Shown: positions 1 through 64,000 of the stretch, in pieces
How positions within the stretch are numbered: the stretch's first letter is position 1
Layout of the letters: each line of letters opens with the position of its first letter
NCBI GenBank assembly: GCA_958431155.1
Contig: OY288106.1
Coordinates: forward strand, 1,197,888-1,261,887
Reading direction: 5' to 3'
Length of the DNA stretch: 64,000 nucleotides
Source: an uncultured candidatus Porisulfidus sp.
GTDB taxonomy: Bacteria > Pseudomonadota > Gammaproteobacteria > Poriferisulfidales > Poriferisulfidaceae
Translations under genes and position numbers: made by a program
The notes under the pieces: generated by a model
Seen by the model: the letters and a program-made list of their open reading frames with translations, nothing else
Told to the model about the DNA's origin: nothing
Databases searched by the model: none

Positions 1-381
1 TTGCGAAAGGCCAATCTCCTCGGGCCCGATACCATCCAACGGCGACAGCCGGCCCATCAATACGAAATAGCGCCCTTGGTAATCGGTGTTGGCTTCCAAC
101 AACCGCACATCGGCCGGCCCCTCCACGATGCACAACTGATTCGAAGATCTCGACGCATCCGCACAAATCGAGCATAGTTCGTTTTCCGTGAAATTCCGGC
201 AACGCGCGCAATGCCGGATATTGTCTAACGCTTCCTTCAGCACGGAAGCCAACACCCGGCCACGTGGGCGGTTCCGCTCCAACAGGTTGAACGCCATTCG
301 CTGTGCCGTCTTCACACCGACGCCAGGCAGGCATTGCAAGGCTTCGACCAATTGATCCAGAAGACTGTCCGAGGCGGACAT
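1..381 (-). CDS. recR: Recombination protein RecR, N-terminal part; the gene runs off the window edge
   Basis: Reverse translation from the ATG at 381 gives [39 protein letters not shown]...CARCRNFTE...[23 protein letters not shown], which matches the RecR helix-hairpin-helix, C4 zinc finger and Toprim start. It lies directly downstream of dnaX. Confidence 0.85.
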
Positions 382-2028
382 TCAGGATTCCGTGGTGGGG
401 GATGTCATGCCGTTCATCGGGCCGATGACCTGTTGGGCACCCAATTCCTCCCGCAGGGCACGCAGTGTTGGCGATTCTTCTATTTCACGTTGCACTTGTG
501 CGGCGCGTTCTTTTCGGGCATTGGCATCTTTTTGCGCTTTGGTCTCCTGCTGTGGGACACCTAAACGGACATGCAGGGAGATTTCTCGCTTGAAATATTG
601 GCTTAGAGCCTTGCCCAGAGTTTTTTCTACCTCAGGTGAGGTTGGGTAATCCTTATCACACATCAAATGCATGGCATCCCCTTCTACGCACTCCACGGTA
701 CAGTGATCTGCAAAAACCTTGGCAGTCCCACGAACCCCAAGTTGCTCTATCAACGTGCCCCAGTCTATCCCTTCATCCCATTTGATCGGCTTTGTTGACA
801 CGGCAGGTTTGGATTCTGTCGGAAGCACATCCTGGCTTTGTGTGGAAACGTTTGTGTCCGAAGCTGCAGGCTTTGGTGCGGGTGACGCTTCTGTCTGCCA
901 ACCCGCTGGTATGAAACACAATAAACGCAGCAGGGTCATCTCCAGCCCCGTCTGTTCATCCGGTGCATACTGCAGGTCTCGCTTGCCTTGCAGCAGGATC
1001 TGGTAGCCCAACTGGAGGTCGGCCGGGCTGTAAGCCGCATTGATCGCACGCACCCAATCCTGCATTTCTTCCGGCGCATCGGCCTCCACTCCTTCCGATG
1101 CCATCGCGCAGACATGGAATACCCTGGCCAAATCGTCCAAAATGTCTTGAAATGAAGGCGACAGCTCCCGCAAGCTGGCAACCGCCTGCATCACCGCTTC
1201 AGGATCCCGGCCCGAAAGAGCCATCACCAACGCGCCGAAGTTTTCGCGCGGCAACAGGCCCAGCATCCGTCCCACTTCGTCCTGAGTCAGGCCGGCGGAA
1301 CAATAATTGATAGCCTGATCCAGCAAACTCAATCCATCCCGCATGCTGCCATCAGCTGCACGCGCCAACTGGACTACCGCTTCCGGCTCGGATTCCAGTT
1401 TTTCATGTTCGAGAATCTTCGCCAATTGATCGCAAACTTGGGATTCGGTCAAACATTTCAGATGGAACTGAAGACACCGGGACAGTACTGTGGCCGGGAG
1501 CTTTTGTGGATCGGTCGTGGCAAAGAGAAACTTGAGATGTTCGGGCGGCTCTTCCAGGGTCTTGAGCAGAGCATTGAAACTGTGCGTCGACAGCATGTGC
1601 ACTTCGTCGATCAAGTACACCTTGAAACGGCCCTGCGTGGGAACGTAGGACGAATCCGACAGCAATTCACGCATCTCCTCCACGCGAGTGCGGGACGCTG
1701 CGTCAATTTCCAGAAGATCAGGAAACTTCCCTTCATCGATGCTGAGGCAAACTCCACATTCACCGCAAGGCTTCGCGCTGACCCCCTGTTCGCAGTTCAG
1801 GCATTTGGCGACGATGCGTGCCAAGGTCGTCTTGCCGACGCCCCGAGTCCCCGTGAACAGGTACGCGTGATGTAGTCGGTTGTTTTCGAAGGCCTTGGTC
1901 AGGACCTGAAGCACATGCTGCTGGCCGACTACTTCGTCAAATGTGCGGGGCCGCCACCTTCGGGCCAGGACTTCATACGCCATGAGGGTCGATGAGGAGG
2001 ATAAAACCGGTTCCGATCCGTCTACCAC
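382..2028 (-). CDS. dnaX: DNA polymerase III subunit gamma/tau
   Basis: 548 aa. N-terminus YEVLARRWRPRTFDEVVGQQHV..AYLFTGTRGVGKTTLARIVAKCLNCE with Walker A and the CxxC zinc module, typical of DnaX. Confidence 0.95.
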   Translation of the reverse strand: MVDGSEPVLSSSSTLMAYEVLARRWRPRTFDEVVGQQHVLQVLTKAFENNRLHHAYLFTGTRGVGKTTLARIVAKCLNCEQGVSAKPCGECGVCLSIDEGKFPDLLEIDAASRTRVEEMRELLSDSSYVPTQGRFKVYLIDEVHMLSTHSFNALLKTLEEPPEHLKFLFATTDPQKLPATVLSRCLQFHLKCLTESQVCDQLAKILEHEKLESEPEAVVQLARAADGSMRDGLSLLDQAINYCSAGLTQDEVGRMLGLLPRENFGALVMALSGRDPEAVMQAVASLRELSPSFQDILDDLARVFHVCAMASEGVEADAPEEMQDWVRAINAAYSPADLQLGYQILLQGKRDLQYAPDEQTGLEMTLLRLLCFIPAGWQTEASPAPKPAASDTNVSTQSQDVLPTESKPAVSTKPIKWDEGIDWGTLIEQLGVRGTAKVFADHCTVECVEGDAMHLMCDKDYPTSPEVEKTLGKALSQYFKREISLHVRLGVPQQETKAQKDANARKERAAQVQREIEESPTLRALREELGAQQVIGPMNGMTSPTTES

Positions 2029-2089
2029 TCATTATAGTGTTCCCGTCGAATCCACGCCCAGCCAGCCCCAGCGCGTACAATCGTCCCCG

Positions 2090-3313
2090 ATGCACGGTAT
2101 TTCACGCAATCTTTCCCAGTTCGGGCAACAACTGGCGCAGGTTTTTCTGGTCGGCATGACCCTCGGCATGGTGCGCACAGTGATTCCGGCATTGGCGGAA
2201 AGCGAATTTTCTGTTGAACGCGGTTCCTATCTCCTACTTACCGTCTTCGTCGTCGCATTCGGGTTCGTCAAAGGGACCATGAATTTCGTCGCCGGGAGAA
2301 CAGCGGACCGCTTTGGCCGGAAACCTGTGCTCTTGGTCGGGTGGCTGTTTGCCCTGCCCGCCCCTTGGTTGATTCTGTATGCCACGAGCTGGAACGAAGT
2401 CGTGCTGGCGACATTGCTGCTGGGCATCAACCAAGGCCTGTGCTGGTCGGCAACCCAAGCCAGCAAGTTGGATCTAGCGCATTCCAAAGAACGTGGTTTC
2501 GCGGTCGGATTGGACGAGTTTTCCGGCTACATGGGCGTGGCGGTCGCCGGGGTTGCGACCGGCTATCTGGCAACCGGCCTGGATGCCCGCGAAGCATTGT
2601 GGGGATTCGGCTTGGCCTGCATCCTTCTGGCCATCGGGTTGCTACTCGGATTCGTGCGAGAGACCCTTCCTTGGGCTCATAGCGAGCAAAAAGCGGCGGA
2701 AATCCCGCCTGATTCGATGCCAACCACGACTTGGGAAGCATTCGCTGAAGTCTCTTGGAAGGACCGGCGCATGTTTGCGCTCAGCCAAGCGGGACTAGTC
2801 GAAAAATTCGTCGACACCTTGGTCTGGATCTTTTATCCCGTCTATTTGTACGCCCATGGATTCAGCCTTCCGGACATCGGCTGGATTGTCGGAATTTACG
2901 GGACTGTTTGGGGGGCCAGCCAGTTTCTGACCGGGCGCCTGTCCGACCGGATCGGGCGCCTGCTGCCCTGCGTGGCCGGCATGTGGTTGTGTGGAATCGG
3001 AGTCTTGGGTTCGTTGTGGAGCATGCAATTCGAGACTTGGGCAGTCAGCGCTGCCGTCACGGGATTCGGCATGGCTTTGCTGTATCCAAATCTCAGTGCC
3101 GCGATCAGTGACCTTGCCGCTCCCGCATGGCGGGGCTCTGCGATTGGAGTCTATCGTTTCTGGCGTGACTTGGGCTACGGCATCGGGGCGCTCGGGCTGG
3201 GAATCCTGGCGAGCCTGGCCGGATACTTGGAGGCCGGATTTTACGGGGTTGCCATCAGCATGTTCGCCTCTGGAGGACTGCTGGCTTGGCTCGGCCCGAG
3301 GCGATCAGGCTAG
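2090..3313 (+). CDS. MFS family transporter. Start placed at the internal Met MHGISR because the 5' part of the listed ORF overlaps the dnaX start
   Basis: Twelve hydrophobic segments and MFS signature regions (GRTADRFGRKPVLLVG, second-half repeat). The ORF track gives 1943..3313. Confidence 0.7.
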   Translation: MHGISRNLSQFGQQLAQVFLVGMTLGMVRTVIPALAESEFSVERGSYLLLTVFVVAFGFVKGTMNFVAGRTADRFGRKPVLLVGWLFALPAPWLILYATSWNEVVLATLLLGINQGLCWSATQASKLDLAHSKERGFAVGLDEFSGYMGVAVAGVATGYLATGLDAREALWGFGLACILLAIGLLLGFVRETLPWAHSEQKAAEIPPDSMPTTTWEAFAEVSWKDRRMFALSQAGLVEKFVDTLVWIFYPVYLYAHGFSLPDIGWIVGIYGTVWGASQFLTGRLSDRIGRLLPCVAGMWLCGIGVLGSLWSMQFETWAVSAAVTGFGMALLYPNLSAAISDLAAPAWRGSAIGVYRFWRDLGYGIGALGLGILASLAGYLEAGFYGVAISMFASGGLLAWLGPRRSG

Positions 3314-3338
3314 TGCCTAAAGACTGCGATTTTTTGTA

Positions 3339-4787
3339 TCAGAACAACTTCTGAAAACCTAGGCGAAGGGTGAAATTGTCCCGGTCGTAAAGATCGATGT
3401 TGGATTTCGTCTCGGTCATGCCGAGTGTGACTTCCGGCAAATAACCATTCCAGGAAATAGCGCGGTTGGAAACGGTGACATGAAGGTTCCGATGCTGATC
3501 CTTGCGCCGCCTCTGGAAAATCGGATCAGACCCCTTGTACCGGTTCTCCGACAGGGTGGCCACTGCCGACACATGCCAGTTCAGGCCGAACACAGTCTCA
3601 TAACCAAGCATTCCTTGGTGCGACTTCCAGCGTTGCGTGGGCTGATCGGGGTGTTCCGTAGAAACCGTCCACCCTGCGGTGACCCGTGCATTCTGGAAGA
3701 CACGCTCCGCATACAGATTGAGTGCCTGTCCTTTCGGTTCCAGTTGGCTCGCAGCTTCACTGTAACGGGTGTCCCAGTAACGGACATAACCGCCGACAGA
3801 CCACTGTCCAGGCAGGTACTGCCGGACCGAAAGCCGGACCCAGGCGCTGCCGGAATAAGGATCTCCCCCCTGCCAGCGTTTCTCATAGCCGACATCCGCA
3901 CTGACCAGACCCGGCAACTTGTGGCCCGCGAAATCCATCAGGTAATGCAACTGCGGCCCAGTTGAGAGATTGAGCCAAGTGCGATTATGAGCCTGGGCAC
4001 TGCGGGCCGTGTTGCGCGCGAGCCCGGCTCTGGTATGCAAACGCAGACTTCCGTCTTCCCGCAGAGGCGTGCGGTGGAGCAGGTGGACTCCCGTACGAAC
4101 CACCCAAGCCTCGACCGGTTTTTCATTCACCGTGAATCTCAGCCCGCCGAACAGGGGAATCTCCACTTCGTCCACTTCAGTCGCGTTGTTGACATTGTCA
4201 TCCTTCCAAACGCTGAAGTCATAATCGATCAACAGGCTTTTCCGCCGGTGGATGCGTTCCAGGAATTTCTCGACGTTGAGTTTTACCGGTTCCGGCAGAT
4301 TTTTCTTTTCGCGGATTTCCCGAAATATCTCATCGGCCTCCTCGTCCCGCCCCATCGAGTACAGCATGGCCGCATAATCCAGCTGGAGTCGGTCCACCTG
4401 TGGATATTCCTTCGCGAGTCGCCCCAATATCCGCGTTGCCATCTCTCGATTCCCAAGCCCCATATAGGCTTGCGCGGCCAAAAACAATATATCGGCCGTA
4501 GTCCGCCCACCCAGCATTTTGGTCGCCTGTTCCAGCAGCTTCAGGGTTTGGTCTGGCCTACCCTGCTGAAGTTGCCGGCCAGCTTCCATGACGAGTTCTC
4601 GATACCGTTCTTCCGATTCACTCTGCTTTTCCGCCTGTGCAGGCGTGGAATCCGCATCAGCCAACTTCACGGAACCGGACACATCGGATTCATCGGCCCA
4701 CCCGATGCCGCAACCTAAACATAAAAGCACTCCCAGACTCATCGCGGGAACGGCTGTAGCAGCCTCTCGGCGATTTGAGGGATTCAT
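3339..4787 (-). CDS. Outer-membrane protein with an N-terminal TPR region and a C-terminal beta-barrel; possibly a Slam/DUF560-like protein. Start uncertain, could be 4841
   Basis: Signal-peptide-like segment (MSLGVLLCLGCGIGWA). TPR-like helical region at roughly residues 60-200. The remainder is rich in alternating aromatic and polar beta-strands and ends in ...LRLGFQKLF, a C-terminal Phe typical of outer-membrane barrels. About 480-500 aa, the size of Slam-type proteins. Confidence 0.5.
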   Translation of the reverse strand: MNPSNRREAATAVPAMSLGVLLCLGCGIGWADESDVSGSVKLADADSTPAQAEKQSESEERYRELVMEAGRQLQQGRPDQTLKLLEQATKMLGGRTTADILFLAAQAYMGLGNREMATRILGRLAKEYPQVDRLQLDYAAMLYSMGRDEEADEIFREIREKKNLPEPVKLNVEKFLERIHRRKSLLIDYDFSVWKDDNVNNATEVDEVEIPLFGGLRFTVNEKPVEAWVVRTGVHLLHRTPLREDGSLRLHTRAGLARNTARSAQAHNRTWLNLSTGPQLHYLMDFAGHKLPGLVSADVGYEKRWQGGDPYSGSAWVRLSVRQYLPGQWSVGGYVRYWDTRYSEAASQLEPKGQALNLYAERVFQNARVTAGWTVSTEHPDQPTQRWKSHQGMLGYETVFGLNWHVSAVATLSENRYKGSDPIFQRRRKDQHRNLHVTVSNRAISWNGYLPEVTLGMTETKSNIDLYDRDNFTLRLGFQKLF

Positions 4788-4858
4788 GAGAATTGATTGG
4801 ACCCGAGGCATTGGATGCAGGAGCCTGGAGTCGTTGGGCATCTGCCCCAGATCTATTT

Positions 4859-6238
4859 TCAGCTCAAAACCTGCAGCATTTCTTCACGACGAGTGAATTT
4901 TTCCCTCGGCTTGCCCTTGGGTTCGCCTCGGCTGACCTCCTCCGCGTCAATCCGCTGCCACTCCGTAAAGTCGATACTGCGCACACCGCGCTCCTGCAAT
5001 ACTTTAACCAGCGCATCCGTCCCCGAGTGGTCTGAAGGAAGATTGGACAGGTCGCCCTTCAGCGACTCGACCGTCTGTACCGCACAGGCACGGTTGGTTC
5101 CAATGATTCCGGAGGGTCCGCGTTTGATCCAGCCTGCCGTATAGATGCCCGGCACCACCGCTCCGTCCGGACCATCGGTAATCCGGCCATCCTGATTCGG
5201 GAATACGCCCCAAGAATCATGGAACGGCACACCTTCGATCGGCACGCCCCGATAGCCAATAGAGCGAAACAGCAAGCCGCATTCCATGACTTCGGTCTCG
5301 CCGGTACCAGAGGCTCGCTGCGAAAACGGCTCGCCAGACAATTCATTGCGCTCCAACACCACCCGCTCGATCCGGTCGTCTCCCTCAATGCGAACCGGGC
5401 TTCGACAGAACATCATGCGGCAAATTCGAGATTTGCCATGCTCCGTATCCTCCGCCATCTTCTCGAAAACCGCCATATTCTTGGCGACCACCACACCTTC
5501 TTTCTTATCGGCAAGCTCGGCCTGGCTGGCTTCATTGAGCGCAAGTTCCTCGGGAGCGATCACTGCCTGGCAGTTTTCCAACTCCAGAAACTCGCGTAAT
5601 TCCTTGGTGGTGAACTTTGCCTGCGCCGGTCCTCGGCGTCCGATTACCGCAATCGTTTTGATCCGGCTTTCTGCCAGCGCATCCAAGGCATGCTGGCTAA
5701 TATCAGTGTGCTTGAGTTCGTCTACCGATTTGGACAGAATCCGGGCAACGTCAGCCGCCACGTTCCCTTGCCCAATAATCGCGGCGGTTTCATGTGAGAA
5801 ATCGAACTCGCGGTCGCGATAGTCCGGATGCCCGTTGTACCAGCCGACAAACTCTGTCGCGGTGTGGCTACCGGCAAGATCCTCACCGTCAATGCCCAGG
5901 CGGCGATCAGTCTCAGCACCACACGTGTAGATTACGGCGTGATAGGCCTCGCGCAGTTCCCGCGGGGTAACATCCCTCCCGACTGTCACATTGCCGAAGA
6001 AGCGAAAACCTTCAAGCGCGGCAACTTTCTTGTAGACCTCGATCGACTGCTTGAGTTTGGGATGGTCCGGCGCGACACCACTGCGCACCAAGCCGTAAGG
6101 TGAAGGCAGGCGCTCGATTAGATCGACCCGGACATCGATCTCGGATTTCAGCAGTGCTTCGGTAGCATAGAACCCACTCGGTCCGGCACCGACTACCGCG
6201 ACCCGCAAGGGCGCGGCTTCTGTCCCCAGTTGGCTCAC
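4859..6238 (-). CDS. FAD/NAD(P)-binding oxidoreductase, FprA/adrenodoxin-reductase-like NADPH:ferredoxin reductase
   Basis: N-terminal dinucleotide fold VAVVGAGPSGFYATEAL and a second GxGxxA motif (AAIIGQGNVAADVARIL). About 459 aa. Immediately upstream of a 7Fe ferredoxin gene. Confidence 0.7.
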   Translation of the reverse strand: MSQLGTEAAPLRVAVVGAGPSGFYATEALLKSEIDVRVDLIERLPSPYGLVRSGVAPDHPKLKQSIEVYKKVAALEGFRFFGNVTVGRDVTPRELREAYHAVIYTCGAETDRRLGIDGEDLAGSHTATEFVGWYNGHPDYRDREFDFSHETAAIIGQGNVAADVARILSKSVDELKHTDISQHALDALAESRIKTIAVIGRRGPAQAKFTTKELREFLELENCQAVIAPEELALNEASQAELADKKEGVVVAKNMAVFEKMAEDTEHGKSRICRMMFCRSPVRIEGDDRIERVVLERNELSGEPFSQRASGTGETEVMECGLLFRSIGYRGVPIEGVPFHDSWGVFPNQDGRITDGPDGAVVPGIYTAGWIKRGPSGIIGTNRACAVQTVESLKGDLSNLPSDHSGTDALVKVLQERGVRSIDFTEWQRIDAEEVSRGEPKGKPREKFTRREEMLQVLS

Positions 6239-6242
6239 GGAA

Positions 6243-6548
6243 TCAGAATCCTAGTGCGGTTTTCCGGTCATCCGCTCCCGGCAACGGATCCATTTTGTCC
6301 TCAAGTACCGGAAGGTCGGGAGCTCGCTCAGCGTTGATTTCGATCCACTCCTGCTTGTCTTCTGGCAGGTCGTCTTCTTCGTAAATAGCCTGAACCGGAC
6401 ATTCCGGGATACAGGCACTGCAATCAATACAAACATCCGGATCGATGTACAGCATCTCGTCGTCATAGTGGAAACAGGCGACAGGACAAACAGTTACACA
6501 ATCCGTATAACGGCAACCCTTACAGTTATCGGTTACGATCGTGGTCAT
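6243..6548 (-). CDS. fdxA: 7Fe ferredoxin, Azotobacter FdxA type
   Basis: MTTIVTDNCKGCRYTDCVTVCPVACF...DPDVCIDCSACIPECPVQAI matches the FdxA [3Fe-4S][4Fe-4S] cysteine pattern; about 100 aa. Confidence 0.85.
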   Translation of the reverse strand: MTTIVTDNCKGCRYTDCVTVCPVACFHYDDEMLYIDPDVCIDCSACIPECPVQAIYEEDDLPEDKQEWIEINAERAPDLPVLEDKMDPLPGADDRKTALGF

Positions 6549-6618
6549 TCAAGACTCCTAAATGAGTAAAGTATGCGCGCTCGCCATTGGCGAACGCGGG
6601 GTTAAATTATAGACGAGG

Positions 6619-7431
6619 CTACCGCGAATCGAACACAAGAATTTCACCGCGATTCTCCTCCACGCTATCCCCGCAGTAACGTCGATAGCGTCCTCCCATG
6701 TAGACATCATCGACTTCGAAGCCACTCTGCCCAAGGTGACATAGGTAAAACCTGAGAAATGTAGGTCGCAACCAGCAGGAATAAGAGAAGGTCGGGAGCA
6801 ACTCCACCGGCTGAAACGAGACGATCGTTCCGCGCACCATCCCGGCACCTGGGCGGACACCCATTTCATCCATCACAATGATGGTGCCAGCGCGCATGTT
6901 GACTCCGACGAAATCACCCGCCTGACCGCCGACCGCGATCAGACCGTGGCGCATGGCCGAACCCAATTCGTTCTTGACATTGCCGTGAATCAGGATCTCT
7001 CCGCCCATGATTCCCACGCGCTGTCCCCGATAGGCACTGCCCACCATGTGTCCGGCATTGCCCATCACTTCGATTCGTCCGCCACTCATCTCCGGCCCCA
7101 CCCAGTCCGAAGCATCTCCGGAGACACGGATCATTCCACCAGACATCCCGGCGCCGAGGTGCATGCCGGCGGACCCGTTTACGCGGACTTCGCCTTCCGT
7201 CATTCCAGCCCCGATGTACTTGACTCGCGACAAGTCCCCTTCCAAGCGGAGCGAACACTGGCCGTTTCCGGTCACCCGGAAGAAGTCTCCAACCCGCACT
7301 TTGCGGTTGCCGTGCATCATCTCGAGATGCTCAATCCCCGATTGCGACAAGCCCTTGATTTTTGCGGGACTCAGGCACTCTGCCTCGATCGGCACCTCCG
7401 GTGCGGTGACCAGTTCCAGTTCGGTATGCAT
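6619..7431 (-). CDS. fhcC: Formyltransferase/hydrolase complex subunit C (FwdC/FmdC homolog)
   Basis: Repeated G-x-G-M glycine-rich beta-helix motifs (GAGMTEGEVRVNGSAGMHLGAGMSGGMIRVSGDA...) typical of FwdC/GXGXG proteins. Last gene of a co-directional fhc cluster. Confidence 0.8.
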   Translation of the reverse strand: MHTELELVTAPEVPIEAECLSPAKIKGLSQSGIEHLEMMHGNRKVRVGDFFRVTGNGQCSLRLEGDLSRVKYIGAGMTEGEVRVNGSAGMHLGAGMSGGMIRVSGDASDWVGPEMSGGRIEVMGNAGHMVGSAYRGQRVGIMGGEILIHGNVKNELGSAMRHGLIAVGGQAGDFVGVNMRAGTIIVMDEMGVRPGAGMVRGTIVSFQPVELLPTFSYSCWLRPTFLRFYLCHLGQSGFEVDDVYMGGRYRRYCGDSVEENRGEILVFDSR

Positions 7432-7433
7432 GA

Positions 7434-8327
7434 TCAGCCGCTCTCCAGCAATTCGTAGAGATGGAACTTGTACTGGCCAAGCGTCCCCCCGTAGTTGCCC
7501 GCACTCACATAGTCCACGCCGCGGTCCGCTGCAGCCTGGATACCCCGGCGCATGGCTTCACGCAATGCATTTTCGGTGAGACCGTTGACGACGACTTCGT
7601 ACACCGCCGTAATGCCTTCCGGCAACTGCGAGTTCTCCACGCGACCCCGCAGAGTCGGACAGTAGGCCTCGTTGGTAGAAGCAATCATGCCCTTGTAGCG
7701 GGAACCGACCTTACTGCCGGAGCCGACCACGCCCTGCGGGAACGGCAGGAACACACCGGCTACATCGCGCATCGCCTCCGCCGCGCCGGATGCAGCACGT
7801 AATGCGGTTTGTCCGCTTTTGCCCAGCATCAGCAGGTTGCCCCCTCCGATAGCAGGCTGAACCCCGAATACGTCATCCACCAGAAACTCTCCGCCCATGA
7901 TCGGGATTCTCCAGAACTTCCGGCCTCCCACCACTTTGGCAATTTGGTGGCCATCGCCAAAGAATCGCAACCGCTGCCCGACCGGCACGGTGGTCTCTCC
8001 TTCCAACCCGTTATAGCAAGCGGTAGTCGGGCAAGTCATCACACATTGACCGATGCGCTCGACCAAACGGGCACTCATGTCTTTCTCGCTCATCGCGAAC
8101 AACAGCACGCTGATTCCCGGACGCAAATCAGGCGTATCGGTCTCGGGGATTTCGCATTCCACTGCCGCCTCGCATTTGCACCGGATCACGGAGGTGGCAA
8201 AACCGGTAATGGATTGAGCGGCGGCACGCGCCCAGTTCTTGGTATCCGCGGTAATGATGACGCGCGCACCCCACATGCCGAAAGCTTCGGCAAACGTGTC
8301 AATCACTTCAGTCTTGCCGATTCTCAT
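7434..8327 (-). CDS. fhcD: Formylmethanofuran:tetrahydromethanopterin formyltransferase (Ftr/FhcD)
   Basis: 297 aa. MRIGKTEVIDTFAEAFGMWGARVIITA... matches the Ftr family. Adjacent to fhcA and fhcC. Confidence 0.8.
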   Translation of the reverse strand: MRIGKTEVIDTFAEAFGMWGARVIITADTKNWARAAAQSITGFATSVIRCKCEAAVECEIPETDTPDLRPGISVLLFAMSEKDMSARLVERIGQCVMTCPTTACYNGLEGETTVPVGQRLRFFGDGHQIAKVVGGRKFWRIPIMGGEFLVDDVFGVQPAIGGGNLLMLGKSGQTALRAASGAAEAMRDVAGVFLPFPQGVVGSGSKVGSRYKGMIASTNEAYCPTLRGRVENSQLPEGITAVYEVVVNGLTENALREAMRRGIQAAADRGVDYVSAGNYGGTLGQYKFHLYELLESG

Positions 8328-10000
8328 TTGCTTCCTTTCTTCCGTTTGCCGCCGGAATTGCGCAGCGGTATCACCTCATGATCGTGCAGATAGGAGGCAT
8401 CCACCCGGTAGTTGTTGAACCGGATTGAGTAGTAGTCTTCGAAGAACGGGCGGATTTGATCTTCAATCGCCGGGTCGTGTTCGGGCTCCGTGTGCAGGAA
8501 CCGCCCGATATGGTCGTCGACGAATTCGTGATCCTCGATGATCGGCTTGCCCGCCTTGATGACATAGCGCGGCGCGTTGAACATATGTTCTCGGTTTTCG
8601 TCATCGGTATAGACCGTGATGTCCGCATCCGCCCCTACACCCAAGTGCCCCTTGTTCACCAAACCCAGTGCCCGAGCGGGAGCCGCACGGGTGATGATGG
8701 CGATTTCCGACAGGCTGTACTCTCGGTCCAGTTGCGGCAGCAGACAAGTGCTGATCGCCTTCTGGTTGACGTGCTTCATCATTTCAGCCCGAAAGCCCCG
8801 GTCCATCAGCAGGCGAATCAATCGGGGGTAGGTCTGGAAGGAAGCGCCGTTCGGGTGATCGGTCGAAAACATCACGCGCCAAGGATCTTTCGAAAGCAGG
8901 AACAGCTCCAGCCCGATCGCCCACTGCATGGTGTGCGTATAGTTCGTGTCCTGATAGGTAAACGGCATGACCCCGCAACCGCTTTCGCACTCGGTATCCG
9001 CATTGACCCACTTGGTGTCCTTGAAGCGCAGCATCCAGGTCAATGGTGCATCCGCAGTCATGGCAGTGGCCTTGCCGAACATCACCATGCCGACATCGGT
9101 GGTGATGTTCTCGTGGGTGTTGATGTAGTCGATGATGGCTTCCGACCCGGTTTGGACGCGTTTTCCAAGCTCGCCCGCATAGCTGTGGAACTGGACATGC
9201 GCGATGTGTGCCCGATGCCCCTCGGCCGCTTTCATCGTGTCCAGTGTGGTCTGGACATTGCCGCTGTGCCCCAGGTTGTTGCAGTGAATGTGCGCCGGGT
9301 GCGGCAGGTTGAGTTCGTCCACCGCCTCGATGAAGGCGGCGGTCGCCTGCAGCGGTGACAGATCAAACGGGTCGATGTCCTCGTTGACGTCGGTGACATT
9401 TTCATTGCGCCGGCCCTTCCAGAATTCATCGCTGCCGGCATTGACCAACTTGACGCCAGCCGCCCGCGCCGCCGTAACCCACCAGGCAATGGCCTCCTTG
9501 AAGTCCTGCTTGCGGCCCTGCTTGAGCAGGTCATACAAAAACATGTTGTTGCCAAGCAGCACATAGAAGCCCTTGTCGATCACCGGCGTGTCGTGGAACT
9601 CCTCGATCACGTGGCGCGCCGCCAAGGGCGGGACTGCCGCATCAAATGCCGTGGTGTAGCCGAGCGTGGCATAACGGTAGCCCGTGGCGAACGTTGAGGG
9701 CGTGACTCCACCGACCCCGGAACGGGTGACGTCAGTGCCGGGATGAACATCCAGGCGGTGGTCCTCGGGCTGCAGCTTGCGCGAGAGGTTGACCTTCGGT
9801 CCGGCAATGTGGCAGTGGATGTCGACCCCGCCCGGCATCACCACCATGCCATGGGCGTTGATGGTTCGTGCCTTCTCGGAAACCTTGTCCACGACGCGCC
9901 CGTCGCGCACCAGAATATCGCGGACTTCGCCATCAATGCCGTTGGCTGGATCGTAGACTTTTCCGCCCTTGATGCGCAGTTCCGCGCTGTTCTCAGCCAT
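8324..10000 (-). CDS. fhcA: Formyltransferase/hydrolase complex subunit A (FwdA-like amidohydrolase)
   Basis: 558 aa. Amidohydrolase metal-binding start (MPGGVDIHCHIAGP) and an FwdA-like layout. Sits between fhcB and fhcD. Confidence 0.8.
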   Translation of the reverse strand: MAENSAELRIKGGKVYDPANGIDGEVRDILVRDGRVVDKVSEKARTINAHGMVVMPGGVDIHCHIAGPKVNLSRKLQPEDHRLDVHPGTDVTRSGVGGVTPSTFATGYRYATLGYTTAFDAAVPPLAARHVIEEFHDTPVIDKGFYVLLGNNMFLYDLLKQGRKQDFKEAIAWWVTAARAAGVKLVNAGSDEFWKGRRNENVTDVNEDIDPFDLSPLQATAAFIEAVDELNLPHPAHIHCNNLGHSGNVQTTLDTMKAAEGHRAHIAHVQFHSYAGELGKRVQTGSEAIIDYINTHENITTDVGMVMFGKATAMTADAPLTWMLRFKDTKWVNADTECESGCGVMPFTYQDTNYTHTMQWAIGLELFLLSKDPWRVMFSTDHPNGASFQTYPRLIRLLMDRGFRAEMMKHVNQKAISTCLLPQLDREYSLSEIAIITRAAPARALGLVNKGHLGVGADADITVYTDDENREHMFNAPRYVIKAGKPIIEDHEFVDDHIGRFLHTEPEHDPAIEDQIRPFFEDYYSIRFNNYRVDASYLHDHEVIPLRNSGGKRKKGSK

Positions 10001-10035
10001 GCTGGCCGCCTCCTGCCCTAACCTGATGGTGGGAG

Positions 10036-11394
10036 TTAAGCCGCCTTCTTGCGGCCGTTCACCCGAAGCGCCTTCAGGCGGGTGTAGATCCCGGTCAAGA
10101 CCTCCTCGTCCGTCGGAAACGGGGAATCGAAAGCCGGGCGCAGGGTAATCGGCACGTCGTCCATGCGATAGACGGTACCGCCCGTGTTGATTCCATAGGT
10201 GGCGACCATGAAGGCGACCCGTGCCGCCCGGCTGGTATAGGTCGGCTTGGCATCCAGTGAAATTACCGGAATCTTCTTCAAGTTTTCGATGGCGCGTTTC
10301 GGGAAGTTCGAGGCCGGATCGGTGGCGATCATCATGGCCGCGTCAGCGTCGCCGCGTGCCAGCAGGTCCACGGTGGTGTACTCGCCGGGGTTGAAACGCG
10401 GGTAGCCGCGGTGGAAATTGACACCGAACGGATAACCGGTCTGCCACGAGACCACATTGTCGGCACCCGTGACATTGCCATGCCCGCGCACCGGCTTGGC
10501 GACGAAATGCGTGTGCTTGTTCAGGTCGGTGGCAAGTGCCAGCAACGCGCCCGAATTGAAGTGACGGCCACGGGTCATGGTCAGGCCCATGCCGAAGAAC
10601 AGGACGCCGAAATTGCAGTTCTTCATGCGTTCCACCAGCTCGTCCAGGGTTTCACGCGACACGCCTGTAATTTCCTCGATGTCGGGACTGATGTCGCGAC
10701 CGCGCACCAAGGCGCGTAACGCCCACAGCAACTCGAAGTCACGGCCGGGCTTGACTCGGATGGACTGATCCGCCACCGGCGAACTCGGCGTCTTACGGAT
10801 ATCGATCAGCACGACATAGCGATCCTTCTTGCCGTTCGGAATATAGCGTCCCTTCGGCGTCACGGTATAGCGGGTGAAATGCCGTGGATGGGACTCGGCC
10901 GGATTGCCGCCCCAGTAAATGACCAGATCGGCACGATTCTTGACTTCTCCCAATGTCGCGGTGCTCTCGCCCACACCCTGGAATGCGATGCCGGACGGGC
11001 CGTGGCAGACGGAAGTGGTGGTGTCGATGTTGCCGCGAACCAAGTCGTTGATGGCCACCGCCACGCGCTGCGCCTCGCACGGAGAGTCGCTCAGGCCATA
11101 GGTGATCGGGAACTTCGCCTCGTGCAGGATACGCGCGGCCTCGTCCATCGCCTCTTCAAGCGGGACCTCGCGCCCTTCAATCATTGCCTGCGGGTGATCC
11201 TCAATGCCGTGCTGCAGGAACCAGGCGCGACCGAGGACACAGGCGTTCTTGGCTTTCGTGATGCGATTCGCATCAAGGTCGACAGTCAATTCCATGTCGT
11301 CGCAGACGCACCCGCAGAATGTGCAGGTGGCATCCTCGACAATGCGGATGTTGGGCTCGTCCGCAGCGGCTTCGGTGGTTTTGGTTTCGCTCAT
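10036..11394 (-). CDS. fhcB: Formyltransferase/hydrolase complex subunit B (FwdB-like molybdopterin-oxidoreductase fold)
   Basis: 452 aa. N-terminal CTFCGCVCDD cysteine cluster and the MopB fold of FwdB homologs. First large gene of the fhc cluster. Confidence 0.75.
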   Translation of the reverse strand: MSETKTTEAAADEPNIRIVEDATCTFCGCVCDDMELTVDLDANRITKAKNACVLGRAWFLQHGIEDHPQAMIEGREVPLEEAMDEAARILHEAKFPITYGLSDSPCEAQRVAVAINDLVRGNIDTTTSVCHGPSGIAFQGVGESTATLGEVKNRADLVIYWGGNPAESHPRHFTRYTVTPKGRYIPNGKKDRYVVLIDIRKTPSSPVADQSIRVKPGRDFELLWALRALVRGRDISPDIEEITGVSRETLDELVERMKNCNFGVLFFGMGLTMTRGRHFNSGALLALATDLNKHTHFVAKPVRGHGNVTGADNVVSWQTGYPFGVNFHRGYPRFNPGEYTTVDLLARGDADAAMMIATDPASNFPKRAIENLKKIPVISLDAKPTYTSRAARVAFMVATYGINTGGTVYRMDDVPITLRPAFDSPFPTDEEVLTGIYTRLKALRVNGRKKAA

Positions 11395-11419
11395 GGTTCT
11401 AACAGGCAGGACAGGGGGG

Positions 11420-11773
11420 TCAGTTGGCTCCCAGACGTTCCACTTCCACCATCATCTGCTTCGACATTGGCATGCCGGTTCCCGCAGTGTCGCTTTCCAT
11501 TAGCTCGCTGGAAGATGGGCCATACGGGATGAAAATCATTCCGTCCGGAAGATCTTCATCCTTGCGTGGCTTCCCGCAGGCTACTTCCACCTTGCCGGTG
11601 GAACAGGACAAACGCACCCGGTCTCCGGTGGAAAGACCCAGTTTGTTCATGGTGCTCTCGTTCATCTCGATGGTCGAGGTGATGGTCTGGTACTCTTCCT
11701 TGAGCTTTCCGGCATTCAGGGAGGTTCCCTGTTTGCTCGACCGTCCGGGAATCAGGATCATTTGTTCGGCCAC
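11420..11773 (-). CDS. FwdD/FmdD-like small subunit (molybdopterin dinucleotide-binding beta-barrel domain)
   Basis: 117 aa. ILIPGRSSKQG...GDRVRLSCSTGKVEVACGKP...GMIFIPYGP follows the FwdD pattern (TGR..KQG, GD.V.v.s..G, IP.g). Immediately upstream of fhcB in the same orientation. Confidence 0.55.
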   Translation of the reverse strand: MAEQMILIPGRSSKQGTSLNAGKLKEEYQTITSTIEMNESTMNKLGLSTGDRVRLSCSTGKVEVACGKPRKDEDLPDGMIFIPYGPSSSELMESDTAGTGMPMSKQMMVEVERLGAN

Positions 11774-11872
11774 TGGCGCATCCTGCCGTGGTTTTGTGGG
11801 AAAAATGATTATACCTTAGGGCTTGCCGCCCGGAAGCTGGAATTCATTCCCGTGAATGCCATGTATTGGGCA

Positions 11873-13045
11873 TTATCGGTCGAGCGGCGTGGCGCGGCGT
11901 ACCGCGAGCCAACCGATTAACATGCCAGCCATAGCAATGGCGGCGGCGGCATGGAACGTGACCGTCGAACCGAGACCGTCCCAAACCATCCCGCTCAACA
12001 GACATCCGAGGGCCGCGCCCACGCCAAAGTTGAGCGATGAATACAATGCCTGACCCCGGCTCTGTAGCCGGCCGGGAAACAGTTGGTGGATAAGCCGTAC
12101 CGACACAGCGTGGTAAAGGCCGTAGGTCGCTGCGTGCAAGAGCTGGGTCGCTAGAATCACCCCCCAAAACTGCGGGAAACTACCCAGCATTGTCCAGCGA
12201 ATGGCTGCGAGCAGAAAAGCCAGTGCAAATAGATAATACGCCCGATGGTGCGCAAGATAGCGGGAAAAGAACAGGAACACCAGAATCTCCCCGAACACGC
12301 CTACCGACCACAGCACGGCCAGGCCCTGGATCGGATAACCGTGGCCTTCCAAATAGATCGAGAAAAACGTATAGAACGGCCCGTGGCTGATTTGCATCAG
12401 GACGAATGCCGCCAAGAGCCCCAGCACGGCCGGATGGCGCAGTAGGTTGATCAGGGTGATGTGTGCCGGATGCTCCCGCATCTGCGGCCGGCTCGTCAGC
12501 ATCAAGGTGGTCACCCACAGCCCGGAGTGACAGAAGAGCAAGCTCAGTGGCACCAACCACCAGATATCGCCATCTACACTGAACAACACGGTCGACAGGG
12601 TCAGGCAGGCTGCCACAAAACCCATGGAGCCCCATAATCGAACCCGCGTATAGGAATAACGTTTTTCGGTGTGATGCTCCAGATGAGTCAGCGTAATGCC
12701 TTCAACCAGTGGCAGAGAGGCATACCAGAAGAAACTGAACATCAGCAACAACGGGATCATCCCGTAAAAGCTGGTGACCCACTGCAGGCCCAGAGTGCCT
12801 GCCGCGCCCCCCAGTGCGGCCAATTGCACCAGCAGAATGCGTCGTTCGGTGTGATCCGCGAGCCAGGCCCACACATTCGGGGCCACGATCCCCGCCGCCA
12901 TCACAACCGCCACCAACTGCCCGATCTCGATCGCATTGAAGCCGAGAGACTTCAAGTACAGCGGCCAGAATGGCAGGAAAACGCCAAGCGAGGCGAAATA
13001 GAAAAAATAAAAGCCGGAGAACCGGGCGAATAGGGAAGGAGTCAC
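11873..13045 (-). CDS. MFS transporter, LacY/HcaT-like subfamily
   Basis: 390 aa. N-terminal FSGFYFFYFASLGVFLPFWPLYL motif typical of the HcaT/nucleoside-H+ MFS subfamily; 12 TM segments. Confidence 0.7.
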   Translation of the reverse strand: MTPSLFARFSGFYFFYFASLGVFLPFWPLYLKSLGFNAIEIGQLVAVVMAAGIVAPNVWAWLADHTERRILLVQLAALGGAAGTLGLQWVTSFYGMIPLLLMFSFFWYASLPLVEGITLTHLEHHTEKRYSYTRVRLWGSMGFVAACLTLSTVLFSVDGDIWWLVPLSLLFCHSGLWVTTLMLTSRPQMREHPAHITLINLLRHPAVLGLLAAFVLMQISHGPFYTFFSIYLEGHGYPIQGLAVLWSVGVFGEILVFLFFSRYLAHHRAYYLFALAFLLAAIRWTMLGSFPQFWGVILATQLLHAATYGLYHAVSVRLIHQLFPGRLQSRGQALYSSLNFGVGAALGCLLSGMVWDGLGSTVTFHAAAAIAMAGMLIGWLAVRRATPLDR

Positions 13046-13056
13046 ACGCCGCAGGC

Positions 13057-14136
13057 CTAGTCTGTCTCAGCCTCCACGTCTCCGCACTGGGCACGATGCC
13101 GCATGGCCTGGTCCATCAGCGTCAGGGCCAACATGGCCTCGGCAATCGGCACGGCGCGCAGACCCACGCAAGGATCGTGACGCCCCTTGGTTACGACTTC
13201 AGTCGCTTCCCCCTGCCGGTTGACCGTCCGGCCGGGAATCCGGATGCTCGAGGTCGGCTTGAAGGCCACGGCGACACGTAAATCCTGTCCGGAACTCAGT
13301 CCCCCCAAGGTCCCGCCTGCATGGTTGGACAAAAACCCCTCAGGCGTGATTTCATCCCGATGCTCGCTGCCGCGCTGCCCGACTACGGCGAAACCGTCGC
13401 CGATTCCCACTGCCTTGACCGCGTTGATGCTCATCATCGCCTGGGCAACCATGGCATCCAATCGCTCAAAAACAGGCTCGCCCCAGCCGACCGGCAAACC
13501 AGTCGCCTCCACTTCCACCCGTGCACCAATCGAGTCTCCCTCCTTGCGCAGGTCGTCCATGAACTGCTCCAATTCGGCAAGCTTCCCGGGCTCCGGAAAG
13601 AAGAACGGATTCGCTTCAACCGCCTCCCAATCCGTAGTCTCGGCGCGAACCGGGCCAACCTGCCGGACGCACCCGCGGATCGTCACGCCGTAGCGCTCGC
13701 GCAGCCATTTCCGGGCCACCGCTCCGGCCGCCACCCGTGTCGCCGTCTCCCGGGCAGAAGCCCGCCCGCCGCCGCAGTAATCGCGGATCCCGTATTTGTG
13801 CTGATAGGTATAGTCCGCGTGCCCCGGCCGGAACAGTTCACGCAACTCCGAATAGTCCTTGGATCGGGCATCCTGATTCTCGATCAGCAGCGCGATGGGG
13901 GTGCCGGTCGTCTTCCCCTCGAAGACTCCGGACAGGATCTTCACCTGATCCGGCTCTCGGCGCTGGCTGGTGTGTCGAGTCTTGCCTGGACGACGACGGT
14001 CCAGGTCGTGCTGCAGATCCGATTCTTCCAGCGCCAGATGCGGCGGACAACCGTCGATGATGCAACCGATGGAAGGACCATGGCTTTCACCAAATGAAGT
14101 GACGGCAAACAAAGTGCCGAAGGTGTTACCCGCCAT
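13057..14136 (-). CDS. aroC: Chorismate synthase
   Basis: [32 protein letters not shown]...GRASARETA are conserved AroC motifs; 359 aa. Confidence 0.95.
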
Positions 14137-14202
14137 GATGATTGGATTTTACACCGCACCGCCGCTACTTGGCCGAAAAAGCTTTTCTGTTTTTCGCATG
14201 TG

Positions 14203-14227
14203 CTTTGTCATATGCGTGTTACAAAAC
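14203..14227 (+). promoter_or_regulatory. Candidate Pho box upstream of the orphan pstS-like gene
   Basis: CTTTGTCATATGCGTGTTACAAAAC. The first half, TTGTCATA, matches CTGTCATA of the PhoB-box consensus; the second half, TGTTACA, matches only partially. It sits about 70-95 bp upstream of the pstS-like start. Confidence 0.3.
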
Positions 14228-14296
14228 TTGGATTTAATGCGCCAGACCAAGGGGTGTTCCCCATCAATCAACTTGAACGCATAGAGGATTTATCGA

Positions 14297-15322
14297 ATGA
14301 AATTGCGTATTTCCGCAGTCGTCCTGCTCGCGCTCGCCGCTTCGGCAGCCCAAGCCCGAGACCAGATCAACATAGTCGGTTCTTCTACCGTCTATCCTTT
14401 CGCCACCGTGGTAGCCGAAAAATTCGGCAAATCCACGGCTTTCAAGACTCCGAAGATTGAATCCACGGGTTCCGGCGGCGGCCTGAAACTGTTCTGTGCC
14501 GGCGTCGGCGTCAGCACTCCGGACATCACGAACTCTTCGCGCAAGATCAAGAGTAGAGAGGTCGAGAACTGCGGCAAGAACGGTGTCGGCGACGTCACCG
14601 AGGCCAAGATCGGCTACGACGGCATCGTCCTCGCCAACTCCAAGGCGGTCGCCCCGATGGAACTGACTCGGCGCGAGATTTTCCTGGCTCTGGCACGCGA
14701 AGTGCCGGACCCGGGCGGCGCAGAGTCTTTTGTCGCCAATCCCTACACCACCTGGAAGGATGTCAACCCGGCCCTGCCCGACACCAAGATCGAGGTGCTC
14801 GGCCCTCCCCCGACCTCCGGCACCCGGGATGCCTTCGCTGAACTCGCCCTGGAAGGCGGATGCAAGACCTTCCCCTGGATCAAGGCGATGAAGAAGAAGG
14901 ACAAGAAGATGTACAAATCCTACTGCCACTCCGTGCGCGAGGACGGCCATTACATCGAGGCGGGTGAGAACGACAACTTGATCGTTCAGAAGCTGACTAC
15001 CAACCCAAACGCCTTGGGCGTGTTCGGATTCAGCTTCCTGGACCAGAACTCCGACAAGGTTCAGGGCTCCATCATCGACGGCGTCGAGCCGACGTTTGAG
15101 GCCATTTCCGACGGCAGTTATCCGGTCTCTCGGCCGCTGTATTTCTACATCAAGAACGCCCATCTGGATGCCATCCCGGGTATTCGGGAATTCGTTGCCG
15201 AGTTCATGAGCGACAAGGCAAGCGGTGCCGATGGCTACCTGAACGAAAAGGGCATGATCCCGATGTCCGCCGAAGAGCGCGGAGATCTGGTGCCCCAGGT
15301 CACCTCGTTCACCCCGCTTTGA
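14297..15322 (+). CDS. Phosphate-binding periplasmic protein, PstS family, without adjacent pstCAB
   Basis: Signal peptide MKLRISAVVLLALAASAAQA followed by the INIVGSSTVYPF...GSGGG motifs of PstS-type phosphate binding proteins. Confidence 0.8.
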   Translation: MKLRISAVVLLALAASAAQARDQINIVGSSTVYPFATVVAEKFGKSTAFKTPKIESTGSGGGLKLFCAGVGVSTPDITNSSRKIKSREVENCGKNGVGDVTEAKIGYDGIVLANSKAVAPMELTRREIFLALAREVPDPGGAESFVANPYTTWKDVNPALPDTKIEVLGPPPTSGTRDAFAELALEGGCKTFPWIKAMKKKDKKMYKSYCHSVREDGHYIEAGENDNLIVQKLTTNPNALGVFGFSFLDQNSDKVQGSIIDGVEPTFEAISDGSYPVSRPLYFYIKNAHLDAIPGIREFVAEFMSDKASGADGYLNEKGMIPMSAEERGDLVPQVTSFTPL

Positions 15323-15345
15323 GCAAAGACTTCCAGAGTCTTCGA

Positions 15346-15375
15346 GAGGGCCGCGCATGCGGCCCTCTTTTTTTG
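15346..15375 (+). terminator. Rho-independent terminator downstream of the pstS-like gene
   Basis: GAGGGCCGCGCATGCGGCCCTC forms a perfect GC-rich hairpin and is followed by TTTTTTTG. Confidence 0.8.
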
Positions 15376-15466
15376 CCTTCGTAGCCTCGGAAATTCAGGT
15401 CAGGCCATTTCATCGGGAGCCCTGCAAACCAGTACACTATTGGGCCAAGCCCCGAAATTTTCCGAC

Positions 15467-18298
15467 ATGAAGCCCGCTCCCATTCCCAGCATCTTGATAG
15501 AGGAGGCAGAATCGGCCTTGGAGGATATCCAGTCTGCTCTTGATGGCGAACTCCTGAACACGAATCGATCGGCCCTTCTCAACCTGTTTGCCGCCAGCCC
15601 TTTTGCGGCCCGTCTTGCGCGCACTCAACCGGACTTGCTGGAGTCCGCCCTGCGCGACCCAGTCGCCAAGGATCTGGAACCCCCAGACCCCGAAACCGCG
15701 GAAGACGCAGACTTTGCGCGTTCTTTACGCCGAGCTCGGACGCGGGAGATGCTCCGCATCATGTTTCGGGACATCAACGGGCTCGCGGAACTGCCGGAAA
15801 CCCTGCACGATCTGAGCGCTTTCGCGGACCGCGCCGTGATGGGCGCCGCTGATTGGCACCGCTCCCGGATGAAGGAGTCCAGCCCAACCGACGAGAACGG
15901 TGAGCCGGTACCGTTCGTAGTCCTCGGCATGGGCAAGCTCGGCGGGGCGGAACTCAACTTCTCTTCCGACATTGATCTGATCTTCGCTTACCCGGACCCG
16001 GCTTCGGACCGTGAGCAGGCGCAATCCTATTTCATCCGGCTGGGACAGAAAACGATCAAGGCATTGGACGAAGTCACCGCCGATGGATTCGTGTTCCGCG
16101 TGGACATGAGGCTGCGCCCGTTCGGCTCCACCGGCAGTCTGGCGCTGCCATTCTCTTCCATGGAGGCCTATTACCAGAACCACGGGCGCGAGTGGGAGCG
16201 CTACGCGCTGATCAAGGCGCGGCCGCTGGGCGAGCCCACCGCCGCTGGTGCGGAACTGACTGACCTGCTCCGACCTTTCATCTTTCGGCGTTCCCTCGAT
16301 TTCCGGGTATTGGAAGAGTTGCGGACCATGAAGGCAAAGATGGAACGCCATGCACGCAAGGAAACTCTGGAGGACGATCTCAAGCACGGTCCCGGGGGAA
16401 TTCGCGAGGCTGAATTCATTGTGCAAAGTGCACAGTTGATTTTCGGCGGGAGGGAGTCGGTCCTTCAGCAAACTTCGTGGATGCGCGCACTGGAAGCGAT
16501 GAACCAGTGCGGCAAGCTCACCGACGGCGACGTGCAACTACTACTCGACGCCTATTCCACTCTGCGCACCATCGAGAACCGCCTGCAGATGATCGAGGAC
16601 CAGCAGACGCACACCCTGCCGCAAGATGAACTGGCGAGAGCGCGAATCCAGTTCGCGATGGGTTACCCGGACTGGTCGGAATTTATGGATGCACTCACCA
16701 TGCAACGGGTCAGCCTGCAATTGGAGTTCACCTGCCTGATGCGGGTGGAACTGGAACCAGAACAGGAACACCCTGAAGAACTAAAGACCCTATTGCACAT
16801 GATCGAGACCATCGGGCAGCAGGATGGCGACTTGGTCGGGCTAGAGGAAGTCTTGGGGAAAATGGGACTGGAAGACGGTGCGGAAGAGCCAGCGCGACGA
16901 CTGCACTCCACCATCTCTTCTTCAGCATGGCGCGTCCAAAACGCCAGTGGGCGCCACTACGCGTTGGCACTGATTCCGAAAATGATCGAAATCGCCTGTC
17001 GGCAGGCTGATTCAGCCCACGTGCTGAATCTCCTGTTCGATGTGCTGGAAGCCCTTCTGTATCGGCCCAATTGCATGGCCCTGCTGGCCGAGAACCCCCA
17101 AGCGCTGAATCTGCTGGCCGAGCTGGTCCGCCTCAGCCCGTGGGTACAGACCCAAATTTTGCGATCGCCCCACCTCATCGACGAACTGCTGGCACCAGAC
17201 ACACTGTTTGGAGAACGAACCCCGGAAATCCTGCAAAGAGTCTTGCAACTCGCCCTGCCCGACGACGAGGACGACCTGGAACAGCAGATGAAAGTCCTTC
17301 GCCAATTCCGTCAGTCCCAAACACTGCAAGTCGCCGCTTGCAACCTGGTTCACTCTAAATCCCTCTCGGACGTGAGCGACGAATTGACCTGGATTGCTGA
17401 AACCGTCACGGCCTGCGCCTGGGACTTGTCGATGCGCCAGCAACTCCAGCGTCACGGCCAACCCTGCTGCGTCGTGGACGGGCAGCGCCGTCCGGCTCAT
17501 TGCGCCATTCTGGCCTACGGCAAGTTCGGAGGACTCGAGATGGGGTTCAATTCCGACCTGGATCTGGTATTCGTCCATGACAGTGATGGCGAAGAACAGA
17601 TGACCGACGGGGAGAACCCGGTATACAACGAATACTTCTTCACCCGCGTGGTGCAGCGATTCATTCATATCATGGAAACCCTGACCCCCGACGGCACCCT
17701 GTACGAGATCGACCCCCGGTTGCGGCCCGGTGGGCAGTCCGGGCAGACGGTCTGCAGCCTGCATTACTACGAAAAATACCTGGAAGAAAAAGCCTGGACC
17801 TGGGAGCGTCAGGCCCTGGCGCGAGCACGGGCAGTGGCGGGCGATGAGGCGGTGCGAGAAGCTTTCGAGAAAGTCCGCGCACGGACTCTGTGCGTACCCC
17901 GCGAACCTGTTGAACTGCAAAAAGAGTTTGTGGACATGCGCCAGCGAATGCTGGAGGCTCATGTGCCCCAAACCGAATACTTCCACCTCAAGAATGACCC
18001 CGGCGGAATCACCGATCTGGAGTTCATGGTGCACTATAATGTGTTGCTTCACGCTGAAAGCCATCCGGAAATCATTGAGCCGACTGCCACAGTGATGATT
18101 CTGGACCGTCTGGCGCAATGCGGCCTGCTGGACACCGAAACCACTGAATTCCTGCGCGCCTGCTACTTCACCTACCGCGACCGGATACACGTACTCAGCC
18201 TGCAGGAGTTGCCGCCGCACTCTCCATCGGACGAGTTCGCAGACGAGCGCAAGAAAATTCGGGAACTTTGGGACAAGACCTTCAATCTGGCGACATGA
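15467..18298 (+). CDS. glnE: Glutamine synthetase adenylyltransferase / adenylyl-removing enzyme (bifunctional GlnE)
   Basis: About 945 aa with two nucleotidyltransferase modules, each carrying GMGKLGG.ELNFSSDIDLIF and GKFGG.EMGFNSDLDLVF. The start may be 15440 or the Met at 15467. Confidence 0.95.
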   Translation: MKPAPIPSILIEEAESALEDIQSALDGELLNTNRSALLNLFAASPFAARLARTQPDLLESALRDPVAKDLEPPDPETAEDADFARSLRRARTREMLRIMFRDINGLAELPETLHDLSAFADRAVMGAADWHRSRMKESSPTDENGEPVPFVVLGMGKLGGAELNFSSDIDLIFAYPDPASDREQAQSYFIRLGQKTIKALDEVTADGFVFRVDMRLRPFGSTGSLALPFSSMEAYYQNHGREWERYALIKARPLGEPTAAGAELTDLLRPFIFRRSLDFRVLEELRTMKAKMERHARKETLEDDLKHGPGGIREAEFIVQSAQLIFGGRESVLQQTSWMRALEAMNQCGKLTDGDVQLLLDAYSTLRTIENRLQMIEDQQTHTLPQDELARARIQFAMGYPDWSEFMDALTMQRVSLQLEFTCLMRVELEPEQEHPEELKTLLHMIETIGQQDGDLVGLEEVLGKMGLEDGAEEPARRLHSTISSSAWRVQNASGRHYALALIPKMIEIACRQADSAHVLNLLFDVLEALLYRPNCMALLAENPQALNLLAELVRLSPWVQTQILRSPHLIDELLAPDTLFGERTPEILQRVLQLALPDDEDDLEQQMKVLRQFRQSQTLQVAACNLVHSKSLSDVSDELTWIAETVTACAWDLSMRQQLQRHGQPCCVVDGQRRPAHCAILAYGKFGGLEMGFNSDLDLVFVHDSDGEEQMTDGENPVYNEYFFTRVVQRFIHIMETLTPDGTLYEIDPRLRPGGQSGQTVCSLHYYEKYLEEKAWTWERQALARARAVAGDEAVREAFEKVRARTLCVPREPVELQKEFVDMRQRMLEAHVPQTEYFHLKNDPGGITDLEFMVHYNVLLHAESHPEIIEPTATVMILDRLAQCGLLDTETTEFLRACYFTYRDRIHVLSLQELPPHSPSDEFADERKKIRELWDKTFNLAT

Positions 18299-19224
18299 GC
18301 ACACTGGCCCCGCATCCGGATGCCGTAATCTGGCTGGACAACCGCATGGTCCCTTGGGCCGAGGCGACTACGCACGTGCTGACTCACAGCCTGCATTACG
18401 GCAGCGGCGTCTTCGAGGGGCTGCGGGCATTCGCCACCGAGCAAGGCCCGGCCATTTTCCGCTTGCAGGAACATACTGACCGTTTATTTGCTTCGGCCGA
18501 CTGCGTCGACATGACCATCCCATACTCCCGAGAGGAAATCAATCAGGCTTGTATCGACGCTGTTCGAAAAAACCAGTTGCAAACAGCATACATCCGCCCA
18601 ATCTGCTTCTACGGCGCAGAGGGGCTGGGCCTGCATGCGAAGGGCCTGCAAGTGCACACGGCGGTGGCCGCCTGGGAATGGGGTGTCTATTTGGGTGCGG
18701 AAGGCCTGGAGCAAGGGATTCGGGTATACACTTCCTCCATCATCCGTGATCGTGTCAATGCCCCGTTGACCAGCTCCAAGATCTGTGGCAACTACGTCTA
18801 TTCCGCTGTGGCAACAGCACAAGCAAAACAGGCCGGATATGACGAGGCGCTGCTGCTGGAAGCAGACGGGCGGATCTCGGAAGGCAGCGGCGAAAACCTG
18901 TTCATCGTCCGCGACGGTGTCCTGGAAACCCCGGCGCTCGGTTCGGCTCTCGATGGGATTACCCGCCGCACCATCATTGAGCTTGCGCGCGAAACCGACC
19001 TCGAAGTCCGGGAAAACCGGTTGGTCCGGGATGACCTGCTCCAATGCGAGGAAGCATTTTTTACTGGGACCGCCGCCGAAGTGACCCCGATCCGAGAGTT
19101 GGACGGCGCGGCCATCGGCAACGGTAGGCGTGGACCGATCACCGCCCGGTTACAGCAGCAATACCAAGACATTGTCAGTGGCCATTCCGAGCGTCATCTT
19201 CACTGGCTGACATTCGTGCACTGA
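18295..19224 (+). CDS. ilvE: Branched-chain amino acid aminotransferase
   Basis: MSTLAP...IWLDNRMVPWAEATTHVLTHSLHYGSGVFEGLRAF is the class IV aminotransferase IlvE pattern. The start overlaps the glnE stop by 4 bp. Confidence 0.9.
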   Translation: MSTLAPHPDAVIWLDNRMVPWAEATTHVLTHSLHYGSGVFEGLRAFATEQGPAIFRLQEHTDRLFASADCVDMTIPYSREEINQACIDAVRKNQLQTAYIRPICFYGAEGLGLHAKGLQVHTAVAAWEWGVYLGAEGLEQGIRVYTSSIIRDRVNAPLTSSKICGNYVYSAVATAQAKQAGYDEALLLEADGRISEGSGENLFIVRDGVLETPALGSALDGITRRTIIELARETDLEVRENRLVRDDLLQCEEAFFTGTAAEVTPIRELDGAAIGNGRRGPITARLQQQYQDIVSGHSERHLHWLTFVH

Positions 19225-19226
19225 CC

Positions 19227-19454
19227 ATGCCCAACCCTCGCACCGCAAAGCGCCCGAACGCTTTTGAGACGCCTAACCAGGCGCCTCGGCAAAATATCCG
19301 TCCTAAACAACTCCCCCTCCACTGCCCTCTGCCGGGCGCCAGCCTGTGGAACTCCCACCCCCGGGTGTTTCTGCCGATCGAAGATGCGCCGGATCACAAG
19401 ATCCGATGCCCCTATTGCGGCACCCTGTACACGCTGGTGAACACGAACAGTTGA
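19227..19454 (+). CDS. Small zinc-finger (zf-CHCC-like) protein
   Basis: 75 aa. CPLPGASLWNSHPRVFLPIEDAPDHKIRCPYCGTLYTL gives C..G...HP.V.L......C.YCG spacing. It fills the ilvE-hldE gap exactly. Confidence 0.5.
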   Translation: MPNPRTAKRPNAFETPNQAPRQNIRPKQLPLHCPLPGASLWNSHPRVFLPIEDAPDHKIRCPYCGTLYTLVNTNS

Positions 19455-19461
19455 TGTTCCG

Positions 19462-20886
19462 GTGCACCTGAGCCTGCCCGATTTCTCCAAGATCCATGCC
19501 CTGGTGGTCGGCGATGTGATGCTGGACCGCTACTGGAGTGGGAAAGCCGAACGCGTCTCTCCAGAGGCCCCGGTACCCGTTGTGGCGGTCGAGGATGAAC
19601 AGCTGCGCATTGGCGGTGCCGGCAATGTGGCCGTCAACATCGCCGCCCTAGGGGCTCACGCCACCCTCCTAGCCCCGATCGGACCGGACCAGCCTGGCCG
19701 TACCTTCACTCGTCTGATCCGCCAGCACGGGATCGAAAACCGCCTGATGGTTCAAAGCGGCATGACCACGCCACTGAAATTGCGGGTCGTCAGTCAACAC
19801 CAGCAACTGATTCGTCTGGACTTCGAAAAGCACGCCAGTTTCAACAAGACATTGTTTCGGAAACGGTTCCGCTCCGCCCTAAACCATTGCGATGTGGTGA
19901 TCCTGTCGGATTACGGAAAGGGCACGCTGGAGGATCCCCAACCGCTGATCAACCTATGCCGCCGCATGGGCAAACCGGTTTTCGTAGATCCCAAGCAAGC
20001 CAATTTCTCCGCCTACGCCGGCGCTACCGCCATCACCCCGAACCGGCAAGAGCTGGAGGCTGTGGTCGGTTCGACTCGTACCCTCAAAGCAATCTCCGAG
20101 CACGCCGAAAAACTCTGCCGCCGACACCGCCTGAAGGCGATGCTGGTCACTCTGGGCGAACAGGGCATGTTGCTGCAAAAAAGACGCGAGAGCATTCATC
20201 TTGCGGTGACCGCGCGTGACGTGTTCGACGTCACCGGCGCCGGGGATACCGTCATTGCCATGTTCGCATGCGCTCACGCCGCAGGACTGTCGCTGGAAGA
20301 AGCGATGCGATTGGCGAACCTGGCCGCGGGCCAGGTGGTCGGCAAGTTTGGAACTGCTTCCGTCACGCCGGATGAACTGAAACGGGCCATTCGCTTTGAG
20401 CGGAAAATGGAGACCGGCATCGTTCCTTACAACACCCTTCGTCGGCTGGTTCGGGAAACCCGGGAACTGGGCGAGACGGTGGTGCTCACGAACGGTTGCT
20501 TCGACCTCCTTCATGCTGGCCATGTCGCGTTGCTGGAACAAGCCGCAGAGCTGGGCGACCGACTAATCGTGGCCGTCAACAGCGATGCATCGGTCCGGCG
20601 CAACAAGGGCTCGGGCCGCCCGATTCAGCCACTGAAGTACCGGCAGAAAGTGCTGGCTGGGCTGGAATGCGTGGATTGGGTCGTGTCGTTTTCCCAGAAC
20701 ACCCCGGAGCAGTTGATTCGCGAGATCAAACCGGACGTGCTGGTCAAGGGCGCCGACTACAAGCCTTCCCAAATCGTCGGTAAAGAAGATGTCGAAAAGG
20801 CAGGTGGAAAAATCGTCGTCCTGCCGCTGGTGGAAGGCTACTCGACCACGAACCTGATCCAGCGCATTCGCGAGAGCGAGAAATAA
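19462..20886 (+). CDS. hldE: Bifunctional D-beta-D-heptose 7-phosphate kinase / D-beta-D-heptose 1-phosphate adenylyltransferase
   Basis: 474 aa, GTG start. N-terminal ribokinase-like domain (VVGDVMLDRYWSGKAERVSPEAPVPVV) and C-terminal cytidylyltransferase domain (TNGCFDLLHAGHV). Confidence 0.95.
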   Translation: MHLSLPDFSKIHALVVGDVMLDRYWSGKAERVSPEAPVPVVAVEDEQLRIGGAGNVAVNIAALGAHATLLAPIGPDQPGRTFTRLIRQHGIENRLMVQSGMTTPLKLRVVSQHQQLIRLDFEKHASFNKTLFRKRFRSALNHCDVVILSDYGKGTLEDPQPLINLCRRMGKPVFVDPKQANFSAYAGATAITPNRQELEAVVGSTRTLKAISEHAEKLCRRHRLKAMLVTLGEQGMLLQKRRESIHLAVTARDVFDVTGAGDTVIAMFACAHAAGLSLEEAMRLANLAAGQVVGKFGTASVTPDELKRAIRFERKMETGIVPYNTLRRLVRETRELGETVVLTNGCFDLLHAGHVALLEQAAELGDRLIVAVNSDASVRRNKGSGRPIQPLKYRQKVLAGLECVDWVVSFSQNTPEQLIREIKPDVLVKGADYKPSQIVGKEDVEKAGGKIVVLPLVEGYSTTNLIQRIRESEK

Positions 20887-20889
20887 CCC

Positions 20890-21897
20890 ATGACGGGCCA
20901 GGACTCGCGGATCCTGGTTGTTGCACAAGCCTGGATCGGCGATGTCGTGCTCAGCCAGATCCTGTACGCCTTGCTCAAGCGACAGCAGCCTGATGCCTCT
21001 ATTGATGTCGTTGCGCCCAACTGGGCGGGAGCCTTGCTTGAGCGGATGCCTCAGGTCTCCCGCCACATCCCTCTTGACGTCCGGCACGGCCAACTGGGTT
21101 TATGGCGACGGTGGGCCACGGCCCGTCGCTTGAATGCGGTCTACCAGCAGGCGATCGTCATTCCCCGGTCCATGAAGGCCGCGTTGTTGCCATGGGCCGC
21201 TGGCATCAGGAAGAGAATCGGGTTCGATTCCAGGATTCGCAATACACTCATCAATGATTCGCGTCCTCGGCCGCCGGACATCATGACCCGCATGGCACGG
21301 TTGGCTTCGCCGGATCCCGTAGACCCAAATTCCATCCCCCGGCCGAGACTGGAAGTAGACCCGGGGAAAACCGCCGATATCCTCCGGCAATGGGAGATAG
21401 ACCCCAGCGAGCCAGTGATCGGGTTAATGCCGGGTGCCGCCTATGGCCGGGCCAAGGAATGGGGCGTGGAATCTTTTTCCCAGCTAGCCGCCATGCTCTC
21501 GAAACACGGCAGCCGCATCTGTGTGGTGGGCACCTCGAAAGACCGTCCTTTAGGCGAGACCATCGCACGCGCCGCGCCGGAACGAGTTGTAAACCTGTGC
21601 GGGGAAACCAGCTTGGATCAAGCCATTCATCTGATTTCCGGGCTCGCGGCCGCAGTTTGCAACGACTCCGGGCTTATGCATATCGCCGCGGCCGTGGACA
21701 CTCCCGTAATCGGCATATACGGCCCGACCAGCCCCGACACGCACCCGCCCCTGACTGATACCCGAAAAATTTTCTCAGCACGGACCTTATGCAGCCCCTG
21801 CCACCAACGCACCTGTCCGTACGGACATCATGCCTGCATGACCCGAATCACACCGGAACGAGTGTGCGAGGCCACACTGTCTCTTCTGGACGGGTAG
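20890..21897 (+). CDS. waaF: ADP-heptose:LPS heptosyltransferase, probably heptosyltransferase II
   Basis: GT9 family. ILVVAQAWIGDVVLSQILY...IGLMPGAAYGRAKEW...NDSGLMHIAAAVDTPVIGIYGPTSP. Lies downstream of hldE. Confidence 0.8.
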   Translation: MTGQDSRILVVAQAWIGDVVLSQILYALLKRQQPDASIDVVAPNWAGALLERMPQVSRHIPLDVRHGQLGLWRRWATARRLNAVYQQAIVIPRSMKAALLPWAAGIRKRIGFDSRIRNTLINDSRPRPPDIMTRMARLASPDPVDPNSIPRPRLEVDPGKTADILRQWEIDPSEPVIGLMPGAAYGRAKEWGVESFSQLAAMLSKHGSRICVVGTSKDRPLGETIARAAPERVVNLCGETSLDQAIHLISGLAAAVCNDSGLMHIAAAVDTPVIGIYGPTSPDTHPPLTDTRKIFSARTLCSPCHQRTCPYGHHACMTRITPERVCEATLSLLDG

Positions 21898-21963
21898 TCT
21901 GCGTTGCTAAAATAATTGATTGCCCGGCTCCTGAAAGGCGGGGCGGGTTGTTGGAACCTGAAA

Positions 21964-22051
21964 GCCGAGATGGCGGAATTGGTAGACGCGCCGGACTCAA
22001 AATCCGGTGGGGTAGTCCCCCGTGTGGGTTCGAGTCCCACTCTCGGTACCA
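21964..22051 (+). tRNA. tRNA-Leu (anticodon CAA)
   Basis: GCCGAGATGGCGGAATTGGTAGACGCG...CCGGA-CT-CAA-AA-TCCGG, a long variable arm, GGTTCGAGTCC T-loop and 3' ACCA. Type II tRNA with a G1:U72 wobble in the acceptor stem. Confidence 0.85.
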
Positions 22052-22103
22052 ACGGCCATGACGGTATCATAGGCGGAATCTGGCACTCTCCTGAGCCTCT
22101 CCG

Positions 22104-22409
22104 ATGCCGTACTACAAGCGCCATGTTTTCTTCTGCGTCAACCAGCGGGAAGACGAAGCCTGCTGTCAGGATCATGACGCTCGCGCAATGCGGGACTACG
22201 CCAAAAAACGTTGCCAGGAACTCGGGATTCACGGGGCTGGACAGGTCCGGGTCAATCAGTCGGGGTGCCTTGACCGATGTGCCGAAGGCCCGATTATTGT
22301 TGTCTACCCGGACGGCATCTGGTACCGCTACCAAAGCCGCGCCGACATTGACCGGATTATTGACCAACACCTGATTCGCGGACAACCCGTCAAGGAACTG
22401 GAGATCTGA
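22104..22409 (+). CDS. Thioredoxin-like [2Fe-2S] ferredoxin family protein
   Basis: 101 aa with four Cys in a C..C....C...C arrangement (FFCVNQREDEACCQ...GCLDRCAEGPII) typical of NuoE-like/Trx-like 2Fe-2S ferredoxins. Confidence 0.6.
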   Translation: MPYYKRHVFFCVNQREDEACCQDHDARAMRDYAKKRCQELGIHGAGQVRVNQSGCLDRCAEGPIIVVYPDGIWYRYQSRADIDRIIDQHLIRGQPVKELEI

Positions 22410-23449
22410 TGATGGAACTCCGCCCGCTTGGCGACACGGGCCTGGACGTCAGTGCCATTTGTTTGGGCACCATGACATTCGGCGAACAGAACACCGAGGC
22501 CGAAGCTCATCAGCAATTGGACTGTGCGTTCGACTTCGGGGTCAATTTCATTGACACCGCCGAGATGTATGCCAGTCCGACCTGTGCGCGCACTCAAGGG
22601 CTCACCGAGCAATATATTGGCACTTGGCTGGCTTCCTCCCGCGTCCAGAGAGACCGGGTGGTGGTGGCAACCAAGGTAACGGGCCCCAGCGAATCCATGG
22701 GTTACCTGCGTGGCGGACCGCGCCTGAGCGCAAAACAGATCAATCAAGCGATCGACGACAGTCTCCGTCGCCTGCAGACGGATTACATTGATCTCTATCA
22801 GGTCCATTGGCCCGAACGCAACACCAACTACTTCGGGCAGTTGGGATATACGGGCGAGGACGACCAGGATGCCATCCCCATCGAGGAGACCTACGAGACG
22901 CTATACCGGCTGGTCGAATCCGGCAAGGTGCGGGTCATTGGAGTGTCCAACGAGACCCCGTGGGGCGTATCGGAATATCTGAGGCTTTCGCGGGAGAGCA
23001 CCGGACCCCGCATTGCCTCCATCCAGAACCCCTACAACCTGCTGAACCGGACTTTCGAGGTGGGTCTCGCGGAAATCGCCATGCGGGAGCGCTGCGGACT
23101 TTTAGCCTATTCTCCACTCGGATTTGGCGTCTTGACTGGAAAGTATCAGCGGGGTCGCCCGCGGGGTTCCCGGCTGCAACGCTGGAACTACTTCACCCGT
23201 TACACCAATCCGCAGGCACAAGCCGCCACTGCCAAATACCTTGCCCTATCCCGCCAATACGACCTGACGCCCGCGCAGATGGCCTTGAGTTTTATCCAGC
23301 AGCAACCTTTCGTCACCAGTGTCATTATTGGTGCCACCACAATCGAACAGCTCAAGGAAAATCTGGAAAGCGCCCACTTGGAACTGCCCCGCCAGTTGCT
23401 GCGCGAAATCGATTCCATTCACGAGTCTCAGCCCAACCCCGCGCCCTAA
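22409..23449 (+). CDS. tas: NADP(H)-dependent aldo/keto reductase, Tas-like
   Basis: 346 aa. LGDTGLDVSAICLGTMTFGEQNTEAEAHQQLDCAFDFGVNFIDTAEMY is the canonical AKR N-terminus; the length matches E. coli Tas. Confidence 0.8.
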   Translation: MMELRPLGDTGLDVSAICLGTMTFGEQNTEAEAHQQLDCAFDFGVNFIDTAEMYASPTCARTQGLTEQYIGTWLASSRVQRDRVVVATKVTGPSESMGYLRGGPRLSAKQINQAIDDSLRRLQTDYIDLYQVHWPERNTNYFGQLGYTGEDDQDAIPIEETYETLYRLVESGKVRVIGVSNETPWGVSEYLRLSRESTGPRIASIQNPYNLLNRTFEVGLAEIAMRERCGLLAYSPLGFGVLTGKYQRGRPRGSRLQRWNYFTRYTNPQAQAATAKYLALSRQYDLTPAQMALSFIQQQPFVTSVIIGATTIEQLKENLESAHLELPRQLLREIDSIHESQPNPAP

Positions 23450-23451
23450 AG

Positions 23452-24165
23452 TCACATCGGCGGCGACAATTTTGCCCCCGCCGTCTCGATCCATTTCCTA
23501 ACCCGCTCGTTCAACTGTGCCGGCTGCAATCCTTCCGTCGAGATCGGCGGCCCAATCCGAACCGTGACCTTTCCGGGTTTCTTGAGAAAGCCACGTGGCC
23601 AAAAATGTCCGGCATTGTGCGCCATCGGGAGGACCGAAACCTGGCTCTGCGTTGCGATATGTGCCCCTCCGGCCTGGTAGGGACGGTGTTGTCCCACCGG
23701 AACGCGGGTTCCCTCCGGAAAAATAACCACCACGTCACCACGTGCGAATCGTTCACGCGCCTGTTGCAGCAGACGCTTCAGGCTGCGAACCGGCGAACTT
23801 CGGTCAATGACGATCGGGCGGGTTAATGCCAAGCCCCAACCGATGACCGGAATCCACAGCAAAGACTGTTTGAGTACGAATGCCGGTTGCGGCAGCAAAA
23901 CCACCAGTAAAACCGTTTCGAATGCCGACTGATGGTTGGCCATAAGCATATAAGGCCCGGACTCCGGGATATTCTCACGTCCGCGAACCTCGTAAGTTAT
24001 CCCGCAAAATACCTTCGCGCTCCAAAGGACACATACGTTCCAGAAACTCAACAACCGATAGCACGGGCGCCGGGGCAGGCACGCTGCGATCGGCACAACA
24101 CCCACCGCGATTAAGGTGGCGACAAACACACCGAAATAAAAAAAAGTAGAGCGGATGGCGGACAT
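23452..24165 (-). CDS. plsC: 1-acyl-sn-glycerol-3-phosphate acyltransferase
   Basis: Start taken at MSAIRSTFFYFG (the listed ORF extends upstream in frame). NHQSAFE (HX4D variant) and FPEGTR motifs are present. Confidence 0.8.
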   Translation of the reverse strand: MSAIRSTFFYFGVFVATLIAVGVVPIAACLPRRPCYRLLSFWNVCVLWSAKVFCGITYEVRGRENIPESGPYMLMANHQSAFETVLLVVLLPQPAFVLKQSLLWIPVIGWGLALTRPIVIDRSSPVRSLKRLLQQARERFARGDVVVIFPEGTRVPVGQHRPYQAGGAHIATQSQVSVLPMAHNAGHFWPRGFLKKPGKVTVRIGPPISTEGLQPAQLNERVRKWIETAGAKLSPPM

Positions 24166-24175
24166 CCGGCTGCGC

Positions 24176-24724
24176 TCAGGATGATGAAGCCAGCAGTTTG
24201 TCCACGTATGAGTACAGGTCGTCGTATACCGGAACGTCGGCCGGAAGATCCTTGTCTTTTTCTGTCTTCTTACCGTATCCGGTACGTACCAGAATCGGAC
24301 GTGCGCCCGCCGCAATTGCTGCCTGGATATCTGATAGTTTGTCCCCCACTGCTGGCACATGGGCCAAATCAGTCCCGCAGCGATTCGCGATATCTTCGAA
24401 CATGCCGGGGTTGGGTTTACGACAATGACTGCCCGCGTCCGGGGCATCCGGGCAGAAGAAGATGGCATCCACCCAACCGCCGAAGCGGCCCAGCGAGTTG
24501 TGCATTTTCTGATGAATCGTGTTCAGGGTGTCCATATCGATGAGGCCACGACCGATTCCCGACTGGTTGGTCGCAAGTACCACCCGGTAGCCTGCTTCGT
24601 TCAGGCGGGACACCGCCTGCATGCTGCTGTCGATCGGCACCCATTCTTCCGGCGTTTTGATGAAGTCTTCCCGTTCCTGGTTCAGGACTCCGTCTCGATC
24701 CAAAATAATCAATTTCATGGCCAA
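24176..24724 (-). CDS. gmhB: D-glycero-beta-D-manno-heptose 1,7-bisphosphate 7-phosphatase
   Basis: HAD motifs LIILDRDGVLN, ATNQSGIGRG and GDKLSDIQAA, plus the characteristic C..P......CRKP zinc loop. Confidence 0.85.
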   Translation of the reverse strand: MAMKLIILDRDGVLNQEREDFIKTPEEWVPIDSSMQAVSRLNEAGYRVVLATNQSGIGRGLIDMDTLNTIHQKMHNSLGRFGGWVDAIFFCPDAPDAGSHCRKPNPGMFEDIANRCGTDLAHVPAVGDKLSDIQAAIAAGARPILVRTGYGKKTEKDKDLPADVPVYDDLYSYVDKLLASSS

Positions 24725-24732
24725 AATGTCGT

Positions 24733-26826
24733 TCAGTCTTGCAAGCGCGAAAAATCCGCGATTCCCAAAAATAAATCCTGCAGACCCCGCAGAAGGCGCA
24801 AACGATTATGACGTATTTTTTGATCTTCCGCCATTACCAGCACCGTATCGAAGAAAGCTGAAACCGGTTCGGCCAGCCCGGCAAGCGTATCCAGCGCTCC
24901 TTCATGGCGGCGAGCCGCGCAGTTTTTCAACACTTCATCGCGCACTACGTCGAGTTGATCCGCCAGCATGCGTTCCGCTGGCTCCACCAACAGCTCAGGG
25001 TCGACATCTCCATCGCTTTCGTCCGCTTCGCGCAGGATGTTCCGAATCCGCTTGTGCGTTGCGACCAGAACTTGTGCCTGCGGCCGGTTCCGGAAATATT
25101 CCACCGCCTGCACCCGCCTGAAGGCATCCAGCGGACGCGTCGGCCCAACCGCCAGAACCGCTTCAATGGCATCCTTGGATTGACCTCGTTCAACCCCATA
25201 TCCGCGCATCCGGTCAGCCAGGTAGTCCAGCACCGCCTGAGGAATGCCGCCGGCGTGAAAAGACTTCGGATATCCTTCGATCGCCTGCACCAGGCAATCT
25301 TCTAAGTCCAAGTCCAACTCGCACTCCACCGTCAAACGCAAGACACCATAGGCGGCACGCCGGACTCCCAGCGGATCCCGGGTCCCAGTGGGCACCTCGC
25401 CGATAGAGAACACGCCAGCCAGCATGTCCAGCCGGTCGGCGAGCGCCAACACTTGGCCCGGCAAAGTCTCCGGAAGAACATCATCCGCATACCGCGGCCG
25501 GTAATGATCCGAAATCGCTTGGCAGATTGCGTCCTGTTCCTTCTCAATGCGGGCGTAATGCGCACCCATGACTCCCTGAAGCTTTGGAAACGACTGTACG
25601 ATGTCCGTACCCAAATCCGCTTTGCACAGGCGCGCTGCACGACACACGGCTTCTACATCCGCATCTACGCTCCGGGCCACGTGTCCGGCCAATTTCTCAA
25701 TCCTCTGGACGCGTTCAAGCAAGGTGCCCAGTTTGCGGTGAAAAACCACCCGGCCTAGGTCTTCGACGCGAGATTCGAACGGCCTCAATTGATCCCGTTC
25801 GAGATAAAAGGCGGCGTCCTGGAGCCGTGAATTGACCACTCGCTCGCATCCCACCCTGATTTCCCCATTGACGTCCGGAAGGTTAGCAACTGCAAGGAAA
25901 TGCCGAGAGAGAACGCCGTCTGTCGAGCGGGTGGCGAAATACTTCTGCTGATCCTCTAGCACCGCGCGGACCACTTCTTCCGGTAGACTCAAAAATTCCT
26001 CATCAAAGCATCCCGCCACCGTCACCGGGAACTCCGCACTGGCGCAAACCTCCTCGAGCAGTACTTCTGACCGAATGGTTGACACTTTGAATTCGGCCTC
26101 GAATTTCTCGATCTGCTGCAGTACTTCCTGCCTGCGTGTTGTCGCCTCCACCCAGACGTGGCCTCGTTCCTTCAAGGCGGCCTCATAAGCGTCGGCATCC
26201 GTCAGCTCGATCTGTTTTTCTCCGAGAAAACGGTGCCCCTGCGTAACTGCGCCGCATGCCAGATCCATGACTTCTCCTGCGACCGGCTCGCGACCGTACA
26301 GCAACACCACCCACCGGATAGGACGCAGGAAACTTGTCTCCCGCGTGCCCCAACGCATGCGTTTCGCCAACGGCAATCCCGCCAGGACGCGATTGAAAAT
26401 TTCCGGCAACAGTTCTCGGCAATCGCGGGGTTCGATCACTTGTTCGAACGCGAGCCATTCCCCTTTTTCCGACTTCAGGCGATCCTTTCCGTCTTTCCAA
26501 CGCTGCATCTGCTTTGCATCGGCCTGACATCCCTTGGCAAAGCCGAGCAATGCGCGAGTCGGCTCGCCTTCCGAATCAAAGGCCGCTTCTACCGAAGGTC
26601 CTTTGCGTGTTTCGGTGGATCCGTCCGTCTGTGCCGCCACTTTTTGAATCTGCAACGCCAAGCGTCTTGATGACGCATACGCCGTCACGGCCCGGTCGAA
26701 CGGAAGAGCCGCATTTTCCAGTTCTGCGACAACCCCGGCCACCAAGGATTCCTTGAGGGTTTCCAAAGAGCGGGGCGGGAGTTCTTCCGTGCCGAGTTCA
26801 AACAGCACGGTCCGGGTTTCAGTCAT
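24733..26826 (-). CDS. glyS: Glycine--tRNA ligase beta subunit
   Basis: Start at [18 protein letters not shown], which aligns with E. coli GlyS FLVEIGTEELPP. About 697 aa; overlaps the glyQ stop by 4 bp. Confidence 0.95.
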
Positions 26827-27704
26827 TCCGTGCCCAAGGGGAAATTCAGGGCCTCGCGCGAGGCGCAATAGGCTTCCGCGATTTTCTGTGCCCGGCTACG
26901 GATCCGCAGAATGTACTTCTGGCGTTCGGTGGCGGAAATCGCATGCCGCGCATCCAGGAGATTGAAGAGATGCGAACATCCTACCAACTGCTCGTACGCC
27001 GGCAACGGGAGATTCTGATCGACCAGCCGATCGCATTCCTGTTCCATTTCGTCGAACTGGCGGGACAATTTTTCCGTGTCGGCCTGTTCGAAGTTGTAGG
27101 CCGACTGTTCGACTTCGTTCTGGTGGAACAACTGCCCATAGGTGATCGGGGCCGCCCCCCCATCATGCCAAATCAAGTCAAAAACACTGTCTTTCCCCTG
27201 CAGGAACATTGCGATCCGTTCGACACCGTAGGTCAACTCGCCGAGCGTCGGACGACATTCCAGTCCTCCCGCCTGCTGGAAATACGTGAATTGGCTGATT
27301 TCCATGCCGTTCAGCTGCACCTCCCAGCCCAGACCCCAAGCTCCCAACGTCGGGGATTCCCAGTCATCCTCCACAAAGCGAACATCATTTTCGCCAAGTG
27401 CAATACCCAGCTCCTCTAGGGACTTTAAGTACAAATCCTGGATATCATCCGGCGAAGGCTTGAGGGCCACCTGGAATTGATAATAGCGCTGAAGACGGTT
27501 CGGATTCTCTCCATAGCGTCCATCCGTCGGTCGCCGGCACGGCTGTGCGAACGCACACCGCCATGGCTCCGGGCCGATTGCCCGCAGGAAAGTTTCCGGA
27601 TGGAAGGTTGCCGCTCCGATCGGCAGGTCGTGCGCAGGCAAAATCGCGCAACCCTGTGCCGCCCAGTATTCTTCCAGTCGACGGATGAGATTCTGAAGCG
27701 TCAT
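26823..27704 (-). CDS. glyQ: Glycine--tRNA ligase alpha subunit
   Basis: [48 protein letters not shown] is the highly conserved GlyQ sequence. Confidence 0.95.
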
Positions 27705-27788
27705 TTTGTCAGCGGAAAACGGAGCCCTACCGAATAATCCAAGCCAGTTCGGACCGATTCGTGTCGGTTAGTTTAGTCGAATCTGGTT

Positions 27789-28976
27789 TTACTTCGTCAC
27801 ATCAAAAATCTTGCGATGCTCCGCAAGAATGTGCCGGTCGCTCAAACTCGCGATGTAATCGGCAATAACCCTGGCTTGCCCCGCCCCGCCACGAATTGCT
27901 TTCTTTTCAGATGCCCGGCAGCACAATTCCGTCGGCAACAACTGCGGACGGTCCATGAACACGCGGAACAACTCCCGAATCACACGGACAGCCTGACCGG
28001 TTGCCTGTGCCAACTGGTGGTGATGGTAGTACTTCTCGTGCAGCAATCGGGTTACTGACGCAAGTTCGGCACGCAATTCAGCACTGAATCCAGCCAGTCG
28101 CTCAGTACAGGCACGGACGGCCTGTGGCGAATCCGGTCGCGCCTGTTCAATCCGCTTTCCGGTAGCAAGGATCAGATCCACCATCATGGCCGTAATCATG
28201 CGCCGGTTGGCCTCATGCAGCAATGCATGCCGCGATAGCTTCGGCGAAGCTTTGCACGCTGCGTCGTAGGCACGGGAAAACAGCCTCAAGTCCCGTACCT
28301 CTTCGAGATCCAGAAACCCCAACCGCAAACCATCGTCCAGATCATGGTTGGTATAAGCAATCTGGTCGGCAAAGTCCACCAACTGCGCCTCCAGGGTCGG
28401 CGAGCCGCCTTTGAGGAAACGTTCCCCCAGCGGCCCCAGAGTTTTAGCAATTTCCTTCGGGCAGCGCTTCAGCACCCCCTCACGTGTCTCAAAACTCAAG
28501 TTAAGACCACGAAACTCGGCGTATTTATGCTCCAGTTTGTCAATCACGCGCAATGACTGAAGATTGTGCTCGAATCCGCCGTACTCTTTCATGCAGTCGT
28601 CCAGCGCATCCTGTCCCGCATGCCCGAATGGCGTGTGACCCAGATCGTGAGCCAGCGCGATCGATTCGGACAGGTCTTCGTTGAGACGCAAGGCGCGCGA
28701 CAGCGTGCGCGACAGCTTGGCCACTTCGATGCTGTGCGTCAGTCGAGTGCGAAAAGATCCATCCGCATGATTCACCATGACCTGGGTCTTGTACTCCAAG
28801 CTTCGGAACGCGGCGGCGTGAATGATCCGGTCGCAATCACGCTGGTACAGCGTTCTGAATTTGTCCGGAGGCTCCGAATACTGCCGCCCGAGAGAATTGA
28901 ACTCGCTGGCCGCGTAAGGAGCAAACCCGGCCTGATCCGGCCCGCCGTCCCGCGCTTCCAGCAAATCGACTGCCAC
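27789..28976 (-). CDS. dgt: dGTP triphosphohydrolase-like HD-domain protein
   Basis: YQRDCDRIIHAAAFRSLEYKTQV...RLTHSIEVAKLSR...HDLGHTPFGH, the HD motif of the Dgt family; 395 aa. Confidence 0.85.
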   Translation of the reverse strand: MAVDLLEARDGGPDQAGFAPYAASEFNSLGRQYSEPPDKFRTLYQRDCDRIIHAAAFRSLEYKTQVMVNHADGSFRTRLTHSIEVAKLSRTLSRALRLNEDLSESIALAHDLGHTPFGHAGQDALDDCMKEYGGFEHNLQSLRVIDKLEHKYAEFRGLNLSFETREGVLKRCPKEIAKTLGPLGERFLKGGSPTLEAQLVDFADQIAYTNHDLDDGLRLGFLDLEEVRDLRLFSRAYDAACKASPKLSRHALLHEANRRMITAMMVDLILATGKRIEQARPDSPQAVRACTERLAGFSAELRAELASVTRLLHEKYYHHHQLAQATGQAVRVIRELFRVFMDRPQLLPTELCCRASEKKAIRGGAGQARVIADYIASLSDRHILAEHRKIFDVTK

Positions 28977-28980
28977 AGGC

Positions 28981-30090
28981 TCAACGCACTCCTGCCAACG
29001 TGGCCGACAACAGCCGCTCGTCCACTTGGTCGGTCACTTCCGCCTGCCCAATTGCCCGCATCAAGATGAAACGTTGCCGTCCCCCGACATTCTTCTTGTC
29101 ATGCCGCATATGGACACGCAATTGCTCAACCCCCAGTTCTTCCGGCAGCCGGGTCGGCAACTCCGCGCGGCCGACCAGCGCCTGTATCCGCTCGGCTGCC
29201 TGAGCCTCGAGCCAGCCCATCCGGACCGACAGGTCGGCGGCAAGCACCAGACCGCAGGCCACTGCTTCACCATGATTCCACTGTGCATAGCCCTGCTCGG
29301 TTTCGATCGCATGCGCAAAAGTATGACCCAGGTTCAGCAACGCGCGGGTACCGGTGCGTTCCCGCTCGTCGGCAGCCACAATTCGCGCCTTGCTGGCGCA
29401 GGACGTCTTGATTGCGTACGTCAAGGCTTCCGTCTCCAGCGCCAAGACTTCCTCAAGGTGCTCTTCAAGCCACTCGAAGAATTCCGCATCGTCAATCAAG
29501 CCGTATTTAATGACCTCGGCCACGCCCGCACGCATTTCACGTGCCGGCAGGCTGCGTAGCGTCGCTAAGTCGATCAGCACCGCCTTCGGTTGCCAGAACG
29601 CACCAATCATGTTCTTGCCGAGCGGGTGGTTGACGCCGGTCTTGCCGCCAACCGAAGCATCCACCTGTGCCAACAATGTTGTCGGAACCTGCACAAAATC
29701 GACGCCCCGCATATAAGTGGCGGCAGCGAACCCGGTCATATCACCGACCACGCCTCCCCCCACCGCGACGAAGGTCGCACCGCGCCCCAGTTCCTGCTCC
29801 AGAAGCCAGGTGTAAAGCCCGTTCAGATCTTCCAGCGTCTTGTGCTGCTCCCCGTCCGGCAGCACGTAGCATCCACGGCAAGCCGGCCCCAAGGCCTCCG
29901 CGAGAGGCCGGGCATACAGGTTTTCCACTCCCGGATGCGTCACCAGCACGACGTCGGACCCCACCAGAGGAGCCCAGCGTGCGGCATCTCCAAGCAATCC
30001 TTCGCCGATCAGAATCGGGTACGAAGCACCCTTCAGGGCAACGGTCAACTCATGCACAAAAAACTCTGCGGACTCGAACCTACGTTTCAA
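28981..30090 (-). CDS. aroB: 3-dehydroquinate synthase
   Basis: YPILIGEGLL..., GGGVVGDMTGFAAATYMRGVDFVQVPTTLLAQVDASVGGKTGVNHPLGKNMIGAF matches AroB closely. Confidence 0.95.
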   Translation of the reverse strand: MKRRFESAEFFVHELTVALKGASYPILIGEGLLGDAARWAPLVGSDVVLVTHPGVENLYARPLAEALGPACRGCYVLPDGEQHKTLEDLNGLYTWLLEQELGRGATFVAVGGGVVGDMTGFAAATYMRGVDFVQVPTTLLAQVDASVGGKTGVNHPLGKNMIGAFWQPKAVLIDLATLRSLPAREMRAGVAEVIKYGLIDDAEFFEWLEEHLEEVLALETEALTYAIKTSCASKARIVAADERERTGTRALLNLGHTFAHAIETEQGYAQWNHGEAVACGLVLAADLSVRMGWLEAQAAERIQALVGRAELPTRLPEELGVEQLRVHMRHDKKNVGGRQRFILMRAIGQAEVTDQVDERLLSATLAGVR

Positions 30091-30133
30091 ACGAAATTGT
30101 ATACTGCTTGGCTCCCAACCAGGTCAACGCGCC

Positions 30134-30505
30134 ATGACAGAAACATTGCTACTGACCGCCGGCCGTCACACCGTTACCATCACCTGTTACGACACACCCA
30201 CTGCGCAGGCGATCTGTGCCGCCCTACCCATCCAGTCCGAGGTTCGCACCTGGGGACAGGAAATCTACTTCGAGGCACCCGTCGAAGCCGCTCTTGAAGC
30301 CGATGCCCGCGATGTGGTGGAGCCCGGCGAGATTGCGTTCTGGGTGGAGGGCCGGTGCATCGCGATCGGTTTCGGGCCCACCCCGGCTTCACGCGGCGAC
30401 GAGATCCGGCTGGCCGCGGCGGTCAACATCTGGGGGTATGCGGACGATGTCCACGGTTTCGCCGCCTGCCTTCCCGGCGACCCGGTCATGGTGCGCCGCG
30501 CATGA
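30134..30505 (+). CDS. Cyclophilin-like-fold protein of unknown function
   Basis: 123 aa. GEIAFWVEGRCIAIGFG motif seen in the cyclophilin-like superfamily (DUF-type). Inserted antisense between aroB and aroK. Confidence 0.45.
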   Translation: MTETLLLTAGRHTVTITCYDTPTAQAICAALPIQSEVRTWGQEIYFEAPVEAALEADARDVVEPGEIAFWVEGRCIAIGFGPTPASRGDEIRLAAAVNIWGYADDVHGFAACLPGDPVMVRRA

Positions 30506-30813
30506 ATCCGGTTCGCGGGAAATTTCCCGCCCCCTTCGAACCCGAAAAGATCGCCTCAGACTGGCGTCAGCGCGGTTTCTCCTGCGGAACATTCGAAGAC
30601 CCTCCGGGACGGGCTTGGCGAGACTATACACACGACTGCAACGAACTGATTATGGTCGTGGAAGGCCGGCTGCAATTGACCCTGAAAGGCGTCGACATGA
30701 TCCTGGAGCCCGGCGACGAAGCCTTCATCCCACGACGTTGCCTGCACTCTGTCGTCAATCTCGCCCCGACCCGTACGGTCTGGCTGTATGGCTACGACAG
30801 TCCGGGCGTCTGA
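30502..30813 (+). CDS. Cupin-domain protein
   Basis: 103 aa. ELIMVVEGRLQLTLKGVDMILEPGDEAFIPRRCLHSVVN is the cupin-2 barrel motif (G.....G.......GD...IP....H). ATGA overlap with the preceding ORF. Confidence 0.55.
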   Translation: MNPVRGKFPAPFEPEKIASDWRQRGFSCGTFEDPPGRAWRDYTHDCNELIMVVEGRLQLTLKGVDMILEPGDEAFIPRRCLHSVVNLAPTRTVWLYGYDSPGV

Positions 30814-31331
30814 TCAAGCCACTCGACAATGTTTTCGCAGGCTGTGCGCACCGTCAGGCCATCCATATTGACCTGGTAATCACACAACTCTCGATATAAA
30901 GGCTCGCGCTCGCTGGACAACCGCTTCAATATCTCCTCCGGGTCTCCATCCTGCAATAGCGGGCGGGTGCGATCCGCACGCAAGTGCCGCAATTGAGCAT
31001 CCAGCGGTACACGGAGGTAGATCACTGTGCCGCGCGAAGCCAAGAGACGGCGATTGTCCGCATCCAGAACGGCACCCCCGCCGGTTGCCAGAACAATATT
31101 TTTTTGTTGTGCCAACTCCGCAATGACTTCACGTTCCCGGCGGCGGAATCCTTGCTCTCCCTCGCGCTCGAATATCTCTGAAACCGTCACGCCGGTCCGC
31201 TCTTGCAATACCGCGTCGCTATCGAAAAATTCCCGCCCCATCGCTTTCGCCAGCAGGGAACCGACCGTTGTTTTTCCCGCACCCATCGGGCCGATCAAAA
31301 ACACATTGGAAGGATGAACAGGTACAACCAT
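30792..31331 (-). CDS. aroK: Shikimate kinase
   Basis: NVFLIGPMGAGKTTVGSLLAKAMGREFFDSD...TGGG are AroK Walker A and conserved motifs; 179 aa. Confidence 0.95.
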   Translation of the reverse strand: MVVPVHPSNVFLIGPMGAGKTTVGSLLAKAMGREFFDSDAVLQERTGVTVSEIFEREGEQGFRRREREVIAELAQQKNIVLATGGGAVLDADNRRLLASRGTVIYLRVPLDAQLRHLRADRTRPLLQDGDPEEILKRLSSEREPLYRELCDYQVNMDGLTVRTACENIVEWLDQTPGLS

Positions 31332-31392
31332 GAAACACCCTGATAATCAAAGCCACACTATACTGTAGTCCTGCCCGAACAACGGCCCTGGC

Positions 31393-33792
31393 ATGAACAT
31401 CACCCGTCGCCTTCTGAGACTCATCGCCTTGGGGGTAATGCCGATCTCGCTCGCCGTGCTCGGAGCCTATCTCTACATCCAGCCCAGCATGCCAACGGTC
31501 CAGGAACTTCGCGATGTTCACCTGCAAACCCCGCTTCGCGTGTACTCCCAAGATGGTGCACTGCTCGCGGTGTACGGCACCAAGCGCCGCATTCCCGTCA
31601 GTCTGGATGAGATTCCGCTACCAATGCGGCAGGCTTTCATCGCATCTGAAGATGCTCGTTTTGAACAACATTTCGGAGTGGACCTGCGGGCCTTAGTGCG
31701 GGCCGCCGTGGATCTTGCGCGCAGCGGACGGATCCGCCAAGGCGGCAGCACCATCACCATGCAATTGGCCCGTAATTTCTACCTGACCCGGCAACGCCAC
31801 TTCATTCGAAAACTACGAGAAATTTTTCTCGCCCTGCGCATCGAACAGGAACTCAGCAAGAATGAGATTCTGGCGCTTTACCTGAACAAGATCTTTCTTG
31901 GACATCGGGCTTACGGCGTGGGGGCGGCGGCCGAGGTGTACTACGACGCCTCCCCCCGACATCTGACATTGGCTCAGATGGCAACTATCGCCGGTCTGCC
32001 CAAGGCACCCTCAACCCTCAACCCGGTCACCAACCCTGACGCGTCCCGCGCACGTCGGCGCTACGTGCTGGATCGCATGTTGCAGGACGGGCATATCACG
32101 AGCGCGCAGTACCGAGAAGCCGTTGAGGCCCCGGTTACCGCACGGCTGGGCCATTCCCGCGGGCAGTCTTCGGCACCCTATGTGGGAGAAATGGTTCGGG
32201 CCGAAATGGTGGAGCGGTTCGGAACGGAGGCCTACACCGGAGGCTATACGGTTTACTTGACCATACGCGACGATTTGCAAACCGCGGCCCGCCAAGCCGT
32301 GCGAAAAGCATTGATCCGCTACGACCTGCGCCACGGCTGGCGTGGCGCGGAAAATCGCCTCACACCGCTTCCGGAAAGTAAGCAGGAGCTCGACCAAGTC
32401 CTGAGCAATACCCCGGCTCGGGGAGGTTTCAAAAACGGCATCGTGATACACGCCGGCCCCGAGGCCGCCCATGTGTATCTCGGCAACAATCGTTGGGCGG
32501 AACTCACTCTCGACGAAATCCTCTGGGCGCGGCCGATGGAACATGTCGACCGACGCGGGCCTGCGCCTGGGACAACTTCGGATGTGCTGCACCCGGGCGA
32601 TATCGTTCACTTGGTGTTCGAAGACAATGTCTGGCGATTGCGCCAGATTCCGGAGGCTTCCGGCGCACTGGTTGCACTGGACCCGGTTGATGGTGCAATC
32701 CGGGCATTGACCGGCGGCTTCGACTTCGCCTTGAGCAAATTCAATCGCGCGACCCAAGCGCGCCGCCAGCCGGGCTCCAGCTTCAAGCCATTCCTTTATA
32801 CCGCTGCCCTAGCCAAGGGGTATACCCCGGGCACGCTGATCAACGACGCGCCCGTCGTCTACCACGACCAAGGCATCGAGGGAGCTTGGCGTCCTGCCAA
32901 CTACAGTGGACGATTCTACGGACCGACTCGTCTTCGCGAGGCGCTGACTTATTCCCGGAACGTGGTTTCGATTCGAATGCTTGACGACATCGGAAGTGAT
33001 TATGCACGTCACTACGTGGAACGGTTCGGTTTTGATGCCGAAACCCTCCCCGACAACCTGACCCTGGCGCTGGGCTCAGGCGAAGTAGTGTTGCTGCAAA
33101 TGGTGACGGCATTCGCGATCTTCGCCAATGGCGGCTACCAGGTAAAGCCTTACCTGATCGAACGCATTGAGAGTCGAACGGGAGAACTGGTTTATGCGGC
33201 CAGCCCTCGTAAGGTCTGCAACGATGCGTGCCAAAGGCGAGCTTTATCGTCACTGTCGGCCCCCGATCAAGAAATGCCCGCCTTAATGCCGGAGAATGCT
33301 GCCCCACGCGTGCTTGACAAGCGGATCCACTATCAGATCGTCAGCATGCTGCAGGATGTGGTCCGGTTCGGAACTGCGCGGGCCGCGCTGGCACTGGAGC
33401 GCGGGGATCTGGCCGGGAAAACCGGTACCACGAACGATCAACGCGACGCCTGGTTCAGCGGATTCAATTCCGGCCTCGTGGCCACCACTTGGGTCGGGCG
33501 GGATGATTATGGGAAACTCGGTCGCCGTGAAGTCGGCGGTACGGCGGCACTGCCCATGTGGGTCGACTTCATGAAAGTGGCTCTGGCCGACTTGCCGGAA
33601 AAGCCTCTTTCCATTCCCCCGGGCATCGTTCAGGTGCGCATTGACCCCAAAAACGGCCTGCTCGCTCGGCCTGACAGCACGAACAGTATTGTGGAAACCT
33701 TCCGAGAAGAACGCATACCAGATCGTTTGTCGGAAGAAACCAATCTGATGCCTGGGGATGGCGGAGCTGATATGCCGGAACAACTGTTCTAG
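31393..33792 (+). CDS. mrcA: Penicillin-binding protein 1A, bifunctional transglycosylase/transpeptidase
   Basis: 799 aa. GT51 motifs (EDARFEQHFGVD, GGSTITMQLARN, RKLREIFLALRIEQELSKNEILALYLNKIFLG), then SSFKP and KTGT transpeptidase motifs. Confidence 0.95.
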   Translation: MNITRRLLRLIALGVMPISLAVLGAYLYIQPSMPTVQELRDVHLQTPLRVYSQDGALLAVYGTKRRIPVSLDEIPLPMRQAFIASEDARFEQHFGVDLRALVRAAVDLARSGRIRQGGSTITMQLARNFYLTRQRHFIRKLREIFLALRIEQELSKNEILALYLNKIFLGHRAYGVGAAAEVYYDASPRHLTLAQMATIAGLPKAPSTLNPVTNPDASRARRRYVLDRMLQDGHITSAQYREAVEAPVTARLGHSRGQSSAPYVGEMVRAEMVERFGTEAYTGGYTVYLTIRDDLQTAARQAVRKALIRYDLRHGWRGAENRLTPLPESKQELDQVLSNTPARGGFKNGIVIHAGPEAAHVYLGNNRWAELTLDEILWARPMEHVDRRGPAPGTTSDVLHPGDIVHLVFEDNVWRLRQIPEASGALVALDPVDGAIRALTGGFDFALSKFNRATQARRQPGSSFKPFLYTAALAKGYTPGTLINDAPVVYHDQGIEGAWRPANYSGRFYGPTRLREALTYSRNVVSIRMLDDIGSDYARHYVERFGFDAETLPDNLTLALGSGEVVLLQMVTAFAIFANGGYQVKPYLIERIESRTGELVYAASPRKVCNDACQRRALSSLSAPDQEMPALMPENAAPRVLDKRIHYQIVSMLQDVVRFGTARAALALERGDLAGKTGTTNDQRDAWFSGFNSGLVATTWVGRDDYGKLGRREVGGTAALPMWVDFMKVALADLPEKPLSIPPGIVQVRIDPKNGLLARPDSTNSIVETFREERIPDRLSEETNLMPGDGGADMPEQLF

Positions 33793-33895
33793 TTCCCGGT
33801 GAACGATTCATGCCAGGGTTTGATCATCTCGTCTGTCCACACGCTATCGCTTGATTTTCTGGCGAGTTCTTCTTCTTTCTGCGAGGCCATCAAAA

Positions 33896-34423
33896 ATGAA
33901 CCGCAATTTAATTCTTCTGATCGCCGCCGGCGCGCTCGGCATCATCCTTTTGTCCTTTGACATGAATCAGGGCTCTTTCCTTGGAATGACTCCACCCGTA
34001 CCGGCTGACGCCGAAAGCCATGCGGAAAATCCCGATGCAGAACGAGCCAAGGCAATGGTCGCCCGAGCCCTGGAATACATGGATGAACACGACGCCCCTG
34101 CCCTGATCGAAAAAGTCAACGCAGGTGCTCCTGAATTTCACCAGGGTGAATTCTACGCGTTCGTCTTGGACAACACCGGGACCATCGTGGCTCACCCGAT
34201 CGATCCCAGTTGGGTCGGAGTGGATGACCAGACCGGTACGGATGCCGACGGCAATGCATTCCTCGCGAGAATGGCTGCGGCGGCAGCCGGCAACCCTGGC
34301 GGCAGCTGGTTTGAATACCGCTGGCCGAACCCGGTCACGGGGGAAGTCTCCACCAAATCCAGTTGGATCGTGATGCGCGACGGCCATGTCGTTGGGGTCG
34401 GCATCTATCTGGAGGAAAAGTAG
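33896..34423 (+). CDS. Periplasmic single-Cache (sCache-like) domain protein with no output domain
   Basis: Signal/TM start MNRNLILLIAAGALGIILL, then a Cache-like fold (FYAFVLDNTGTIVAHPIDPSWVGVDDQTGTDADGNAF...GGSWFEYRWPNPVTGEVSTKSSWIVMRDGHVVGVGIY). Confidence 0.6.
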   Translation: MNRNLILLIAAGALGIILLSFDMNQGSFLGMTPPVPADAESHAENPDAERAKAMVARALEYMDEHDAPALIEKVNAGAPEFHQGEFYAFVLDNTGTIVAHPIDPSWVGVDDQTGTDADGNAFLARMAAAAAGNPGGSWFEYRWPNPVTGEVSTKSSWIVMRDGHVVGVGIYLEEK

Positions 34424-34457
34424 GGAAATCGCGCAAATGCCCCGGTCGGCCGGAGGT

Positions 34458-35504
34458 TTAGGCTGAAACGGCGCTGAAGCGATGCACCTCGTCGATCAGG
34501 CAGGCGAGTTGGTCCGGGTCGATATCCGGCGTGATACCGTGTCCAAGGTTGAAGATGTGGCCTGGGTAAGGCCCGTAATTTTCCATTAGCGCGCGCGCGG
34601 CAGCGCGCAAATCCTCCTCGTCCTCACACAGGAGGGCGGGATCCAGGTTACCCTGTAACGCACAGGTTTGCCCGACCTCTTCGCGCGCAGCGCGAAGATT
34701 GACGGTTTCATCCAAGCCGATTGCTTCGCAACCGGTCTCGCTAACTTCGGTCAATTGCCCGCCGCCGCCACGGGCAAATATGATCCGTGGCACAACCGGC
34801 CCCAGTTTTTCCATGATGCGCTTGACCGGCTGGAGCGAGAAGCGAACATAGTCTTCGCCATCCAGAATGCCTCCCCAACTGTCGAAAATCATCACTACCG
34901 TGGCACCGGCATTAATCTGCGCCTCCAGATAGAGCGCGACGGAATCTGCCAGGATTGAAAGCAAATCATCAAGTTGCCCCGGCTCGGACCGAAGAAGTTC
35001 GATTATATGCCCGAAGTCGCTGCGGCTCCGGCCCTCGACCATGTAGGTGGCCAGCGTCCATGGACTACCGGCAAAGCCGATGACCGGGACTCGGCCTCCG
35101 ATCTCCCGAGACAGTAAGGACACGGCTTCATTGACATAGCGAAGCTCCTGATGCGGATCCGGGACCCCCAACGCCTTGATGTCGGCCGCGCTGCGGACCG
35201 GGCGTTCAAAATGCGGCCCGGCACCCTCCGAAAACCCGAGCCCCAGCCCCATCGCGTCCGGAATGGTCAGAATGTCGGAGAATACGATCGCCGCGTCCAA
35301 CGGGTAGCGGCGCATCGGCTGCAACGCCGCCTCGCAGGCATACTCGGGCGTGCGGCACAAATTAAGAAAGCTCCCGGCCTTCTCACGCAATTCGCGATAT
35401 TCCGGAAGGTAGCGCCCGGCCTGACGCATAATCCATATGGGTGTGCGGTCAGTCGGTTGCCGCCGCAGAGCGCGGAGAAACCGGTCGTTTTCCGGGACCG
35501 CCAT
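34458..35504 (-). CDS. hemE: Uroporphyrinogen decarboxylase
   Basis: FLRALRRQPTDRTPIWIMRQAGRYLPEYRELR...AIVFSDIL is canonical HemE. Confidence 0.95.
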   Translation of the reverse strand: MAVPENDRFLRALRRQPTDRTPIWIMRQAGRYLPEYRELREKAGSFLNLCRTPEYACEAALQPMRRYPLDAAIVFSDILTIPDAMGLGLGFSEGAGPHFERPVRSAADIKALGVPDPHQELRYVNEAVSLLSREIGGRVPVIGFAGSPWTLATYMVEGRSRSDFGHIIELLRSEPGQLDDLLSILADSVALYLEAQINAGATVVMIFDSWGGILDGEDYVRFSLQPVKRIMEKLGPVVPRIIFARGGGGQLTEVSETGCEAIGLDETVNLRAAREEVGQTCALQGNLDPALLCEDEEDLRAAARALMENYGPYPGHIFNLGHGITPDIDPDQLACLIDEVHRFSAVSA

Positions 35505-35511
35505 CGGGGCC

Positions 35512-36966
<1,455 letters not shown>

Positions 36967-36971
36967 TCAAA

Positions 36972-37181
36972 TCAACGGTAACGCGGTCGTGATTGCTTGG
37001 ACAGACGTTTGGCGTTGCGCTTGACTGCTGCCGCTGCCTTACGCTTGCGCACTTCGGTCGGTTTCTCGTAGTACTCGCGGCGGCGAGCTTCCGAAAGCAC
37101 TCCTGACCGCTCGCAGGCACGCCGGAAACGACGGATCGCGACGTCAAAAGGCTCGTCTTCCTTGACTCGAATCCCAGGCAT
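36972..37181 (-). CDS. rpsU: 30S ribosomal protein S21
   Basis: [48 protein letters not shown] matches bS21. Confidence 0.95.
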
Positions 37182-37372
37182 ATAAATTTATCAAATGGCC
37201 GAAAATGAAGTGTGTATTGTACATGGTAAGAGAGAAGCATACTGAAGCTGTGCAGGGTAAGGACATATTGGAACGTACCCCTCACTTGAGGTCTGCGTCC
37301 AGAGATCCTTGCCCAAACGCGGGATTTCCAAAACCCATGATAATAGTGTTACTGCTGTATTGACTTCGTTGA

Positions 37373-38419
37373 ATGCCCACGACTCAAACCACCCGGGTGC
37401 TTGGTATCGAGACTTCCTGCGATGAAACGGGAGTCGCGGTGTGGGACAGTGCGCGCGGACTGCTCGCCCATCAACTCTACAGCCAAGTCAAGACCCACCG
37501 GCAGTACGGCGGGGTCGTGCCGGAACTGGCCTCGCGTGATCACGTGCGTCGTCTGCCGCAATTGACCCTGGATGCCCTGGAAGAAGCCAACTGTCTGCCT
37601 GCGAGCCTAGATGCGATTGCCTACACGGCCGGACCCGGATTGATCGGCGCCTTAATGTCCGGCGCCTCATTTGCTTGCGCCATGGCTTACGCGCTTAATC
37701 GGCCTGCTCTTGCCATCCACCATATGGAAGCCCATCTTCTCGCCCCCCTGATGGACGAACCGGATTTTGCTCCTCCTTTCGCAGCATTGCTAGTCTCTGG
37801 CGGCCACACCCTGCTGATGCAGGTTGACCGGATCGGTCAATACACATGCCTTGGCCAAAGTATCGACGATGCCGTAGGCGAAGCCTTCGACAAGACCGCA
37901 CGCATTCTGGACCTTCCCTATCCGGGTGGCCCTGCCTTGGCGGAACTTGCGGAGCACGGAGACTCCGAATGTTTTCACTTCCCGCGTCCGATGCTGGACC
38001 GCGAAGGCTGCGACATGAGTTTCAGTGGGCTCAAGACCCACGCTCGCCGACTGGCCGAAGCCCATCCGGAAGATACCCAGGCGGCCGCAAACATCGCAGC
38101 CGGATTTCAGGAAGCGGTAGTCGATGTTTTAGTCGCCAAGTCTCAGCGGGCGCTTGAGCAAAGCGGATTGAATCATCTGGTAGTGGCAGGCGGAGTCGGT
38201 GCGAACCGGCGGTTGCGAACCCGGTTGGCAGAAACCTTGGAAAAAAATGGGCAACAGGCTCTTTGGCCTCCTTTCGAATACTGCACGGATAACGGAGCTA
38301 TGATTGCCTTTGCCGGTTCGTTGCGCCTGCAAGACCCCGCTGCACGCAGCGATCTGGAAATCCGGAGCCGGGCACGCTGGCCCTTGGAAGAACTCGCCCC
38401 CCCGCCCCACTTCGCCTGA
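37373..38419 (+). CDS. tsaD: tRNA N6-adenosine threonylcarbamoyltransferase
   Basis: RVLGIETSCDETGVAVWD...HHMEAHL...SGGHT. Classic divergent rpsU/tsaD arrangement. Confidence 0.95.
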   Translation: MPTTQTTRVLGIETSCDETGVAVWDSARGLLAHQLYSQVKTHRQYGGVVPELASRDHVRRLPQLTLDALEEANCLPASLDAIAYTAGPGLIGALMSGASFACAMAYALNRPALAIHHMEAHLLAPLMDEPDFAPPFAALLVSGGHTLLMQVDRIGQYTCLGQSIDDAVGEAFDKTARILDLPYPGGPALAELAEHGDSECFHFPRPMLDREGCDMSFSGLKTHARRLAEAHPEDTQAAANIAAGFQEAVVDVLVAKSQRALEQSGLNHLVVAGGVGANRRLRTRLAETLEKNGQQALWPPFEYCTDNGAMIAFAGSLRLQDPAARSDLEIRSRARWPLEELAPPPHFA

Positions 38420-38438
38420 GAGGGCACTCCGCACAACG

Positions 38439-38798
38439 TCAGATTTGTTGGTTCTTCGACCGATAACGGAAAAAGACGTAAACCGCCCAAGCCGGAAGGC
38501 TGAGGACGATCGCGTAGACCACGATGCCCAAAGGCCCGAGCAGTCCGCCAAGCAAAACTGCCAAAACCGTCGCGGGCGCCAATACGATGAACGTGGTCCA
38601 AGCTGTAACGGAGTGTCCGTCACACCGCAACGCTCGGCAGGCCAGTGCCAACGGAAGACCGAAAGGTGCCAAAACAATCAACGAAAGCCACGCTTGCGGT
38701 TCGATAAACAGGGGAAGCCCCTTGGATGCTGCCACAAGGAGGATGCCGAACGGCAACCATAACAGCGCGAGCAGGATGAAAGTGGGCAGGCGTTTCAA
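38439..38798 (-). CDS. Small integral membrane protein of unknown function
   Basis: 119 aa with four predicted TM helices; no recognisable motif. Confidence 0.45.
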   Translation of the reverse strand: MKRLPTFILLALLWLPFGILLVAASKGLPLFIEPQAWLSLIVLAPFGLPLALACRALRCDGHSVTAWTTFIVLAPATVLAVLLGGLLGPLGIVVYAIVLSLPAWAVYVFFRYRSKNQQI

Positions 38799-38824
38799 CC
38801 GTAACTTTCAGTCAGGACTCAGCC

Positions 38825-39379
38825 TTAGGTTCTGCTCCACTTGATCGAACAGCCCATGCTGGGGGTCTGCTCTTGAGGACCTTCACCGGTTTTTGCAACC
38901 TGAATCATCGCTTCGAACAAATCCCGTCTCGCGTCTGGAACCGGATGCATGCCGCTCTCGTCCAGGCGCCCGCGGTATTGCAGCTTCAACCCGGTGTTGT
39001 ATCCGAAGAAATCAGGCGTACATACTGCACCGTACGCCTGTGCCACCTGTTGTGATTCATCCAGCAGATAAGGAAACGGAAAATCGTATTCGCGCGCAAC
39101 CGCGATCATGTTGTCGAACGAATCCTCCGGATAATCGGTCGGATCGTTCGCCATGATGGCCACCGAATGGATGCCATGCGTACGCAGTTCGCCCGCGTCG
39201 CGCACGATCCGTTCCCGTACCGCCTTGACGTACGGGCAGTGATTGCAAATGAACATCACCAAGGTCCCGGCTTCACCACGACATTCCTCCAGCGACCACT
39301 CGCGCCCGTCGACTCCAGGCAGAATGAAATCAATCGCCGGCTGTCCGAAATCGCAGACCGGAGTGTGCTTAAGACTCAT
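38825..39379 (-). CDS. Thioredoxin-fold thiol-disulfide oxidoreductase (AhpC/TSA-like, 'thioredoxin family protein')
   Basis: LVMFICNHCPYV active-site CxxC in a thioredoxin-fold context; 184 aa. Confidence 0.65.
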   Translation of the reverse strand: MSLKHTPVCDFGQPAIDFILPGVDGREWSLEECRGEAGTLVMFICNHCPYVKAVRERIVRDAGELRTHGIHSVAIMANDPTDYPEDSFDNMIAVAREYDFPFPYLLDESQQVAQAYGAVCTPDFFGYNTGLKLQYRGRLDESGMHPVPDARRDLFEAMIQVAKTGEGPQEQTPSMGCSIKWSRT

Positions 39380-40146
39380 GCCCGTACATCTCGGAGCGCC
39401 TGCGACGCCGCCTGTGACAGAAACATTGCATCCACCCCAACACCCACCAGGGTGAATCCCATTTCGACGTACCGGGACACCGTGTCCGGAGCAATCCCAA
39501 AAATGCCCGGGACCCTGCCCGCCTCGCGGCAGACTCCCAATACTTCAGCAATGGACTCCTGCACAGCCGGATCATCTACTTGCCCCGGGATGCCCAGGCT
39601 GGTGGACAAGTCATAGGGTCCGATAAACAGCACGTCTACGCCCGCCACCGTCACCAGCTCCCGGATGTTGTCCACTGCGTCTTTGTGTTCGATCTGGATG
39701 ACTGTCAGCAACGCATCGTTCGCTTGCGCCAAGTAGTTCTCGAATTGCACCCCATAACGCTGTGCGCGCGCGATGCCGACCCCCCGTTCTCCTTGGGGAG
39801 GATACTTGGAGTAATTCACCACCTGCCTCGCCTGTGCGACCGTGTTGACCTGAGGGGCGATGATCCCGCTCGCCCCGACGTCCAGCATTTTCTCGATCCA
39901 AGCCTCTTCATGCACCGGAATCCTAACCAGACAAGGTGTCCTGTCCCCTGTCGCCTGGATGAGGGCCTCGACAGCCAGCGGATCATATGCGCCGTGCTCG
40001 GCATCGATGAACAACCAGTCGAATCCGGCATCACTCAGAATTTCCGCGACTTGAGGGCTGTTGAGACTGACAATCGTGCCCACCAGCACCTCACCGGAGC
40101 AAACCCGCCGACGGAAATTGTTCCCGCAGACCAGTGGGCCGCTCAC
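39376..40146 (-). CDS. HpcH/HpaI family aldolase (2-keto-3-deoxy-sugar acid aldolase)
   Basis: [35 protein letters not shown]...VRIP...[13 protein letters not shown]...[11 protein letters not shown] matches the HpcH/HpaI TIM-barrel aldolases. Confidence 0.8.
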
Positions 40147-40796
40147 GGCAACATCTCCACGCCGTGATCGGTCCCGATCAGCAGTACATCTGCACCGCGC
40201 CGCGCGAACAGTCCGACCGTGACCACCCCGGGAATATCATTCAGGCTATCTTCCATTTTCGGAGGATCCAGAATTTCGAGGTTGTGGACATCCAGAATGC
40301 AGTTGCCGTGATCGGTCACGAAGCCTTCGCGCCACTCCGGCATGCCGCCATGCCGAACCAGTTCGCGCGCCACCATGGAACGCGCCATCGGAATGACTTC
40401 GACTGGCAAGGGAAAGGCGCCCAAACGGTCCACCTGCTTGCCGTCGTCGATGATACAGACGAAAGTCTCGCTGCACTCGGCAATGATTTTCTCGCCCGTC
40501 AGCGCGCCGCCGCCGCCCTTGATGAGGCTGCGGTGCCGTGTCGCTTCATCGGCTCCGTCCACGTACAGACGCAAAGGCCCGGCCGTGTTCAAATCCACCA
40601 CCGGGATGCCGATTTGGCGCAACCGTTCGGTGCTCGCCTGCGATGAAGAGACGGCGGCATCGATCTTGCTTTTGACGGAAGCCAGAGCGTCGATGAAGAA
40701 ATTGACCGTCGAACCCGTTCCGACTCCCAGCACCTCGCCCGGCTGAATATGATCCAAAGCGGCTTCTGCCGCTTTTTTCTTCTTATCGTCGTTCAT
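40143..40796 (-). CDS. rpiA: Ribose-5-phosphate isomerase A
   Basis: [32 protein letters not shown]...YVDGADE...[12 protein letters not shown] is canonical RpiA. Confidence 0.95.
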
Positions 40797-40843
40797 CCCG
40801 GGAATCCTTATAATCGTTTTGCAAGTTTAACATTCGCGGTTCC

Positions 40844-41080
40844 ATGCCATATTTTGTTTTTCAGGTTGAAGGCGGCAATCCGGAAAGCCGTGTAATTAAT
40901 TTCCTGCAGGCCTTCGAGAACTACCGGGAGGCGCGCACACTTGCCCGGGAAGAGCGGGCAAAACAGCCCGATGCGGGCCCGGAAGCCGTCCGTGTCGTCT
41001 TCGCGGAATCCCAAGAACTGGCCGAGGGGCTACTGCGGCAAAGGCGCGAGGCCCCGATTCTTCAGGAATGGGAGAAATAA
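40844..41080 (+). CDS. Hypothetical small protein (78 aa)
   Basis: ORF only; divergent from rpiA; no recognisable motif. Confidence 0.3.
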   Translation: MPYFVFQVEGGNPESRVINFLQAFENYREARTLAREERAKQPDAGPEAVRVVFAESQELAEGLLRQRREAPILQEWEK

Positions 41081-41167
41081 GAGGCTTCGGCCGGTTATGG
41101 GAACTTCAGGGAATTGATGTTTTGTCCTGCTGGGGAGATTCGTCCATGGCCTGCCTGACGAAAACAC

Positions 41168-41608
41168 ATGGATGAAGTCCAGTACCGGGACACCTACCAC
41201 TCGGTCAACGAGCGACGGTGCCATTTCGAGAAAACCATCAACGCCCGTGTCTGCACCTGCCGCCACATGCAGCGATTCAACCTGGCGGATCGGGAAGGCG
41301 TCGGCTGCACGAACCCCGAGGCACACCGGAACTGCGCCGACTGGCTCCACGCCGTGCGTCAGGCATCGTGTTTTGCGCTGTCGCAACCTAAGCCCGTAGA
41401 TATCCTCCCACACCGCTTGGAGGCAAAGGTCCAAGCAGGCGGCCTGCTGGGCCTTGCCGAATTGATCAACGGCGGTGCCGGTGTCGACGACATCGCCAAC
41501 CTGTTGGGTCGCGCTATCGATCGCTATGGCAATGTGTCCGACATTCCCATGCCGGACATCGTGACGGCGGTGACAGAATATGAGCCGCGTCAACGAAAAA
41601 AACGATAA
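41168..41608 (+). CDS. Hypothetical Cys/His-rich protein (146 aa)
   Basis: ORF with several Cys/His (RRCHFEKTINARVCTCRHMQRF...GCTNPEAHRNCADWLH) that could bind metal. I do not recognise a family. Confidence 0.35.
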   Translation: MDEVQYRDTYHSVNERRCHFEKTINARVCTCRHMQRFNLADREGVGCTNPEAHRNCADWLHAVRQASCFALSQPKPVDILPHRLEAKVQAGGLLGLAELINGGAGVDDIANLLGRAIDRYGNVSDIPMPDIVTAVTEYEPRQRKKR

Positions 41609-41763
41609 GCGACAAAGTCTGAGTGCGGCCAGGCACCGAGCATGGTCTTGTAGGGCCAAACCATTTTCGGAAAATGTAATTGAATTAATTGTATTGTCAA
41701 TAATTATTGATTTATGTCATTCTTTTTGATAATATCATAAAATCAGTTCGGAATCTGTTTATT

Positions 41764-42249
41764 ATGGATAAACCCACGCAGGCTAATCCTGTCGCGATGA
41801 GACGCGTAGCGGAAGGATTACCCACGATATCGGCCAAAATACGAGCTCTGGACGCCGCAGGATACGCTTGTGCAGATATTGCCAGATTCCTGAACCGGCG
41901 ATACCAGCACGTGCGCAACGTTCTGGTACAGCAACCCCTGAAATCCAAATCCAGCCAGATGGACTCCAACGCACCCGCCACACCCGGAGATATTGAACCT
42001 AAAACCCTGCAGGTCGCCCAGAACGGCCGCGTCGTGATTCCTGCCGAAATGCGCTCGGCCATGTTGATCGATGCAACAGGTTATGTCACGGCACGTGTCG
42101 TTGAAGGTGAATTGAGAATTCTCAGCCCCAAGTCCGCGCTCCTGAAAGCGCAGAAGATGGTTCGGGAGAAAACTTCCGGAATCACATCGCTGGCCGATGA
42201 GTTGATTGCCGAAAGACGTGCCGAAGCGCAACACGAGGCTGATGGATGA
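41764..42249 (+). CDS. vapB: VapB-type antitoxin: SpoVT/AbrB-fold DNA-binding domain with an N-terminal HTH-like extension
   Basis: LQVAQNGRVVIPAEMRSAMLIDATGYVTARVVEGELRI is an AbrB/MazE swapped-hairpin motif. A 4-bp ATGA overlap with the downstream PIN gene follows. Preceded by an AT-rich spacer. The start could be earlier, at 41707. Confidence 0.7.
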   Translation: MDKPTQANPVAMRRVAEGLPTISAKIRALDAAGYACADIARFLNRRYQHVRNVLVQQPLKSKSSQMDSNAPATPGDIEPKTLQVAQNGRVVIPAEMRSAMLIDATGYVTARVVEGELRILSPKSALLKAQKMVREKTSGITSLADELIAERRAEAQHEADG

Positions 42250-42626
42250 GCGTGGTTATTGACGCTTCGGCAGTACTCGCGGTACTCAATGGCGAACTTG
42301 GCACAGAAAGAATCGAGGAGGTTCCAGTGGGCGGTCTAATCAGCACCACAAACTTCTCGGAAGTACTTTCGAAGTTGGTGGATGTGGGTCTTGACGACGA
42401 TGCTGCCATCAGCGCATTTGATGCACTCATGCTGACCGTTGTTCCCGTCGATGCCACGCAAGCGCAATCTGCGGGACTGCTTCGCCGTCAAACTCGCGAG
42501 CACGGCCTGTCCCTGGGTGATCGCGCTTGCCTCGCCTTAGCGGTTTCGCGGGGATTCCCGGCGGTCACGGCGGACCGCGTCTGGGCGAAACTGGATCTCG
42601 GCATCGAGATCAAAGTCATCCGATGA
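42246..42626 (+). CDS. vapC: PIN-domain ribonuclease toxin VapC
   Basis: 126 aa. VVIDASAVLAVL...E...NFSEVLSKL...GDRACLALA shows the PIN acidic residues (D5, E, D) and typical VapC size. Confidence 0.8.
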   Translation: MSVVIDASAVLAVLNGELGTERIEEVPVGGLISTTNFSEVLSKLVDVGLDDDAAISAFDALMLTVVPVDATQAQSAGLLRRQTREHGLSLGDRACLALAVSRGFPAVTADRVWAKLDLGIEIKVIR

Positions 42627-42696
42627 GCACACCCGTTGGCAGCCACCGGATACAATCCCATTCTCCCCCGCCCCATCATCCGTACTGCGCACAACC

Positions 42697-43320
42697 ATGT
42701 CTCCGACCCCGGAAGAACTGAGACTGGATCGCCAGGCGCGCGAACTCCACGTCCGCTTCGACGATGGTGCCCAATTCGTGCTCCCCTGCGAGTACCTGCG
42801 CGTCTTTTCTCCCTCCGCCGAGGTGAAAACGGCGAGGGCTCGCGGCGACTTGATCACCGACAAGCAGTACGTCAACATTGAGCGCATCGAGCCCTGCGGG
42901 ACGTACGCCGTTCGTCTCTACTTCAGCGACGGCCATGACACCGGAATCTATTCCTGGGAATCCCTGTACCAGTTAGGCCAAGACCGTCAGAAAAACTGGC
43001 AACAGTATTTGGTTGATCTCGAACGACGAAGATCCACCACGGAAGGCGAAGAGCGGGTCATCACCATTCTACTGTTCGGCGCCTTAGCCGAAGAAGTGGA
43101 GATGGAACGCGTGGACGTGTCCCTGCCCAGCGAAACGTCAACTGTCGCCGAACTTTTATACTGGCTGCGCCAGCGTGGGGACGACTGGCACGAGGCTATC
43201 GACCCCAGACGGCTGACCATCACGGTCAACCGGCAATCTGCCGAGCCAACCACCCGCCTGCACAATGGAGACGAGGTCTCGCTGACCCCGACCTACAAAA
43301 AAAAGAAACCTGACAGCTGA
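42697..43320 (+). CDS. Fusion protein: N-terminal DUF971 (GBBH-like N-domain) plus C-terminal MoaD/ThiS-like beta-grasp domain lacking the Gly-Gly tail
   Basis: The N-terminal half (LHVRFDDGAQFVLPCEYLRVFSPSAEV...YAVRLYFSDGHDTGIYSWESLYQLG) is DUF971-like. The C-terminal half (ITILLFGALAEEVEMERVDVSLP...TVAELLYWLRQRGDDWHEAI...VNRQSAEPTTRLHNGDEVSL) is MoaD-like but ends TPTYKKKKPDS after an A8 tract. Confidence 0.55.
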   Translation: MSPTPEELRLDRQARELHVRFDDGAQFVLPCEYLRVFSPSAEVKTARARGDLITDKQYVNIERIEPCGTYAVRLYFSDGHDTGIYSWESLYQLGQDRQKNWQQYLVDLERRRSTTEGEERVITILLFGALAEEVEMERVDVSLPSETSTVAELLYWLRQRGDDWHEAIDPRRLTITVNRQSAEPTTRLHNGDEVSLTPTYKKKKPDS

Positions 43321-43322
43321 TT

Positions 43323-44678
43323 TCAGTTGGACACGGCGGCAAGTTCGGTCAGCAAGACCCCAGTCAGCGCGCAAGTGAGCAGCACCGGCACCACCGGCAC
43401 CCGCCCGGCGGAGATGGCCAGCAAGGCCAGACCGGTCATCAGCACCATGTTCCAATCCGGCGAGGCTTCCCAGCCGTGCGTCCAGATGACATAACCCGCG
43501 AAAGTTACCGCCAAATTCAGCATTACGCCGACGACCGCCGCCGTGATTGCAGTCAGTGGAGCGGTAAACGCGGGGCGGTTGCGGGTCCGCTCGATGTATG
43601 GCGCGCCAATGAAGATGAACAGGAATGAGGGCAGAAACGTATACCAGGCCGCCACCGCGGCGGCCAGAATTCCTGCTTGCTCGATTCGGCCCGGCCCCAG
43701 CAACTGGCCTTCCCATCCCCCTACAAAGCCGACAAAGGAGGTAATCATGACCAATGGGCCTGGAATCAGTTCACGCAACGCAAGCCCGTCGATCATCTGG
43801 GCCGCGGTAATCCATTGGAAGTGCTCCACCGCGCTCTGATACACGTAGGGAAGAACCGCATAGGCACCCCCGAAGGACAGAACGGCGGCCTTGCTGAAGA
43901 ATACCGACATGTCCGTCAGTGTGCCGCTGTCGTCGATCAAATGAGCGGCTCCATACACTGCCGCCCATAACCCGGCCCCAGCCACGCACAACCAAAAAAC
44001 CCCGCGCCGGGTGATCGAAAGTGCAGACACGAGACCGTCTTCGTGCTCCTCCGTGGCCTCGGGATCGGCCGGTGCCACCCAGGCGGGCTTGGCGTGATGC
44101 ACCAGCCAGCCCAGAACGCCTGCAGAGATGATGATCAACGGAAAGGGAAGGTGGAACACGTACAGTCCGGCGAACGCCGCGAGCATCACTGCCCATAGCA
44201 GGACATTGCGCATGACACGCCGGCCAATTCTCCAGATCGCATACAAAATCACTGCCGTCACCGCCGGCTTGACCCCATACAGCAGCGCGGCCACCCAGCG
44301 GATATCTCCGAATTCCAGATATAGCCAGGCAAGCGCCACGATCATGAGGAGCGAAGGGGCGACGAACAGAACGCCTGCGATCAGCCCCCCCAACTTTCCA
44401 TGCAATAACCAACCGATATAGGTCGCCAGCTGCTGCGCCTCCGGGCCCGGCAGCACCATGGTGTAGTTGAGAGCGTGAAGAAACCGCCGCTCCGAAATCC
44501 AGCGCAACCGTTCCACCAGTTCCAGGTGCATGATTCCGATCGCACCGCCCGGGCCGCCAAAACTGACAAACCCCAAGCGCAACCAGTAGCGCATGGCCTG
44601 CCACAGGCTGAGCGATGTCGGCGCGGTCTTGTGCGGCTCGGTCATTTGGGGCACACTAGGTCTCCGGTCCCAAAACAA
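43323..44678 (-). CDS. chrA: Chromate efflux transporter
   Basis: LGFVSFGGPGGAIGIMHLELVERLRWISERRFLHALNYTMVLPGPEAQQLATYIGW in duplicated CHR domains; about 440 aa. The start could be the Met at 44645. Confidence 0.9.
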   Translation of the reverse strand: MFWDRRPSVPQMTEPHKTAPTSLSLWQAMRYWLRLGFVSFGGPGGAIGIMHLELVERLRWISERRFLHALNYTMVLPGPEAQQLATYIGWLLHGKLGGLIAGVLFVAPSLLMIVALAWLYLEFGDIRWVAALLYGVKPAVTAVILYAIWRIGRRVMRNVLLWAVMLAAFAGLYVFHLPFPLIIISAGVLGWLVHHAKPAWVAPADPEATEEHEDGLVSALSITRRGVFWLCVAGAGLWAAVYGAAHLIDDSGTLTDMSVFFSKAAVLSFGGAYAVLPYVYQSAVEHFQWITAAQMIDGLALRELIPGPLVMITSFVGFVGGWEGQLLGPGRIEQAGILAAAVAAWYTFLPSFLFIFIGAPYIERTRNRPAFTAPLTAITAAVVGVMLNLAVTFAGYVIWTHGWEASPDWNMVLMTGLALLAISAGRVPVVPVLLTCALTGVLLTELAAVSN

Positions 44679-44692
44679 TATAGGAGATTTTC

Positions 44693-45010
44693 ATGTCGGA
44701 TGATATCGTGTCCCGTTCCGGTGCCGTCGTCGGCCAATGGGATGGAAAAGACGTCAAGGATCTACAGCAGGAACTGGCGCGCATCAAGCGCGAAGTTTCG
44801 GGTGACAAGGTAGAATCATCCGGAGTTCCGCATCAGGACCAGTTTCCGGATGATTTGAAGAACTTTACTGCCTACATCCTGTGGGGTTGCGACTCGAACA
44901 ACGTCTGCCTGGTCGGCTCCGGTGCCAACCGCTCCGAATCGGTGGATTCCATTCGAGAGTTCTATGGCAACCAGATTGCCAAGGATGCAATGGCCCGGCA
45001 CGATGGGTAA
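44693..45010 (+). CDS. Hypothetical protein (105 aa)
   Basis: Good RBS (AGGAGA 7 nt upstream of ATG); no recognised domain. Confidence 0.45.
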   Translation: MSDDIVSRSGAVVGQWDGKDVKDLQQELARIKREVSGDKVESSGVPHQDQFPDDLKNFTAYILWGCDSNNVCLVGSGANRSESVDSIREFYGNQIAKDAMARHDG

Positions 45011-45024
45011 GGGCTCGAGCCAGC

Positions 45025-45285
45025 CTAGTTGATTTGGTTCGCAGGCCTGGACGGAAGTCCAGCCAACGGAAGTTCTTGTCGGATTTCGATCTCCAGCATT
45101 TCGCTCAGGAGTAGCGGGTCTTCCTGAATGAGTGGCAGCAGTTGCTCCAGGTAATCGGAGAACTCTGCCGTCTGTCGAACACAATTCAACGCCTGAAACT
45201 CTTCGACGAAGGACGATTGCAGGCTGAATCCTGCCTCCCTATCGAACGTTTCGGTACTAATCCGAAGCGGACCTTCAATAATCAT
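45025..45285 (-). CDS. Hypothetical small acidic protein (86 aa)
   Basis: ORF divergent from cca; no recognised motif. Confidence 0.3.
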
Positions 45286-45356
45286 TGTGCGATAGAAATC
45301 CTATACAAGCGCATTGTACTGGCGGGCTCGGCCTGGAGGGCGGTACACTGAGCCCC

Positions 45357-46460
45357 ATGCAAATTTATCTGGTGGGCGGCGCAGTCCGCGATCAGTTGCT
45401 CGGGCTCCCGGTCTCCGAACGCGACTGGGTGGTGGTCGGCGCGCACCCTGAGCAACTCATCGAACTCGGCTACCGACCTATCGGCCGCGATTTTCCTGTG
45501 TTCCTCCATCCTGAAACCAGGGAGGAATATGCCCTAGCGCGTACGGAGCGTAAAACCGGCCGCGGTTATCACGGGTTTTCATTTCATTCCAGCCCGGAGG
45601 TCTCATTGGAGGAGGACCTGCGCCGTCGGGATTTGACCATTAACGCGGTGGCCCAGAGCGAATCAGGAGAACTAATTGATCCGTACGGCGGACAGCGCGA
45701 CCTGGAAGCCAAGATCTTGCGTCACGTATCTCCCGCCTTCGACGAGGATCCTGTGCGCGTGCTGCGGGTCGCACGTTTTGCAGCCCGTTTCCGTGAGCTT
45801 GGATTTCAGGTCGCCGACGAAACCCTTGTGCGGATGCGTGCTATCGCGGAAAGCGGCGAACTGGATGCGTTGACCCCGGAGCGGGTGTTCCTGGAATTTA
45901 GCCGGGCCCTGATGGAGCCGAACCCTGAAGTATTCGTATCCGTGCTTGCTGCGTGCGATGCCTGGACAGCGATCTTTCCGTTGCTGCCCGACACGGCAAG
46001 CATTGAGCAAGTCTTGCAGGCATCGGCCAAGGCGAAGTCGCCGTTGGCCGTACGTTTCGCCTGTCTCTCCTGGCACAGCCGCGATGTCACCGCTTGGTGC
46101 AACACCATCCGTGCACCGCGCAGACTCGCCCAAGCCGCCCGGCTGCTGCATCGGCAATTTCCCGTGTGGTCGGAGCTAGATCTTGAAGATCCTTCAGCCG
46201 TGTTGGTCCTGCTCGAATCTCTTGATGCCGTGAGGAGGCCTCAGCAGTTCGAAGATTTCAGTGCGGCTGCCACGGTACTCAGTACCGTACTCGGACTAGA
46301 TCGTGAACAGACCAGCCGTCGGGTGGAAATCGCCCGCACGGCATTGCTGGGTTGCGACGAAAAATCTGCTGCCCAGCAGACCGACCACAGGACGGTCAGT
46401 GAGCGGGTTCACGAGGCGCGGCTTGAAGCCGTGCGTGCGGCCTTAATGGAAAACCAGTAA
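45357..46460 (+). CDS. cca: tRNA nucleotidyltransferase (CCA-adding enzyme), short form
   Basis: [28 protein letters not shown]...RDLTINA is the class II Pol-beta head domain. About 368 aa, so probably no C-terminal HD domain. Confidence 0.9.
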
Positions 46461-47234
46461 AAACCCGCCGAGCACCACTCGATACAACGCGAACGGCATC
46501 ATTCCGATGCGCTCGATCAAGCGCAGGAAGAAGTGGATGCACAGCCAAGCGGAAATCCCCGCAATCAAGGCACCCAGAACCAACGCCCCCCAATCTACCG
46601 CCTGAGTCGCATGCAGGGATTTCTGCAAAGACAAGGCTCCGGCAGCAGCAATCGTCGGAATTGCCAAAAGGAAAGCCACCCGTGCTGCAGCAGTTCGTTG
46701 CAGGCCCAGCGCCAACGCCGCCGTCATCACAATGCCCGCGCGCGACACCCCCGGCACCAGTGCCAAGCACTGCGCGGATCCGATCCATACCGCATCACTC
46801 CAGCGCAATTGCTCTTCGGTCCGTACCCGGGAGCCTTGAACATCTGAGACCCACAGCAAGAGACCAAACCCCAATGTCGTCCAGGCAATAAGCTGTACCT
46901 CGCGCAGGTCGGTCGACACCACGCTAAACACTACCGCACCCACAATCACGATTGGAATCGTCGCCACAACCAGCCAAGCGGCCAGATAACGTGCGGATTC
47001 GGATTCCGGGGCACTCCCGGTCATTACGGCATGCAACATGGCTCCAAGGTCCCGTCGGAAATAACCCAGCATCGCAAGCAGAGTCCCCACATGCACCGCA
47101 ACATCGAACGCATGGCCCTGATCTTCCCAACCGAGCAATATCGGCGCCAGGATCAAGTGCGCAGAACTGGAAATCGGCAGGAATTCCGTTGCACCCTGCA
47201 ACAGTGCCAGAACCAGAACCTCAAGCCAATTCAT
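46443..47234 (-). CDS. uppP: Undecaprenyl-diphosphate phosphatase
   Basis: [27 protein letters not shown]...SRSG matches the BacA/UppP signatures. Confidence 0.95.
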
Positions 47235-48376
47235 TACAAACGATTCCGGTGGTCCGGACACACAGTGTGTGGCAATTCTGCCGGGAAATCGCGGCCCAGC
47301 GCCAGCACCCTGAAACGCTCTCCCATGTGGTCGGGATGGGTCAGGGTTTCAATCTGCCCACGTTGCGCAAGTCGCGTAGATTCGTCTGCCGACGGGTCGG
47401 CAACTTCCAGCAAACCATACTCCAAAAGAAACCCGGCCTGCGAGGTAAACATCAGGACCTCGAATCCGCGCTCTACCGCCAGTTCCGCTACGGCGGTGAA
47501 ATCCACATCCACGCTGATGTCCTCATGCCCAGGCTGGCGGAACGGATCCGAATGCGCTTGGTGATCCGCATGACAGCGCAATGTTCCAGTAGCGCGTTGC
47601 GGATGGTAGTACTCCCGGCACGGATAGCCGTAGTCGATGATTAGCACGACGCCACGCTTGAGAGAACCGTCCAGCTCATCCAGCCATGTGCGGAGGGCAT
47701 CGTGGCGCCACTCCGAGCAATAACCGGGAGCAGAAACCTCTCCAAGCTCGGTAAAAAGCCGGTTCAAATCTGGGTCGGATCCGGATGATGCCTCAAGTTT
47801 CCAGTAAAACTCATCTCCCTCCCGGACAGCGACCATGCGTTCGCGAATGCCTTGATCGGTCACTTCAAAACAGCGGGCCGGCAGGGCATCCAGAAATTCA
47901 TTGGCCAGCACCACCCCCTCAAACACCTTGGGCAGCGCGTCGGTCCAGCGCGGGAACGAGCCTTGAGCACTCAGGGTTTCGGCCTGTTCCTTTCGCAACC
48001 AAGACGAACGTTCCAACAACCAATAATCATCGGGGGAGCCCTGCAGTGCACCCAGCACATCGCACGCCAATCTGCCGTTTCCCGGCCCGTACTCCGCTAT
48101 CGCACCGCCACCCAGCTCCTCCCGAGCCAGATCGCAGAAACGTGCCACGCAACGGGCGAGGAAATCCCCCAATCCCGGCGCGGTGACAAAATCTCCGGAA
48201 GCACCGAATACCGGATACGCCCGTTCATAGTAGCCGTGCTCCGGCGCATACAGCGCCTGTTCCATGTACTGATCAAAGCGCAGCGGGCCTTCCTGCCGGA
48301 TCCGCTCCGCCAAGCGCATGCGCAGGGCGTCCACAGGAATCCCGGGCTCGGACACAGGCGGGGAAATGGCAGTCAT
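47234..48376 (-). CDS. Class I SAM-dependent methyltransferase, MidA/NDUFAF7 (DUF185) family
   Basis: LRFDQYMEQALYAPEHGYYE....FGASGDFVTAPGLGDFLARC...EYGPGNGRLA matches MidA-type methyltransferases. Confidence 0.75.
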   Translation of the reverse strand: MTAISPPVSEPGIPVDALRMRLAERIRQEGPLRFDQYMEQALYAPEHGYYERAYPVFGASGDFVTAPGLGDFLARCVARFCDLAREELGGGAIAEYGPGNGRLACDVLGALQGSPDDYWLLERSSWLRKEQAETLSAQGSFPRWTDALPKVFEGVVLANEFLDALPARCFEVTDQGIRERMVAVREGDEFYWKLEASSGSDPDLNRLFTELGEVSAPGYCSEWRHDALRTWLDELDGSLKRGVVLIIDYGYPCREYYHPQRATGTLRCHADHQAHSDPFRQPGHEDISVDVDFTAVAELAVERGFEVLMFTSQAGFLLEYGLLEVADPSADESTRLAQRGQIETLTHPDHMGERFRVLALGRDFPAELPHTVCPDHRNRL

Positions 48377-48422
48377 GGCACTATTATCACGCTATCATGG
48401 GCATGAACGTACAGGCAGCAGC

Positions 48423-49175
48423 ATGACTTCTTCCACCTTGGACGGCCAGACCATCCTCATCACCGGCTCCGCGCGCCGGCTGGGCGCGCACATGGCGCGC
48501 AGCCTGCACCAGGCTGGTGCCAATATCGTGCTCCACTGCCAACGTTCCGTGGTCGAGGCCCAGTCGCTGGCAGAGGAACTGCAGGAACAACGCCCCGATT
48601 CGGTCGCCATGGTGACCTCCGACCTGCGCGAGGAGCAGAGCGAGTTTTCGATCGTCGCGGCCGCCGTGCAGTCATTCGGACGGCTGGATGCTCTGGTCAA
48701 CAATGCCTGTTTGTTCGAGCCCGGTGGAATGGCGCCGGCAGACCCGGAACGATGGGAGGAAGTTCAGGCGGTGAATGTCCGGGCTCCTTGGCTGCTGGCT
48801 GAAGCGGCGGCTTCGCACCTGCGCGAAGCGCAAGGTTGCATTATCAATGTTCTGGACATTTACGCTGCCCGACCGTTGCGCGGATACTTGTCGTACAGCA
48901 CCAGCCAGACCGCCCTGACCGGGCTGACTCGCGCCTTGGCACTGGAGCTTGCCCCCGAAGTGCGCGTCAACGGCATCGCGCCAGGCGCGATCCTGTGGCC
49001 GGACGAGGACGACGGCCGAGACCGCCAGGCCATTATCGACAGCACGGCGCTGAAGCGGCTCGGCCACCCGGACGACATTGCCCGCGCCGCACTATTCCTG
49101 ATTCGGGATGCGGGCTACCTGACAGGCGAAGTCGTGACTGTCGACGGCGGGCGCAGCCTCACGCCCTGGATCTGA
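48423..49175 (+). CDS. Short-chain dehydrogenase, pteridine reductase (FolM/PTR1-like)
   Basis: ILITGSARRLGAHMARSLHQAGANIVLH...NNAC...YSTSQTALTGLTRALALELAP...VNGIAPGAI; located next to folK and folB. Confidence 0.75.
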   Translation: MTSSTLDGQTILITGSARRLGAHMARSLHQAGANIVLHCQRSVVEAQSLAEELQEQRPDSVAMVTSDLREEQSEFSIVAAAVQSFGRLDALVNNACLFEPGGMAPADPERWEEVQAVNVRAPWLLAEAAASHLREAQGCIINVLDIYAARPLRGYLSYSTSQTALTGLTRALALELAPEVRVNGIAPGAILWPDEDDGRDRQAIIDSTALKRLGHPDDIARAALFLIRDAGYLTGEVVTVDGGRSLTPWI

Positions 49176-49652
49176 TACGGCACGCAGGGTGACGGGGTTG
49201 TCGTCCTGCCACTCCCGCCACAGTTGCGCGATGGGCGTTCCCAAAACCGGGTGCTCCAGGCCACCGCAGATTTCCGCCAGAGGACCGAGCACGAACTCGT
49301 GGTGCAGGATTTCCTCGCGTGGCAGAGATAGAACACCGTCTCCCAGCACCCAGTCGCCATAGAGCAATACATCTAGATCGATCGTACGGGAAACGAAACG
49401 GTCCTTGCCGCGCACTCGTTCCAGTTCAGTCTCGATTCGGAACAGGACCTTGCTGACGACATGGGGATGGTCCCGCGTGTCGAACGCCACGACCATGTTG
49501 TGAAAATCGTCACCCTCGAACCCCAGCGCCGGGGATTCATACAAGGTGGATCGGGTCAGCGGCCCGTAATGTTCCTTCAGCCGCTCCAGGGCCTCCGCAA
49601 TCTTACGTTCCCTGTCGATGTTGCTGCCAATGCTGACGAACACCCGCGCCAT
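49092..49652 (-). CDS. folK: 2-amino-4-hydroxy-6-hydroxymethyldihydropteridine diphosphokinase
   Basis: MARVFVSIGSNIDRERKI...GPLTRSTLYESPALG...RTIDLDVLLYGD are HPPK motifs. The reading frame continues about 25 aa past the usual end and overlaps the convergent reductase gene by 84 bp. Confidence 0.85.
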   Translation of the reverse strand: MARVFVSIGSNIDRERKIAEALERLKEHYGPLTRSTLYESPALGFEGDDFHNMVVAFDTRDHPHVVSKVLFRIETELERVRGKDRFVSRTIDLDVLLYGDWVLGDGVLSLPREEILHHEFVLGPLAEICGGLEHPVLGTPIAQLWREWQDDNPVTLRAVSDPGREAAPAVDSHDFACQVARIPNQE

Positions 49653-50002
49653 CAATCCCCCCGCTCGATCACTACGCCGACTTCCTGCGCGGTACGAACC
49701 GCAAATGGTTTGGCGATGCGTACCCGTACCCAACTCACCGCGAATTCTTCGCGGACAATGCGGGCCACCGCCTCGGCCAACGACTCAACCAACTGAAACT
49801 TGCTGCCTTCCACAAACTCCACCACGCGCTGGCTGATCGCCTTGTAGTCGACGGCATCCTCCAGCGTGTCGCTGGCTGCCGCATGCACCACATCTGCCCG
49901 AAGATCCAAGTCCAGAACCAGGTTTTGGCGAATCTGCTTCTCCCAATCGAAAACGCCGATTACGGCTTTCGCCTTGAGACCTCTTATGAAAACTATATCC
50001 AT
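49652..50002 (-). CDS. folB: Dihydroneopterin aldolase
   Basis: MDIVFIRGLKAKAVIGVFDWEKQIRQNLVLDLDL...DYKAISQRV is canonical FolB; 116 aa. Confidence 0.9.
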   Translation of the reverse strand: MDIVFIRGLKAKAVIGVFDWEKQIRQNLVLDLDLRADVVHAAASDTLEDAVDYKAISQRVVEFVEGSKFQLVESLAEAVARIVREEFAVSWVRVRIAKPFAVRTAQEVGVVIERGD

Positions 50003-50076
50003 GATTCAACCGCAAAATTTAGCATAGACATCCAGGATACGGTAAAATTGTTCGTTCAGGGCTGGCTTCTAGCCGT

Positions 50077-50164
<88 letters not shown>

Positions 50165-50271
50165 TCATCCTGCAAGGGCAACCAAACAACACTAAGATCC
50201 GCCGCACCTGCAAGGCGGCATATCCGCTTGCCTGATCGAGAGTTGTCCGCCGGAGTTCCCGCTCGGAAGGA

Positions 50272-50652
50272 TCAACTATGGCGAAGATAGGCAAACCGGG
50301 GATCGTCCGGAGTGCCTTCCAGTGCCGAACCTTCGGGCGGCTGCCATGACATGACTTCCTCGATCCGGGCGGCCAGTTCGAAATCGCGGTTGGTCACCCC
50401 TTTCTTCGCATGGGTGGTCAGTTTCACGATCACGAATGCATATGAGACCGTCAGATCAGGATGATGCCAGGCCTGCTCCGCCAGATGCCCGATCGTGGTC
50501 ACCGCCATGAGCGTGCCTTTCCAGCTCGCCGTACGGTACTTGCGACGAATCCAACCGGATTCCAGATACCATTCGGGCAGTTCTTCCTTGAGCCGGGCCT
50601 CGATTTCTTCGTCCGTGTAGACCGCGTCGTTGTCTTCTTTTTTCAGGCTCAT
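50272..50652 (-). CDS. Pterin-4a-carbinolamine dehydratase
   Basis: WKGTLMAVTTIGHLAEQAWHHPDLTVSYAFVIVKLTTHAKKGVTNRDFELAARIE matches the PCD/DCoH family (HHPD..V.Y..V...L.TH). Confidence 0.8.
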   Translation of the reverse strand: MSLKKEDNDAVYTDEEIEARLKEELPEWYLESGWIRRKYRTASWKGTLMAVTTIGHLAEQAWHHPDLTVSYAFVIVKLTTHAKKGVTNRDFELAARIEEVMSWQPPEGSALEGTPDDPRFAYLRHS

Positions 50653-50804
50653 GAGTTTTCCTCGTGTTGAGTTATTCCCATTCTACTCTTGGGCGGCCAT
50701 AATAATAAGGTTCGGCATCAGCTTCACATACTCCGCACCGTGGGAGTGCAGAGATGGAATCACGTGCCAGTGCCGACAGCGAATTTGAAAAAGAGAATGT
50801 CCGC

Positions 50805-51284
50805 ATGCGTCTGAACCTCCGCCGGATCCAGGAAAGGCTCCTGTTGCCGTTCACACTGATGGCGGCAGCCTGCCTGCTGCTCCCCGCGTGCAGCGGGGAG
50901 AGGACCGACCTGACTGCTACTCAAGCCTGGATCCTTGAACCTTCCTCCGAAGGCATTTCCACCGGCGGACTGACCGTCCACAACCGCACTAATGAGGCGC
51001 GGGTCCTGCAGCACATCTTGGCGGCCGACTTCAGGCAGGCAGAAATTCGCACAAAGGAGGGCGCCGGTTCGACCTCCGGTCTCCGGCCTTCCATCATCGT
51101 TGAGGCCGACCGAACCACCGAACTGCCGCCGGACGGCATGATTTTCCTTCTGGAGGGGCCCGAACGTTCCCTTCACGCCGGTGACGAGACCTTGCTTGCA
51201 CTTCACTTTGACGACGGTAAGGCAATTTTCGTCAATGTGGAAATTCGGGCCTCTCCTCCATCTTCCTCCAAGTCGGAACTATGA
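50805..51284 (+). CDS. Lipoprotein of unknown function, possibly DUF461/PCuAC-like periplasmic metal chaperone, co-transcribed with tupBCA
   Basis: Lipobox LLLPACSG after a signal peptide; beta-rich about 140-aa mature domain. The stop overlaps the tupB start. Family call is tentative. Confidence 0.45.
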   Translation: MRLNLRRIQERLLLPFTLMAAACLLLPACSGERTDLTATQAWILEPSSEGISTGGLTVHNRTNEARVLQHILAADFRQAEIRTKEGAGSTSGLRPSIIVEADRTTELPPDGMIFLLEGPERSLHAGDETLLALHFDDGKAIFVNVEIRASPPSSSKSEL

Positions 51285-51982
51285 GCGATTTCGGTGACGC
51301 CCTGGTGACCGCAGCCGGTCTCTTAACCGGACTGAATCCGAATCTCCTGGAAATCATCCGGTTGTCGCTGTTCGTCACCCTGACTGCGGTCTCCATTGCC
51401 ACCGTAATTGGTATTCCACTGGGTGGGTTGCTTGCAGTCAAACGATTTCCGGGACGTGCGTTTATCGTGCTCGTGATTGATACGTTCATGGGGTTGCCGC
51501 CTGTTGTGGTCGGATTAATCGTCTACCTGTGGCTGTCGCGCTCCGGCCCTCTCGGCGTGCTGGGCCTGTTATACACTCCGACCGCGATGATCATCGCCCA
51601 GTGCCTGCTGGTGACGCCCATCATCGCCGCGCTGTCGCGTCAAGTCATTGCCGATGCCCATGGCCAGTACGACGAACAGCTTCGTTCTCTGGGCGCGGCG
51701 CGCTGGCAGCGAATCGCGACCTTGCTTTGGGAGACCCGAACCAGCCTTCTTGTGACGATTCTGGCCGGCTTCGGGCGGGCTAATGCAGAAGTCGGCGCCG
51801 TCATGATCGTGGGCGGAAACATCAACCACGTCACCCGCGTGATGACCACCACGGTAGCCTACGAGACCAGCCGCGGAAACCTCACCCAGGCGTTGGCGCT
51901 GGGCATCGTATTGATCCTGATCGCCATGCTGCTGACCCTGCTGCTGCATCAGTTGCGCAGACTCAACGTGGAACCCGGATGA
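51281..51982 (+). CDS. tupB: Tungstate/molybdate ABC transporter permease
   Basis: 233 aa, about six TM segments, with ABC permease EAA-like loop (LGAARWQRIATLLWETRTSLLV). Adjacent to the TupA-type binding protein. Confidence 0.7.
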   Translation: MSDFGDALVTAAGLLTGLNPNLLEIIRLSLFVTLTAVSIATVIGIPLGGLLAVKRFPGRAFIVLVIDTFMGLPPVVVGLIVYLWLSRSGPLGVLGLLYTPTAMIIAQCLLVTPIIAALSRQVIADAHGQYDEQLRSLGAARWQRIATLLWETRTSLLVTILAGFGRANAEVGAVMIVGGNINHVTRVMTTTVAYETSRGNLTQALALGIVLILIAMLLTLLLHQLRRLNVEPG

Positions 51983-52722
51983 TGCGCCAACCTCCGGATT
52001 CCCTGTTCCCGCTCACCGTCTCCGGCCTTGATTTTTCTGTCGGAGGAGAGCAACTGCTGTCCGGCTTGTCGTTTGAGTTGCTAGGGAAAGGTTGCACGGC
52101 AATTCTTGGTCCGAACGGTTCCGGCAAGACCCTGCTGCTGCGTCTGTGCCATGGAATGCTCACACCCACAGGCGGCTCCATCCACTGGGGGGATGCCACA
52201 CCGGCCCAAGCCCTGCCATCGCAGGCCATGGTCTTCCAATTGCCCGCCATGCTCAACCGCAGCGTGTGGGCAAATATCGACTATGCGCTGAGGCTGCGCC
52301 GTGTTTCACGCACCGAGCGGCAGCGGCTTGTCCAAGAAGCTGTCGAGCTCTGCGGCCTGACTGAGGTCGTTGGGCGCAATGCCCGGGTCCTGTCCGGCGG
52401 TGAACGGCAGAAGCTGGCCATCGCGCGAGCCTGGATCACTCGGCCCCGCGCCCTGCTGATGGACGAACCCACCTCGGAACTGGACCCGCTCGCCACTCGG
52501 GAGATCGAAGCCATGATCCAGAGAGTCGTCGCCCAAGGTGTTCGCGTCATTCTGGCCACGCACGACATGAACCAAGTCCGTCACCTGGCGGATGACGTCC
52601 TTTTTTTGGAATATGGCCGCCTACGGGCCCACCTGCCGATCGGGGATTTTCTGAATTACCAAGGCGATGACACCATGCGCGATTTTGTCACTCATCCCAC
52701 CCGTTCCAGAACCATCCCGTGA
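51979..52722 (+). CDS. tupC: Tungstate ABC transporter ATP-binding protein
   Basis: Walker A GPNGSGKTLL, signature LSGGERQKLAIARA, Walker B LLMDEPTSELD. Confidence 0.75.
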   Translation: MMRQPPDSLFPLTVSGLDFSVGGEQLLSGLSFELLGKGCTAILGPNGSGKTLLLRLCHGMLTPTGGSIHWGDATPAQALPSQAMVFQLPAMLNRSVWANIDYALRLRRVSRTERQRLVQEAVELCGLTEVVGRNARVLSGGERQKLAIARAWITRPRALLMDEPTSELDPLATREIEAMIQRVVAQGVRVILATHDMNQVRHLADDVLFLEYGRLRAHLPIGDFLNYQGDDTMRDFVTHPTRSRTIP

Positions 52723-53540
52723 ACGCCATGCGCCTCGTGTCCGTTTTTGCCTTGAGTTGCTTGGTACTGCCCTGTGCGGTGGCTGAGACGGAATTCCTGA
52801 CGATTGCGTCCACCACCTCTACGGACCACTCGGGCCTGTACGATCACCTGCTCCCGATCTACGAAAATAAAGCTGGCGTGAGTTTCCGAGTCGTGGCCGT
52901 CGGGACCGGGCAAGCCATCCGCAATGCGATGCGGGGGGATGCCGATTTGCTGATTGTTCACCACCGCGAATCGGAAGAGCGTTTCGTCGTCGAAGGCTAC
53001 GGGCTGCGACGGGACGACCTGATGTACAACGAGTTCATGCTGATCGGGCCGCGCGAGGATCCTGCAAAGGTTGCGAAAGCAGGCAACATTGAGGAAGCCT
53101 TACGCCGGATTTCTCTGTCGGGTTTTACTTTCGTTTCTCGTGGCGATGACAGCGGAACCCACAAGCGAGAGTTGGAGTTATGGGAAAGAGCAAGCGTTCA
53201 GGTACGCCCCGCCAGCGGCGACTGGTACTGGGAAGCCGGGGCCGGCATGGGTCCCACCTTGAACACTGCCGCTGCACGCAATGCCTATGTGTTGAGTGAT
53301 GGCGCCACCTGGGCTGCATTCGGCAATCGGCAGGATCTCGTGGCGCTATACCGGGATGGCCCCCTGCTGCACAACCAATACGGCATCATCGTAGTCAATC
53401 CCAACCGCCACCCGCACGTCAAGGAAAAACAGGCAAAAGAATTTTCGGAATGGCTACTGTCGGAAGAAGGACAGAAAGCGATCGCAACTTTCAAAATCAA
53501 CGGAAAACAGGTGTTTTTCCCAAACGCCCGGCCCCGATAA
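52719..53540 (+). CDS. tupA: Tungstate-binding periplasmic protein TupA
   Basis: Signal peptide plus the diagnostic TupA motif IASTTSTDHSGL (TTSTxxSGL) and a PBP type-2 fold. Confidence 0.75.
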   Translation: MNAMRLVSVFALSCLVLPCAVAETEFLTIASTTSTDHSGLYDHLLPIYENKAGVSFRVVAVGTGQAIRNAMRGDADLLIVHHRESEERFVVEGYGLRRDDLMYNEFMLIGPREDPAKVAKAGNIEEALRRISLSGFTFVSRGDDSGTHKRELELWERASVQVRPASGDWYWEAGAGMGPTLNTAAARNAYVLSDGATWAAFGNRQDLVALYRDGPLLHNQYGIIVVNPNRHPHVKEKQAKEFSEWLLSEEGQKAIATFKINGKQVFFPNARPR

Positions 53541-53556
53541 CAATCTATGCCTTAGC

Positions 53557-53868
53557 TCAAGCAAGTTTCTCTCTGTACGGAGCAACCTCGATATCAGCTG
53601 CCTGCTCGCGAGCTTGGGCAATGTCGTAACTGTTCTGCATCCTCAGCAGTGTAGCCATCGATACCCCAAAGGCTTTTTCGATCCGGATCGCCATTTCCGA
53701 CGAAAGGCGCACATGCTCGTGGAGCAATGCAGACAGTGCGGGGCGCGAAACCCCGAGCACCCGCGCTGCGTCGGTCACCGACAAGCCCAGCGGCTCGACA
53801 ATCTCATACCTCACGAATTCTCCCGGGTGGACCGGATTCTTCATTCGAATATTCTGCGTTTTACTCAT
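53557..53868 (-). CDS. HigA-family XRE-type HTH protein (antitoxin-like transcriptional regulator), last gene of the island operon
   Basis: 103 aa. PVHPGEFVRYEIVEPLGLSVTDAARVLGVSRPALSALLHEHVRLSSEMAIRIEKAFGVSMATLLRMQNSYDIAQAR matches the HigA/VapI antidote family. The start overlaps the stop of the 1321-aa gene by 4 bp. Confidence 0.8.
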   Translation of the reverse strand: MSKTQNIRMKNPVHPGEFVRYEIVEPLGLSVTDAARVLGVSRPALSALLHEHVRLSSEMAIRIEKAFGVSMATLLRMQNSYDIAQAREQAADIEVAPYREKLA

Positions 53869-56800
53869 TGCTGATTCCCTGTCCTTCTTACTTTCTCTAT
53901 ATCTTTGCGTATGTCCTCCGCAACTTCTTCAATTTCCCGAGCCACTTTAGGTTCTTTGCCCATTTCCTTTTCAAGCGCAACTGTAAACGGTATAAGTAGT
54001 TTGGCTGATGGCGAAGATTGAACGAAATCGTTGGTATGAGCGGCCCCTTGAGAAACTGTAAAATCGATCAAGGCATATATGGCCTCACTAAGGAGAAATT
54101 CGCAATTGGGTAAGAGCGTGAGTGCCGTTTTAATATCCTGCCCAGCTTGGGGTAAGTCATCACATGCTAGGTGTGCTCGCGATCGAATCAGATAACCCTC
54201 ACACTGGTAGCAACTATAGATTTGCTCCCCATACCGATCAAACAGCAAATTCACCGTATTAATTACCTCATCCAAATGGCCTTGTACTCTTGCACTATTT
54301 GCTAACCGAAGAAAAGCAATAGCAACAGGGTGACGAAGTATGGGATTACTGTTTGTTCCAAAGCGTTGAATCAACTCTTGCCAAACTGCCTTTGCTTGCT
54401 CCTCTTGCCTAAGATCGCTAAGAGCTAGGCCTTTGTAGATTAACATGCGCGCGACTTGGGTATGAAACTGAGGTGCATTTCTGTCGTCGAAGCGTTGCAT
54501 CAGTTGGTCACAAACGGTGATCGTGTCTTCGGGGTAACCCAACTCAAGAAGTGCGGCTCCCTTGTATACAAGGGCCTTCGCAATTGCTTTCAGCATCACA
54601 GGCTTATTGCTACTGCCAAACCGCCGTACAACTTCATCACAGGCGGGAATCGCTTCTTCAAAACGGTTTAATTTAAGGAGTACGCTTGCTTTATTAGTTA
54701 AAGCTTGCACAACAACTCTCAGAATATCAGGCTCATCATTGTCGCCAAACTGCTGTGCAATCTCATCACAGATAATAGCCGCTTCTTCAAACCGATTTGA
54801 CTCATTAAATCTTTGCCCTATATCGAGTAGTAAACGCGCAGCTTGACTACAAATCTCAGGCGCGTCAATACCTCCGCCGAACTGGCGAGCCACTTCACGG
54901 CAAACAGCGATTGCCTGTTCGGAACGATTCAACTCGACAAGCGATTGCACCTTGTTTCCATAAGCATGCGCGACTGCACTAAAAACTTCCGGCACATCAC
55001 TGCTACCAAACTGGCGTATCACTTCGTCACTTACAGTAGCTATCTCTTCAAGGCGATTCAACTCGCCGAGCATGCTTCCTTTATTAGCAAGAGCATGCGC
55101 CACCAGTACAAGCATTTCTGGTTTATCGTTATAGCCGAACAAGTCCACAATCTCGTCACATACAGAAATTGTTTCTTCGAAGTTACCTAACTCGCTAAGC
55201 ACACCACCCTTTTTATATAGTGCCTGTGCTGTAATCTCAAGCAGTTCGGGCATGTCATTGCCACTAAATCGCTGGACAACTTCATCATAGACTACGAGGG
55301 CTTTCCTCGGCTGGTTTAATTTTTCGAGGGCGTTCCCCTTTTCGGTCAATGCCTGGGCAACCACTCTAAGAACTGCCGGCACACCAGTGTCACCAAAGCG
55401 TTGCTCAATCTCGTCACACACAGAAATTGTTTCTTCGAAGTTACCTAACTCGCTAAGCACATCACCCTTTTTAAACAGTGCCTGTGCTGTAATCTCAAGC
55501 AGTTCGGGCATGTCATTGCCACTAAATCGCTGGACAACTTCACCATAGACTACAAGGGCTTTTTCCGGCTGGTTTAATTTTTCGAGGGCGTTCCCCTTTT
55601 CGGTCAATGCCTGGGCAACCACTCTAAGAACTGCTGGCACATCAGTGTCACCAAAGCGTTGCTCAATCTCATCATAGGCGTCGATTGTTTCTTTGGGCTG
55701 ATTTAATTTGATCAGCGTAAGCCCTTTGAAAAAGATAGCCCTCGCGACCTGCTCGACGATCTTCGGTAGATTACTGTCACTGAATCGGTTGACAACCTCA
55801 TCATAAGCCGCGATTTCTTTATCCGGTTGACCTAATGCGTGAAGTGAAACCCCTTTGCTAATCAAAGCTAGTGCGACTTGTTCATGAATCTCAGATACTT
55901 CACTTTCGCCAAATCGACGTACGACCTCATCACAAACGATAATTGCCTCATCGAGCCGATTCGAACTTGCAAGAGTACGTGCTTTAGTTGTAAGGGCCTG
56001 CGCCACTATCTCTAGAACGGCTGGCACTTTACTGTCACCAAACCGGAGCACTACCTCGTCATGGGATACAAGTTCCTCGTCATATTGCTTCGATATGCCG
56101 AGCGTAACACCTTTCAACAAGAGAGCATTAGCAACCTGCTTAGCGAGTTGAGGAGCGTCACTGTCATCGAACTGCCGTGCAATTGTTTCACAAGCGACAA
56201 TCGTTTCCCCGGGTCGTTCCATTTTTAGAAACGAAATACCTGCAGTAATAATTTCTTTTGCCGCCTCCACACGAGCCGACAGCGAATCGTCTATTTCCAA
56301 ACGTTTTAATGTGGAACGAATGATTGCGTCTATGTTTTTCGCTTGACCCTCTTCGGCCACTACGGAGGCTTGCTTAATAGAAACCTTCGCAGGTACTTGC
56401 CCAGCAAGTTTTGTCACATACTGTGGAGAATGTGTGATCGGTCCTAGATTGTCTAGTTTTAATTTGAGAGAAACAGAGTCTGCGGCATCCTCAGACGCAA
56501 CCTTTGGATCAAAACTTTCCGCAAACTCCTCGGGAACAATCGACAATAACTCCTCACGATATTCGGCGAGTACAGGAAGGTCAATCAATTTAATAAACGC
56601 AGCCTGATGAAATGGCATTATCTCCGGCTCCAAGCCATCTGTCTCCCGGATCATGCGGGAAACCAAATCCTTGAGCTGAATCGCCGAATAATATGCATCC
56701 ATGAAGCGAATAAGGGCTTCAATCATTGGTGTTGGTGTTCGGGAACGTCGTAGCAGGTAGTAGATGTTATAGAGTCGCTCTGTCAGATAGTACAGTTTCC

Positions 56801-57830
56801 GCCGAGCCCCACCGCCGACGACCTCTACCGCTCCCCGTTCTACCAAACGGCGAAGCTGAGCACTACTTTGACTAGCATCAAGTCGAGTTCGAGTCGCAAC
56901 TTGACGCGCACTCGCTGGCTCCCACAAATCAGCGAGCGCCAAATACACGCGCCTTTCCTGAGGAGCAAGTACTTCTATGTGGCTCTTAAAGTACTCGGTC
57001 AGATCATCGATTAGCTCCATCAAGTCTGCCATGAAGTCGCGAAACGACAACTCAGCCCCGAATCGGGCAACGATAGAAAGGAGCCTAGGACTACCTCCGG
57101 TAAGAATCTGCAATCCGCGCATTGTCTCTGGGGGGCGATGTTGGCCGGAGACATGCTTCCACAGAACTGCGCATTCCTCTATGCAAAGAGGACGTAAAGT
57201 TTGACTTACAAGAAGATCATAGAAAGCGTGGTTGGATTTATCAATCTCATCAAAGCGAGCGGTCGCACTAGCCAACAGAATGATCCGGGGCTCTGTTTGA
57301 AGGACTTGGCGCAATTGCCACCCAGCATCTGGGTCTGACATGTCCCTGAACATCATGTTCAAGTTCTCAACGATCAAAATGAGTCGTTTCTTTTGCTGGC
57401 TTGAGAAGTCCAGAAGAGAACTAAGACAACGTTTACCGAGCATCCGATCATCGGGAGTATTCCGCAGTTCTTCAACGGTGAGGCTTAGGTTATCTTCCCC
57501 TTCCGGGTACTGTGCTTGATCTGCCAATCGAGACAAAGCTTCCAGCCAGAATTCACCTGCGGTAGCAACTTCGTAACTTTCTTCTGCAAAAACGATCGGG
57601 AAAAAAGAAGATGATAGTGCGGGGTCCCGGCGAATCTCAGCCGCTACTCGAAGGAGAAGGCTGGTCTTACCACAACCACGGGGGCCGATCACCAATCGGT
57701 GTGGGTTTGAATTTCTATCGCATTCGCGCAACATTTCAACAATCGACGCGAATTCATGCGTCCGCACGCAAAATGATGCAATCAACTCATCATCAGTAAG
57801 AAAACCAGGGTTATATTTCACTGTTTTCAT
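53865..57830 (-). CDS. STAND-like P-loop NTPase (AAA_16/PF01637-type ATPase) fused to a large array of about 43-residue alpha-helical tandem repeats; no recognisable effector domain
   Basis: 1321 aa. N-terminus FCVRTHEFASIVEMLRE...RLVIGPRGCGKTSLLLRV (Walker A) and LILIVENLNMM (Walker B-like), then a helical/winged-helix region. Residues about 520-1150 are about 15 repeats of xxVxRFGDSDVPxxLxxVAxALxxKGxxLxxLNRxEEAIxVCDE. GC about 47-50%, against about 62% in flanking DNA. Confidence 0.75.
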   Translation of the reverse strand: MKTVKYNPGFLTDDELIASFCVRTHEFASIVEMLRECDRNSNPHRLVIGPRGCGKTSLLLRVAAEIRRDPALSSSFFPIVFAEESYEVATAGEFWLEALSRLADQAQYPEGEDNLSLTVEELRNTPDDRMLGKRCLSSLLDFSSQQKKRLILIVENLNMMFRDMSDPDAGWQLRQVLQTEPRIILLASATARFDEIDKSNHAFYDLLVSQTLRPLCIEECAVLWKHVSGQHRPPETMRGLQILTGGSPRLLSIVARFGAELSFRDFMADLMELIDDLTEYFKSHIEVLAPQERRVYLALADLWEPASARQVATRTRLDASQSSAQLRRLVERGAVEVVGGGARRKLYYLTERLYNIYYLLRRSRTPTPMIEALIRFMDAYYSAIQLKDLVSRMIRETDGLEPEIMPFHQAAFIKLIDLPVLAEYREELLSIVPEEFAESFDPKVASEDAADSVSLKLKLDNLGPITHSPQYVTKLAGQVPAKVSIKQASVVAEEGQAKNIDAIIRSTLKRLEIDDSLSARVEAAKEIITAGISFLKMERPGETIVACETIARQFDDSDAPQLAKQVANALLLKGVTLGISKQYDEELVSHDEVVLRFGDSKVPAVLEIVAQALTTKARTLASSNRLDEAIIVCDEVVRRFGESEVSEIHEQVALALISKGVSLHALGQPDKEIAAYDEVVNRFSDSNLPKIVEQVARAIFFKGLTLIKLNQPKETIDAYDEIEQRFGDTDVPAVLRVVAQALTEKGNALEKLNQPEKALVVYGEVVQRFSGNDMPELLEITAQALFKKGDVLSELGNFEETISVCDEIEQRFGDTGVPAVLRVVAQALTEKGNALEKLNQPRKALVVYDEVVQRFSGNDMPELLEITAQALYKKGGVLSELGNFEETISVCDEIVDLFGYNDKPEMLVLVAHALANKGSMLGELNRLEEIATVSDEVIRQFGSSDVPEVFSAVAHAYGNKVQSLVELNRSEQAIAVCREVARQFGGGIDAPEICSQAARLLLDIGQRFNESNRFEEAAIICDEIAQQFGDNDEPDILRVVVQALTNKASVLLKLNRFEEAIPACDEVVRRFGSSNKPVMLKAIAKALVYKGAALLELGYPEDTITVCDQLMQRFDDRNAPQFHTQVARMLIYKGLALSDLRQEEQAKAVWQELIQRFGTNSNPILRHPVAIAFLRLANSARVQGHLDEVINTVNLLFDRYGEQIYSCYQCEGYLIRSRAHLACDDLPQAGQDIKTALTLLPNCEFLLSEAIYALIDFTVSQGAAHTNDFVQSSPSAKLLIPFTVALEKEMGKEPKVAREIEEVAEDIRKDIEKVRRTGNQQ
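55151..55666. repeat. Near-perfect 258-bp tandem duplication, two copies, inside the repeat-array coding region
   Basis: 55151-55408 and 55409-55666 differ at only about 10 positions (about 96% identity). Each copy encodes two consecutive 43-aa repeats (FGDTDVPAVLRVVAQALTEKGNALEKLNQP[E/R]KALVVY[G/D]EVVQRFSGNDMPELLEITAQAL[F/Y]KKG.VLSELGNFEETISVCDEIEQR). Confidence 0.85.
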
Positions 57831-57853
57831 GAGATCCTCTTATGCGTTTACTT

Positions 57854-59107
57854 CTAACGAGACATAATTGGGATAAAGTTTTGTCCATACCGAACGCTCC
57901 ACCAGTCTTCAAGCAGACCTGAAATGAAACGGTAACCGCCGCTTTGCCTTTCCAGATACCCATCATGTTCAAGCAAATAAAGCACATCTTCGATAATAAC
58001 CGGATGGGCTCCGGCTTTGACCTCTGCTCTGAGGTGGCGACTGTACTGGTCAATCACGTCATCACTAAGTAAACCACCACCCACGGCAGCCTCCGTCAGC
58101 AATTCCAGAGCAACTCGGTATTCTTCTGTCCTCAGCACCACCCGCAACCGTCCTTGATAATGCTCTAAATCCACCTGCCCCCGCACAGATAGCATTTCAT
58201 TTTCGTATACCTGATCCACATCGTTCAACGAAGCCCGAGTCCGATTTTCACGTCGTAGGTGTTCATGCAGGTACCCGAAAAACTGTTGTATGTGATGCGG
58301 TACATGACACCGCAGACGGCGGCACATGGCCATACGAATGTCAGGGGGAAGCCCGAGCCCATACGCTTCTGCCAATTCGGCAAGGCAGGAAGACGCAGTG
58401 TCTTCGCTCCACGGTTTCAAATCGCAGGGTGCAAAAATGTTTACCTGTGCACTGAGTCCCGCCTGTCGCAGGATAGGCTCCAAACCCACGCTGCCGGAAA
58501 CAATCAGAACGATGCGCCCACGATGCCTCTGGGCGTTCTTTCTCAACCAGCTTAGAAATTTGTCCGTTGCCCGCTTGCCTTCGGTCGTTATATCGTCGCC
58601 ATTCTCTCGTAGCAACCGGCTAACAAAAATTGGCAACTCATCAATGGCCAGCACAACCCGCTGATTATTTTCCGCAAGAGCCGCAATAATATCGTCGCCT
58701 TTACGCCACTGGTTTCCTGCGGCAATTCCTGCGCGCAACTGTACCTGCAATTCTGAGATAGATACGTTATCCACTCGCCCCCCGATCTCCTTCAGGGCGT
58801 TAGAAAAACCAAGCCGGATCCGGCGCCATGCCCCTTTGAGCGATCTGGATTGGGCACCGATTTCGGCGATGGCATCCGCAGGATCAGAAGCATCCTCAAG
58901 ATCAACAAAGATCGTTTCAAATGTCCCTTCCTCTGCCAAGCGCCGCAATAACTCCCTGACTAGGCTCGTTTTTCCCATGCGCCGCGGCGCGGTGATCAGC
59001 GTATGAATTCCATCCCTTGCACGTTCGGAAAGCACTTCAAGTTCTTCGCCCCGATTATAGAAACGGTCTCCATCCACCCAATTTGCCCCTGCTTTTCTCA
59101 ATGACAT
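57854..59107 (-). CDS. AAA+ ATPase (PF01637 'archaeal ATPase'-type) with C-terminal DUF234 domain; first gene of the island operon
   Basis: 417 aa. FYNRGEELEVLSERARDGIHTLITAPRRMGKTSLVREL (F.GRE.EL motif plus Walker A), VLAIDELPIF (Walker B), and a C-terminal ...YLERQSGGYRFISGLLEDWW that matches the DUF234 Y.F.DP.f..W terminus. It is a paralog of the N-terminal ATPase of the downstream 1321-aa gene. Confidence 0.7.
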   Translation of the reverse strand: MSLRKAGANWVDGDRFYNRGEELEVLSERARDGIHTLITAPRRMGKTSLVRELLRRLAEEGTFETIFVDLEDASDPADAIAEIGAQSRSLKGAWRRIRLGFSNALKEIGGRVDNVSISELQVQLRAGIAAGNQWRKGDDIIAALAENNQRVVLAIDELPIFVSRLLRENGDDITTEGKRATDKFLSWLRKNAQRHRGRIVLIVSGSVGLEPILRQAGLSAQVNIFAPCDLKPWSEDTASSCLAELAEAYGLGLPPDIRMAMCRRLRCHVPHHIQQFFGYLHEHLRRENRTRASLNDVDQVYENEMLSVRGQVDLEHYQGRLRVVLRTEEYRVALELLTEAAVGGGLLSDDVIDQYSRHLRAEVKAGAHPVIIEDVLYLLEHDGYLERQSGGYRFISGLLEDWWSVRYGQNFIPIMSR

Positions 59108-59117
59108 AGCCTTTTCC

Positions 59118-59161
59118 CAACGAATTCGTTGCCATCATTATAGTTGGCAACGAATTCGTTG
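59118..59161. promoter_or_regulatory. Two copies of the perfect 14-bp palindrome CAACGAATTCGTTG, 30 bp apart, immediately upstream of the island operon start; candidate operator
   Basis: Copies at 59118-59131 and 59148-59161. The second extends to TTGGCAACGAATTCGTTGTCAA, a 22-bp near-palindrome. The first copy overlaps the presumptive RBS of the 57854..59107 gene. Confidence 0.5.
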
Positions 59162-59222
59162 TCAAGATCTGTCATACTCTTCGGATTTTCTCTAGTAATC
59201 GAGAGCCTTTATCTGTTCTTTC

Positions 59223-60449
59223 CTAGTGCGCTGCCACACCATGCACGCGTTCTGCGCGACGGCGCAACAAGGCCACGGTCGTCAGCAAAAGGATTGAAAT
59301 CAGGACAAAGATCGTCGCCACTGCCAGAATGGTTGGCGAGATCTGCTCCCGAATGCCGGAAAACATCTGCCGAGGGACTGTCCGTTGAGTCACATCGCCG
59401 AGTTGCAGGATTACCACCACCTCGTCGAACGATGTGATGAAAGCGAACAGTGCGCCAGAAACCACGCCGGGGAGAATGATCGGCGTCTGGATCTTGAAAA
59501 AAGTTTGTAGCGGCGAGGCGCCAAGGCTGGTCGCCGCTCGCGCCAGATTGTGGTCGAACCCTGCCAAGGATGCCGTCACCGTAATCACCACGAACGGGAC
59601 GCCGAGCACCGCATGCGCGAAGATCAACCCGGGATAAGTCTTGGCCAGACCAACTTGGCTAAACGCGAAAAACAGCCCGGATGCCGTGATCACGAGCGGC
59701 ACCACCATCGGCGAAATCAACAATGCCATAACCGTCCGCTTGAACGGCATTTCCGAGCGGCTTAGGCCCACTGCGGCCATCGTCCCGAGTGCGGTGGCCA
59801 GAAGGGTCGCAGGTATCCCAATGATGAAGCTGTTCTTGATGGAGCGTATCCACTGCGCGTTGGACCACATGTCGGCCCACCAACCGGTCTCGGCATCCGG
59901 TGCTACCATACCGTTACGTACGATGTCGGCGTACCAGCGCAGGCTGAAAGCGTCCGGCTCGAGATTGAGCATGCCGGCAGTAAAACTGAAGTACGGCTCC
60001 TGATTGAAAGACAGCGGCACCACCACGAAGATCGGCACCACCAGAAACAGGAAAATCAGCGCGCACACTCCCCGGAACATATAGAACAGGAACACTTCGC
60101 GTGGTCCGGCATATTCCGGCAGGCCCTCCCGGTAACGGCCGGTGGCGAGCCACGCGGATGTCGACGCCAAGACCCAGCCAAACGCCAGCATCAGCAGGGC
60201 AAAAGCTATGCCGTGCGTTGCAAGTCCCACCAGTGCGAGCGCGAGCATGCAGAAGGCACGCGCGACATTAGGCGACTCGGGATGGATCGCGGCCGGGAGC
60301 GACAGCAAGGCGAACAGCAAAGCACCTGTCAGCATATACGGAAGCATCAGTGAGGTATCGCCGTATGCCGTGAGCAGCCCGATCAAGGCTCCCGCCACGC
60401 TGCACCAGGCCGCAGCAAACCGGACCGGAGGACGTATCGCCTCGAGCAT
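59223..60449 (-). CDS. ABC transporter permease (PotC/PotI-like) with an extra N-terminal about 120-aa membrane segment
   Basis: The C-terminal about 285 aa (from MFRGVCALIFLFLVVPIF) is a typical PotC-type permease with EAA loop (ARAATSLGASPLQTFFKIQTPI). The full ORF sits 3 bp from the upstream permease stop, which favours the long form. Confidence 0.65.
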   Translation of the reverse strand: MLEAIRPPVRFAAAWCSVAGALIGLLTAYGDTSLMLPYMLTGALLFALLSLPAAIHPESPNVARAFCMLALALVGLATHGIAFALLMLAFGWVLASTSAWLATGRYREGLPEYAGPREVFLFYMFRGVCALIFLFLVVPIFVVVPLSFNQEPYFSFTAGMLNLEPDAFSLRWYADIVRNGMVAPDAETGWWADMWSNAQWIRSIKNSFIIGIPATLLATALGTMAAVGLSRSEMPFKRTVMALLISPMVVPLVITASGLFFAFSQVGLAKTYPGLIFAHAVLGVPFVVITVTASLAGFDHNLARAATSLGASPLQTFFKIQTPIILPGVVSGALFAFITSFDEVVVILQLGDVTQRTVPRQMFSGIREQISPTILAVATIFVLISILLLTTVALLRRRAERVHGVAAH

Positions 60450-60452
60450 GTC

Positions 60453-61709
60453 TCAGCCAAGCCTCATTCGATCGATACCAGACACGCGGTCATAAAGCCA
60501 GTACAGGAACATCACCAGGACCAGCAACACGAAACCCATCGCAGCGGCCAGCGGCCAGTTGAGCGATCTCCGCATGTGGAAATCAATCAGGTTGGAAATC
60601 ATCTGTCCGTCCTGCCCTCCCACCAATGCCGGAGTGATGTAGTAGCCGGTGGCGAGAATGAAAACCAACACCACGCCTGCGCCGACGCCCGCTAGGGTCT
60701 GCGGAAAATACACCCTCCAGAAAGCCACCCAACCGTTCGCGCCCAAGCTATGCGCCGCCTGGACATACGCCTTCGGGATGGTCCGCATGACTGCGTACAG
60801 CGGCAGAATCATGAACGGCAAGAGAATGTGCGTCATAGCGACCAAGGTCCCGGTCCGGTTGTAGACCATGCTGAACCGATTGTCGTCGCCGATGACGCCA
60901 AATGCGACAAATAGATCGTTCAGCACCCCGTTGCCCTGCAGGATCGCGATCCATGCCGTGGTGCGCACCAGGATCGAAGTCCAGAACGGCAGTAACACCA
61001 GTATTAGAAGGAGGTTCGAACGGCGCGCGGGCAGGTTAGACAATAGGTACGCCACCGGATAGCCGAGCAACAGGCAAAAGATCGTGACCAGTGCGGAAAT
61101 CTCGATCGTGCGCCAGAACAGGGTGAGATGGATGCGGCGTTTCTCTTCTTGACGGCGGATGGAACCGTCACCGCGGTACTTGAGATCCACCGAAGTCGCC
61201 AGATAAGCCGGCGTATAACGAGCCGCGGCGACGCGAAGCGCCTGCCAAGTTTCAAGTCGGCCCCATGCCGGCTTGAGGTCGATCATTGCCTGTTTGTAAG
61301 GAGCCTCGAGACGGGCCGCCTTGCGTGCTGTGGAAGTGAACAGCGACCGGCCCCCGGGCGACTCCCGGTTTACCCGGGTGGCCACTTTGCCGATGGTTTT
61401 GTCTTTCCTTGCCTGCACCAAGTCCTTCTGCAGAGCTTCGTACATCGCCTCGGTGGGCTCCGACACACCGTCCCACGCTTCCAACACTGGGGTACTGTGC
61501 GGCATGTAACGCGCGTACGTGTCGTCGTGAACTCCCTGCCACAGAAACAGCAGTACCGGGATAATGAAAGCCGCAAGCAGGAAGGCCAGCAGCGGCAAGG
61601 TCAGCCCCAAGGCCCTAATCCGGCGGACCATGAGCGCCCGCGCCAGTTTTGTCTTAAGCGGCGTACCGTCGGCGGCAAGTACCAGTTCAGAGGTCGTTGG
61701 TGAAGTCAC
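60453..61709 (-). CDS. ABC transporter permease (PotB/PotH-like) with a large periplasmic loop after TM1
   Basis: 418 aa. TM1, then an about 150-aa soluble insertion, then the conserved permease core (EISALVTIFCLLLGYPVAYLLSNLP...AAHSLGANGWVAFWRVYFPQ). Confidence 0.7.
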   Translation of the reverse strand: MTSPTTSELVLAADGTPLKTKLARALMVRRIRALGLTLPLLAFLLAAFIIPVLLFLWQGVHDDTYARYMPHSTPVLEAWDGVSEPTEAMYEALQKDLVQARKDKTIGKVATRVNRESPGGRSLFTSTARKAARLEAPYKQAMIDLKPAWGRLETWQALRVAAARYTPAYLATSVDLKYRGDGSIRRQEEKRRIHLTLFWRTIEISALVTIFCLLLGYPVAYLLSNLPARRSNLLLILVLLPFWTSILVRTTAWIAILQGNGVLNDLFVAFGVIGDDNRFSMVYNRTGTLVAMTHILLPFMILPLYAVMRTIPKAYVQAAHSLGANGWVAFWRVYFPQTLAGVGAGVVLVFILATGYYITPALVGGQDGQMISNLIDFHMRRSLNWPLAAAMGFVLLVLVMFLYWLYDRVSGIDRMRLG

Positions 61710-61746
61710 GGATCAGAGAATGAAGAGAGTCCGAGTGGCAAGCCGT

Positions 61747-62826
61747 TTATCCCTCGGCCAGCCAAGCATTGAATCGCTCGTTCAACTCATCCAGATAATC
61801 CGCCCAGAACTCCACGTCCTGCCAAATCACCGTCTTCAGGTTGTCTGGCCAAGTCGGCATATGCGGCCGCATGTCCAGTTCAGGATTGGAGTGGTGGAAT
61901 CCGATCATTCCAGCAGCAGTGTGCCGTACCGGCGCATAGGAGATCCACGACGACTGCACCGCCATATTTTCAGGCTTGGAGGCGAACGCGATGAAGTCGA
62001 GTGCCAGATCCAGGTTCTGGGCACCCTTCACGATCGCCCAATGCCCGATCTCCAGTACCTGTGCATCCCAAACGATGGCCAAGGAACGGCCTTCCAGCGC
62101 GGATGCATCGAAGATCCGCCCGTTGTAGGCCGTACTCATAACCACTTCGCCATCCGCCAGCAACTGCGGCGCATGAGAACTTGCCTCCCACCACACGACT
62201 TGCTCCTTAATGCTGTCCAGCCGAGCGAAGGCACGATCGACCCCCTCCGGAGTTGCCAACACCGCATAGACCTGATCCGGAAGGACCCCGTCAGCAACCA
62301 GCGCCATCTCCAGAGCGGCCTTGGGGCTCCTGCGCATGCCACGTCGACCGGGAAACTTTTCCAGATCGAAAAAATCATGGATGGTGGTTGGCCCTGGCGA
62401 CAACCGCTCCCGATCGTAGGCGAACACCATCGACGCCACTACCTGCCCGATCATGCAGGGGCTGATGGCACCCTCAAGAAAATCCTGCTCGGCGGGAGTC
62501 CCATCCGGCGCTGGGGGAAGGATGGAGGGATCAATCTCCTCCAGAAACCCCTCATCGCACCCTAAAAGTCCCTCGGCAGCCTCGATATCCACTACATCCC
62601 AAGTGACGTTTCCGGCCAGAACCTGTGATTTGATTTCAGACAAGCCTCCGCTGTAGTCTTCGGACAGGATCCGGTGGCCGGTGCGGGCCATCCATGGCTT
62701 GTGGTAAGCCTCCACCTGGCTCTTGGTATAGGGGCCGCCCCAAGAGACTACGGTTAGATCACCCGCCAATGCATCCGTCGCTGCAAACCAAGTTCCCGCG
62801 GCAAGAAAAAAAGCAAACGATCTCAT
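61747..62826 (-). CDS. ABC transporter periplasmic substrate-binding protein (PotD/PotF-like, SBP family 1), paralog 1
   Basis: Signal peptide MRSFAFFLAAGTWFAATDALA; LTVVSWGGPYTKSQVEAYHKPW...; about 360 aa. The start is taken at the internal Met because the listed ORF begins at 62874. Confidence 0.7.
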   Translation of the reverse strand: MRSFAFFLAAGTWFAATDALAGDLTVVSWGGPYTKSQVEAYHKPWMARTGHRILSEDYSGGLSEIKSQVLAGNVTWDVVDIEAAEGLLGCDEGFLEEIDPSILPPAPDGTPAEQDFLEGAISPCMIGQVVASMVFAYDRERLSPGPTTIHDFFDLEKFPGRRGMRRSPKAALEMALVADGVLPDQVYAVLATPEGVDRAFARLDSIKEQVVWWEASSHAPQLLADGEVVMSTAYNGRIFDASALEGRSLAIVWDAQVLEIGHWAIVKGAQNLDLALDFIAFASKPENMAVQSSWISYAPVRHTAAGMIGFHHSNPELDMRPHMPTWPDNLKTVIWQDVEFWADYLDELNERFNAWLAEG

Positions 62827-62890
62827 TCGCCCCTCCCAGAATCTGAGGCAAGGCTTGGCGTCGGCGGCCACCATGCCCGCACCACTTTAT

Positions 62891-63967
62891 TCACTCGATC
62901 AGCCAAGCATTGAAGCGTTCGTTCAACTCGTCGATGTGGTCCGCCCAAAATTCCTCGTCGTGCCAAATCGCTGTCTTCATGTTGTCTGGCCAAGTGGGAA
63001 GGTGCGGCCCCATCTTCAGGTCAGGATCAGCGTGGTAACTCCCCACCAGTTCGGAGGCGGACTTGCGCACCGGCGCATAGGAGATCCACGAAGCCTGGAC
63101 CGCCATATTCTCGGGCATGGAAGCAAATCTTATAAAGTCCAGTGCCAGTTCTATATTCGGAGCACCCTTTACGACCGCCCAGTTGTCGACCGCAAGCACC
63201 TGTGCATCCCAGACCATGGCAAGAGGCTGCCCCTCCGCCGCAAACGCATTGAAAATTCGGCCGTTATAGGCCGTACTCATGATGACCTCGCCATCGACCA
63301 GCAGTTGTGGCGGCTGGGCGCCAACCTCCCACCACAGGACATGCTCCCTAATGCTGTCCAGCTTGACGAAGGCGCGATCGATCCCTTCCTCGGTCGCCAT
63401 GACCTCGTAGACCTGATCCGGCGGGACACCGTCCGCGACCAGCGCAATCTCCAGGTTGACCTTGGGCGTTTTGCGCATGCCGCGCCGGCCGGGAAATTTT
63501 TCCAGATCGAAAAAATCCCGGATGGTGGCCGGAGGCGGTGACAACCGGGTCTGATTGTAAGCATACGCTGTCGACCACACTACTGTACCGATCGCGCAAT
63601 CGCCGATGGCGTCTTTGAGAAAATCCTCTTCAGCCGACGTCCCGTCGGGGGCCGGTGGCAGGATCGCGGGGTCGAATTCCTCCAGCAGCCCTTCGTCGCA
63701 ACCCAGAATCGCTTCGGCATCCTCAACGTCAACAATATCCCAAGTCACGTTTCCGGCCTGGACCTGCGCCTTGACCTCAGCCAGCCCGCCGCTGTAGTCC
63801 TCGGACAGGATCCGGTGACCGGTGCTGGCCATCCACGGCTTGTAGTAGGCTTCGGTCTGACTTTTGGTGTAGGCGCCGCCCCAGGAGACGATGGTCAGGT
63901 CGCCGGCCGACGCGGTCGTTGCCGCAAGACAGAAACCTGCGGCATAAAGAAATGCGGAAGATTTCAT
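62891..63967 (-). CDS. ABC transporter periplasmic substrate-binding protein, paralog 2 (about 70% identical to paralog 1)
   Basis: Signal peptide MKSSAFLYAAGFCLAATTASA; LTIVSWGGAYTKSQTEAYYKPW...; 358 aa; tandem to paralog 1. Confidence 0.7.
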   Translation of the reverse strand: MKSSAFLYAAGFCLAATTASAGDLTIVSWGGAYTKSQTEAYYKPWMASTGHRILSEDYSGGLAEVKAQVQAGNVTWDIVDVEDAEAILGCDEGLLEEFDPAILPPAPDGTSAEEDFLKDAIGDCAIGTVVWSTAYAYNQTRLSPPPATIRDFFDLEKFPGRRGMRKTPKVNLEIALVADGVPPDQVYEVMATEEGIDRAFVKLDSIREHVLWWEVGAQPPQLLVDGEVIMSTAYNGRIFNAFAAEGQPLAMVWDAQVLAVDNWAVVKGAPNIELALDFIRFASMPENMAVQASWISYAPVRKSASELVGSYHADPDLKMGPHLPTWPDNMKTAIWHDEEFWADHIDELNERFNAWLIE

Positions 63968-64000
63968 AGGTCCCTCATTCCAAAAGTCCCGTCATGGTAA

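Follow-up and report, generated by a model that had tools for sequence, protein, structure and literature searches.

Gene content and organization of the locus

Within the 64,000-nucleotide stretch of DNA analyzed here (the window), two adjacent genes on the minus strand encoded products that were both P-loop NTPases, in agreement with their earlier description as ATPases. Gene A (57854..59107, minus strand) encoded a bare NOD of STAND/PF01637 type of 417 aa, composed of a P-loop NBD, a helical domain and a winged helix, with Walker A (APRRMGKTS) and Walker B (LAIDELP) motifs that were invariant in alignments. A conserved, disordered peptide formed its N terminus. This tripartite NOD is that of the STAND superfamily; A ended after the winged helix and carried no C-terminal repeat sensor. 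Gene B (ORF 53865-57830, minus strand; 1321 aa) followed after a gap of 23 nt. Its residues 1-430 (56541..57830, minus strand) formed a NOD module paralogous to A, with a Walker A motif of GPRGCGKTS and an unusual hhhhEN Walker B (LILIVEN), both likewise invariant in alignments, and a TrmB/MarR-like winged helix. The latter (residues 290-362) was very conserved, being at least as conserved and as basic as that of A. Beyond the P-loop, no similarity was found between the A and B sequences.

Residues 501-1190 of B (54261..56330, minus strand) comprised about sixteen tandem 43-residue TPR-like helical repeats (Pfam TPR_1, 3e-26; TPR_8, TPR_14 and others), visible in the DNA as a 129-nt periodicity, so that B possessed the C-terminal repeats of the STAND superfamily; we presume this array to be the sensor. 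Part of it was a young duplication of a two-repeat unit (55093..55608, minus strand; 258 nt present twice, 86% identical), giving near-identical peptide blocks at residues 716-801 and 802-887. In the related locus L001, the B homolog was 1364 aa long, exactly one repeat unit more. The array was followed by a conserved C-terminal cap (residues 1191-1321 and stop; 53865..54260, minus strand), with invariant or nearly invariant columns at residues 1212-1306. Both proteins were under purifying selection, with a dN/dS of 0.33 for the repeat array of gene B.

No effector domain was found by Pfam in A or B, and both NODs began within 20 residues of the N terminus. The structurally closest family was PF01637 (ATPase_2), against which A scored 30.9 bits and B 28.8 bits, both below the gathering threshold of 33.2, making them remote homologs and not members by Pfam's rule; no DUF234 match was found in the A sequence. 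The nearest structural relatives of A were STAND NODs and not the initiator clade. Exact-protein look-ups with the window's own proteins gave no matches and sequence searches of the PDB returned nothing useful.

Upstream of gene A was a sigma-70-type promoter (59137..59165, minus strand; TTGACA-17 nt-TATAAT) that matched the consensus at 12/12 positions, the only such match within 53300-59400, and lay 30 nt upstream of the gene A ATG. Superimposed on it was a predicted operator array (59118..59161) of three CAAC-N6-GTTG palindromes in 15-bp phase: a CAACGAATTCGTTG site overlapping the -35 element (59148-59161), a degenerate site, CAACTATAATGATG, containing the -10 element (59133-59146), and a second CAACGAATTCGTTG copy (59118-59131). 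The window thus had the two or three phased palindromes within ~100 nt upstream of A that we take as the mark of a paired-NOD cassette. Together, operator-promoter, gene A and gene B make the low-GC block a self-contained mobile operon.

The TGA stop of gene B overlapped the ATG of higA (ATGA), which encoded a HigA-family HTH antitoxin of 103 aa (53557..53868, minus strand; TIGR02607, 96.2 bits against a cutoff of 47.7). Its toxin partner was missing from the adjacent position, and tblastn found no higB anywhere in the window. Among the genome loci compared, the window and L001 were the only ones with higA beside the cassette.

A low-GC tract imported by homologous recombination

The two genes lay in a tract of ~5.4 kb (53838..59256) delimited both by its GC contrast and by dense mismatches to a near-identical strain (see below). 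Its GC content, taken over 53837-59247, was 48.2%, against 58.7% for the remaining window (57.8% for the window as a whole). In 1-kb windows, GC was 46.5-48.7% across 54001-58000 and 54-64% in nearly all other windows; the mean inside the tract was 5.2 SD under that outside, a level to which none of the outside windows fell. The dinucleotide-signature distance of the tract was 78.5, compared to 31.8 +/- 9.5 (maximum 56) in other 5.4-kb windows. Its edges were abrupt, with GC falling from ~53850 and back up by ~59200, as expected from the sharp break proposed in the first-pass annotation. That annotation put the two genes at ~47-52% GC, which matches our values for gene B (47.3%; GC3 43.6%) and gene A (52.1%; GC3 51.4%), and its description of the neighboring genes as GC3-rich was borne out by their GC3 of 63.5-73.7%. 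The GC and GC3 profiles it called for thus deviated strongly from the window background, though that background was ~58-59% GC and not ~62%, an overestimate of ~3-4 points. Across the family, cassette GC roughly followed host GC; hosts with the nearest copies of the A-B pair were at 46-53%, which explains the ~11-point deficit in the window.

At least eight metagenome contigs, found through members of the HigA cluster, lacked both ATPase genes; wherever they covered a flank, they matched the window at 96-99.6% identity. Five spanned both flanks, and contigs matching on both sides did so at 98-99.5%. In contigs L082-L088, identity of 96-99.6% extended up to 59224 and resumed from 53850, with higB-higA in between. 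Where the window has the cassette, these sister contigs have higB, a toxin gene of 91 aa, ahead of the same higA; in L082-L086 and L089 higB (PF05015) was directly upstream of higA. Close relatives without the insert, for which the first-pass annotation had suggested a search, therefore exist, but tupA was not next to the ABC-permease gene in them, the order being permease-higB-higA-tupA. Against one such contig (L082, 99% identical), mismatches in the window were dense only from 53838 to ~59256, with the next ones at 53456 and 59354. Besides the promoter, the operator and both ATPase genes, the tract took in the terminal bases of the permease gene and 31 nt at the start of higA; it replaced higB and the higBA promoter rather than filling an intergenic gap. 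Its source was a related lineage in which permease-A-B-higA was already in place, and it entered by homologous recombination, one crossover falling in higA, ~30 nt into the gene, and the other at the permease gene's 3' end. The higA gene is resident and not imported, but chimeric: codons 1-11 resemble the donor, and the rest, up to codon 103, is the same as in the higBA strains. A vague low-GC island thus becomes a mapped event: among 99%-identical strains, a 5.4-kb module of two genes took the place of a toxin gene.

The position of the cassette and the resident higA (TIGR02607) match the higBA type II toxin-antitoxin operon of the sister strains exactly, whereas higB and the promoter are gone and the cassette proteins are unrelated to HigB. 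We also considered the two perfect palindromes as HigA operators and rejected this, as they were absent from the higBA promoter of the sister strains and the motif precedes gene A in other phyla without higA.

Entry by homologous recombination explains why the block has no integrase, att site or tRNA. As already remarked in the first-pass annotation, no integrase or transposase flanked it (none were found among the window ORFs), and the nearest tRNA, tRNA-Leu(CAG) at 50077-50164, was ~3.4 kb away and not adjacent. No direct repeats flanking the tract were found either, and the junctions lay inside homologous genes, so the locus has none of the marks of a classical integrase-mediated island. 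Replacement of this kind shows how such modules can move without integrases. The recent horizontal acquisition suggested earlier is supported by the contigs lacking the genes, with one restriction. In L001, a relative of ~84-88% identity, the cassette occupied the same site and was equally low in GC, so the arrangement predates the window strain, and only its arrival in this lineage can be called recent. When the window was compared with L001, dS was 0.18-0.44 in the cassette and 0.74-0.90 in flanking genes, from which we conclude that the cassette alleles diverged after the hosts had split.

Conservation of the operator and spread of the pair

Of 80 related loci, 74 had an exact CAAC-N6-GTTG palindrome in the 120 nt preceding gene A, and 79 had one if a single mismatch was tolerated. 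Density of the motif was 14 sites per kb upstream of A versus 0.0136 per kb elsewhere, an enrichment of ~1000-fold, and consecutive sites were spaced by 15 bp in 88 of 102 cases. Outside cassette promoters, 22 sites were found in 1.6 Mb of flanks, where ~25 would be expected by chance. In a blind metagenome scan for two tandem sites, 20 of 120 stretches had an A homolog (35-53% identical) with its start 23-140 nt away, and three further stretches lay beside canonical PF01637+DUF234 ATPases. The multi-site matches without gene A were plain 15-bp tandem repeats or chance matches.

A B homolog started 3-40 bp after A in 79 of the 80 genome loci, which represented at least eight phyla, and the same order was seen in 11 metagenome loci and on Clostridium and Moraxella plasmids. 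On plasmids of Clostridium, Segatella and Moraxella, even distant pairs sharing 22-25% identity kept tandem palindromes followed by A and then by the B-NOD. Homologous pairs were also found in soil, freshwater and sediment metagenomes. The family has thousands of members, almost all A-family proteins being 400-425 aa long, and nearly all copies of the cassette were chromosomal two-gene units; no A homologs were found in phage or viral collections, and none of 1.8 billion cluster representatives had the A domain fused to an effector domain. The A-B pair is thus a strictly conserved module that has spread by horizontal transfer through at least eight phyla. Operator, bare NOD and NOD-TPR protein define a compact, testable family with a strongly conserved cis-element and no known effector, and our literature search found no description of this family, of paired bacterial STANDs, or of PF01637/DUF234 in defense. 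The family was abundant in MAGs with names suggestive of sponge microbiomes; this origin is read from the MAG and contig names because the literature on those names gave no description.

No third conserved gene that might serve as an effector was found in the 80 loci, the largest flanking family occurring in eight. Some lineages did have a third gene of their own, encoding a trypsin-like peptidase in L058 and a protein of 415 aa in four Dehalococcoidia loci. Most of the 80 loci had housekeeping genes as neighbors, and in several the cassette was close to known defense genes: Septu PtuA/PtuB directly downstream of it in L009, a DUF1156 methylase in L007 and L011, and an MmeI-like enzyme in L068 and L001. 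The Moraxella plasmid carried Qat genes, and the Segatella plasmid WYL and DUF262 genes. Also suggestive of a conflict setting, the cassette varied between strains, occupied a toxin-antitoxin slot and differed in repeat number between close relatives.

Relationship to known systems

Avs/AVAST proteins (Avs1-21 and related defense STAND clades) share with the cassette a central P-loop NOD and a long TPR-like helical-repeat sensor, as well as a patchy, horizontally transferred distribution in which some copies adjoin other defense genes. They differ in that each is one polypeptide bearing its effector (nuclease, protease, SIR2, TIR or others) at the N terminus, whereas the cassette has no effector and obligatorily encodes a second, bare NOD, with a conserved operator ahead of the pair. 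The defense-system models of PADLOC gave no Avs match, only mad8 (E values of 3.5e-5 and 6.6e-5, through the P-loop only) and weaker matches. The "archaeal ATPases" of PF01637/DUF234 (PAB2304, 2qen; SSO1545, 2fna) differ in that A is sub-threshold and without DUF234, while B adds a TPR array of ~900 residues. With paired plant NLRs (sensor and helper) and the NB-ARC proteins CED-4 and Apaf-1, the likeness is an architectural analogy only, at a sequence identity of 9-14%, and the cassette lacks their CC, TIR or CARD signaling domains. The STAND regulators MalT and AfsR/SARP-LAL differ from the cassette, which has two genes, is mobile, and has neither a LuxR/SARP output domain (by Pfam) nor a conserved regulon. 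STAND regulators with TPR-like sensors have been mentioned before (PMC13581612).

Proposed role of the pair

Our preferred interpretation, which we regard as probable, is that the block is an imported mobile, autoregulated, NLR-like sensor pair without an effector domain, with a role in conflict or defense the likeliest. A cassette-encoded winged helix would bind the operator and repress the operon. The best candidate for this binder is A, or a complex of A and B, given that the motif also accompanies canonical PF01637+DUF234 ATPases encoded by single genes. B may sense a ligand through its rapidly varying repeat array and, once it has done so, might oligomerize with ATP and engage A, by analogy with a sensor/helper NLR pair. 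The likeliest biological role would be anti-phage or anti-MGE sensing, and the A-B pair may be an uncharacterized immune-type sensor; if so, it would be a bacterial analog of paired NLRs. Several observations weigh against this reading: PADLOC matches did not rise above noise and no effector domain was found, most loci have housekeeping surroundings, and A homologs were absent from the phage and viral collections. The atypical Walker B of B, the dissimilarity of A and B outside the P-loop and, as regards the choice of A as binder, the conserved and basic winged helix of B count on the same side. A more specific version can be offered tentatively, as one possibility that we hold with less confidence: that A-B and its phased CAAC-N6-GTTG operator represent an undescribed class of mobile, effector-less STAND systems, found in at least eight phyla and apparently especially frequent in sponge communities, in which A is an ATP-dependent operator binder and B a pattern sensor, the two forming a bacterial NLR pair of sensor and helper with a transcriptional or DNA-directed output in place of enzymatic killing. 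Were A to bind the operator, this would provide the first function for the orphan PF01637/DUF234 "archaeal ATPase" family.

Alternatively, the pair might be a STAND signal-transduction or transcription regulator following a MalT/AfsR-like logic and with no immune role, its TPR array sensing a small molecule or protein, and A and/or B binding CAAC-N6-GTTG to control the operon and possibly distant host genes. TPR-like sensors are well established among STAND regulators, and such a role would fit the overlap of a conserved operator with the promoter, the TrmB/MarR-type winged helices in both proteins, the absence of an effector and the many loci among housekeeping genes. If it were correct, the large orphan PF01637/DUF234 ATPase family would gain a DNA target. 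We nonetheless consider it rather unlikely, as no conserved neighboring target genes were found in the 80 loci, the motif was at chance density outside cassette promoters, and a LuxR/SARP-type output domain was absent; to lack a regulon, cross phyla and vary between 99%-identical strains is the behavior of a selfish or defense module. Under either the sensor or the regulator reading, the conserved 14-bp palindrome is an immediate experimental handle.

A further idea is that of an addiction-type selfish module working in the manner of a toxin-antitoxin system and kept by post-segregational killing, in which one ATPase is toxic (for example by polymerizing on DNA like MuB, TnsC or Orc) and is restrained by the other or by tight autorepression. 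This seems improbable to us: the confinement of the higA association to the window and L001 makes that link one of local history, a long and rapidly varying TPR array is hard to explain in a pure addiction module, and A is structurally nearest to STAND NODs and not to the initiator clade.

Less credible still, gene B could be a eukaryote-like TPR symbiosis factor by which sponge symbionts manipulate their host. Sponge symbionts are reported to be rich in TPR-containing eukaryote-like proteins (10.1101/328013), and the sponge-pointing names of many MAGs with the family agree with this. B, however, has an N-terminal NTPase-NOD, no evident secretion signal in its N-terminal sequence, and an obligatory pairing with a second cytoplasmic ATPase and a self-operator, and homologous pairs are present in soil, freshwater and sediment and on plasmids of Clostridium, Segatella and Moraxella. 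We see only a slight chance that the cassette serves the replication or maintenance of a degraded integrative element, with A an Orc1/Cdc6-like initiator and the palindromes iterons, since sites overlapping the -35 and -10 elements have the geometry of operators, no AT-rich unwinding element or other mobile-element gene was nearby, nearly all copies are chromosomal two-gene units with none in phage collections, and the tract entered by homologous recombination. Negligible, finally, is the prospect that low GC is intrinsic to the genes (reflecting the make-up of the amino acids or repeats, or a selective preference for AT-rich codons) and not a sign of foreign origin: the cassette does average 2-3 GC points below its flanks over 79 loci, a small intrinsic deficit, and GC2 of gene B is low (37%), but the deficit in the window is three to five times the family average and greatest at third codon positions (GC3 of 44-51% versus 64-74%), and the empty-site contigs, from 99%-identical strains without the genes, refute this as a sufficient explanation.

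Composition and content of the imported block

The block consisted of two adjacent minus-strand genes, A (57854-59107; 417 aa; 52.1% GC, GC3 51.4%) and B (53865-57830; 1321 aa; 47.3% GC, GC3 43.6%). The first-pass annotation had described two ATPase genes of about 47-52% GC forming a sharp compositional break among GC3-rich neighbours, and this description held: positions 54001-58000 had 46.5-48.7% GC compared to 54-64% in almost all other 1-kb windows, and GC3 of the neighbouring genes was 64-74%. Its background of about 62% GC was too high, the mean of the window being 57.8%. When delimited by mismatches to sister strains, the imported tract had 48.2% GC compared to 58.7% in the remainder; its 1-kb windows lay 5.2 SD below those outside, and its dinucleotide signature was an outlier (78.5 vs 31.8 ± 9.5). 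Unusually high AT skew (0.24-0.31) was seen in the 1-kb windows 12001-13000, 43001-44000 and 60001-61000, the last of which coincides with a minus-strand membrane-permease gene and probably reflects hydrophobic codon usage.

Motifs and fold placed both proteins in the STAND superfamily. A and B share paralogous NOD modules (a nucleotide-binding domain, helical domain and winged helix) of one STAND subgroup, A being bare and B carrying a sensor-like array of TPR-like repeats. No effector domain was found in either, and PADLOC models matched nothing in them above P-loop noise. Both genes were under purifying selection (dN/dS 0.16 for A, 0.07 for the B NOD and 0.33 for the B repeats). Among relatives, B ranged from ~510 to 1660 aa, set by repeat number. 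A young 258-nt tandem duplication of two 43-residue repeats (55093-55608, 86% identical) was present in the window, and B of L001, a relative ~84-88% identical to the window, was longer by exactly one 43-residue unit (1364 aa vs 1321 aa), indicating that the array expands and contracts on a short timescale. Overlapping the stop codon of B was higA (53557-53868), encoding a bona fide HigA-family antitoxin (TIGR02607, 96 bits vs a cut-off of 47.7). The gene at 52719-53540, previously named tupA, encodes a PBP_like_2 substrate-binding protein of putative tungstate specificity, its match to NCBIfam TupA falling short of the cut-off (204 vs 400 bits).

Replacement of a toxin gene by the cassette

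Through the 90%-identity cluster of the window HigA we reached eight metagenome contigs of sister strains (L082-L089), none of which carried A or B. Those long enough for comparison were 96-99.6% identical to the window, and five of the eight covered both flanks. Six of the eight reached far enough upstream to reveal, in the place of the cassette, a 91-aa HigB-like toxin gene (PF05015) with a different promoter, in the order permease-higB-higA-tupA. This swap between permease and tupA was the only structural difference over 20 kb. The synteny comparison proposed in the first-pass annotation thus did recover relatives without the insert, but with higB between the permease and higA-tupA rather than tupA beside the permease. 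Dense mismatches to L082 were confined to 53838 to ~59256. The left crossover fell in the final bases of the permease gene and the right crossover 31 nt inside higA, making the window HigA chimeric: residues 1-11 resemble the L001 allele, and residues 12-103 are identical to those of higBA strains. No higB was found anywhere in the window, and no direct repeats flanked the block.

In L001 the corresponding site likewise contained A, B and higA, and the GC was equally low. Between the window and L001, dS was 0.18-0.44 for the cassette and higA compared to 0.74-0.90 for the flanking tup genes, so the cassette alleles postdate the split of the two host lineages. A two-stage history is the simplest account, in which an older event somewhere in the clade would have produced permease-A-B-higA, and this allele would later have entered the window lineage by homologous recombination via conserved flanks. 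Such entry would explain why there is no integrase, att site or tRNA at the block; as noted in the first-pass annotation, no integrase or transposase ORF flanked it, and tRNA-Leu(CAG) (50077-50164) was nearby, not adjacent. With these corrections, its proposal of recent horizontal acquisition was supported by the sister contigs without A-B and by the two-stage history. Since higA accompanied the cassette only in the window and L001, HigA in this genome is most plausibly a remnant of the recombination rather than part of the cassette. Across related loci, cassette GC followed host GC (r ~0.8), lying on average 2-3 points below it, and the ~11-point deficit of the window was exceptional; hosts of the closest cassettes (A 67-69% identical) had 46-53% GC, consistent with a lower-GC source.

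Further small differences were observed around the block. Within 53865-59107, dS to L001:199-5569 was mosaic (~0.44 for A and the B NOD; ~0.18-0.20 for the B repeats, C-terminal cap and higA), which points to a putative additional breakpoint around B residue 430. Inside the permease gene, a 90-nt stretch (59890-59976) contained a cluster of eight mismatches to L082, which is otherwise 99% identical; this may be a minor recombination patch of its own. Directly past the permease stop, higBA-type strains had a perfect inverted repeat, CCGCAT-TGT-ATGCGG (L082:9612-9632), lost in the window, which may have served as a terminator or as the native operator of HigA.

A widespread gene pair with a conserved operator

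A and B each had more than 2000 relatives in a database of 5.8 billion proteins. When one genome for each GTDB species was searched, 141 A relatives emerged; of the 80 best loci, 79 had a B homologue starting 3-40 bp downstream. By record title, hosts belonged to Gamma- and Alphaproteobacteria, Acidobacteriota, Chloroflexota (Dehalococcoidia/SAR202), Latescibacterota, Thermodesulfobacteriota, Spirochaetia, Binatia and Gemmatimonadota; all were MAGs. Sponge microbiomes are a putative habitat, judging by several of the MAG names (APA_bin, RHO2_bin, Langseth, SAR202 bin87) and by PetF in those of the sister contigs. Identity of A across host phyla was 52-69% and unrelated to taxonomy, and no flanking gene family recurred in more than eight of the best 80 loci. 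A-family proteins (452 clusters, E < 1e-30) were uniformly ~400-425 aa without fused domains. Very distant A homologues (22-25% identity) occurred on plasmids, where in Clostridium estertheticum and Moraxella osloensis a gene for a B-like NOD or TPR protein overlapped the A-like gene.

In the window, a perfect promoter (TTGACA-17-TATAAT) lay 30 nt upstream of A with a perfect 14-bp palindrome, CAACGAATTCGTTG, on either side; between the two palindromes, a third, degenerate site included the -10 hexamer. The exact palindrome also occurred just upstream of A in one Latescibacterota MAG and one 'Ca. Rariloculus' MAG. Its general form, CAAC-N6-GTTG, preceded A by no more than 120 nt in 74 of the 80 best loci, with 135 sites in the 9.6 kb before A compared to 22 (chance level) in the other 1.62 Mb, a ~1000-fold enrichment; of 102 spacings between successive sites, 88 were 15 bp. 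As the motif was absent from the higBA promoter of sister strains, the operator is part of the cassette rather than a HigA element. JGI metagenomes scanned blind for a tandem pair of sites yielded at least 120 stretches. Among the 120 listed, an A homologue (35-53% identical) began 23-140 nt from the motif in 20, 11 of which also had a B NOD downstream, and three more adjoined canonical PF01637+DUF234 ATPases; the rest proved to be chance matches or plain tandem repeats of 15 bp. Tandem or paired palindromes also preceded the A-like gene in all four plasmids examined, with half-sites differing from those of the window and a phase of 16-17 bp in Clostridium and Segatella.

Since the operator spans the -35 and -10 elements, a cassette-encoded DNA-binding protein would repress the operon, and the pair would be autoregulated. 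We favour A as the candidate binder because single-gene PF01637/DUF234 ATPases have the same motif, although on conservation and charge the winged helix of B would be an equally good candidate. Three metagenome loci (L116:397-1835 and two similar) had ~470-aa single-gene ATPases of this kind with tandem CAAC-N6-GTTG directly upstream; these sequences hint that the motif may be a general operator of the orphan PF01637/DUF234 family.

Possible function of the cassette

As a horizontally acquired gene block, the island is ordinary biology; what merits follow-up is the precision with which the toxin gene was exchanged for the cassette, together with the conserved operator-A-B arrangement. A-B is a mobile, strain-variable pair of STAND NODs, one with a long, fast-changing TPR array, and might act as an NLR-like sensor/helper pair in genetic conflict, with derepression, DNA coating by A, ATP consumption or recruitment of a host factor as candidate outputs. 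We hold a conflict or defence role tentatively. It is supported by neighbouring genes: Septu immediately downstream of the cassette in L009, a DUF1156 methylase adjoining it in L007 and L011, MmeI-like enzymes adjacent in L068 and near in L001, Qat alongside the Moraxella homologue, WYL and DUF262 alongside that of Segatella, and DUF3800, a GIY-YIG nuclease and a recombinase alongside that of Clostridium. Against it stand the lack of an effector or defence-model match and the housekeeping flanks of most loci. A purely regulatory role seems unlikely, and an addiction-type role is more doubtful still. A and B have no effector of the kind that defines Avs/AVAST, and the output domains typical of MalT/AfsR-type regulators are missing from both.

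A and B scored just under the Pfam threshold for PF01637. The literature searched held no description of the two-gene module or its operator, which is weak negative evidence, and a recent STAND census of 589 clades, 198 of them defence-associated (10.64898/2026.01.04.697583), may include the A-B clade without describing it. Some Dehalococcoidia cassettes had a third gene overlapping the stop codon of B, encoding a trypsin-like peptidase in L058:13388-14215 (Trypsin_2, E 1.6e-12) and a conserved 415-aa protein without a Pfam match in L054, L063, L065 and L067 (~13373-14625); these may be lineage-specific effectors. In L001, an extra 6.8-kb island of 41-49% GC (L001:8620-15460) separated the PCuAC-like and pterin-4a genes, its five genes including a 751-aa MmeI_Mtase/Eco57I/Type_ISP_C enzyme and a faint SIR2_2 match. 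The corresponding site in the window (50689-50803) was just 115 bp, marking a second variable, defence-like slot within 3 kb of the cassette and near tRNA-Leu(CAG).

Follow-up and report, generated by a model that had tools for sequence, protein, structure and literature searches.

A genuine in-frame tandem duplication of two repeat units in the TPR-like array of a STAND-like ATPase

The stretch of DNA analysed here, 64,000 nucleotides long and henceforth referred to as the window, contains a long minus-strand gene in which two adjacent 258-bp segments are nearly identical. A sequence-only reading had taken this feature for a recent intragenic duplication that lengthens the repeat sensor array of a STAND-type ATPase, and had placed the array under diversifying selection, for example in pathogen or phage recognition. 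The locus raises the question of whether the duplication is real, how old it is, and what the array that it lengthens might do.

The near-identity of the two segments reflects a genuine tandem duplication, in frame, of two adjacent units in an array of 15. Tandem Repeats Finder (TRF) returned one tandem array at 55148-55674 with a period of 258, 2.0 copies, 95% matches, 0% indels and a score of 970, and pairwise alignment of 55151-55408 with 55409-55666 gave 11 mismatches in 258 gap-free columns (95.7% identity). The repeat lies in frame within the 1321-aa open reading frame (Table 1). Unit parsing identified the duplicated block as units 5 and 6 of the array, repeated as units 7 and 8 (86 aa). 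Both the intragenic duplication of 2 x 258 bp at about 96% identity and the addition of exactly two 43-aa units, as originally proposed, were thereby confirmed. The copies are co-linear without gaps as described, but the number of substitutions is 11 rather than about 10, and the proposed consensus, which marked four variable residues, had overlooked the D/G difference at 730/816. All 11 substitutions fall in 9 codons, 4 of them with synonymous changes and 5 with amino-acid replacements (D730/G816, E756/R842, G763/D849, F786/Y872 and D790/G876), leaving the 86-aa protein copies at 94% identity (5 of 86 residues differ). The duplicated units share 91-93% identity in protein and 94% in DNA, far above the array background of 25-55% (protein) and 42-65% (DNA) observed for the remaining unit pairs of the window array.

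Table 1 Positions of the long gene, its repeat array and its cassette in the window. The coordinates of the two block copies are those given by the sequence-only reading.
Feature	Position	Strand	Basis
Gene for 1321-aa protein	53865..57830	-	ORF and translation, Pfam, AlphaFold models
Walker A, G49-P-R-G-C-G-K-T-S57	57660..57686	-	Sequence; nearly invariant in 80-sequence alignment
Walker B strand, R149-L-I-L-I-V-E155-N	57363..57386	-	E155 invariant in 80 homologues; strand 149-154 in model
Winged-helix domain, ~aa 288-350, three helices and beta hairpin	56781..56969	-	Pfam TrmB aa 290-348; model
N-terminal half unit, aa 523-552, caps array	56175..56264	-	Unit HMM match at aa 523; model helices
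15 full repeat units, aa 553-1198	54237..56174	-	Unit parsing; AlphaFold; Foldseek
Block copy 1 in gene order, 258 bp (units 5-6)	55409..55666	-	TRF, alignment, unit parsing
Units 5-6 proper, aa 725-810	55401-55658	-	Unit parsing
Block copy 2 in gene order, 258 bp (units 7-8)	55151..55408	-	TRF, alignment, unit parsing
Units 7-8 proper, aa 811-896	55143-55271 and 55272-55400	-	Unit parsing
Hybrid recombination joint D806-E807-I808-E809, GACGAGATTGAG	55404..55415	-	Stacked alignment with single-copy relative L002
Upstream partner gene, 417-aa P-loop ATPase	57854..59107	-	Weak ATPase_2/AAA_22/AAA_16 matches
Cassette promoter and operator	59118..59165	-	-35 TTGACA 59165-59160, 17-nt spacer, -10 TATAAT 59142-59137
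Two perfect palindromes CAACGAATTCGTTG overlapping promoter	59148-59161 and 59118-59131	-	Sequence
103-aa HigA-family antitoxin-like HTH gene	53557..53868	-	TIGR02607 E 7.5e-28; 4-nt overlap with stop codon of long gene

The 1321-aa protein consists of a P-loop ATPase (~aa 20-260), a winged helix (~288-350), a helical linker containing a disordered stretch (aa 441-497), the repeat array and a helical C-terminal cap. Pfam searches matched AAA_16 at 36.2 bits (cut-off 32.6), TPR_1 at 90.6 bits, with TPR_8, TPR_14 and TPR_2 above their cut-offs on summed score, and a TrmB-like wHTH at aa 290-348 (E 9.4e-5). In the AlphaFold model, the winged helix is formed by helices 290-302, 308-315 and 319-331 and strands 335-338 and 346-349. 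No effector domain was found in the protein, as the ATPase starts at ~aa 20 without a preceding domain and the C-terminal 120 aa form the helical cap. No significant match emerged when PDB sequences were searched with the ATPase part of the long protein, with the partner ATPase or with the duplicated repeats.

That the host protein is a STAND-like P-loop ATPase whose C-terminal part is a TPR-like array is supported by its motifs and its layout. A Walker A of the form GxxxxGK[ST] is present as G49PRGCGKTS57, and an acidic Walker B strand as R149LILIVEN156. An Arg-ending sensor-1-like strand, hhhhS/T-x-T-x-R, and a GxP motif were reportedly named as STAND features by Leipe et al. in 2004. Within the strand I183ILLASATAR192, residues A187, A189, T190 and R192 are invariant among 80 homologues, as are G245, G246 and P248 of L243TGGSPRL250; the S-A-T-x-R strand and the GGxP motif, together with Walker A and B, are invariant or nearly so in the family. 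The wHTH (~aa 288-350) follows a helical domain and is itself followed by the repeat array (aa 523-1198), as in STAND proteins. Structure comparison placed the ATPase fold nearest to the PF01637 'archaeal ATPase'/ORC-Cdc6 group, yet NB-ARC is equally near, and the Pfam score for ATPase_2 (PF01637) was 28.8 bits, below the cut-off of 33.2. With this proviso on the fold, the Pfam matches, the 80-sequence motif alignment and the models agree with the earlier call of a STAND-type ATPase bearing a repeat sensor array.

The 43-aa TPR-like units occupy aa 523-1198 when the N-terminal half unit is included, and of the full units, 14 are 43 aa long and one is 44 aa long. In each, helix A spans positions 8-27 and is followed by a turn; helix B runs from position 31 to 43 and on into positions 1-2 of the next unit, and there is a GxSxxP loop. 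In the array model (pLDDT 92.5), helices of 20 and 15 residues alternate, and a Foldseek search with this model returned the TPR domains of Ctr9, Ski3, Naa15 and OGT (E 1e-10 to 3e-7). The antiparallel hairpins, the superhelix and the TPR profile match are those of a TPR-like alpha-solenoid, with a period of 43 aa against the canonical 34. The duplication would make this alpha-solenoid longer by two hairpins and thus provide added surface. Internal identity in the window array is low overall (mean unit-pair identity 38%), which indicates that it is not at present a fast-reshuffling array.

Comparison of repeat number among relatives, which the sequence-only reading had suggested as a check, showed gain and loss of whole in-register units. 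The window array has 15 full units, the syntenic orthologue L001 (87% identical) 16, L002 (64%) 15 with other content, and P0008 (66%) 6, with hybrid joins in register. The window array is without one unit that L001 and L002 both carry between units 12 and 13, and L002 has an additional unit following unit 3. Genome and metagenome scans found no orthologue nearer than L001, the best matches being 51-65% identical in the best-matching segment, and a scan of viral contigs found no family member. At the joint between the two block copies, a unit-6 tail (…SVCDEI) is fused to an 'EQ' ending that is elsewhere a unit-4 feature; the ancestral tails, taken from the single-copy relative L002, are …NEIEQ for the unit-4 type and …CDEIVR for the unit-6 type. 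The sole homology at the original breakpoints is a shared GA(T/C)GAGATTG, a 10-nt microhomology at which unequal recombination or replication slippage may have created the block.

These comparisons bear on whether the duplication is an artefact and whether it is recent. Misassembly is a classic problem with tandem repeats of ~0.5 kb, where a single block may be falsely expanded or a longer array collapsed. Such an error is highly improbable here, since the 11 distinguishing sites are no more than 70 nt apart and can be resolved by ordinary reads, and the same two-block layout is present in the independent metagenome assembly of L001; the reading frame is also unbroken and the source contig is 1.59 Mb long. 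The age of the duplication is less straightforward. L001 shares both the duplicated block and the hybrid junction, yet the two copies are closer to each other within each genome: across the two informative genomes, 8 informative sites favour grouping by genome, none favours grouping by orthology, and 1 is crossed. This pattern suggests that an older duplication was followed by gene conversion or that the two genomes acquired their duplications in parallel. The label 'recent' may accordingly suit the last homogenisation, but not a block and junction already present in an 87% identical orthologue.

In the preferred account, the duplication most likely predates the split from L001, and the copies would since then have been held ~96% alike by gene conversion or mutual unequal exchange, with further converted tracts at both block edges in L001. 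Alternatively, the duplication could be truly recent and have occurred independently in the window lineage and in L001, by unequal exchange at the same DEI microhomology each time and without gene conversion. The divergence values are those expected of such events, as dS between the copies is 0.09 in the window and 0.07 in L001, while the two genomes differ by a dS of 0.13-0.21 in the block and 0.35 in the ATPase domain; 3 substitutions in the window lineage and 4 in the L001 lineage are derived in both copies of their genome, and the edges of the repeated tract are not alike in the two. Independent origins would, however, require the same two units to be duplicated twice with the same joint, …SVCDEI followed by EQRFGDT, on just ~10 nt of homology, whereas 258-bp repeats, once present, exchange far more readily than a duplication arises de novo a second time. 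In L001, block sequence has replaced the unit-4 tail and the unit-9 head, which themselves look like conversion tracts. Parallel duplication is accordingly regarded as quite unlikely.

A pattern that may reflect diversifying selection, as proposed for the array, was seen in the family but not in this duplication. The dN/dS between the two copies is 0.34, a value derived from only 11 differences, and 2 of the 5 replacements hit family-hypervariable positions, where ~1 is expected, so the duplication event could be selectively neutral; a reading of positive selection on the two copies was rejected on this dN/dS. Among 120 homologues examined with the unit HMM, unit number ranges from 7 to 17 with the N-terminal half unit counted. 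Unit pairs at least 70% identical occur in 93 of these homologues. Self-identity of 80-100% is frequent among the arrays, and in DNA the repeats, with a 129-nt period, number up to 13-14 copies that share 88-89% identity. Within-array variation peaks at unit positions 12, 13, 16, 19, 20, 23, 24, 26 and 27, all of which lie in helix A (model pLDDT 92.5). At these nine positions, 122 non-synonymous and 21 synonymous variants were counted (omega-like 1.78, binomial p 0.007), compared to 109 and 120 at the other unit codons (omega-like 0.33); the contrast is partly circular, as the sites were pre-selected by amino-acid variability, and both values were computed without a recombination model. The array may thus diversify through gain, loss and homogenisation of units combined with point changes at the variable helix-A positions. 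The N-terminal module of the family is represented by about 1,500 clusters (50% identity) at E <= 1e-30.

The long gene appears to belong, as the longer of two ATPase genes, to a cassette that regulates itself and has spread horizontally. In 70 of 75 related loci the partner gene immediately precedes the long gene, and of 68 related loci 64 have CAAC-N6-GTTG on the upstream side of the partner gene, with a spacing that is always 15 or 30 nt. The two ATPases were also considered as paralogues; BLASTP aligns them at the P-loop only (E 0.019), and the label was dropped as unjustified by sequence. The HigA-like gene is confined to the closest relatives; a 90%-identity cluster mate of its product is annotated as from a Gammaproteobacteria MAG. 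GC content is 45-54% in the cassette versus 58-60% in the flanks, and a search for direct repeats flanking this low-GC island, as a sign of insertion, gave just short, chance-quality matches. The cassette is common to several phyla at 55-69% identity.

Known defence systems contain or adjoin the cassette in 6 of 8 annotated neighbourhoods. In three genomes (L087-L089) it is flanked by HmaC on one side and HmaB/HmaA on the other, with a PtuA-like gene next to it; it adjoins a Type IIG restriction-modification gene in L076, and has a Type IIG gene and SIR2 nearby in L001 and RES, AbiEi and a methylase nearby in L078. In the window, the immediate neighbours are ABC-transporter genes and none of them is a defence gene. 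PADLOC and NCBIfam assigned neither cassette ATPase to a family, the PADLOC output being limited to weak mad8 and mREase_IV matches. The proposed role in pathogen or phage recognition therefore receives support from the gene neighbourhood but none from an effector domain or a PADLOC defence family.

As to function, the array is most likely a ligand-recognition module, because its variable residues share one face of helix A, the helix that lines the concave binding groove in TPR proteins (PMC5642895); the placement of the variable face on the concave side follows from general knowledge of TPR structure. Judged by its gene neighbourhood, the long protein is probably an NLR-like sensor switch that acts in a conflict or defence context. 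Taken as a whole, a real and old duplication maintained by conversion, in an array serving as a recognition module within a cassette that senses in a defence context, is considered the likely explanation.

A different reading is that the array is not an immune sensor and that the protein serves as a regulator or scaffold, either as a MalT/LAL-like switch acting through the winged helix on the operator or as one of the 'eukaryote-like' TPR proteins of sponge symbionts, with the duplication a neutral length polymorphism. The winged helix and the strongly conserved palindromic operator array of the cassette would fit a regulator, and the dN/dS of 0.34 between the copies, together with the missing effector domain and PADLOC family, is compatible with neutrality and a role outside immunity. 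Many homologues moreover stem from sponge metagenomes (MKWU, LXNI and LXNJ; PMC5099237, PMC5649159). Autoregulation is, however, common in defence operons too, and the defence systems around the cassette, with nesting inside Hma in three genomes, are not expected of such a protein; nor are the low GC content of the cassette and its spread across phyla at 55-69% identity. Hypervariable helix-A positions with a non-synonymous excess are also more in keeping with a conflict receptor than with a housekeeping regulator. A regulator or scaffold is on this evidence unlikely.

The recognition-module explanation can be taken one step further, albeit with rather less than even confidence. The locus may represent an uncharacterised cassette of a ~420-aa ATPase and a long STAND-like ATPase with a 43-residue array, equipped with its own promoter and CAAC-N6-GTTG operators, spread horizontally over at least nine bacterial phyla or classes with marine-sponge metagenomes as many of its sources, repeatedly situated inside defence systems such as Hma, and with arrays that evolve like the repeats of fungal highly internally conserved (HIC) NLRs, through reshuffled units combined with hypervariable residues in helix A. 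If true, the cassette would define a new family of bacterial immune receptors that lack a fused effector and adjust their specificity through recombination of their repeats.

Seen by itself, the duplication is nothing unusual for a gene family of NLR-like ATPases that is often found in anti-phage defence islands; such ATPases gain, lose and homogenise the repeats of their sensor arrays, a behaviour well described in fungi and also noted in bacteria. The duplication is useful as a way into the family, in which the units of an array are often almost the same and the differences concentrate in a stripe of helix-A residues. These arrays pose a testable question, namely whether bacteria re-tune an intracellular receptor through repeat reshuffling, as has been suggested for the NLRs of fungal allorecognition. 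Experimental handles on the family are available in its obligate partner ATPase and its conserved operator.

Several known systems resemble the long protein in part. MalT/LAL STAND regulators also carry TPR-like sensors (PMC6468293), but the present protein has no C-terminal LuxR-type HTH, its internal winged helix being the only DNA-binding candidate, and its context is one of defence islands and mobile elements rather than a metabolic regulon. The PF01637 proteins PAB2304 (PDB 2qen) and SSO1545 (PDB 2fna) and the related RADAR RdrA are without a long TPR-like array, and the partner of RdrA is a deaminase, whereas the partner here is a second ATPase. Avs/AVAST proteins (PMC13581612) share the STAND-type core, a large C-terminal alpha-helical repeat sensor and the defence-island context. 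The 1321-aa protein nevertheless departs from the Avs pattern, as it contains neither a fused effector, its ATPase standing at the protein start, nor a match to the PADLOC Avs models; it also has a regular 43-aa array in place of the irregular fold-specific sensor of Avs, and an obligate second ATPase gene. At the level of the repeat, the 42-residue '42PR' class (Marold et al. 2015; kinesin light chain TPR; PMC5642895) is similar in that both helices exceed those of the 34-residue TPR, natural examples show very high internal identity and the concave groove is lined by helix A. The present array has a period of 43 aa, with 20 residues in helix A and 15 in helix B, and no sequence similarity to solved structures was detected. 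The HIC-repeat NLR-like proteins of fungi and bacteria (Dyrka et al. 2014, PMC4986451; bioRxiv 10.1101/2020.01.06.895854) differ in that the NTPase here is by Pfam not NB-ARC/NACHT, with an AAA_16 match and an ATPase_2-like fold, and in the 43-aa unit, the two-ATPase operon and the lack of an N-terminal effector or amyloid motif. HIC repeats are defined as more than 85% identical over at least 100 aa (Dyrka et al. 2014, PMC4986451), a threshold passed in the window array by the 2 x 86-aa block (94% identical) only; outside it, internal identity is low. In common with these proteins, the present one joins an NTPase to superstructure-forming repeats, with variable positions on one helix face, and displays repeat-number polymorphism (6, 15, 15 and 16 units) and concerted evolution of its units (8:0 sites).

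A single tandem array was detected by Tandem Repeats Finder (TRF) between 50 and 60 kb, at 55148-55674, with a period of 258, 2.0 copies, 95% matches, no indels and a score of 970. The two copies described in the sequence-only reading, 55151-55408 and 55409-55666, align over 258 columns without a gap and differ at 11 of them. The duplication lies in frame within the only long open reading frame there, and its claimed place, size, identity and reading frame were all correct by TRF, alignment and ORF analysis. Sorted by codon, these 11 mismatches amount to four synonymous changes and five amino-acid replacements (D/G, E/R involving three bases, G/D, F/Y and D/G); the consensus originally written for the segment missed one of these five variable residues, the rest of that observation being correct. 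Fifteen units of 43 residues (one of 44) were cut from residues 553-1198, anchored on a recurrent R-F-G motif, and an extra half unit was found at residue 523 using a unit HMM. The duplicated unit pairs share 91-93% protein and 94% DNA identity; all remaining unit pairs in the window array share 25-55% and 42-65%, respectively. An assembly artefact as the source of the duplication is highly improbable: sites distinguishing the copies are at most 70 nt apart, so that ordinary reads can separate them, the frame is intact, and the same two-block layout is present in a separately assembled orthologue at the related locus L001.

Positions of features in the window, in the long protein, in its repeat unit and in related loci
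Feature	Position	Strand	Remark
Long gene	53865-57830	-	1321 aa
Partner ATPase gene	57854-59107	-	417 aa
HigA-family antitoxin-like gene	53557-53868	-	TIGR02607, E 7.5e-28
Promoter and operator	59118-59165	-	upstream of partner ATPase gene
tRNA genes	21964-22048; 50077-50161		two genes
Duplicated block, first occurrence	aa 725-810		units 5+6
Duplicated block, second occurrence	aa 811-896		units 7+8
Walker A	G49PRGCGKTS		invariant or nearly so in 80 homologues
Walker B strand	R149LILIVEN		invariant or nearly so in 80 homologues; E155 invariant
S-A-T-x-R strand	T190, R192		invariant or nearly so in 80 homologues
GGxP motif	G245, G246, P248		invariant or nearly so in 80 homologues
Helix A	unit positions 8-27		AlphaFold, residues 515-1321
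Helix B	unit positions 31-43 and next R-F		AlphaFold, residues 515-1321
Loop of unit	GxSxxP segment		AlphaFold, residues 515-1321
Cassette within Hma (helicase-methylase-ATPase) locus	L087 6676-11486		
Cassette within Hma locus	L088 6742-11762		
Cassette within Hma locus	L089 8001-11828		

Three homologous proteins were compared: P0002 from L001 (87% identical, 1364 aa), P0003 from L002 (1321 aa; 64% identity in full, rising to 80% across the first 540 residues) and P0008 (66% identical, 902 aa). The window's gene occupies a chromosomal site common to L001 and L002, with the end of an ABC permease gene upstream and, in L001, PBP/ABC genes downstream. L002 carries one block copy and shows the ancestral tails, which read …NEIEQ ahead of the block and …CDEIVR behind it. 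In the window, the unit-6 tail reads …SVCDEI|EQ; its final two residues are those that end the unit-4 tail, and this hybrid joint crosses a shared GA(T/C)GAGATTG. Judged from its sequence, the joint is the apparent trace of slippage or an unequal exchange that used 10 nt of microhomology.

The duplicated block and an identical hybrid joint are also present in L001. The dS between copies was 0.09 in the window and 0.07 in L001; between the two genomes it rose to 0.13-0.21 within the block and to 0.35 in the ATPase domain. With A and B denoting the window copies and A' and B' their L001 counterparts, eight informative sites supported (A,B) against (A',B'), none supported orthologous pairing and one was crossed. 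In L001, the unit-4 tail and unit-9 head are overwritten by block-type sequence. The most economical reading would be one older duplication, before the window and L001 lineages split, after which the copies went on undergoing gene conversion or unequal exchange. The shared block and joint could also have arisen by two parallel duplications at the same microhomology in the two lineages, which we consider unlikely. Since the copies group by genome yet L001 shares the block and joint, the description of the duplication as recent fits its last homogenisation and not necessarily its origin. This account of an older, repeatedly homogenised duplication, taken together with that of the array as a whole, is likely to be right.

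The array does evolve by gaining and losing units, whose number and content differ in L001, L002, P0008 and the wider family. The window gene is without one whole 43-residue unit (RFGGSNEP…CDEVxR) at about 54623/54624, between units 12 and 13, that is kept in L001 and L002; by comparison of these sequences, a single unit has been lost in frame, which makes a second copy-number change of the window array. Unit 3 of L002 is followed by an additional unit, and the six units of P0008 include a hybrid in which a unit-9 head is fused in register to a unit-12x tail. Across the 120 best homologues, 7-17 units were detected, and 93 of the 120 contain some unit pair at least 70% identical; the best-matching pair has a median identity of 88%, and many arrays consist almost entirely of units sharing 80-100% identity. 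TRF arrays with a period that is a multiple of 129 nt (129, 258 or 387) were present in 25 of 86 fetched loci; L076 and L077, for instance, carry DNA arrays of 13.2 copies (88%) and 14.4 copies (89%), respectively. The window array, with a mean unit identity of 38%, is among the more diverged, and its duplication is a mild instance of a family-wide property. In L011, from a Gammaproteobacteria MAG, a further gene lying downstream of the homologue (13660-16980) holds a much longer, self-identical array of the same 129-nt period, with 25.7 tandem copies at 92% identity.

Diversifying selection on the duplication itself was not supported: comparison of copies A and B by NG86 gave a dS of 0.090, a dN of 0.031 and an omega of 0.34, and of the five replacements just two, at unit positions 19 and 23, coincide with family-variable positions. 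Between the window and L001, repeat omega was 0.2-0.46, above the 0.11 of the ATPase domain. In 48 self-similar proteins, within-array variation peaks at unit positions 12, 13, 16, 19, 20, 23, 24, 26 and 27, all inside helix A of the AlphaFold model, and their i/i+3/i+4 spacing places them on one helical face. Minimum codon-variant counts, made without a recombination model for 66 distinct units of nine self-similar arrays, gave 122 non-synonymous and 21 synonymous variants at these nine positions, sites picked by amino-acid variability (omega-like ratio 1.78, binomial p 0.007 vs neutrality), and 109 and 120 at the other 34 (0.33). Helix A lines the groove in TPR proteins (PMC5642895), and by that precedent the variable face would be the concave groove face.

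The long protein matched AAA_16 above the Pfam threshold (36.2 bits vs 32.6), and its ATPase_2, nSTAND1 and ORC-CDC6-like matches fell below threshold. A TrmB-like winged helix was matched at 290-348, and summed TPR scores were strong. AlphaFold modelled residues 1-552 with a mean pLDDT of 77 as a P-loop sheet, a helical domain, a winged helix (three helices and a hairpin at 290-349) and further helices, with a disordered stretch at 441-497. Residues 515-1321 were modelled confidently (pLDDT 92.5) as helices of 20 and 15 residues in strict alternation. Foldseek matched the array to generic TPR superhelices (Ctr9, Ski3, Naa15, APC subunits and OGT) and to no specific relative, and sequence searches of solved structures found none with detectable similarity.

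The partner ATPase gene lies directly upstream of the long gene and is adjacent in 70 of 75 related loci. The two ATPases have similar weak Pfam matches; BLASTP aligned only the P-loop region (E 0.019), so they are not recognisable as paralogues by sequence. Upstream of the partner gene, a consensus sigma-70 promoter (TTGACA, 17 nt, TATAAT) is overlapped by two perfect 14-bp palindromes, CAACGAATTCGTTG. In a survey just upstream of the homologous gene that included related loci L003-L075, 64 of 68 loci, drawn from many phyla, had CAAC-N6-GTTG within 130 nt of the partner gene, and 46 of them had two or more copies, always spaced by 15 or 30 nt, against a background rate of 0.015 per 136 nt. 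This conserved array suggests that the cassette is controlled by a DNA-binding protein of its own, for which one of the winged helices is the probable candidate.

The three-gene cassette is matched in extent by a low-GC island at about 53.7-59.2 kb (45-54% GC, flanks 58-60%), consistent with its horizontal acquisition; no convincing flanking direct repeats were found around it. One tRNA gene lies about 3.4 kb from the cassette, beyond ABC-transporter and PCuAC genes, past which L001 instead carries genes for Type IIG and SIR2. When the window is compared with L001, dS is 0.74-0.90 for the flanking ABC-transporter genes (51281-53540) and only 0.20-0.44 for the cassette genes (53557-59107), dropping from the partner ATPase toward the 3' end. 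From these low values relative to the flanks, the cassette seems to share a younger ancestor with L001 than its surroundings do, perhaps through allele replacement by recombination; alternatively, its low-GC codons may distort the dS estimate. The HigA-like gene overlaps the long-gene stop codon by 4 nt and is beside the cassette solely in the two closest relatives, and no HigB-like toxin ORF was seen. The 75 related loci come from Alpha- and Gammaproteobacteria, Binatia, Latescibacterota, Thermodesulfobacteriota, Spirochaetia, Dehalococcoidia, Acidobacteriota and others. The N-terminal module alone retrieved 1,502 clusters (at 50% identity, E <= 1e-30), and five of eight metagenome matches carry Mediterranean sponge metagenome accession prefixes (PMC5099237, PMC5649159).

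Eight annotated neighbourhoods were examined. In three unrelated genomes (L087, L088 and L089), the cassette interrupts an Hma defence locus, with HmaC/DUF499 and a PtuA-like ATPase on one side and HmaB/HmaA (HmaB/DUF1156 plus an SNF2-PLD helicase) on the other; in L089, the interval separating the long gene from the divergent upstream genes has only a 60-residue ORF and no called partner ATPase gene. The cassette abuts a Type IIG restriction-modification gene in L076, has a Type IIG fragment and a SIR2 gene within 9 kb in L001, has RES, AbiEi, TnpB and methylase genes nearby in L078, and is surrounded by transposases in L077. The immediate neighbours in the window are ABC-transporter genes. 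No effector domain is present, no PADLOC family matched either cassette protein, and no viral contig carried the family. Our best reading is that the long protein would act as an NLR-like sensor switch in a conflict or defence setting, and a defence role for the cassette has about an even chance. A regulator, scaffold or symbiosis protein is the main rival, and is somewhat improbable.

The phenomenon itself is not new. Fungal NLRs have been described with repeats of high internal conservation, polymorphic repeat number, concerted evolution and hypervariable positions in the groove, and this has already been noted in bacterial NB-ARC/TPR and NACHT/WD proteins. The variable-position pattern matches that of the fungal NLR TPR repeats of Dyrka et al. 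(PMC4986451), and a similar pattern was anticipated for bacterial repeats (10.1101/2020.01.06.895854). Membership of Avs was rejected on the defining features tested. The window protein differs from known NLRs in its ATPase, which is AAA_16-like by sequence and PF01637-like by fold, in its 43-residue unit, in being without a fused effector and in its obligate second ATPase, and the cassette is tentatively proposed as an undescribed receptor family whose specificity may be tuned by repeat reshuffling.

Follow-up and report, generated by a model that had tools for sequence, protein, structure and literature searches.

Within the window, as we call the whole 64-kb stretch of DNA analysed here, a low-GC island (GC 0.46-0.52, compared with 0.57-0.63 in the flanks) is bordered by an ABC-transporter permease gene on one side and a phosphate-binding-protein-like gene on the other. 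The island carries an operon of three genes, of which the first two are referred to below as the cassette:

57854-59107, minus strand: gene 1, a P-loop ATPase of 417 aa, of the archaeal ATPase_2 type, with nucleotide-binding, helical and C-terminal winged-helix domains
53865-57830, minus strand: gene 2, a STAND-type NTPase of 1321 aa, with an AAA_16 domain, a helical domain, a MarR/TrmB-like winged helix (~288-350) and TPR
53557-53868, minus strand: gene 3, a HigA-family HTH protein of 103 aa, overlapping the stop codon of gene 2

The 1321-aa protein has the features by which STAND NTPases are recognized, including a P-loop NTPase, a helical domain, a winged helix and a C-terminal repeat sensor. 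In a profile-profile comparison of this protein with the ATPase the P-loop region alone aligns, and therefore the two NTPases are not recent duplicates of each other. Pfam and NCBIfam scans detected no nuclease, protease, TIR or SIR2 domain in the cassette proteins, and NCBIfam and PADLOC hold nothing specific for either NTPase; in PADLOC, the cassette gave no significant match, the best E value being 3.5e-05 in the P-loop region only (mad8, ~1e-5). The cassette ATPase and STAND NTPase are thus uncharacterised, with no Pfam, NCBIfam or PADLOC model that names either of them. Regarding the mobility of the island, we found no att-like direct repeats flanking it, and a megablast search against a plasmid collection returned no match.

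The sequence between the operon and its upstream neighbour contains a dense arrangement of promoter elements and inverted repeats, including the following features:

59160-59165, minus strand: -35 hexamer TTGACA, whose last two bases are the first two of unit 1
59148-59161, no strand: putative operator unit 1, distal, CAACGAATTCGTTG, over the -35 hexamer and the spacer
59133-59146, minus strand: putative operator unit 2, CAACTATAATGATG (CAAC-TATAAT-GATG), degenerate, with 7/8 half-site bases
59137-59142, minus strand: -10 hexamer TATAAT, which is the central 6 bp of unit 2
59118-59131, no strand: putative operator unit 3, proximal, CAACGAATTCGTTG, over the predicted transcription start and ~14 nt of leader
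59110-59118, minus strand: Shine-Dalgarno-like GGGAAAAGG, directly after unit 3
59107-59105, minus strand: start codon ATG, 10 nt beyond unit 3
59118-59161, arms at 59118-59134 and 59145-59161: composite palindrome of 44 bp with the 10-nt centre ACTATAATGA

Read along the minus strand, the intergenic layout is TTGACA-ACGAATTCGTTGCCAAC-TATAAT-GATGG-CAACGAATTCGTTG-GGAAAAGGCT-ATG. Its promoter matches the sigma-70 consensus at 12/12 positions (TTGACA-17 nt-TATAAT, 59165-59137), and the position of the -10 hexamer predicts a transcription start at ~59129-59131. Three units of the form CAAC-N6-GTTG follow one another in a 15-bp register, the first and the third being perfect palindromes. These two copies of CAACGAATTCGTTG, together with the junction bases, form the arms of the composite palindrome, each of 17 nt and 100% complementary to the other. 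Palindromic sites that cover the -35 hexamer and spacer, the -10 hexamer and the +1 position of a 12/12 promoter have, as far as sequence can tell, the anatomy of a repressor-operator region. A sigma-54 promoter reading of TGGCA...TTGC was rejected, the offset from GG to GC being 15 nt and not 12.

The earlier note had described two exact 14-bp palindromes in the promoter region of this island operon, and this description holds: both copies of CAACGAATTCGTTG are real, they lie at 59118-59131 and 59148-59161 on the 12/12 promoter, and the distal one is embedded in a 22-bp near-palindrome that was also found in our inverted-repeat analysis. The claim that the motif occurs nowhere else in the window is likewise borne out, with a count of two exact copies in 64 kb and no further exact CAAC-N6-GTTG site. 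When up to two mismatches to CAACGAATTCGTTG are allowed, a single extra match appears at 54020-54033, within the STAND coding region, for a chance expectation of 0.33 from shuffled sequences; we treat this near-match as chance, because about 24 sites with at most one half-site mismatch are expected in 64 kb. On one point of detail the anatomy differs from that note, which had the proximal palindrome overlapping the ribosome-binding site: the palindrome abuts the Shine-Dalgarno-like GGGAAAAGG without overlapping it and lies 10 nt from the ATG. A REP-like repeat, named there as the finding that would overturn an operator, does not fit the distribution of the motif, in that both exact copies in the 64 kb sit at the operon promoter and 1.19 Mb of flanks of related loci are at background level except at cassettes.

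To place these sites in an evolutionary context, we collected homologues of the cassette. More than 2,251 ATPase homologues were present among 8,000 scored candidates, and the best 120 of them are 60-86% identical; the ATPase is the most conserved cassette protein, with 58-86% identity. Our comparison set consists of 80 loci from a one-genome-per-species scan and 2 closer metagenome loci (82 loci, or 83 with the window), which by their record labels represent at least 8 phyla or lineages (Pseudomonadota, Latescibacterota, Binatia, Chloroflexota, Acidobacteriota, Gemmatimonadota, Spirochaetota and Thermodesulfobacteriota). The cassettes form small low-GC islets in otherwise unrelated neighbourhoods. 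In all loci of the set the ATPase gene is the first gene after the array, and a gene for a STAND-TPR homologue directly follows it (82/82).

Across the 83 loci the upstream regions are unalignable apart from the units, the -35 hexamer and a GGgaa ribosome-binding site before the ATG. With at most one mismatch allowed, the motif is found within 110 bp upstream at least once in 81/83 loci and at least twice in 79/83. The upstream sequence, 9,130 bp in all, contains 143 exact sites, whereas the flanks contain 33 in 1.19 Mb, so that exact sites are enriched 565-fold upstream. The spacing between neighbouring sites is exactly 15 bp in 113/123 cases. In strict register, two-unit arrays are the most frequent (40 loci), followed by those of three (32), four (6) and five units (2). 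At one locus (L006) the genes are intact and the array is absent, which counts against the array model; the apparent exception at another (L016) is due to a mis-set start codon. The position weight matrix reads T-G-[C/G]-C-A-A-C-[A/G]-A-w-w-T-[T/C]-G-T-T-G, with 1.5-2.0 bits at each of the eight half-site positions and 0.4-0.9 bits at the central six. Conserved half-sites around a loose centre are the pattern expected of a site for a dimeric HTH protein. The earlier note had drawn attention to a GAATTC in each palindrome; this hexamer is present, but it is incidental, as is the EcoRI site that it creates, because the central bases carry 0.4-0.9 bits and homologous loci keep only a preference for a RAWWTY centre.

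The position of the units relative to the promoter is also a family trait. The proximal (last) unit is the best conserved, with 1.6-2.0 bits at half-site positions, and is followed by a G in 96% of homologous loci; its end lies 9-11 nt from the start codon in 41/80 loci. The centre of the penultimate unit is AT-rich (consensus aatatt) and serves as the -10 hexamer, and TTGACA lies 16-19 bp upstream of that centre, perfectly in 43/80 loci and with at least 5/6 bases in 55/80.

The association between array and cassette also appears when the search starts from the array or from its stray copies. Most tandem exact sites outside the expected upstream regions precede second copies of the cassette. 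In this regard, a divergent paralogous pair (37%/36% identity) has its own array (L064), while elsewhere an array is followed by an internally deleted ATPase and then a 571-aa STAND protein lacking TPRs (L025), by a 583-aa STAND protein made of the nucleotide-binding and winged-helix parts only, with no ATPase gene between (the second array of L018), or by remnants (L014). A reverse search of metagenome contigs for three exact units (24 specified bases) returned at least 120 loci. In 57 of the 120 matches listed, an ATPase homologue starts 0-60 nt downstream, at 30-69% identity (median 40%); the others comprise 36 coding-type 15-nt tandem repeats, 11 contig ends and 16 further matches, among them orphan arrays and one ArsR-type gene whose site is similar. 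Among the listed arrays outside tandem repeats and contig ends, 57/73 are therefore linked to the ATPase. In the clade at ~40% identity, the region consists of an A-tract, TTGAC(a), 17 nt and cGATAATta, with the array starting 2 nt past the -10 hexamer. The array has thus shifted relative to the promoter in this clade and yet stays promoter-proximal, a behaviour that, from position alone, would be that of an operator; since the whole array is transcribed there, a role at the RNA level is possible for this clade. Conversely, a scan of viral contigs for two units gave 72 matches, none of which adjoins a cassette homologue; these were mostly 15-nt (5-codon) coding repeats or chance occurrences, and the genes beside them (amidase, RusA, unknowns) were uninformative, and therefore the cassette is not phage-borne in that collection. 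In sum, distant hosts inherit array and gene together, and away from the cassette the array is lacking. A cis element that accompanies the cassette through several phyla and into varied neighbourhoods points to a trans factor encoded within that cassette.

This bears directly on the regulator proposed in the earlier note, the HigA/XRE protein encoded at the end of the operon, a dimer of which was to bind the two 14-bp palindromes and autoregulate the operon. The 103-aa protein is a genuine HigA-family HTH protein (TIGR02607, 96.2 bits against a cut-off of 47.7, with an HTH_3 match), and its gene belongs to the transcription unit of the operon and is linked by translational coupling to the STAND gene, whose stop codon overlaps the higA start (ATGA at 53865-53868). 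Moreover, HigA proteins bind paired palindromes in their own promoters. However, while the array is present in 81/83 loci, a tblastn search (E <= 1e-3, within +-7 kb) found a HigA homologue in 1/82 loci, or 2/83 with the window. The one locus (L001) is the closest relative of the window and shares its flanking permease gene, and none of the 120 array-bearing metagenome matches listed has a HigA homologue. The HigA of L001 is 86% identical and yet the central hexamers of its sites differ, so that nothing in the site tracks HigA. In the gene lists of four other loci there is no small HTH_3 gene beside the cassette, no adjacent gene encodes HigB, and a Pfam scan of the STAND protein detected no HigB/RelE domain. 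The element falls outside the class of HigA operators because two features that define the class, an adjacent HigB and the co-occurrence of operator and regulator, are missing. We regard HigA as an extremely improbable reader of the array; the higA gene is a lineage-specific addition that lies outside the conserved cassette. The broader notion of feedback control of a potentially toxic NTPase system remains plausible, with another protein probably acting as its agent.

On balance, we consider it probable that 59118-59165 is the promoter-operator module of the two-gene cassette, subject to a putative negative autoregulation by a winged helix of the cassette, most likely that of the STAND protein. 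The sequences themselves establish the anatomy of the module, its conservation, its linkage to the cassette and the lack of HigA in relatives; from these we infer binding of the array by a protein, as well as the identity of that protein and the sign of the regulation. A cassette-encoded winged-helix protein would bind each unit as a dimer, with the half-site centres, 10 bp apart, presented on the same face of the helix. The bound array would occlude RNA polymerase, such that a very strong, host-independent promoter would be held down by its own product; the positions of the sites argue for repression.

The likeliest reader would be the MarR/TrmB-like winged helix of the STAND protein (~288-350), with its conserved basic RRK wing. 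This segment is nearly invariant, following the pattern QERRVYLALADLW..(E/Q)(I/V)A.R.RL..S..SAQL.RL.ERG.V.V.GG..RRK.YYLTERLYNIYY, and combines a basic wing with a polar/basic helix 3, the RRK and the residues of helix 3 being conserved. In the structural model of the N-terminal part (pLDDT 76.5) it occupies residues ~288-350. It aligns, at a weak E value of 0.033, to the DNA-binding wHTH of the MarR/EmrR regulator 2fa5 and has weak matches to TrmB (22.6 bits, below the cut-off of 25.6), Penicillinase_R and DUF7342; in addition, one STAND homologue is annotated elsewhere as a MarR-family regulator. Against this assignment counts the fact that the WHD of STAND modules is generic and in most cases is no reader of DNA. 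Both NTPases are similar to Orc1/Cdc6 proteins, among them those of the heterodimer 2qby on DNA, and it is possible that the STAND protein acts together with the ATPase, as Orc1-1/Orc1-3 do as an Orc1/Cdc6 heterodimer on DNA.

The ATPase itself could be the reader, using its C-terminal winged helix as archaeal Orc1/Cdc6 proteins do on ORB elements and repressing its own promoter, which we find rather unlikely. Its gene is the first one after the array at each locus, it is the best conserved of the cassette proteins, and its confident structural model predicts, at 327-394, a winged helix of the canonical H-S-H-H-wing order, after which comes a basic C-terminal tail; among the matches listed, the array tracks ATPase homologues down to 30% identity. 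Helix 3 of this winged helix, however, is acidic (IEDVL.VLEHDGYLE) and without the typical base-contacting residues, the protein has no sequence similarity to DNA-binding wHTH families, and a PDB sequence search with the ATPase profile returned no match. Further evidence against it comes from L018, where the second array is followed by a STAND-type gene and an ATPase gene is missing, although that genome also holds a full cassette, so the ATPase may act there in trans. The winged helices of the STAND protein and the ATPase are both conserved in the paralogues of 36-40% identity that have the same half-sites. A reading that we hold to be quite unlikely unites the two proteins: the two Orc1/Cdc6-like NTPases would form a self-contained, horizontally mobile sensor-regulator whose own winged helices read the array sequence-specifically, capture of a ligand by the fast-evolving TPR sensor would switch their oligomeric state on the array and fire the promoter, which would otherwise be silenced, and in the main clade the arms would allow a cruciform or single-stranded promoter, with the -10 hexamer in the loop and expression upon DNA entry or a change in supercoiling. 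If this were true, a STAND/NLR-like protein would be a sequence-specific DNA-binding switch that has no dedicated DNA-binding domain.

The symmetry of the arms deserves separate consideration. Among loci with at least three units, window included, the two units on either side of the -10 unit repeat each other exactly in inverted orientation, variable centre included, in 12/40, whereas the average over 2,000 shuffles was 0.79 and the highest count 6. In 9/12 of the symmetric loci the units are not self-palindromic, and hence the relation is inverted and not direct; off-consensus half-sites are compensated in L048 (CAACAGGTTTATTG and CAATAAACCTGTTG) and in L030 (CAGC...GTTG and CAAC...GCTG). As single-stranded DNA the window sequence folds into a hairpin of -20.5 kcal/mol (z = -8.45) with TATAAT in its loop, and arm symmetry is rarer (4/57; Fisher p = 0.004) in the clade whose -10 hexamer lies outside the array. 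Dimer binding alone does not explain this symmetry, which could possibly originate from a cruciform or single-stranded promoter, from template-switch perfecting or from shared ancestry. One could go further and take a DNA stem-loop or cruciform, or an RNA hairpin, as the functional unit, with the -10 hexamer in the loop of a supercoiling-sensitive or ssDNA-active promoter that would act, for example, upon entry into a new host. The 17-bp perfect arms around a 10-nt loop, the complementary outer-unit centres, their compensated bases and their scarcity where the -10 hexamer is outside the array would all agree with this proposal, which we nevertheless hold to be decidedly improbable. Arm complementarity is lacking in 28/40 loci with three or more units and in all two-unit loci, while the half-sites are near-invariant everywhere; since most loci do without arm symmetry, the conserved function does not depend on it. 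A structure under selection would not be expected to combine invariant stems with variable loops, and stems that are invariant instead of covarying do not describe a structured RNA leader or riboswitch either; the hairpin of the leader RNA is not significant (z = -0.21), and a comparison of the leader with Rfam gave nothing at E <= 1. Quasi-palindromes are known to be perfected by template switching in the course of replication, a neutral process that, where palindromic sites lie close together, could produce such arm symmetry incidentally.

Another account would dispense with the repressor altogether and see in the conserved bases elements of overlapping promoters, or chance. It draws on the TTGNCA at each unit junction, a -35-like hexamer which, owing to the 15-bp period, lies exactly 17 nt upstream of the next-but-one unit centre, and on the AT-richness of the unit centres. 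Yet the last unit, which is the best conserved, is located past the -10 hexamer and plays no part in recognition by sigma-70, the CAAC and GTTG around the -10 hexamer are not promoter determinants, and in the ~40%-identity clade a separate TTGAC-17-GATAAT precedes all three units; as for chance, the 565-fold enrichment rules it out. We consider this account very improbable.

Taken together, the array emerges as the signature of a large uncharacterised family present in at least 8 phyla, and the motif can flag this cassette family for annotation pipelines. It also offers an experimental handle on whether a STAND/NLR-like NTPase reads DNA via its own winged helix, as well as a portable design for a strong and presumably tightly repressed promoter, composed of an A-tract, TTGACA and a -10 hexamer embedded in an operator. 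In addition, our results correct an appealing but mistaken conclusion, namely that the regulator is encoded by the closest HTH gene.

Several known systems bear parallels with the one described here. In HigA-type higBA operators, paired palindromes likewise cover the promoter, and the operon of the window contains a HigA-family gene; in contrast to those two-gene toxin-antitoxin units, it lacks HigB and has higA as its last gene, and the present operator occurs in ~140 related loci without HigA. STAND proteins such as MalT and AfsR/SARP-LAL are activators with a separate LuxR-type or SARP DNA-binding domain. We found no such domain here, where the site positions argue for repression and a second, sensor-less NTPase is always encoded upstream. 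The archaeal Orc1/Cdc6 proteins on ORB elements (2qby) and the ATPase_2 proteins 2qen and 2fna offer a further comparison; the target here would be a promoter and not a replication origin, the ORB elements have no sequence similarity to the present array, and to our knowledge DNA binding by the ATPase_2 family is not established. With Avs and NLR-like defence systems, the cassette shares a STAND NTPase, a long and rapidly varying TPR sensor and a location in a low-GC islet, sometimes beside genes for toxin-antitoxin pairs or OLD-type ATPases. Defence genes that are costly to express typically have strong promoters under tight repression. Unlike in Avs and CapW/BrxR-type systems, no effector domain was recognised here and no WYL- or XRE-type regulator is conserved, and the Avs preprint contains no two-gene or accessory-ATPase architecture that matches the cassette. 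Our literature searches turned up no account of the element or the cassette.

In its mode of action the element resembles an autoregulatory operator of the MarR or antitoxin type. A parallel is provided by MarR on sites I and II of marO, where a winged-helix dimer acts on two or more short palindromes that cover the -35/-10 region and the start or ribosome-binding region of the regulator's operon, with negative autoregulation, which we propose here as well. The winged helix of the STAND protein aligns to the MarR/EmrR domain, with the marginal E value given above. There are also clear differences, since the candidate winged helix lies within a 1321-aa STAND NTPase and not in a stand-alone repressor of ~150 aa, and the sites follow one another at a strict 15-bp period, in arrays of 2-5 units of which one encloses the -10 hexamer. 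The regulatory logic is therefore conventional, and operators that overlap a promoter are ordinary; what is probably new is the phased operator array with a -10 hexamer inside one unit, its association with a cross-phylum pair of NTPases and, as its candidate reader, a winged helix internal to a STAND protein.

CAAC-N6-GTTG arrays also occur away from the start of the primary cassette, the ATPase-STAND gene pair that defines each homologous locus. In four loci, a second array lies a few kb downstream of that cassette, with T or A in place of C or G as the junction base:

L014 12121-12165, second CAAC-N6-GTTG array
L018 13865-13895, second CAAC-N6-GTTG array
L025 13806-13860, second CAAC-N6-GTTG array
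L064 12144-12172, second CAAC-N6-GTTG array

The one in L064 stands upstream of a divergent but full paralogous cassette (37%/36% identity), and the other three precede reduced copies without the ATPase and/or the TPRs. Elsewhere, arrays are found with no cassette at all or in altered form:

L180 1374-1417, orphan array
L189 2531-2574, orphan array
L038 about 6,900-7,000, amplified tandem units

Both orphan arrays combine a TTGACA-17-TATCAT promoter with three units, and no long ORF lies after them; each may be what is left of a lost cassette. In L038, at least five 15-bp units stand in tandem, with the left half-site CAAC changed to AAAC or AAAG and GGAAACAAATTCGTTG repeated, which looks like a degenerate version of the array that was amplified locally.

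The STAND gene itself is repetitive. At window positions 54703-56065 (minus strand), the part of this 1321-aa gene that encodes the TPRs is made up of 129-nt (43-aa) units repeated in tandem at the DNA level, and some double units (258 nt) share 86-91% identity. Together with the length of STAND homologues, which ranges from about 700 to 1660 aa, these repeats suggest that the sensor repeats of the protein undergo rapid expansion and contraction. The ATG of the next gene overlaps the STAND stop codon (ATGA):

53557-53868, minus strand, orphan HigA-family antitoxin gene (TIGR02607, 96 bits)

This gene lacks a HigB partner and, among the cassette loci compared, is common only to the window and its closest relative, L001.

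Some cassettes adjoin OLD/AbiEii-type AAA_15/AAA_21 ATPase genes or toxin-antitoxin pairs (RelB-like, Phd/PIN), and others lie amid housekeeping genes, such as mutL-miaA-hfq-hflX in L002. Neighbours of this first kind are found at:

L014 12551-14017
L155 5803-7104
L156 1914-2412 and 15528-16192

One neighbourhood holds ankyrin- and TPR-repeat genes. In the window islet, the low-GC region carrying the cassette, we saw no integrase and no flanking direct repeats.

According to record titles, nearly all of the genome matches L003-L082 are MAGs, many with bin names such as APA_bin, RHO2_bin and Langseth_MAG, and their lineages include Latescibacterota, Binatia, Rariloculaceae, Dehalococcoidia and Vicinamibacterales. 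Judged from these names alone, many look like marine-sponge symbionts. The metagenome clade with ATPase homologues about 40% identical appears to originate from other samples.

A similar array, CAACCGATCGGTTG-A-CAACAGGGTCGTTG-T-CAACCGTTCAGTTG, recurs in four further loci, L200, L212, L245 and L275 (for example, L275 10322-10365), where the adjoining gene starts MVDQLSQVFGALADPTRRDMV and, by eye, encodes a putative ArsR/SmtB-type HTH protein. This would be an unrelated winged-helix regulator, whose array has similar half-sites and identical 15-bp phasing.
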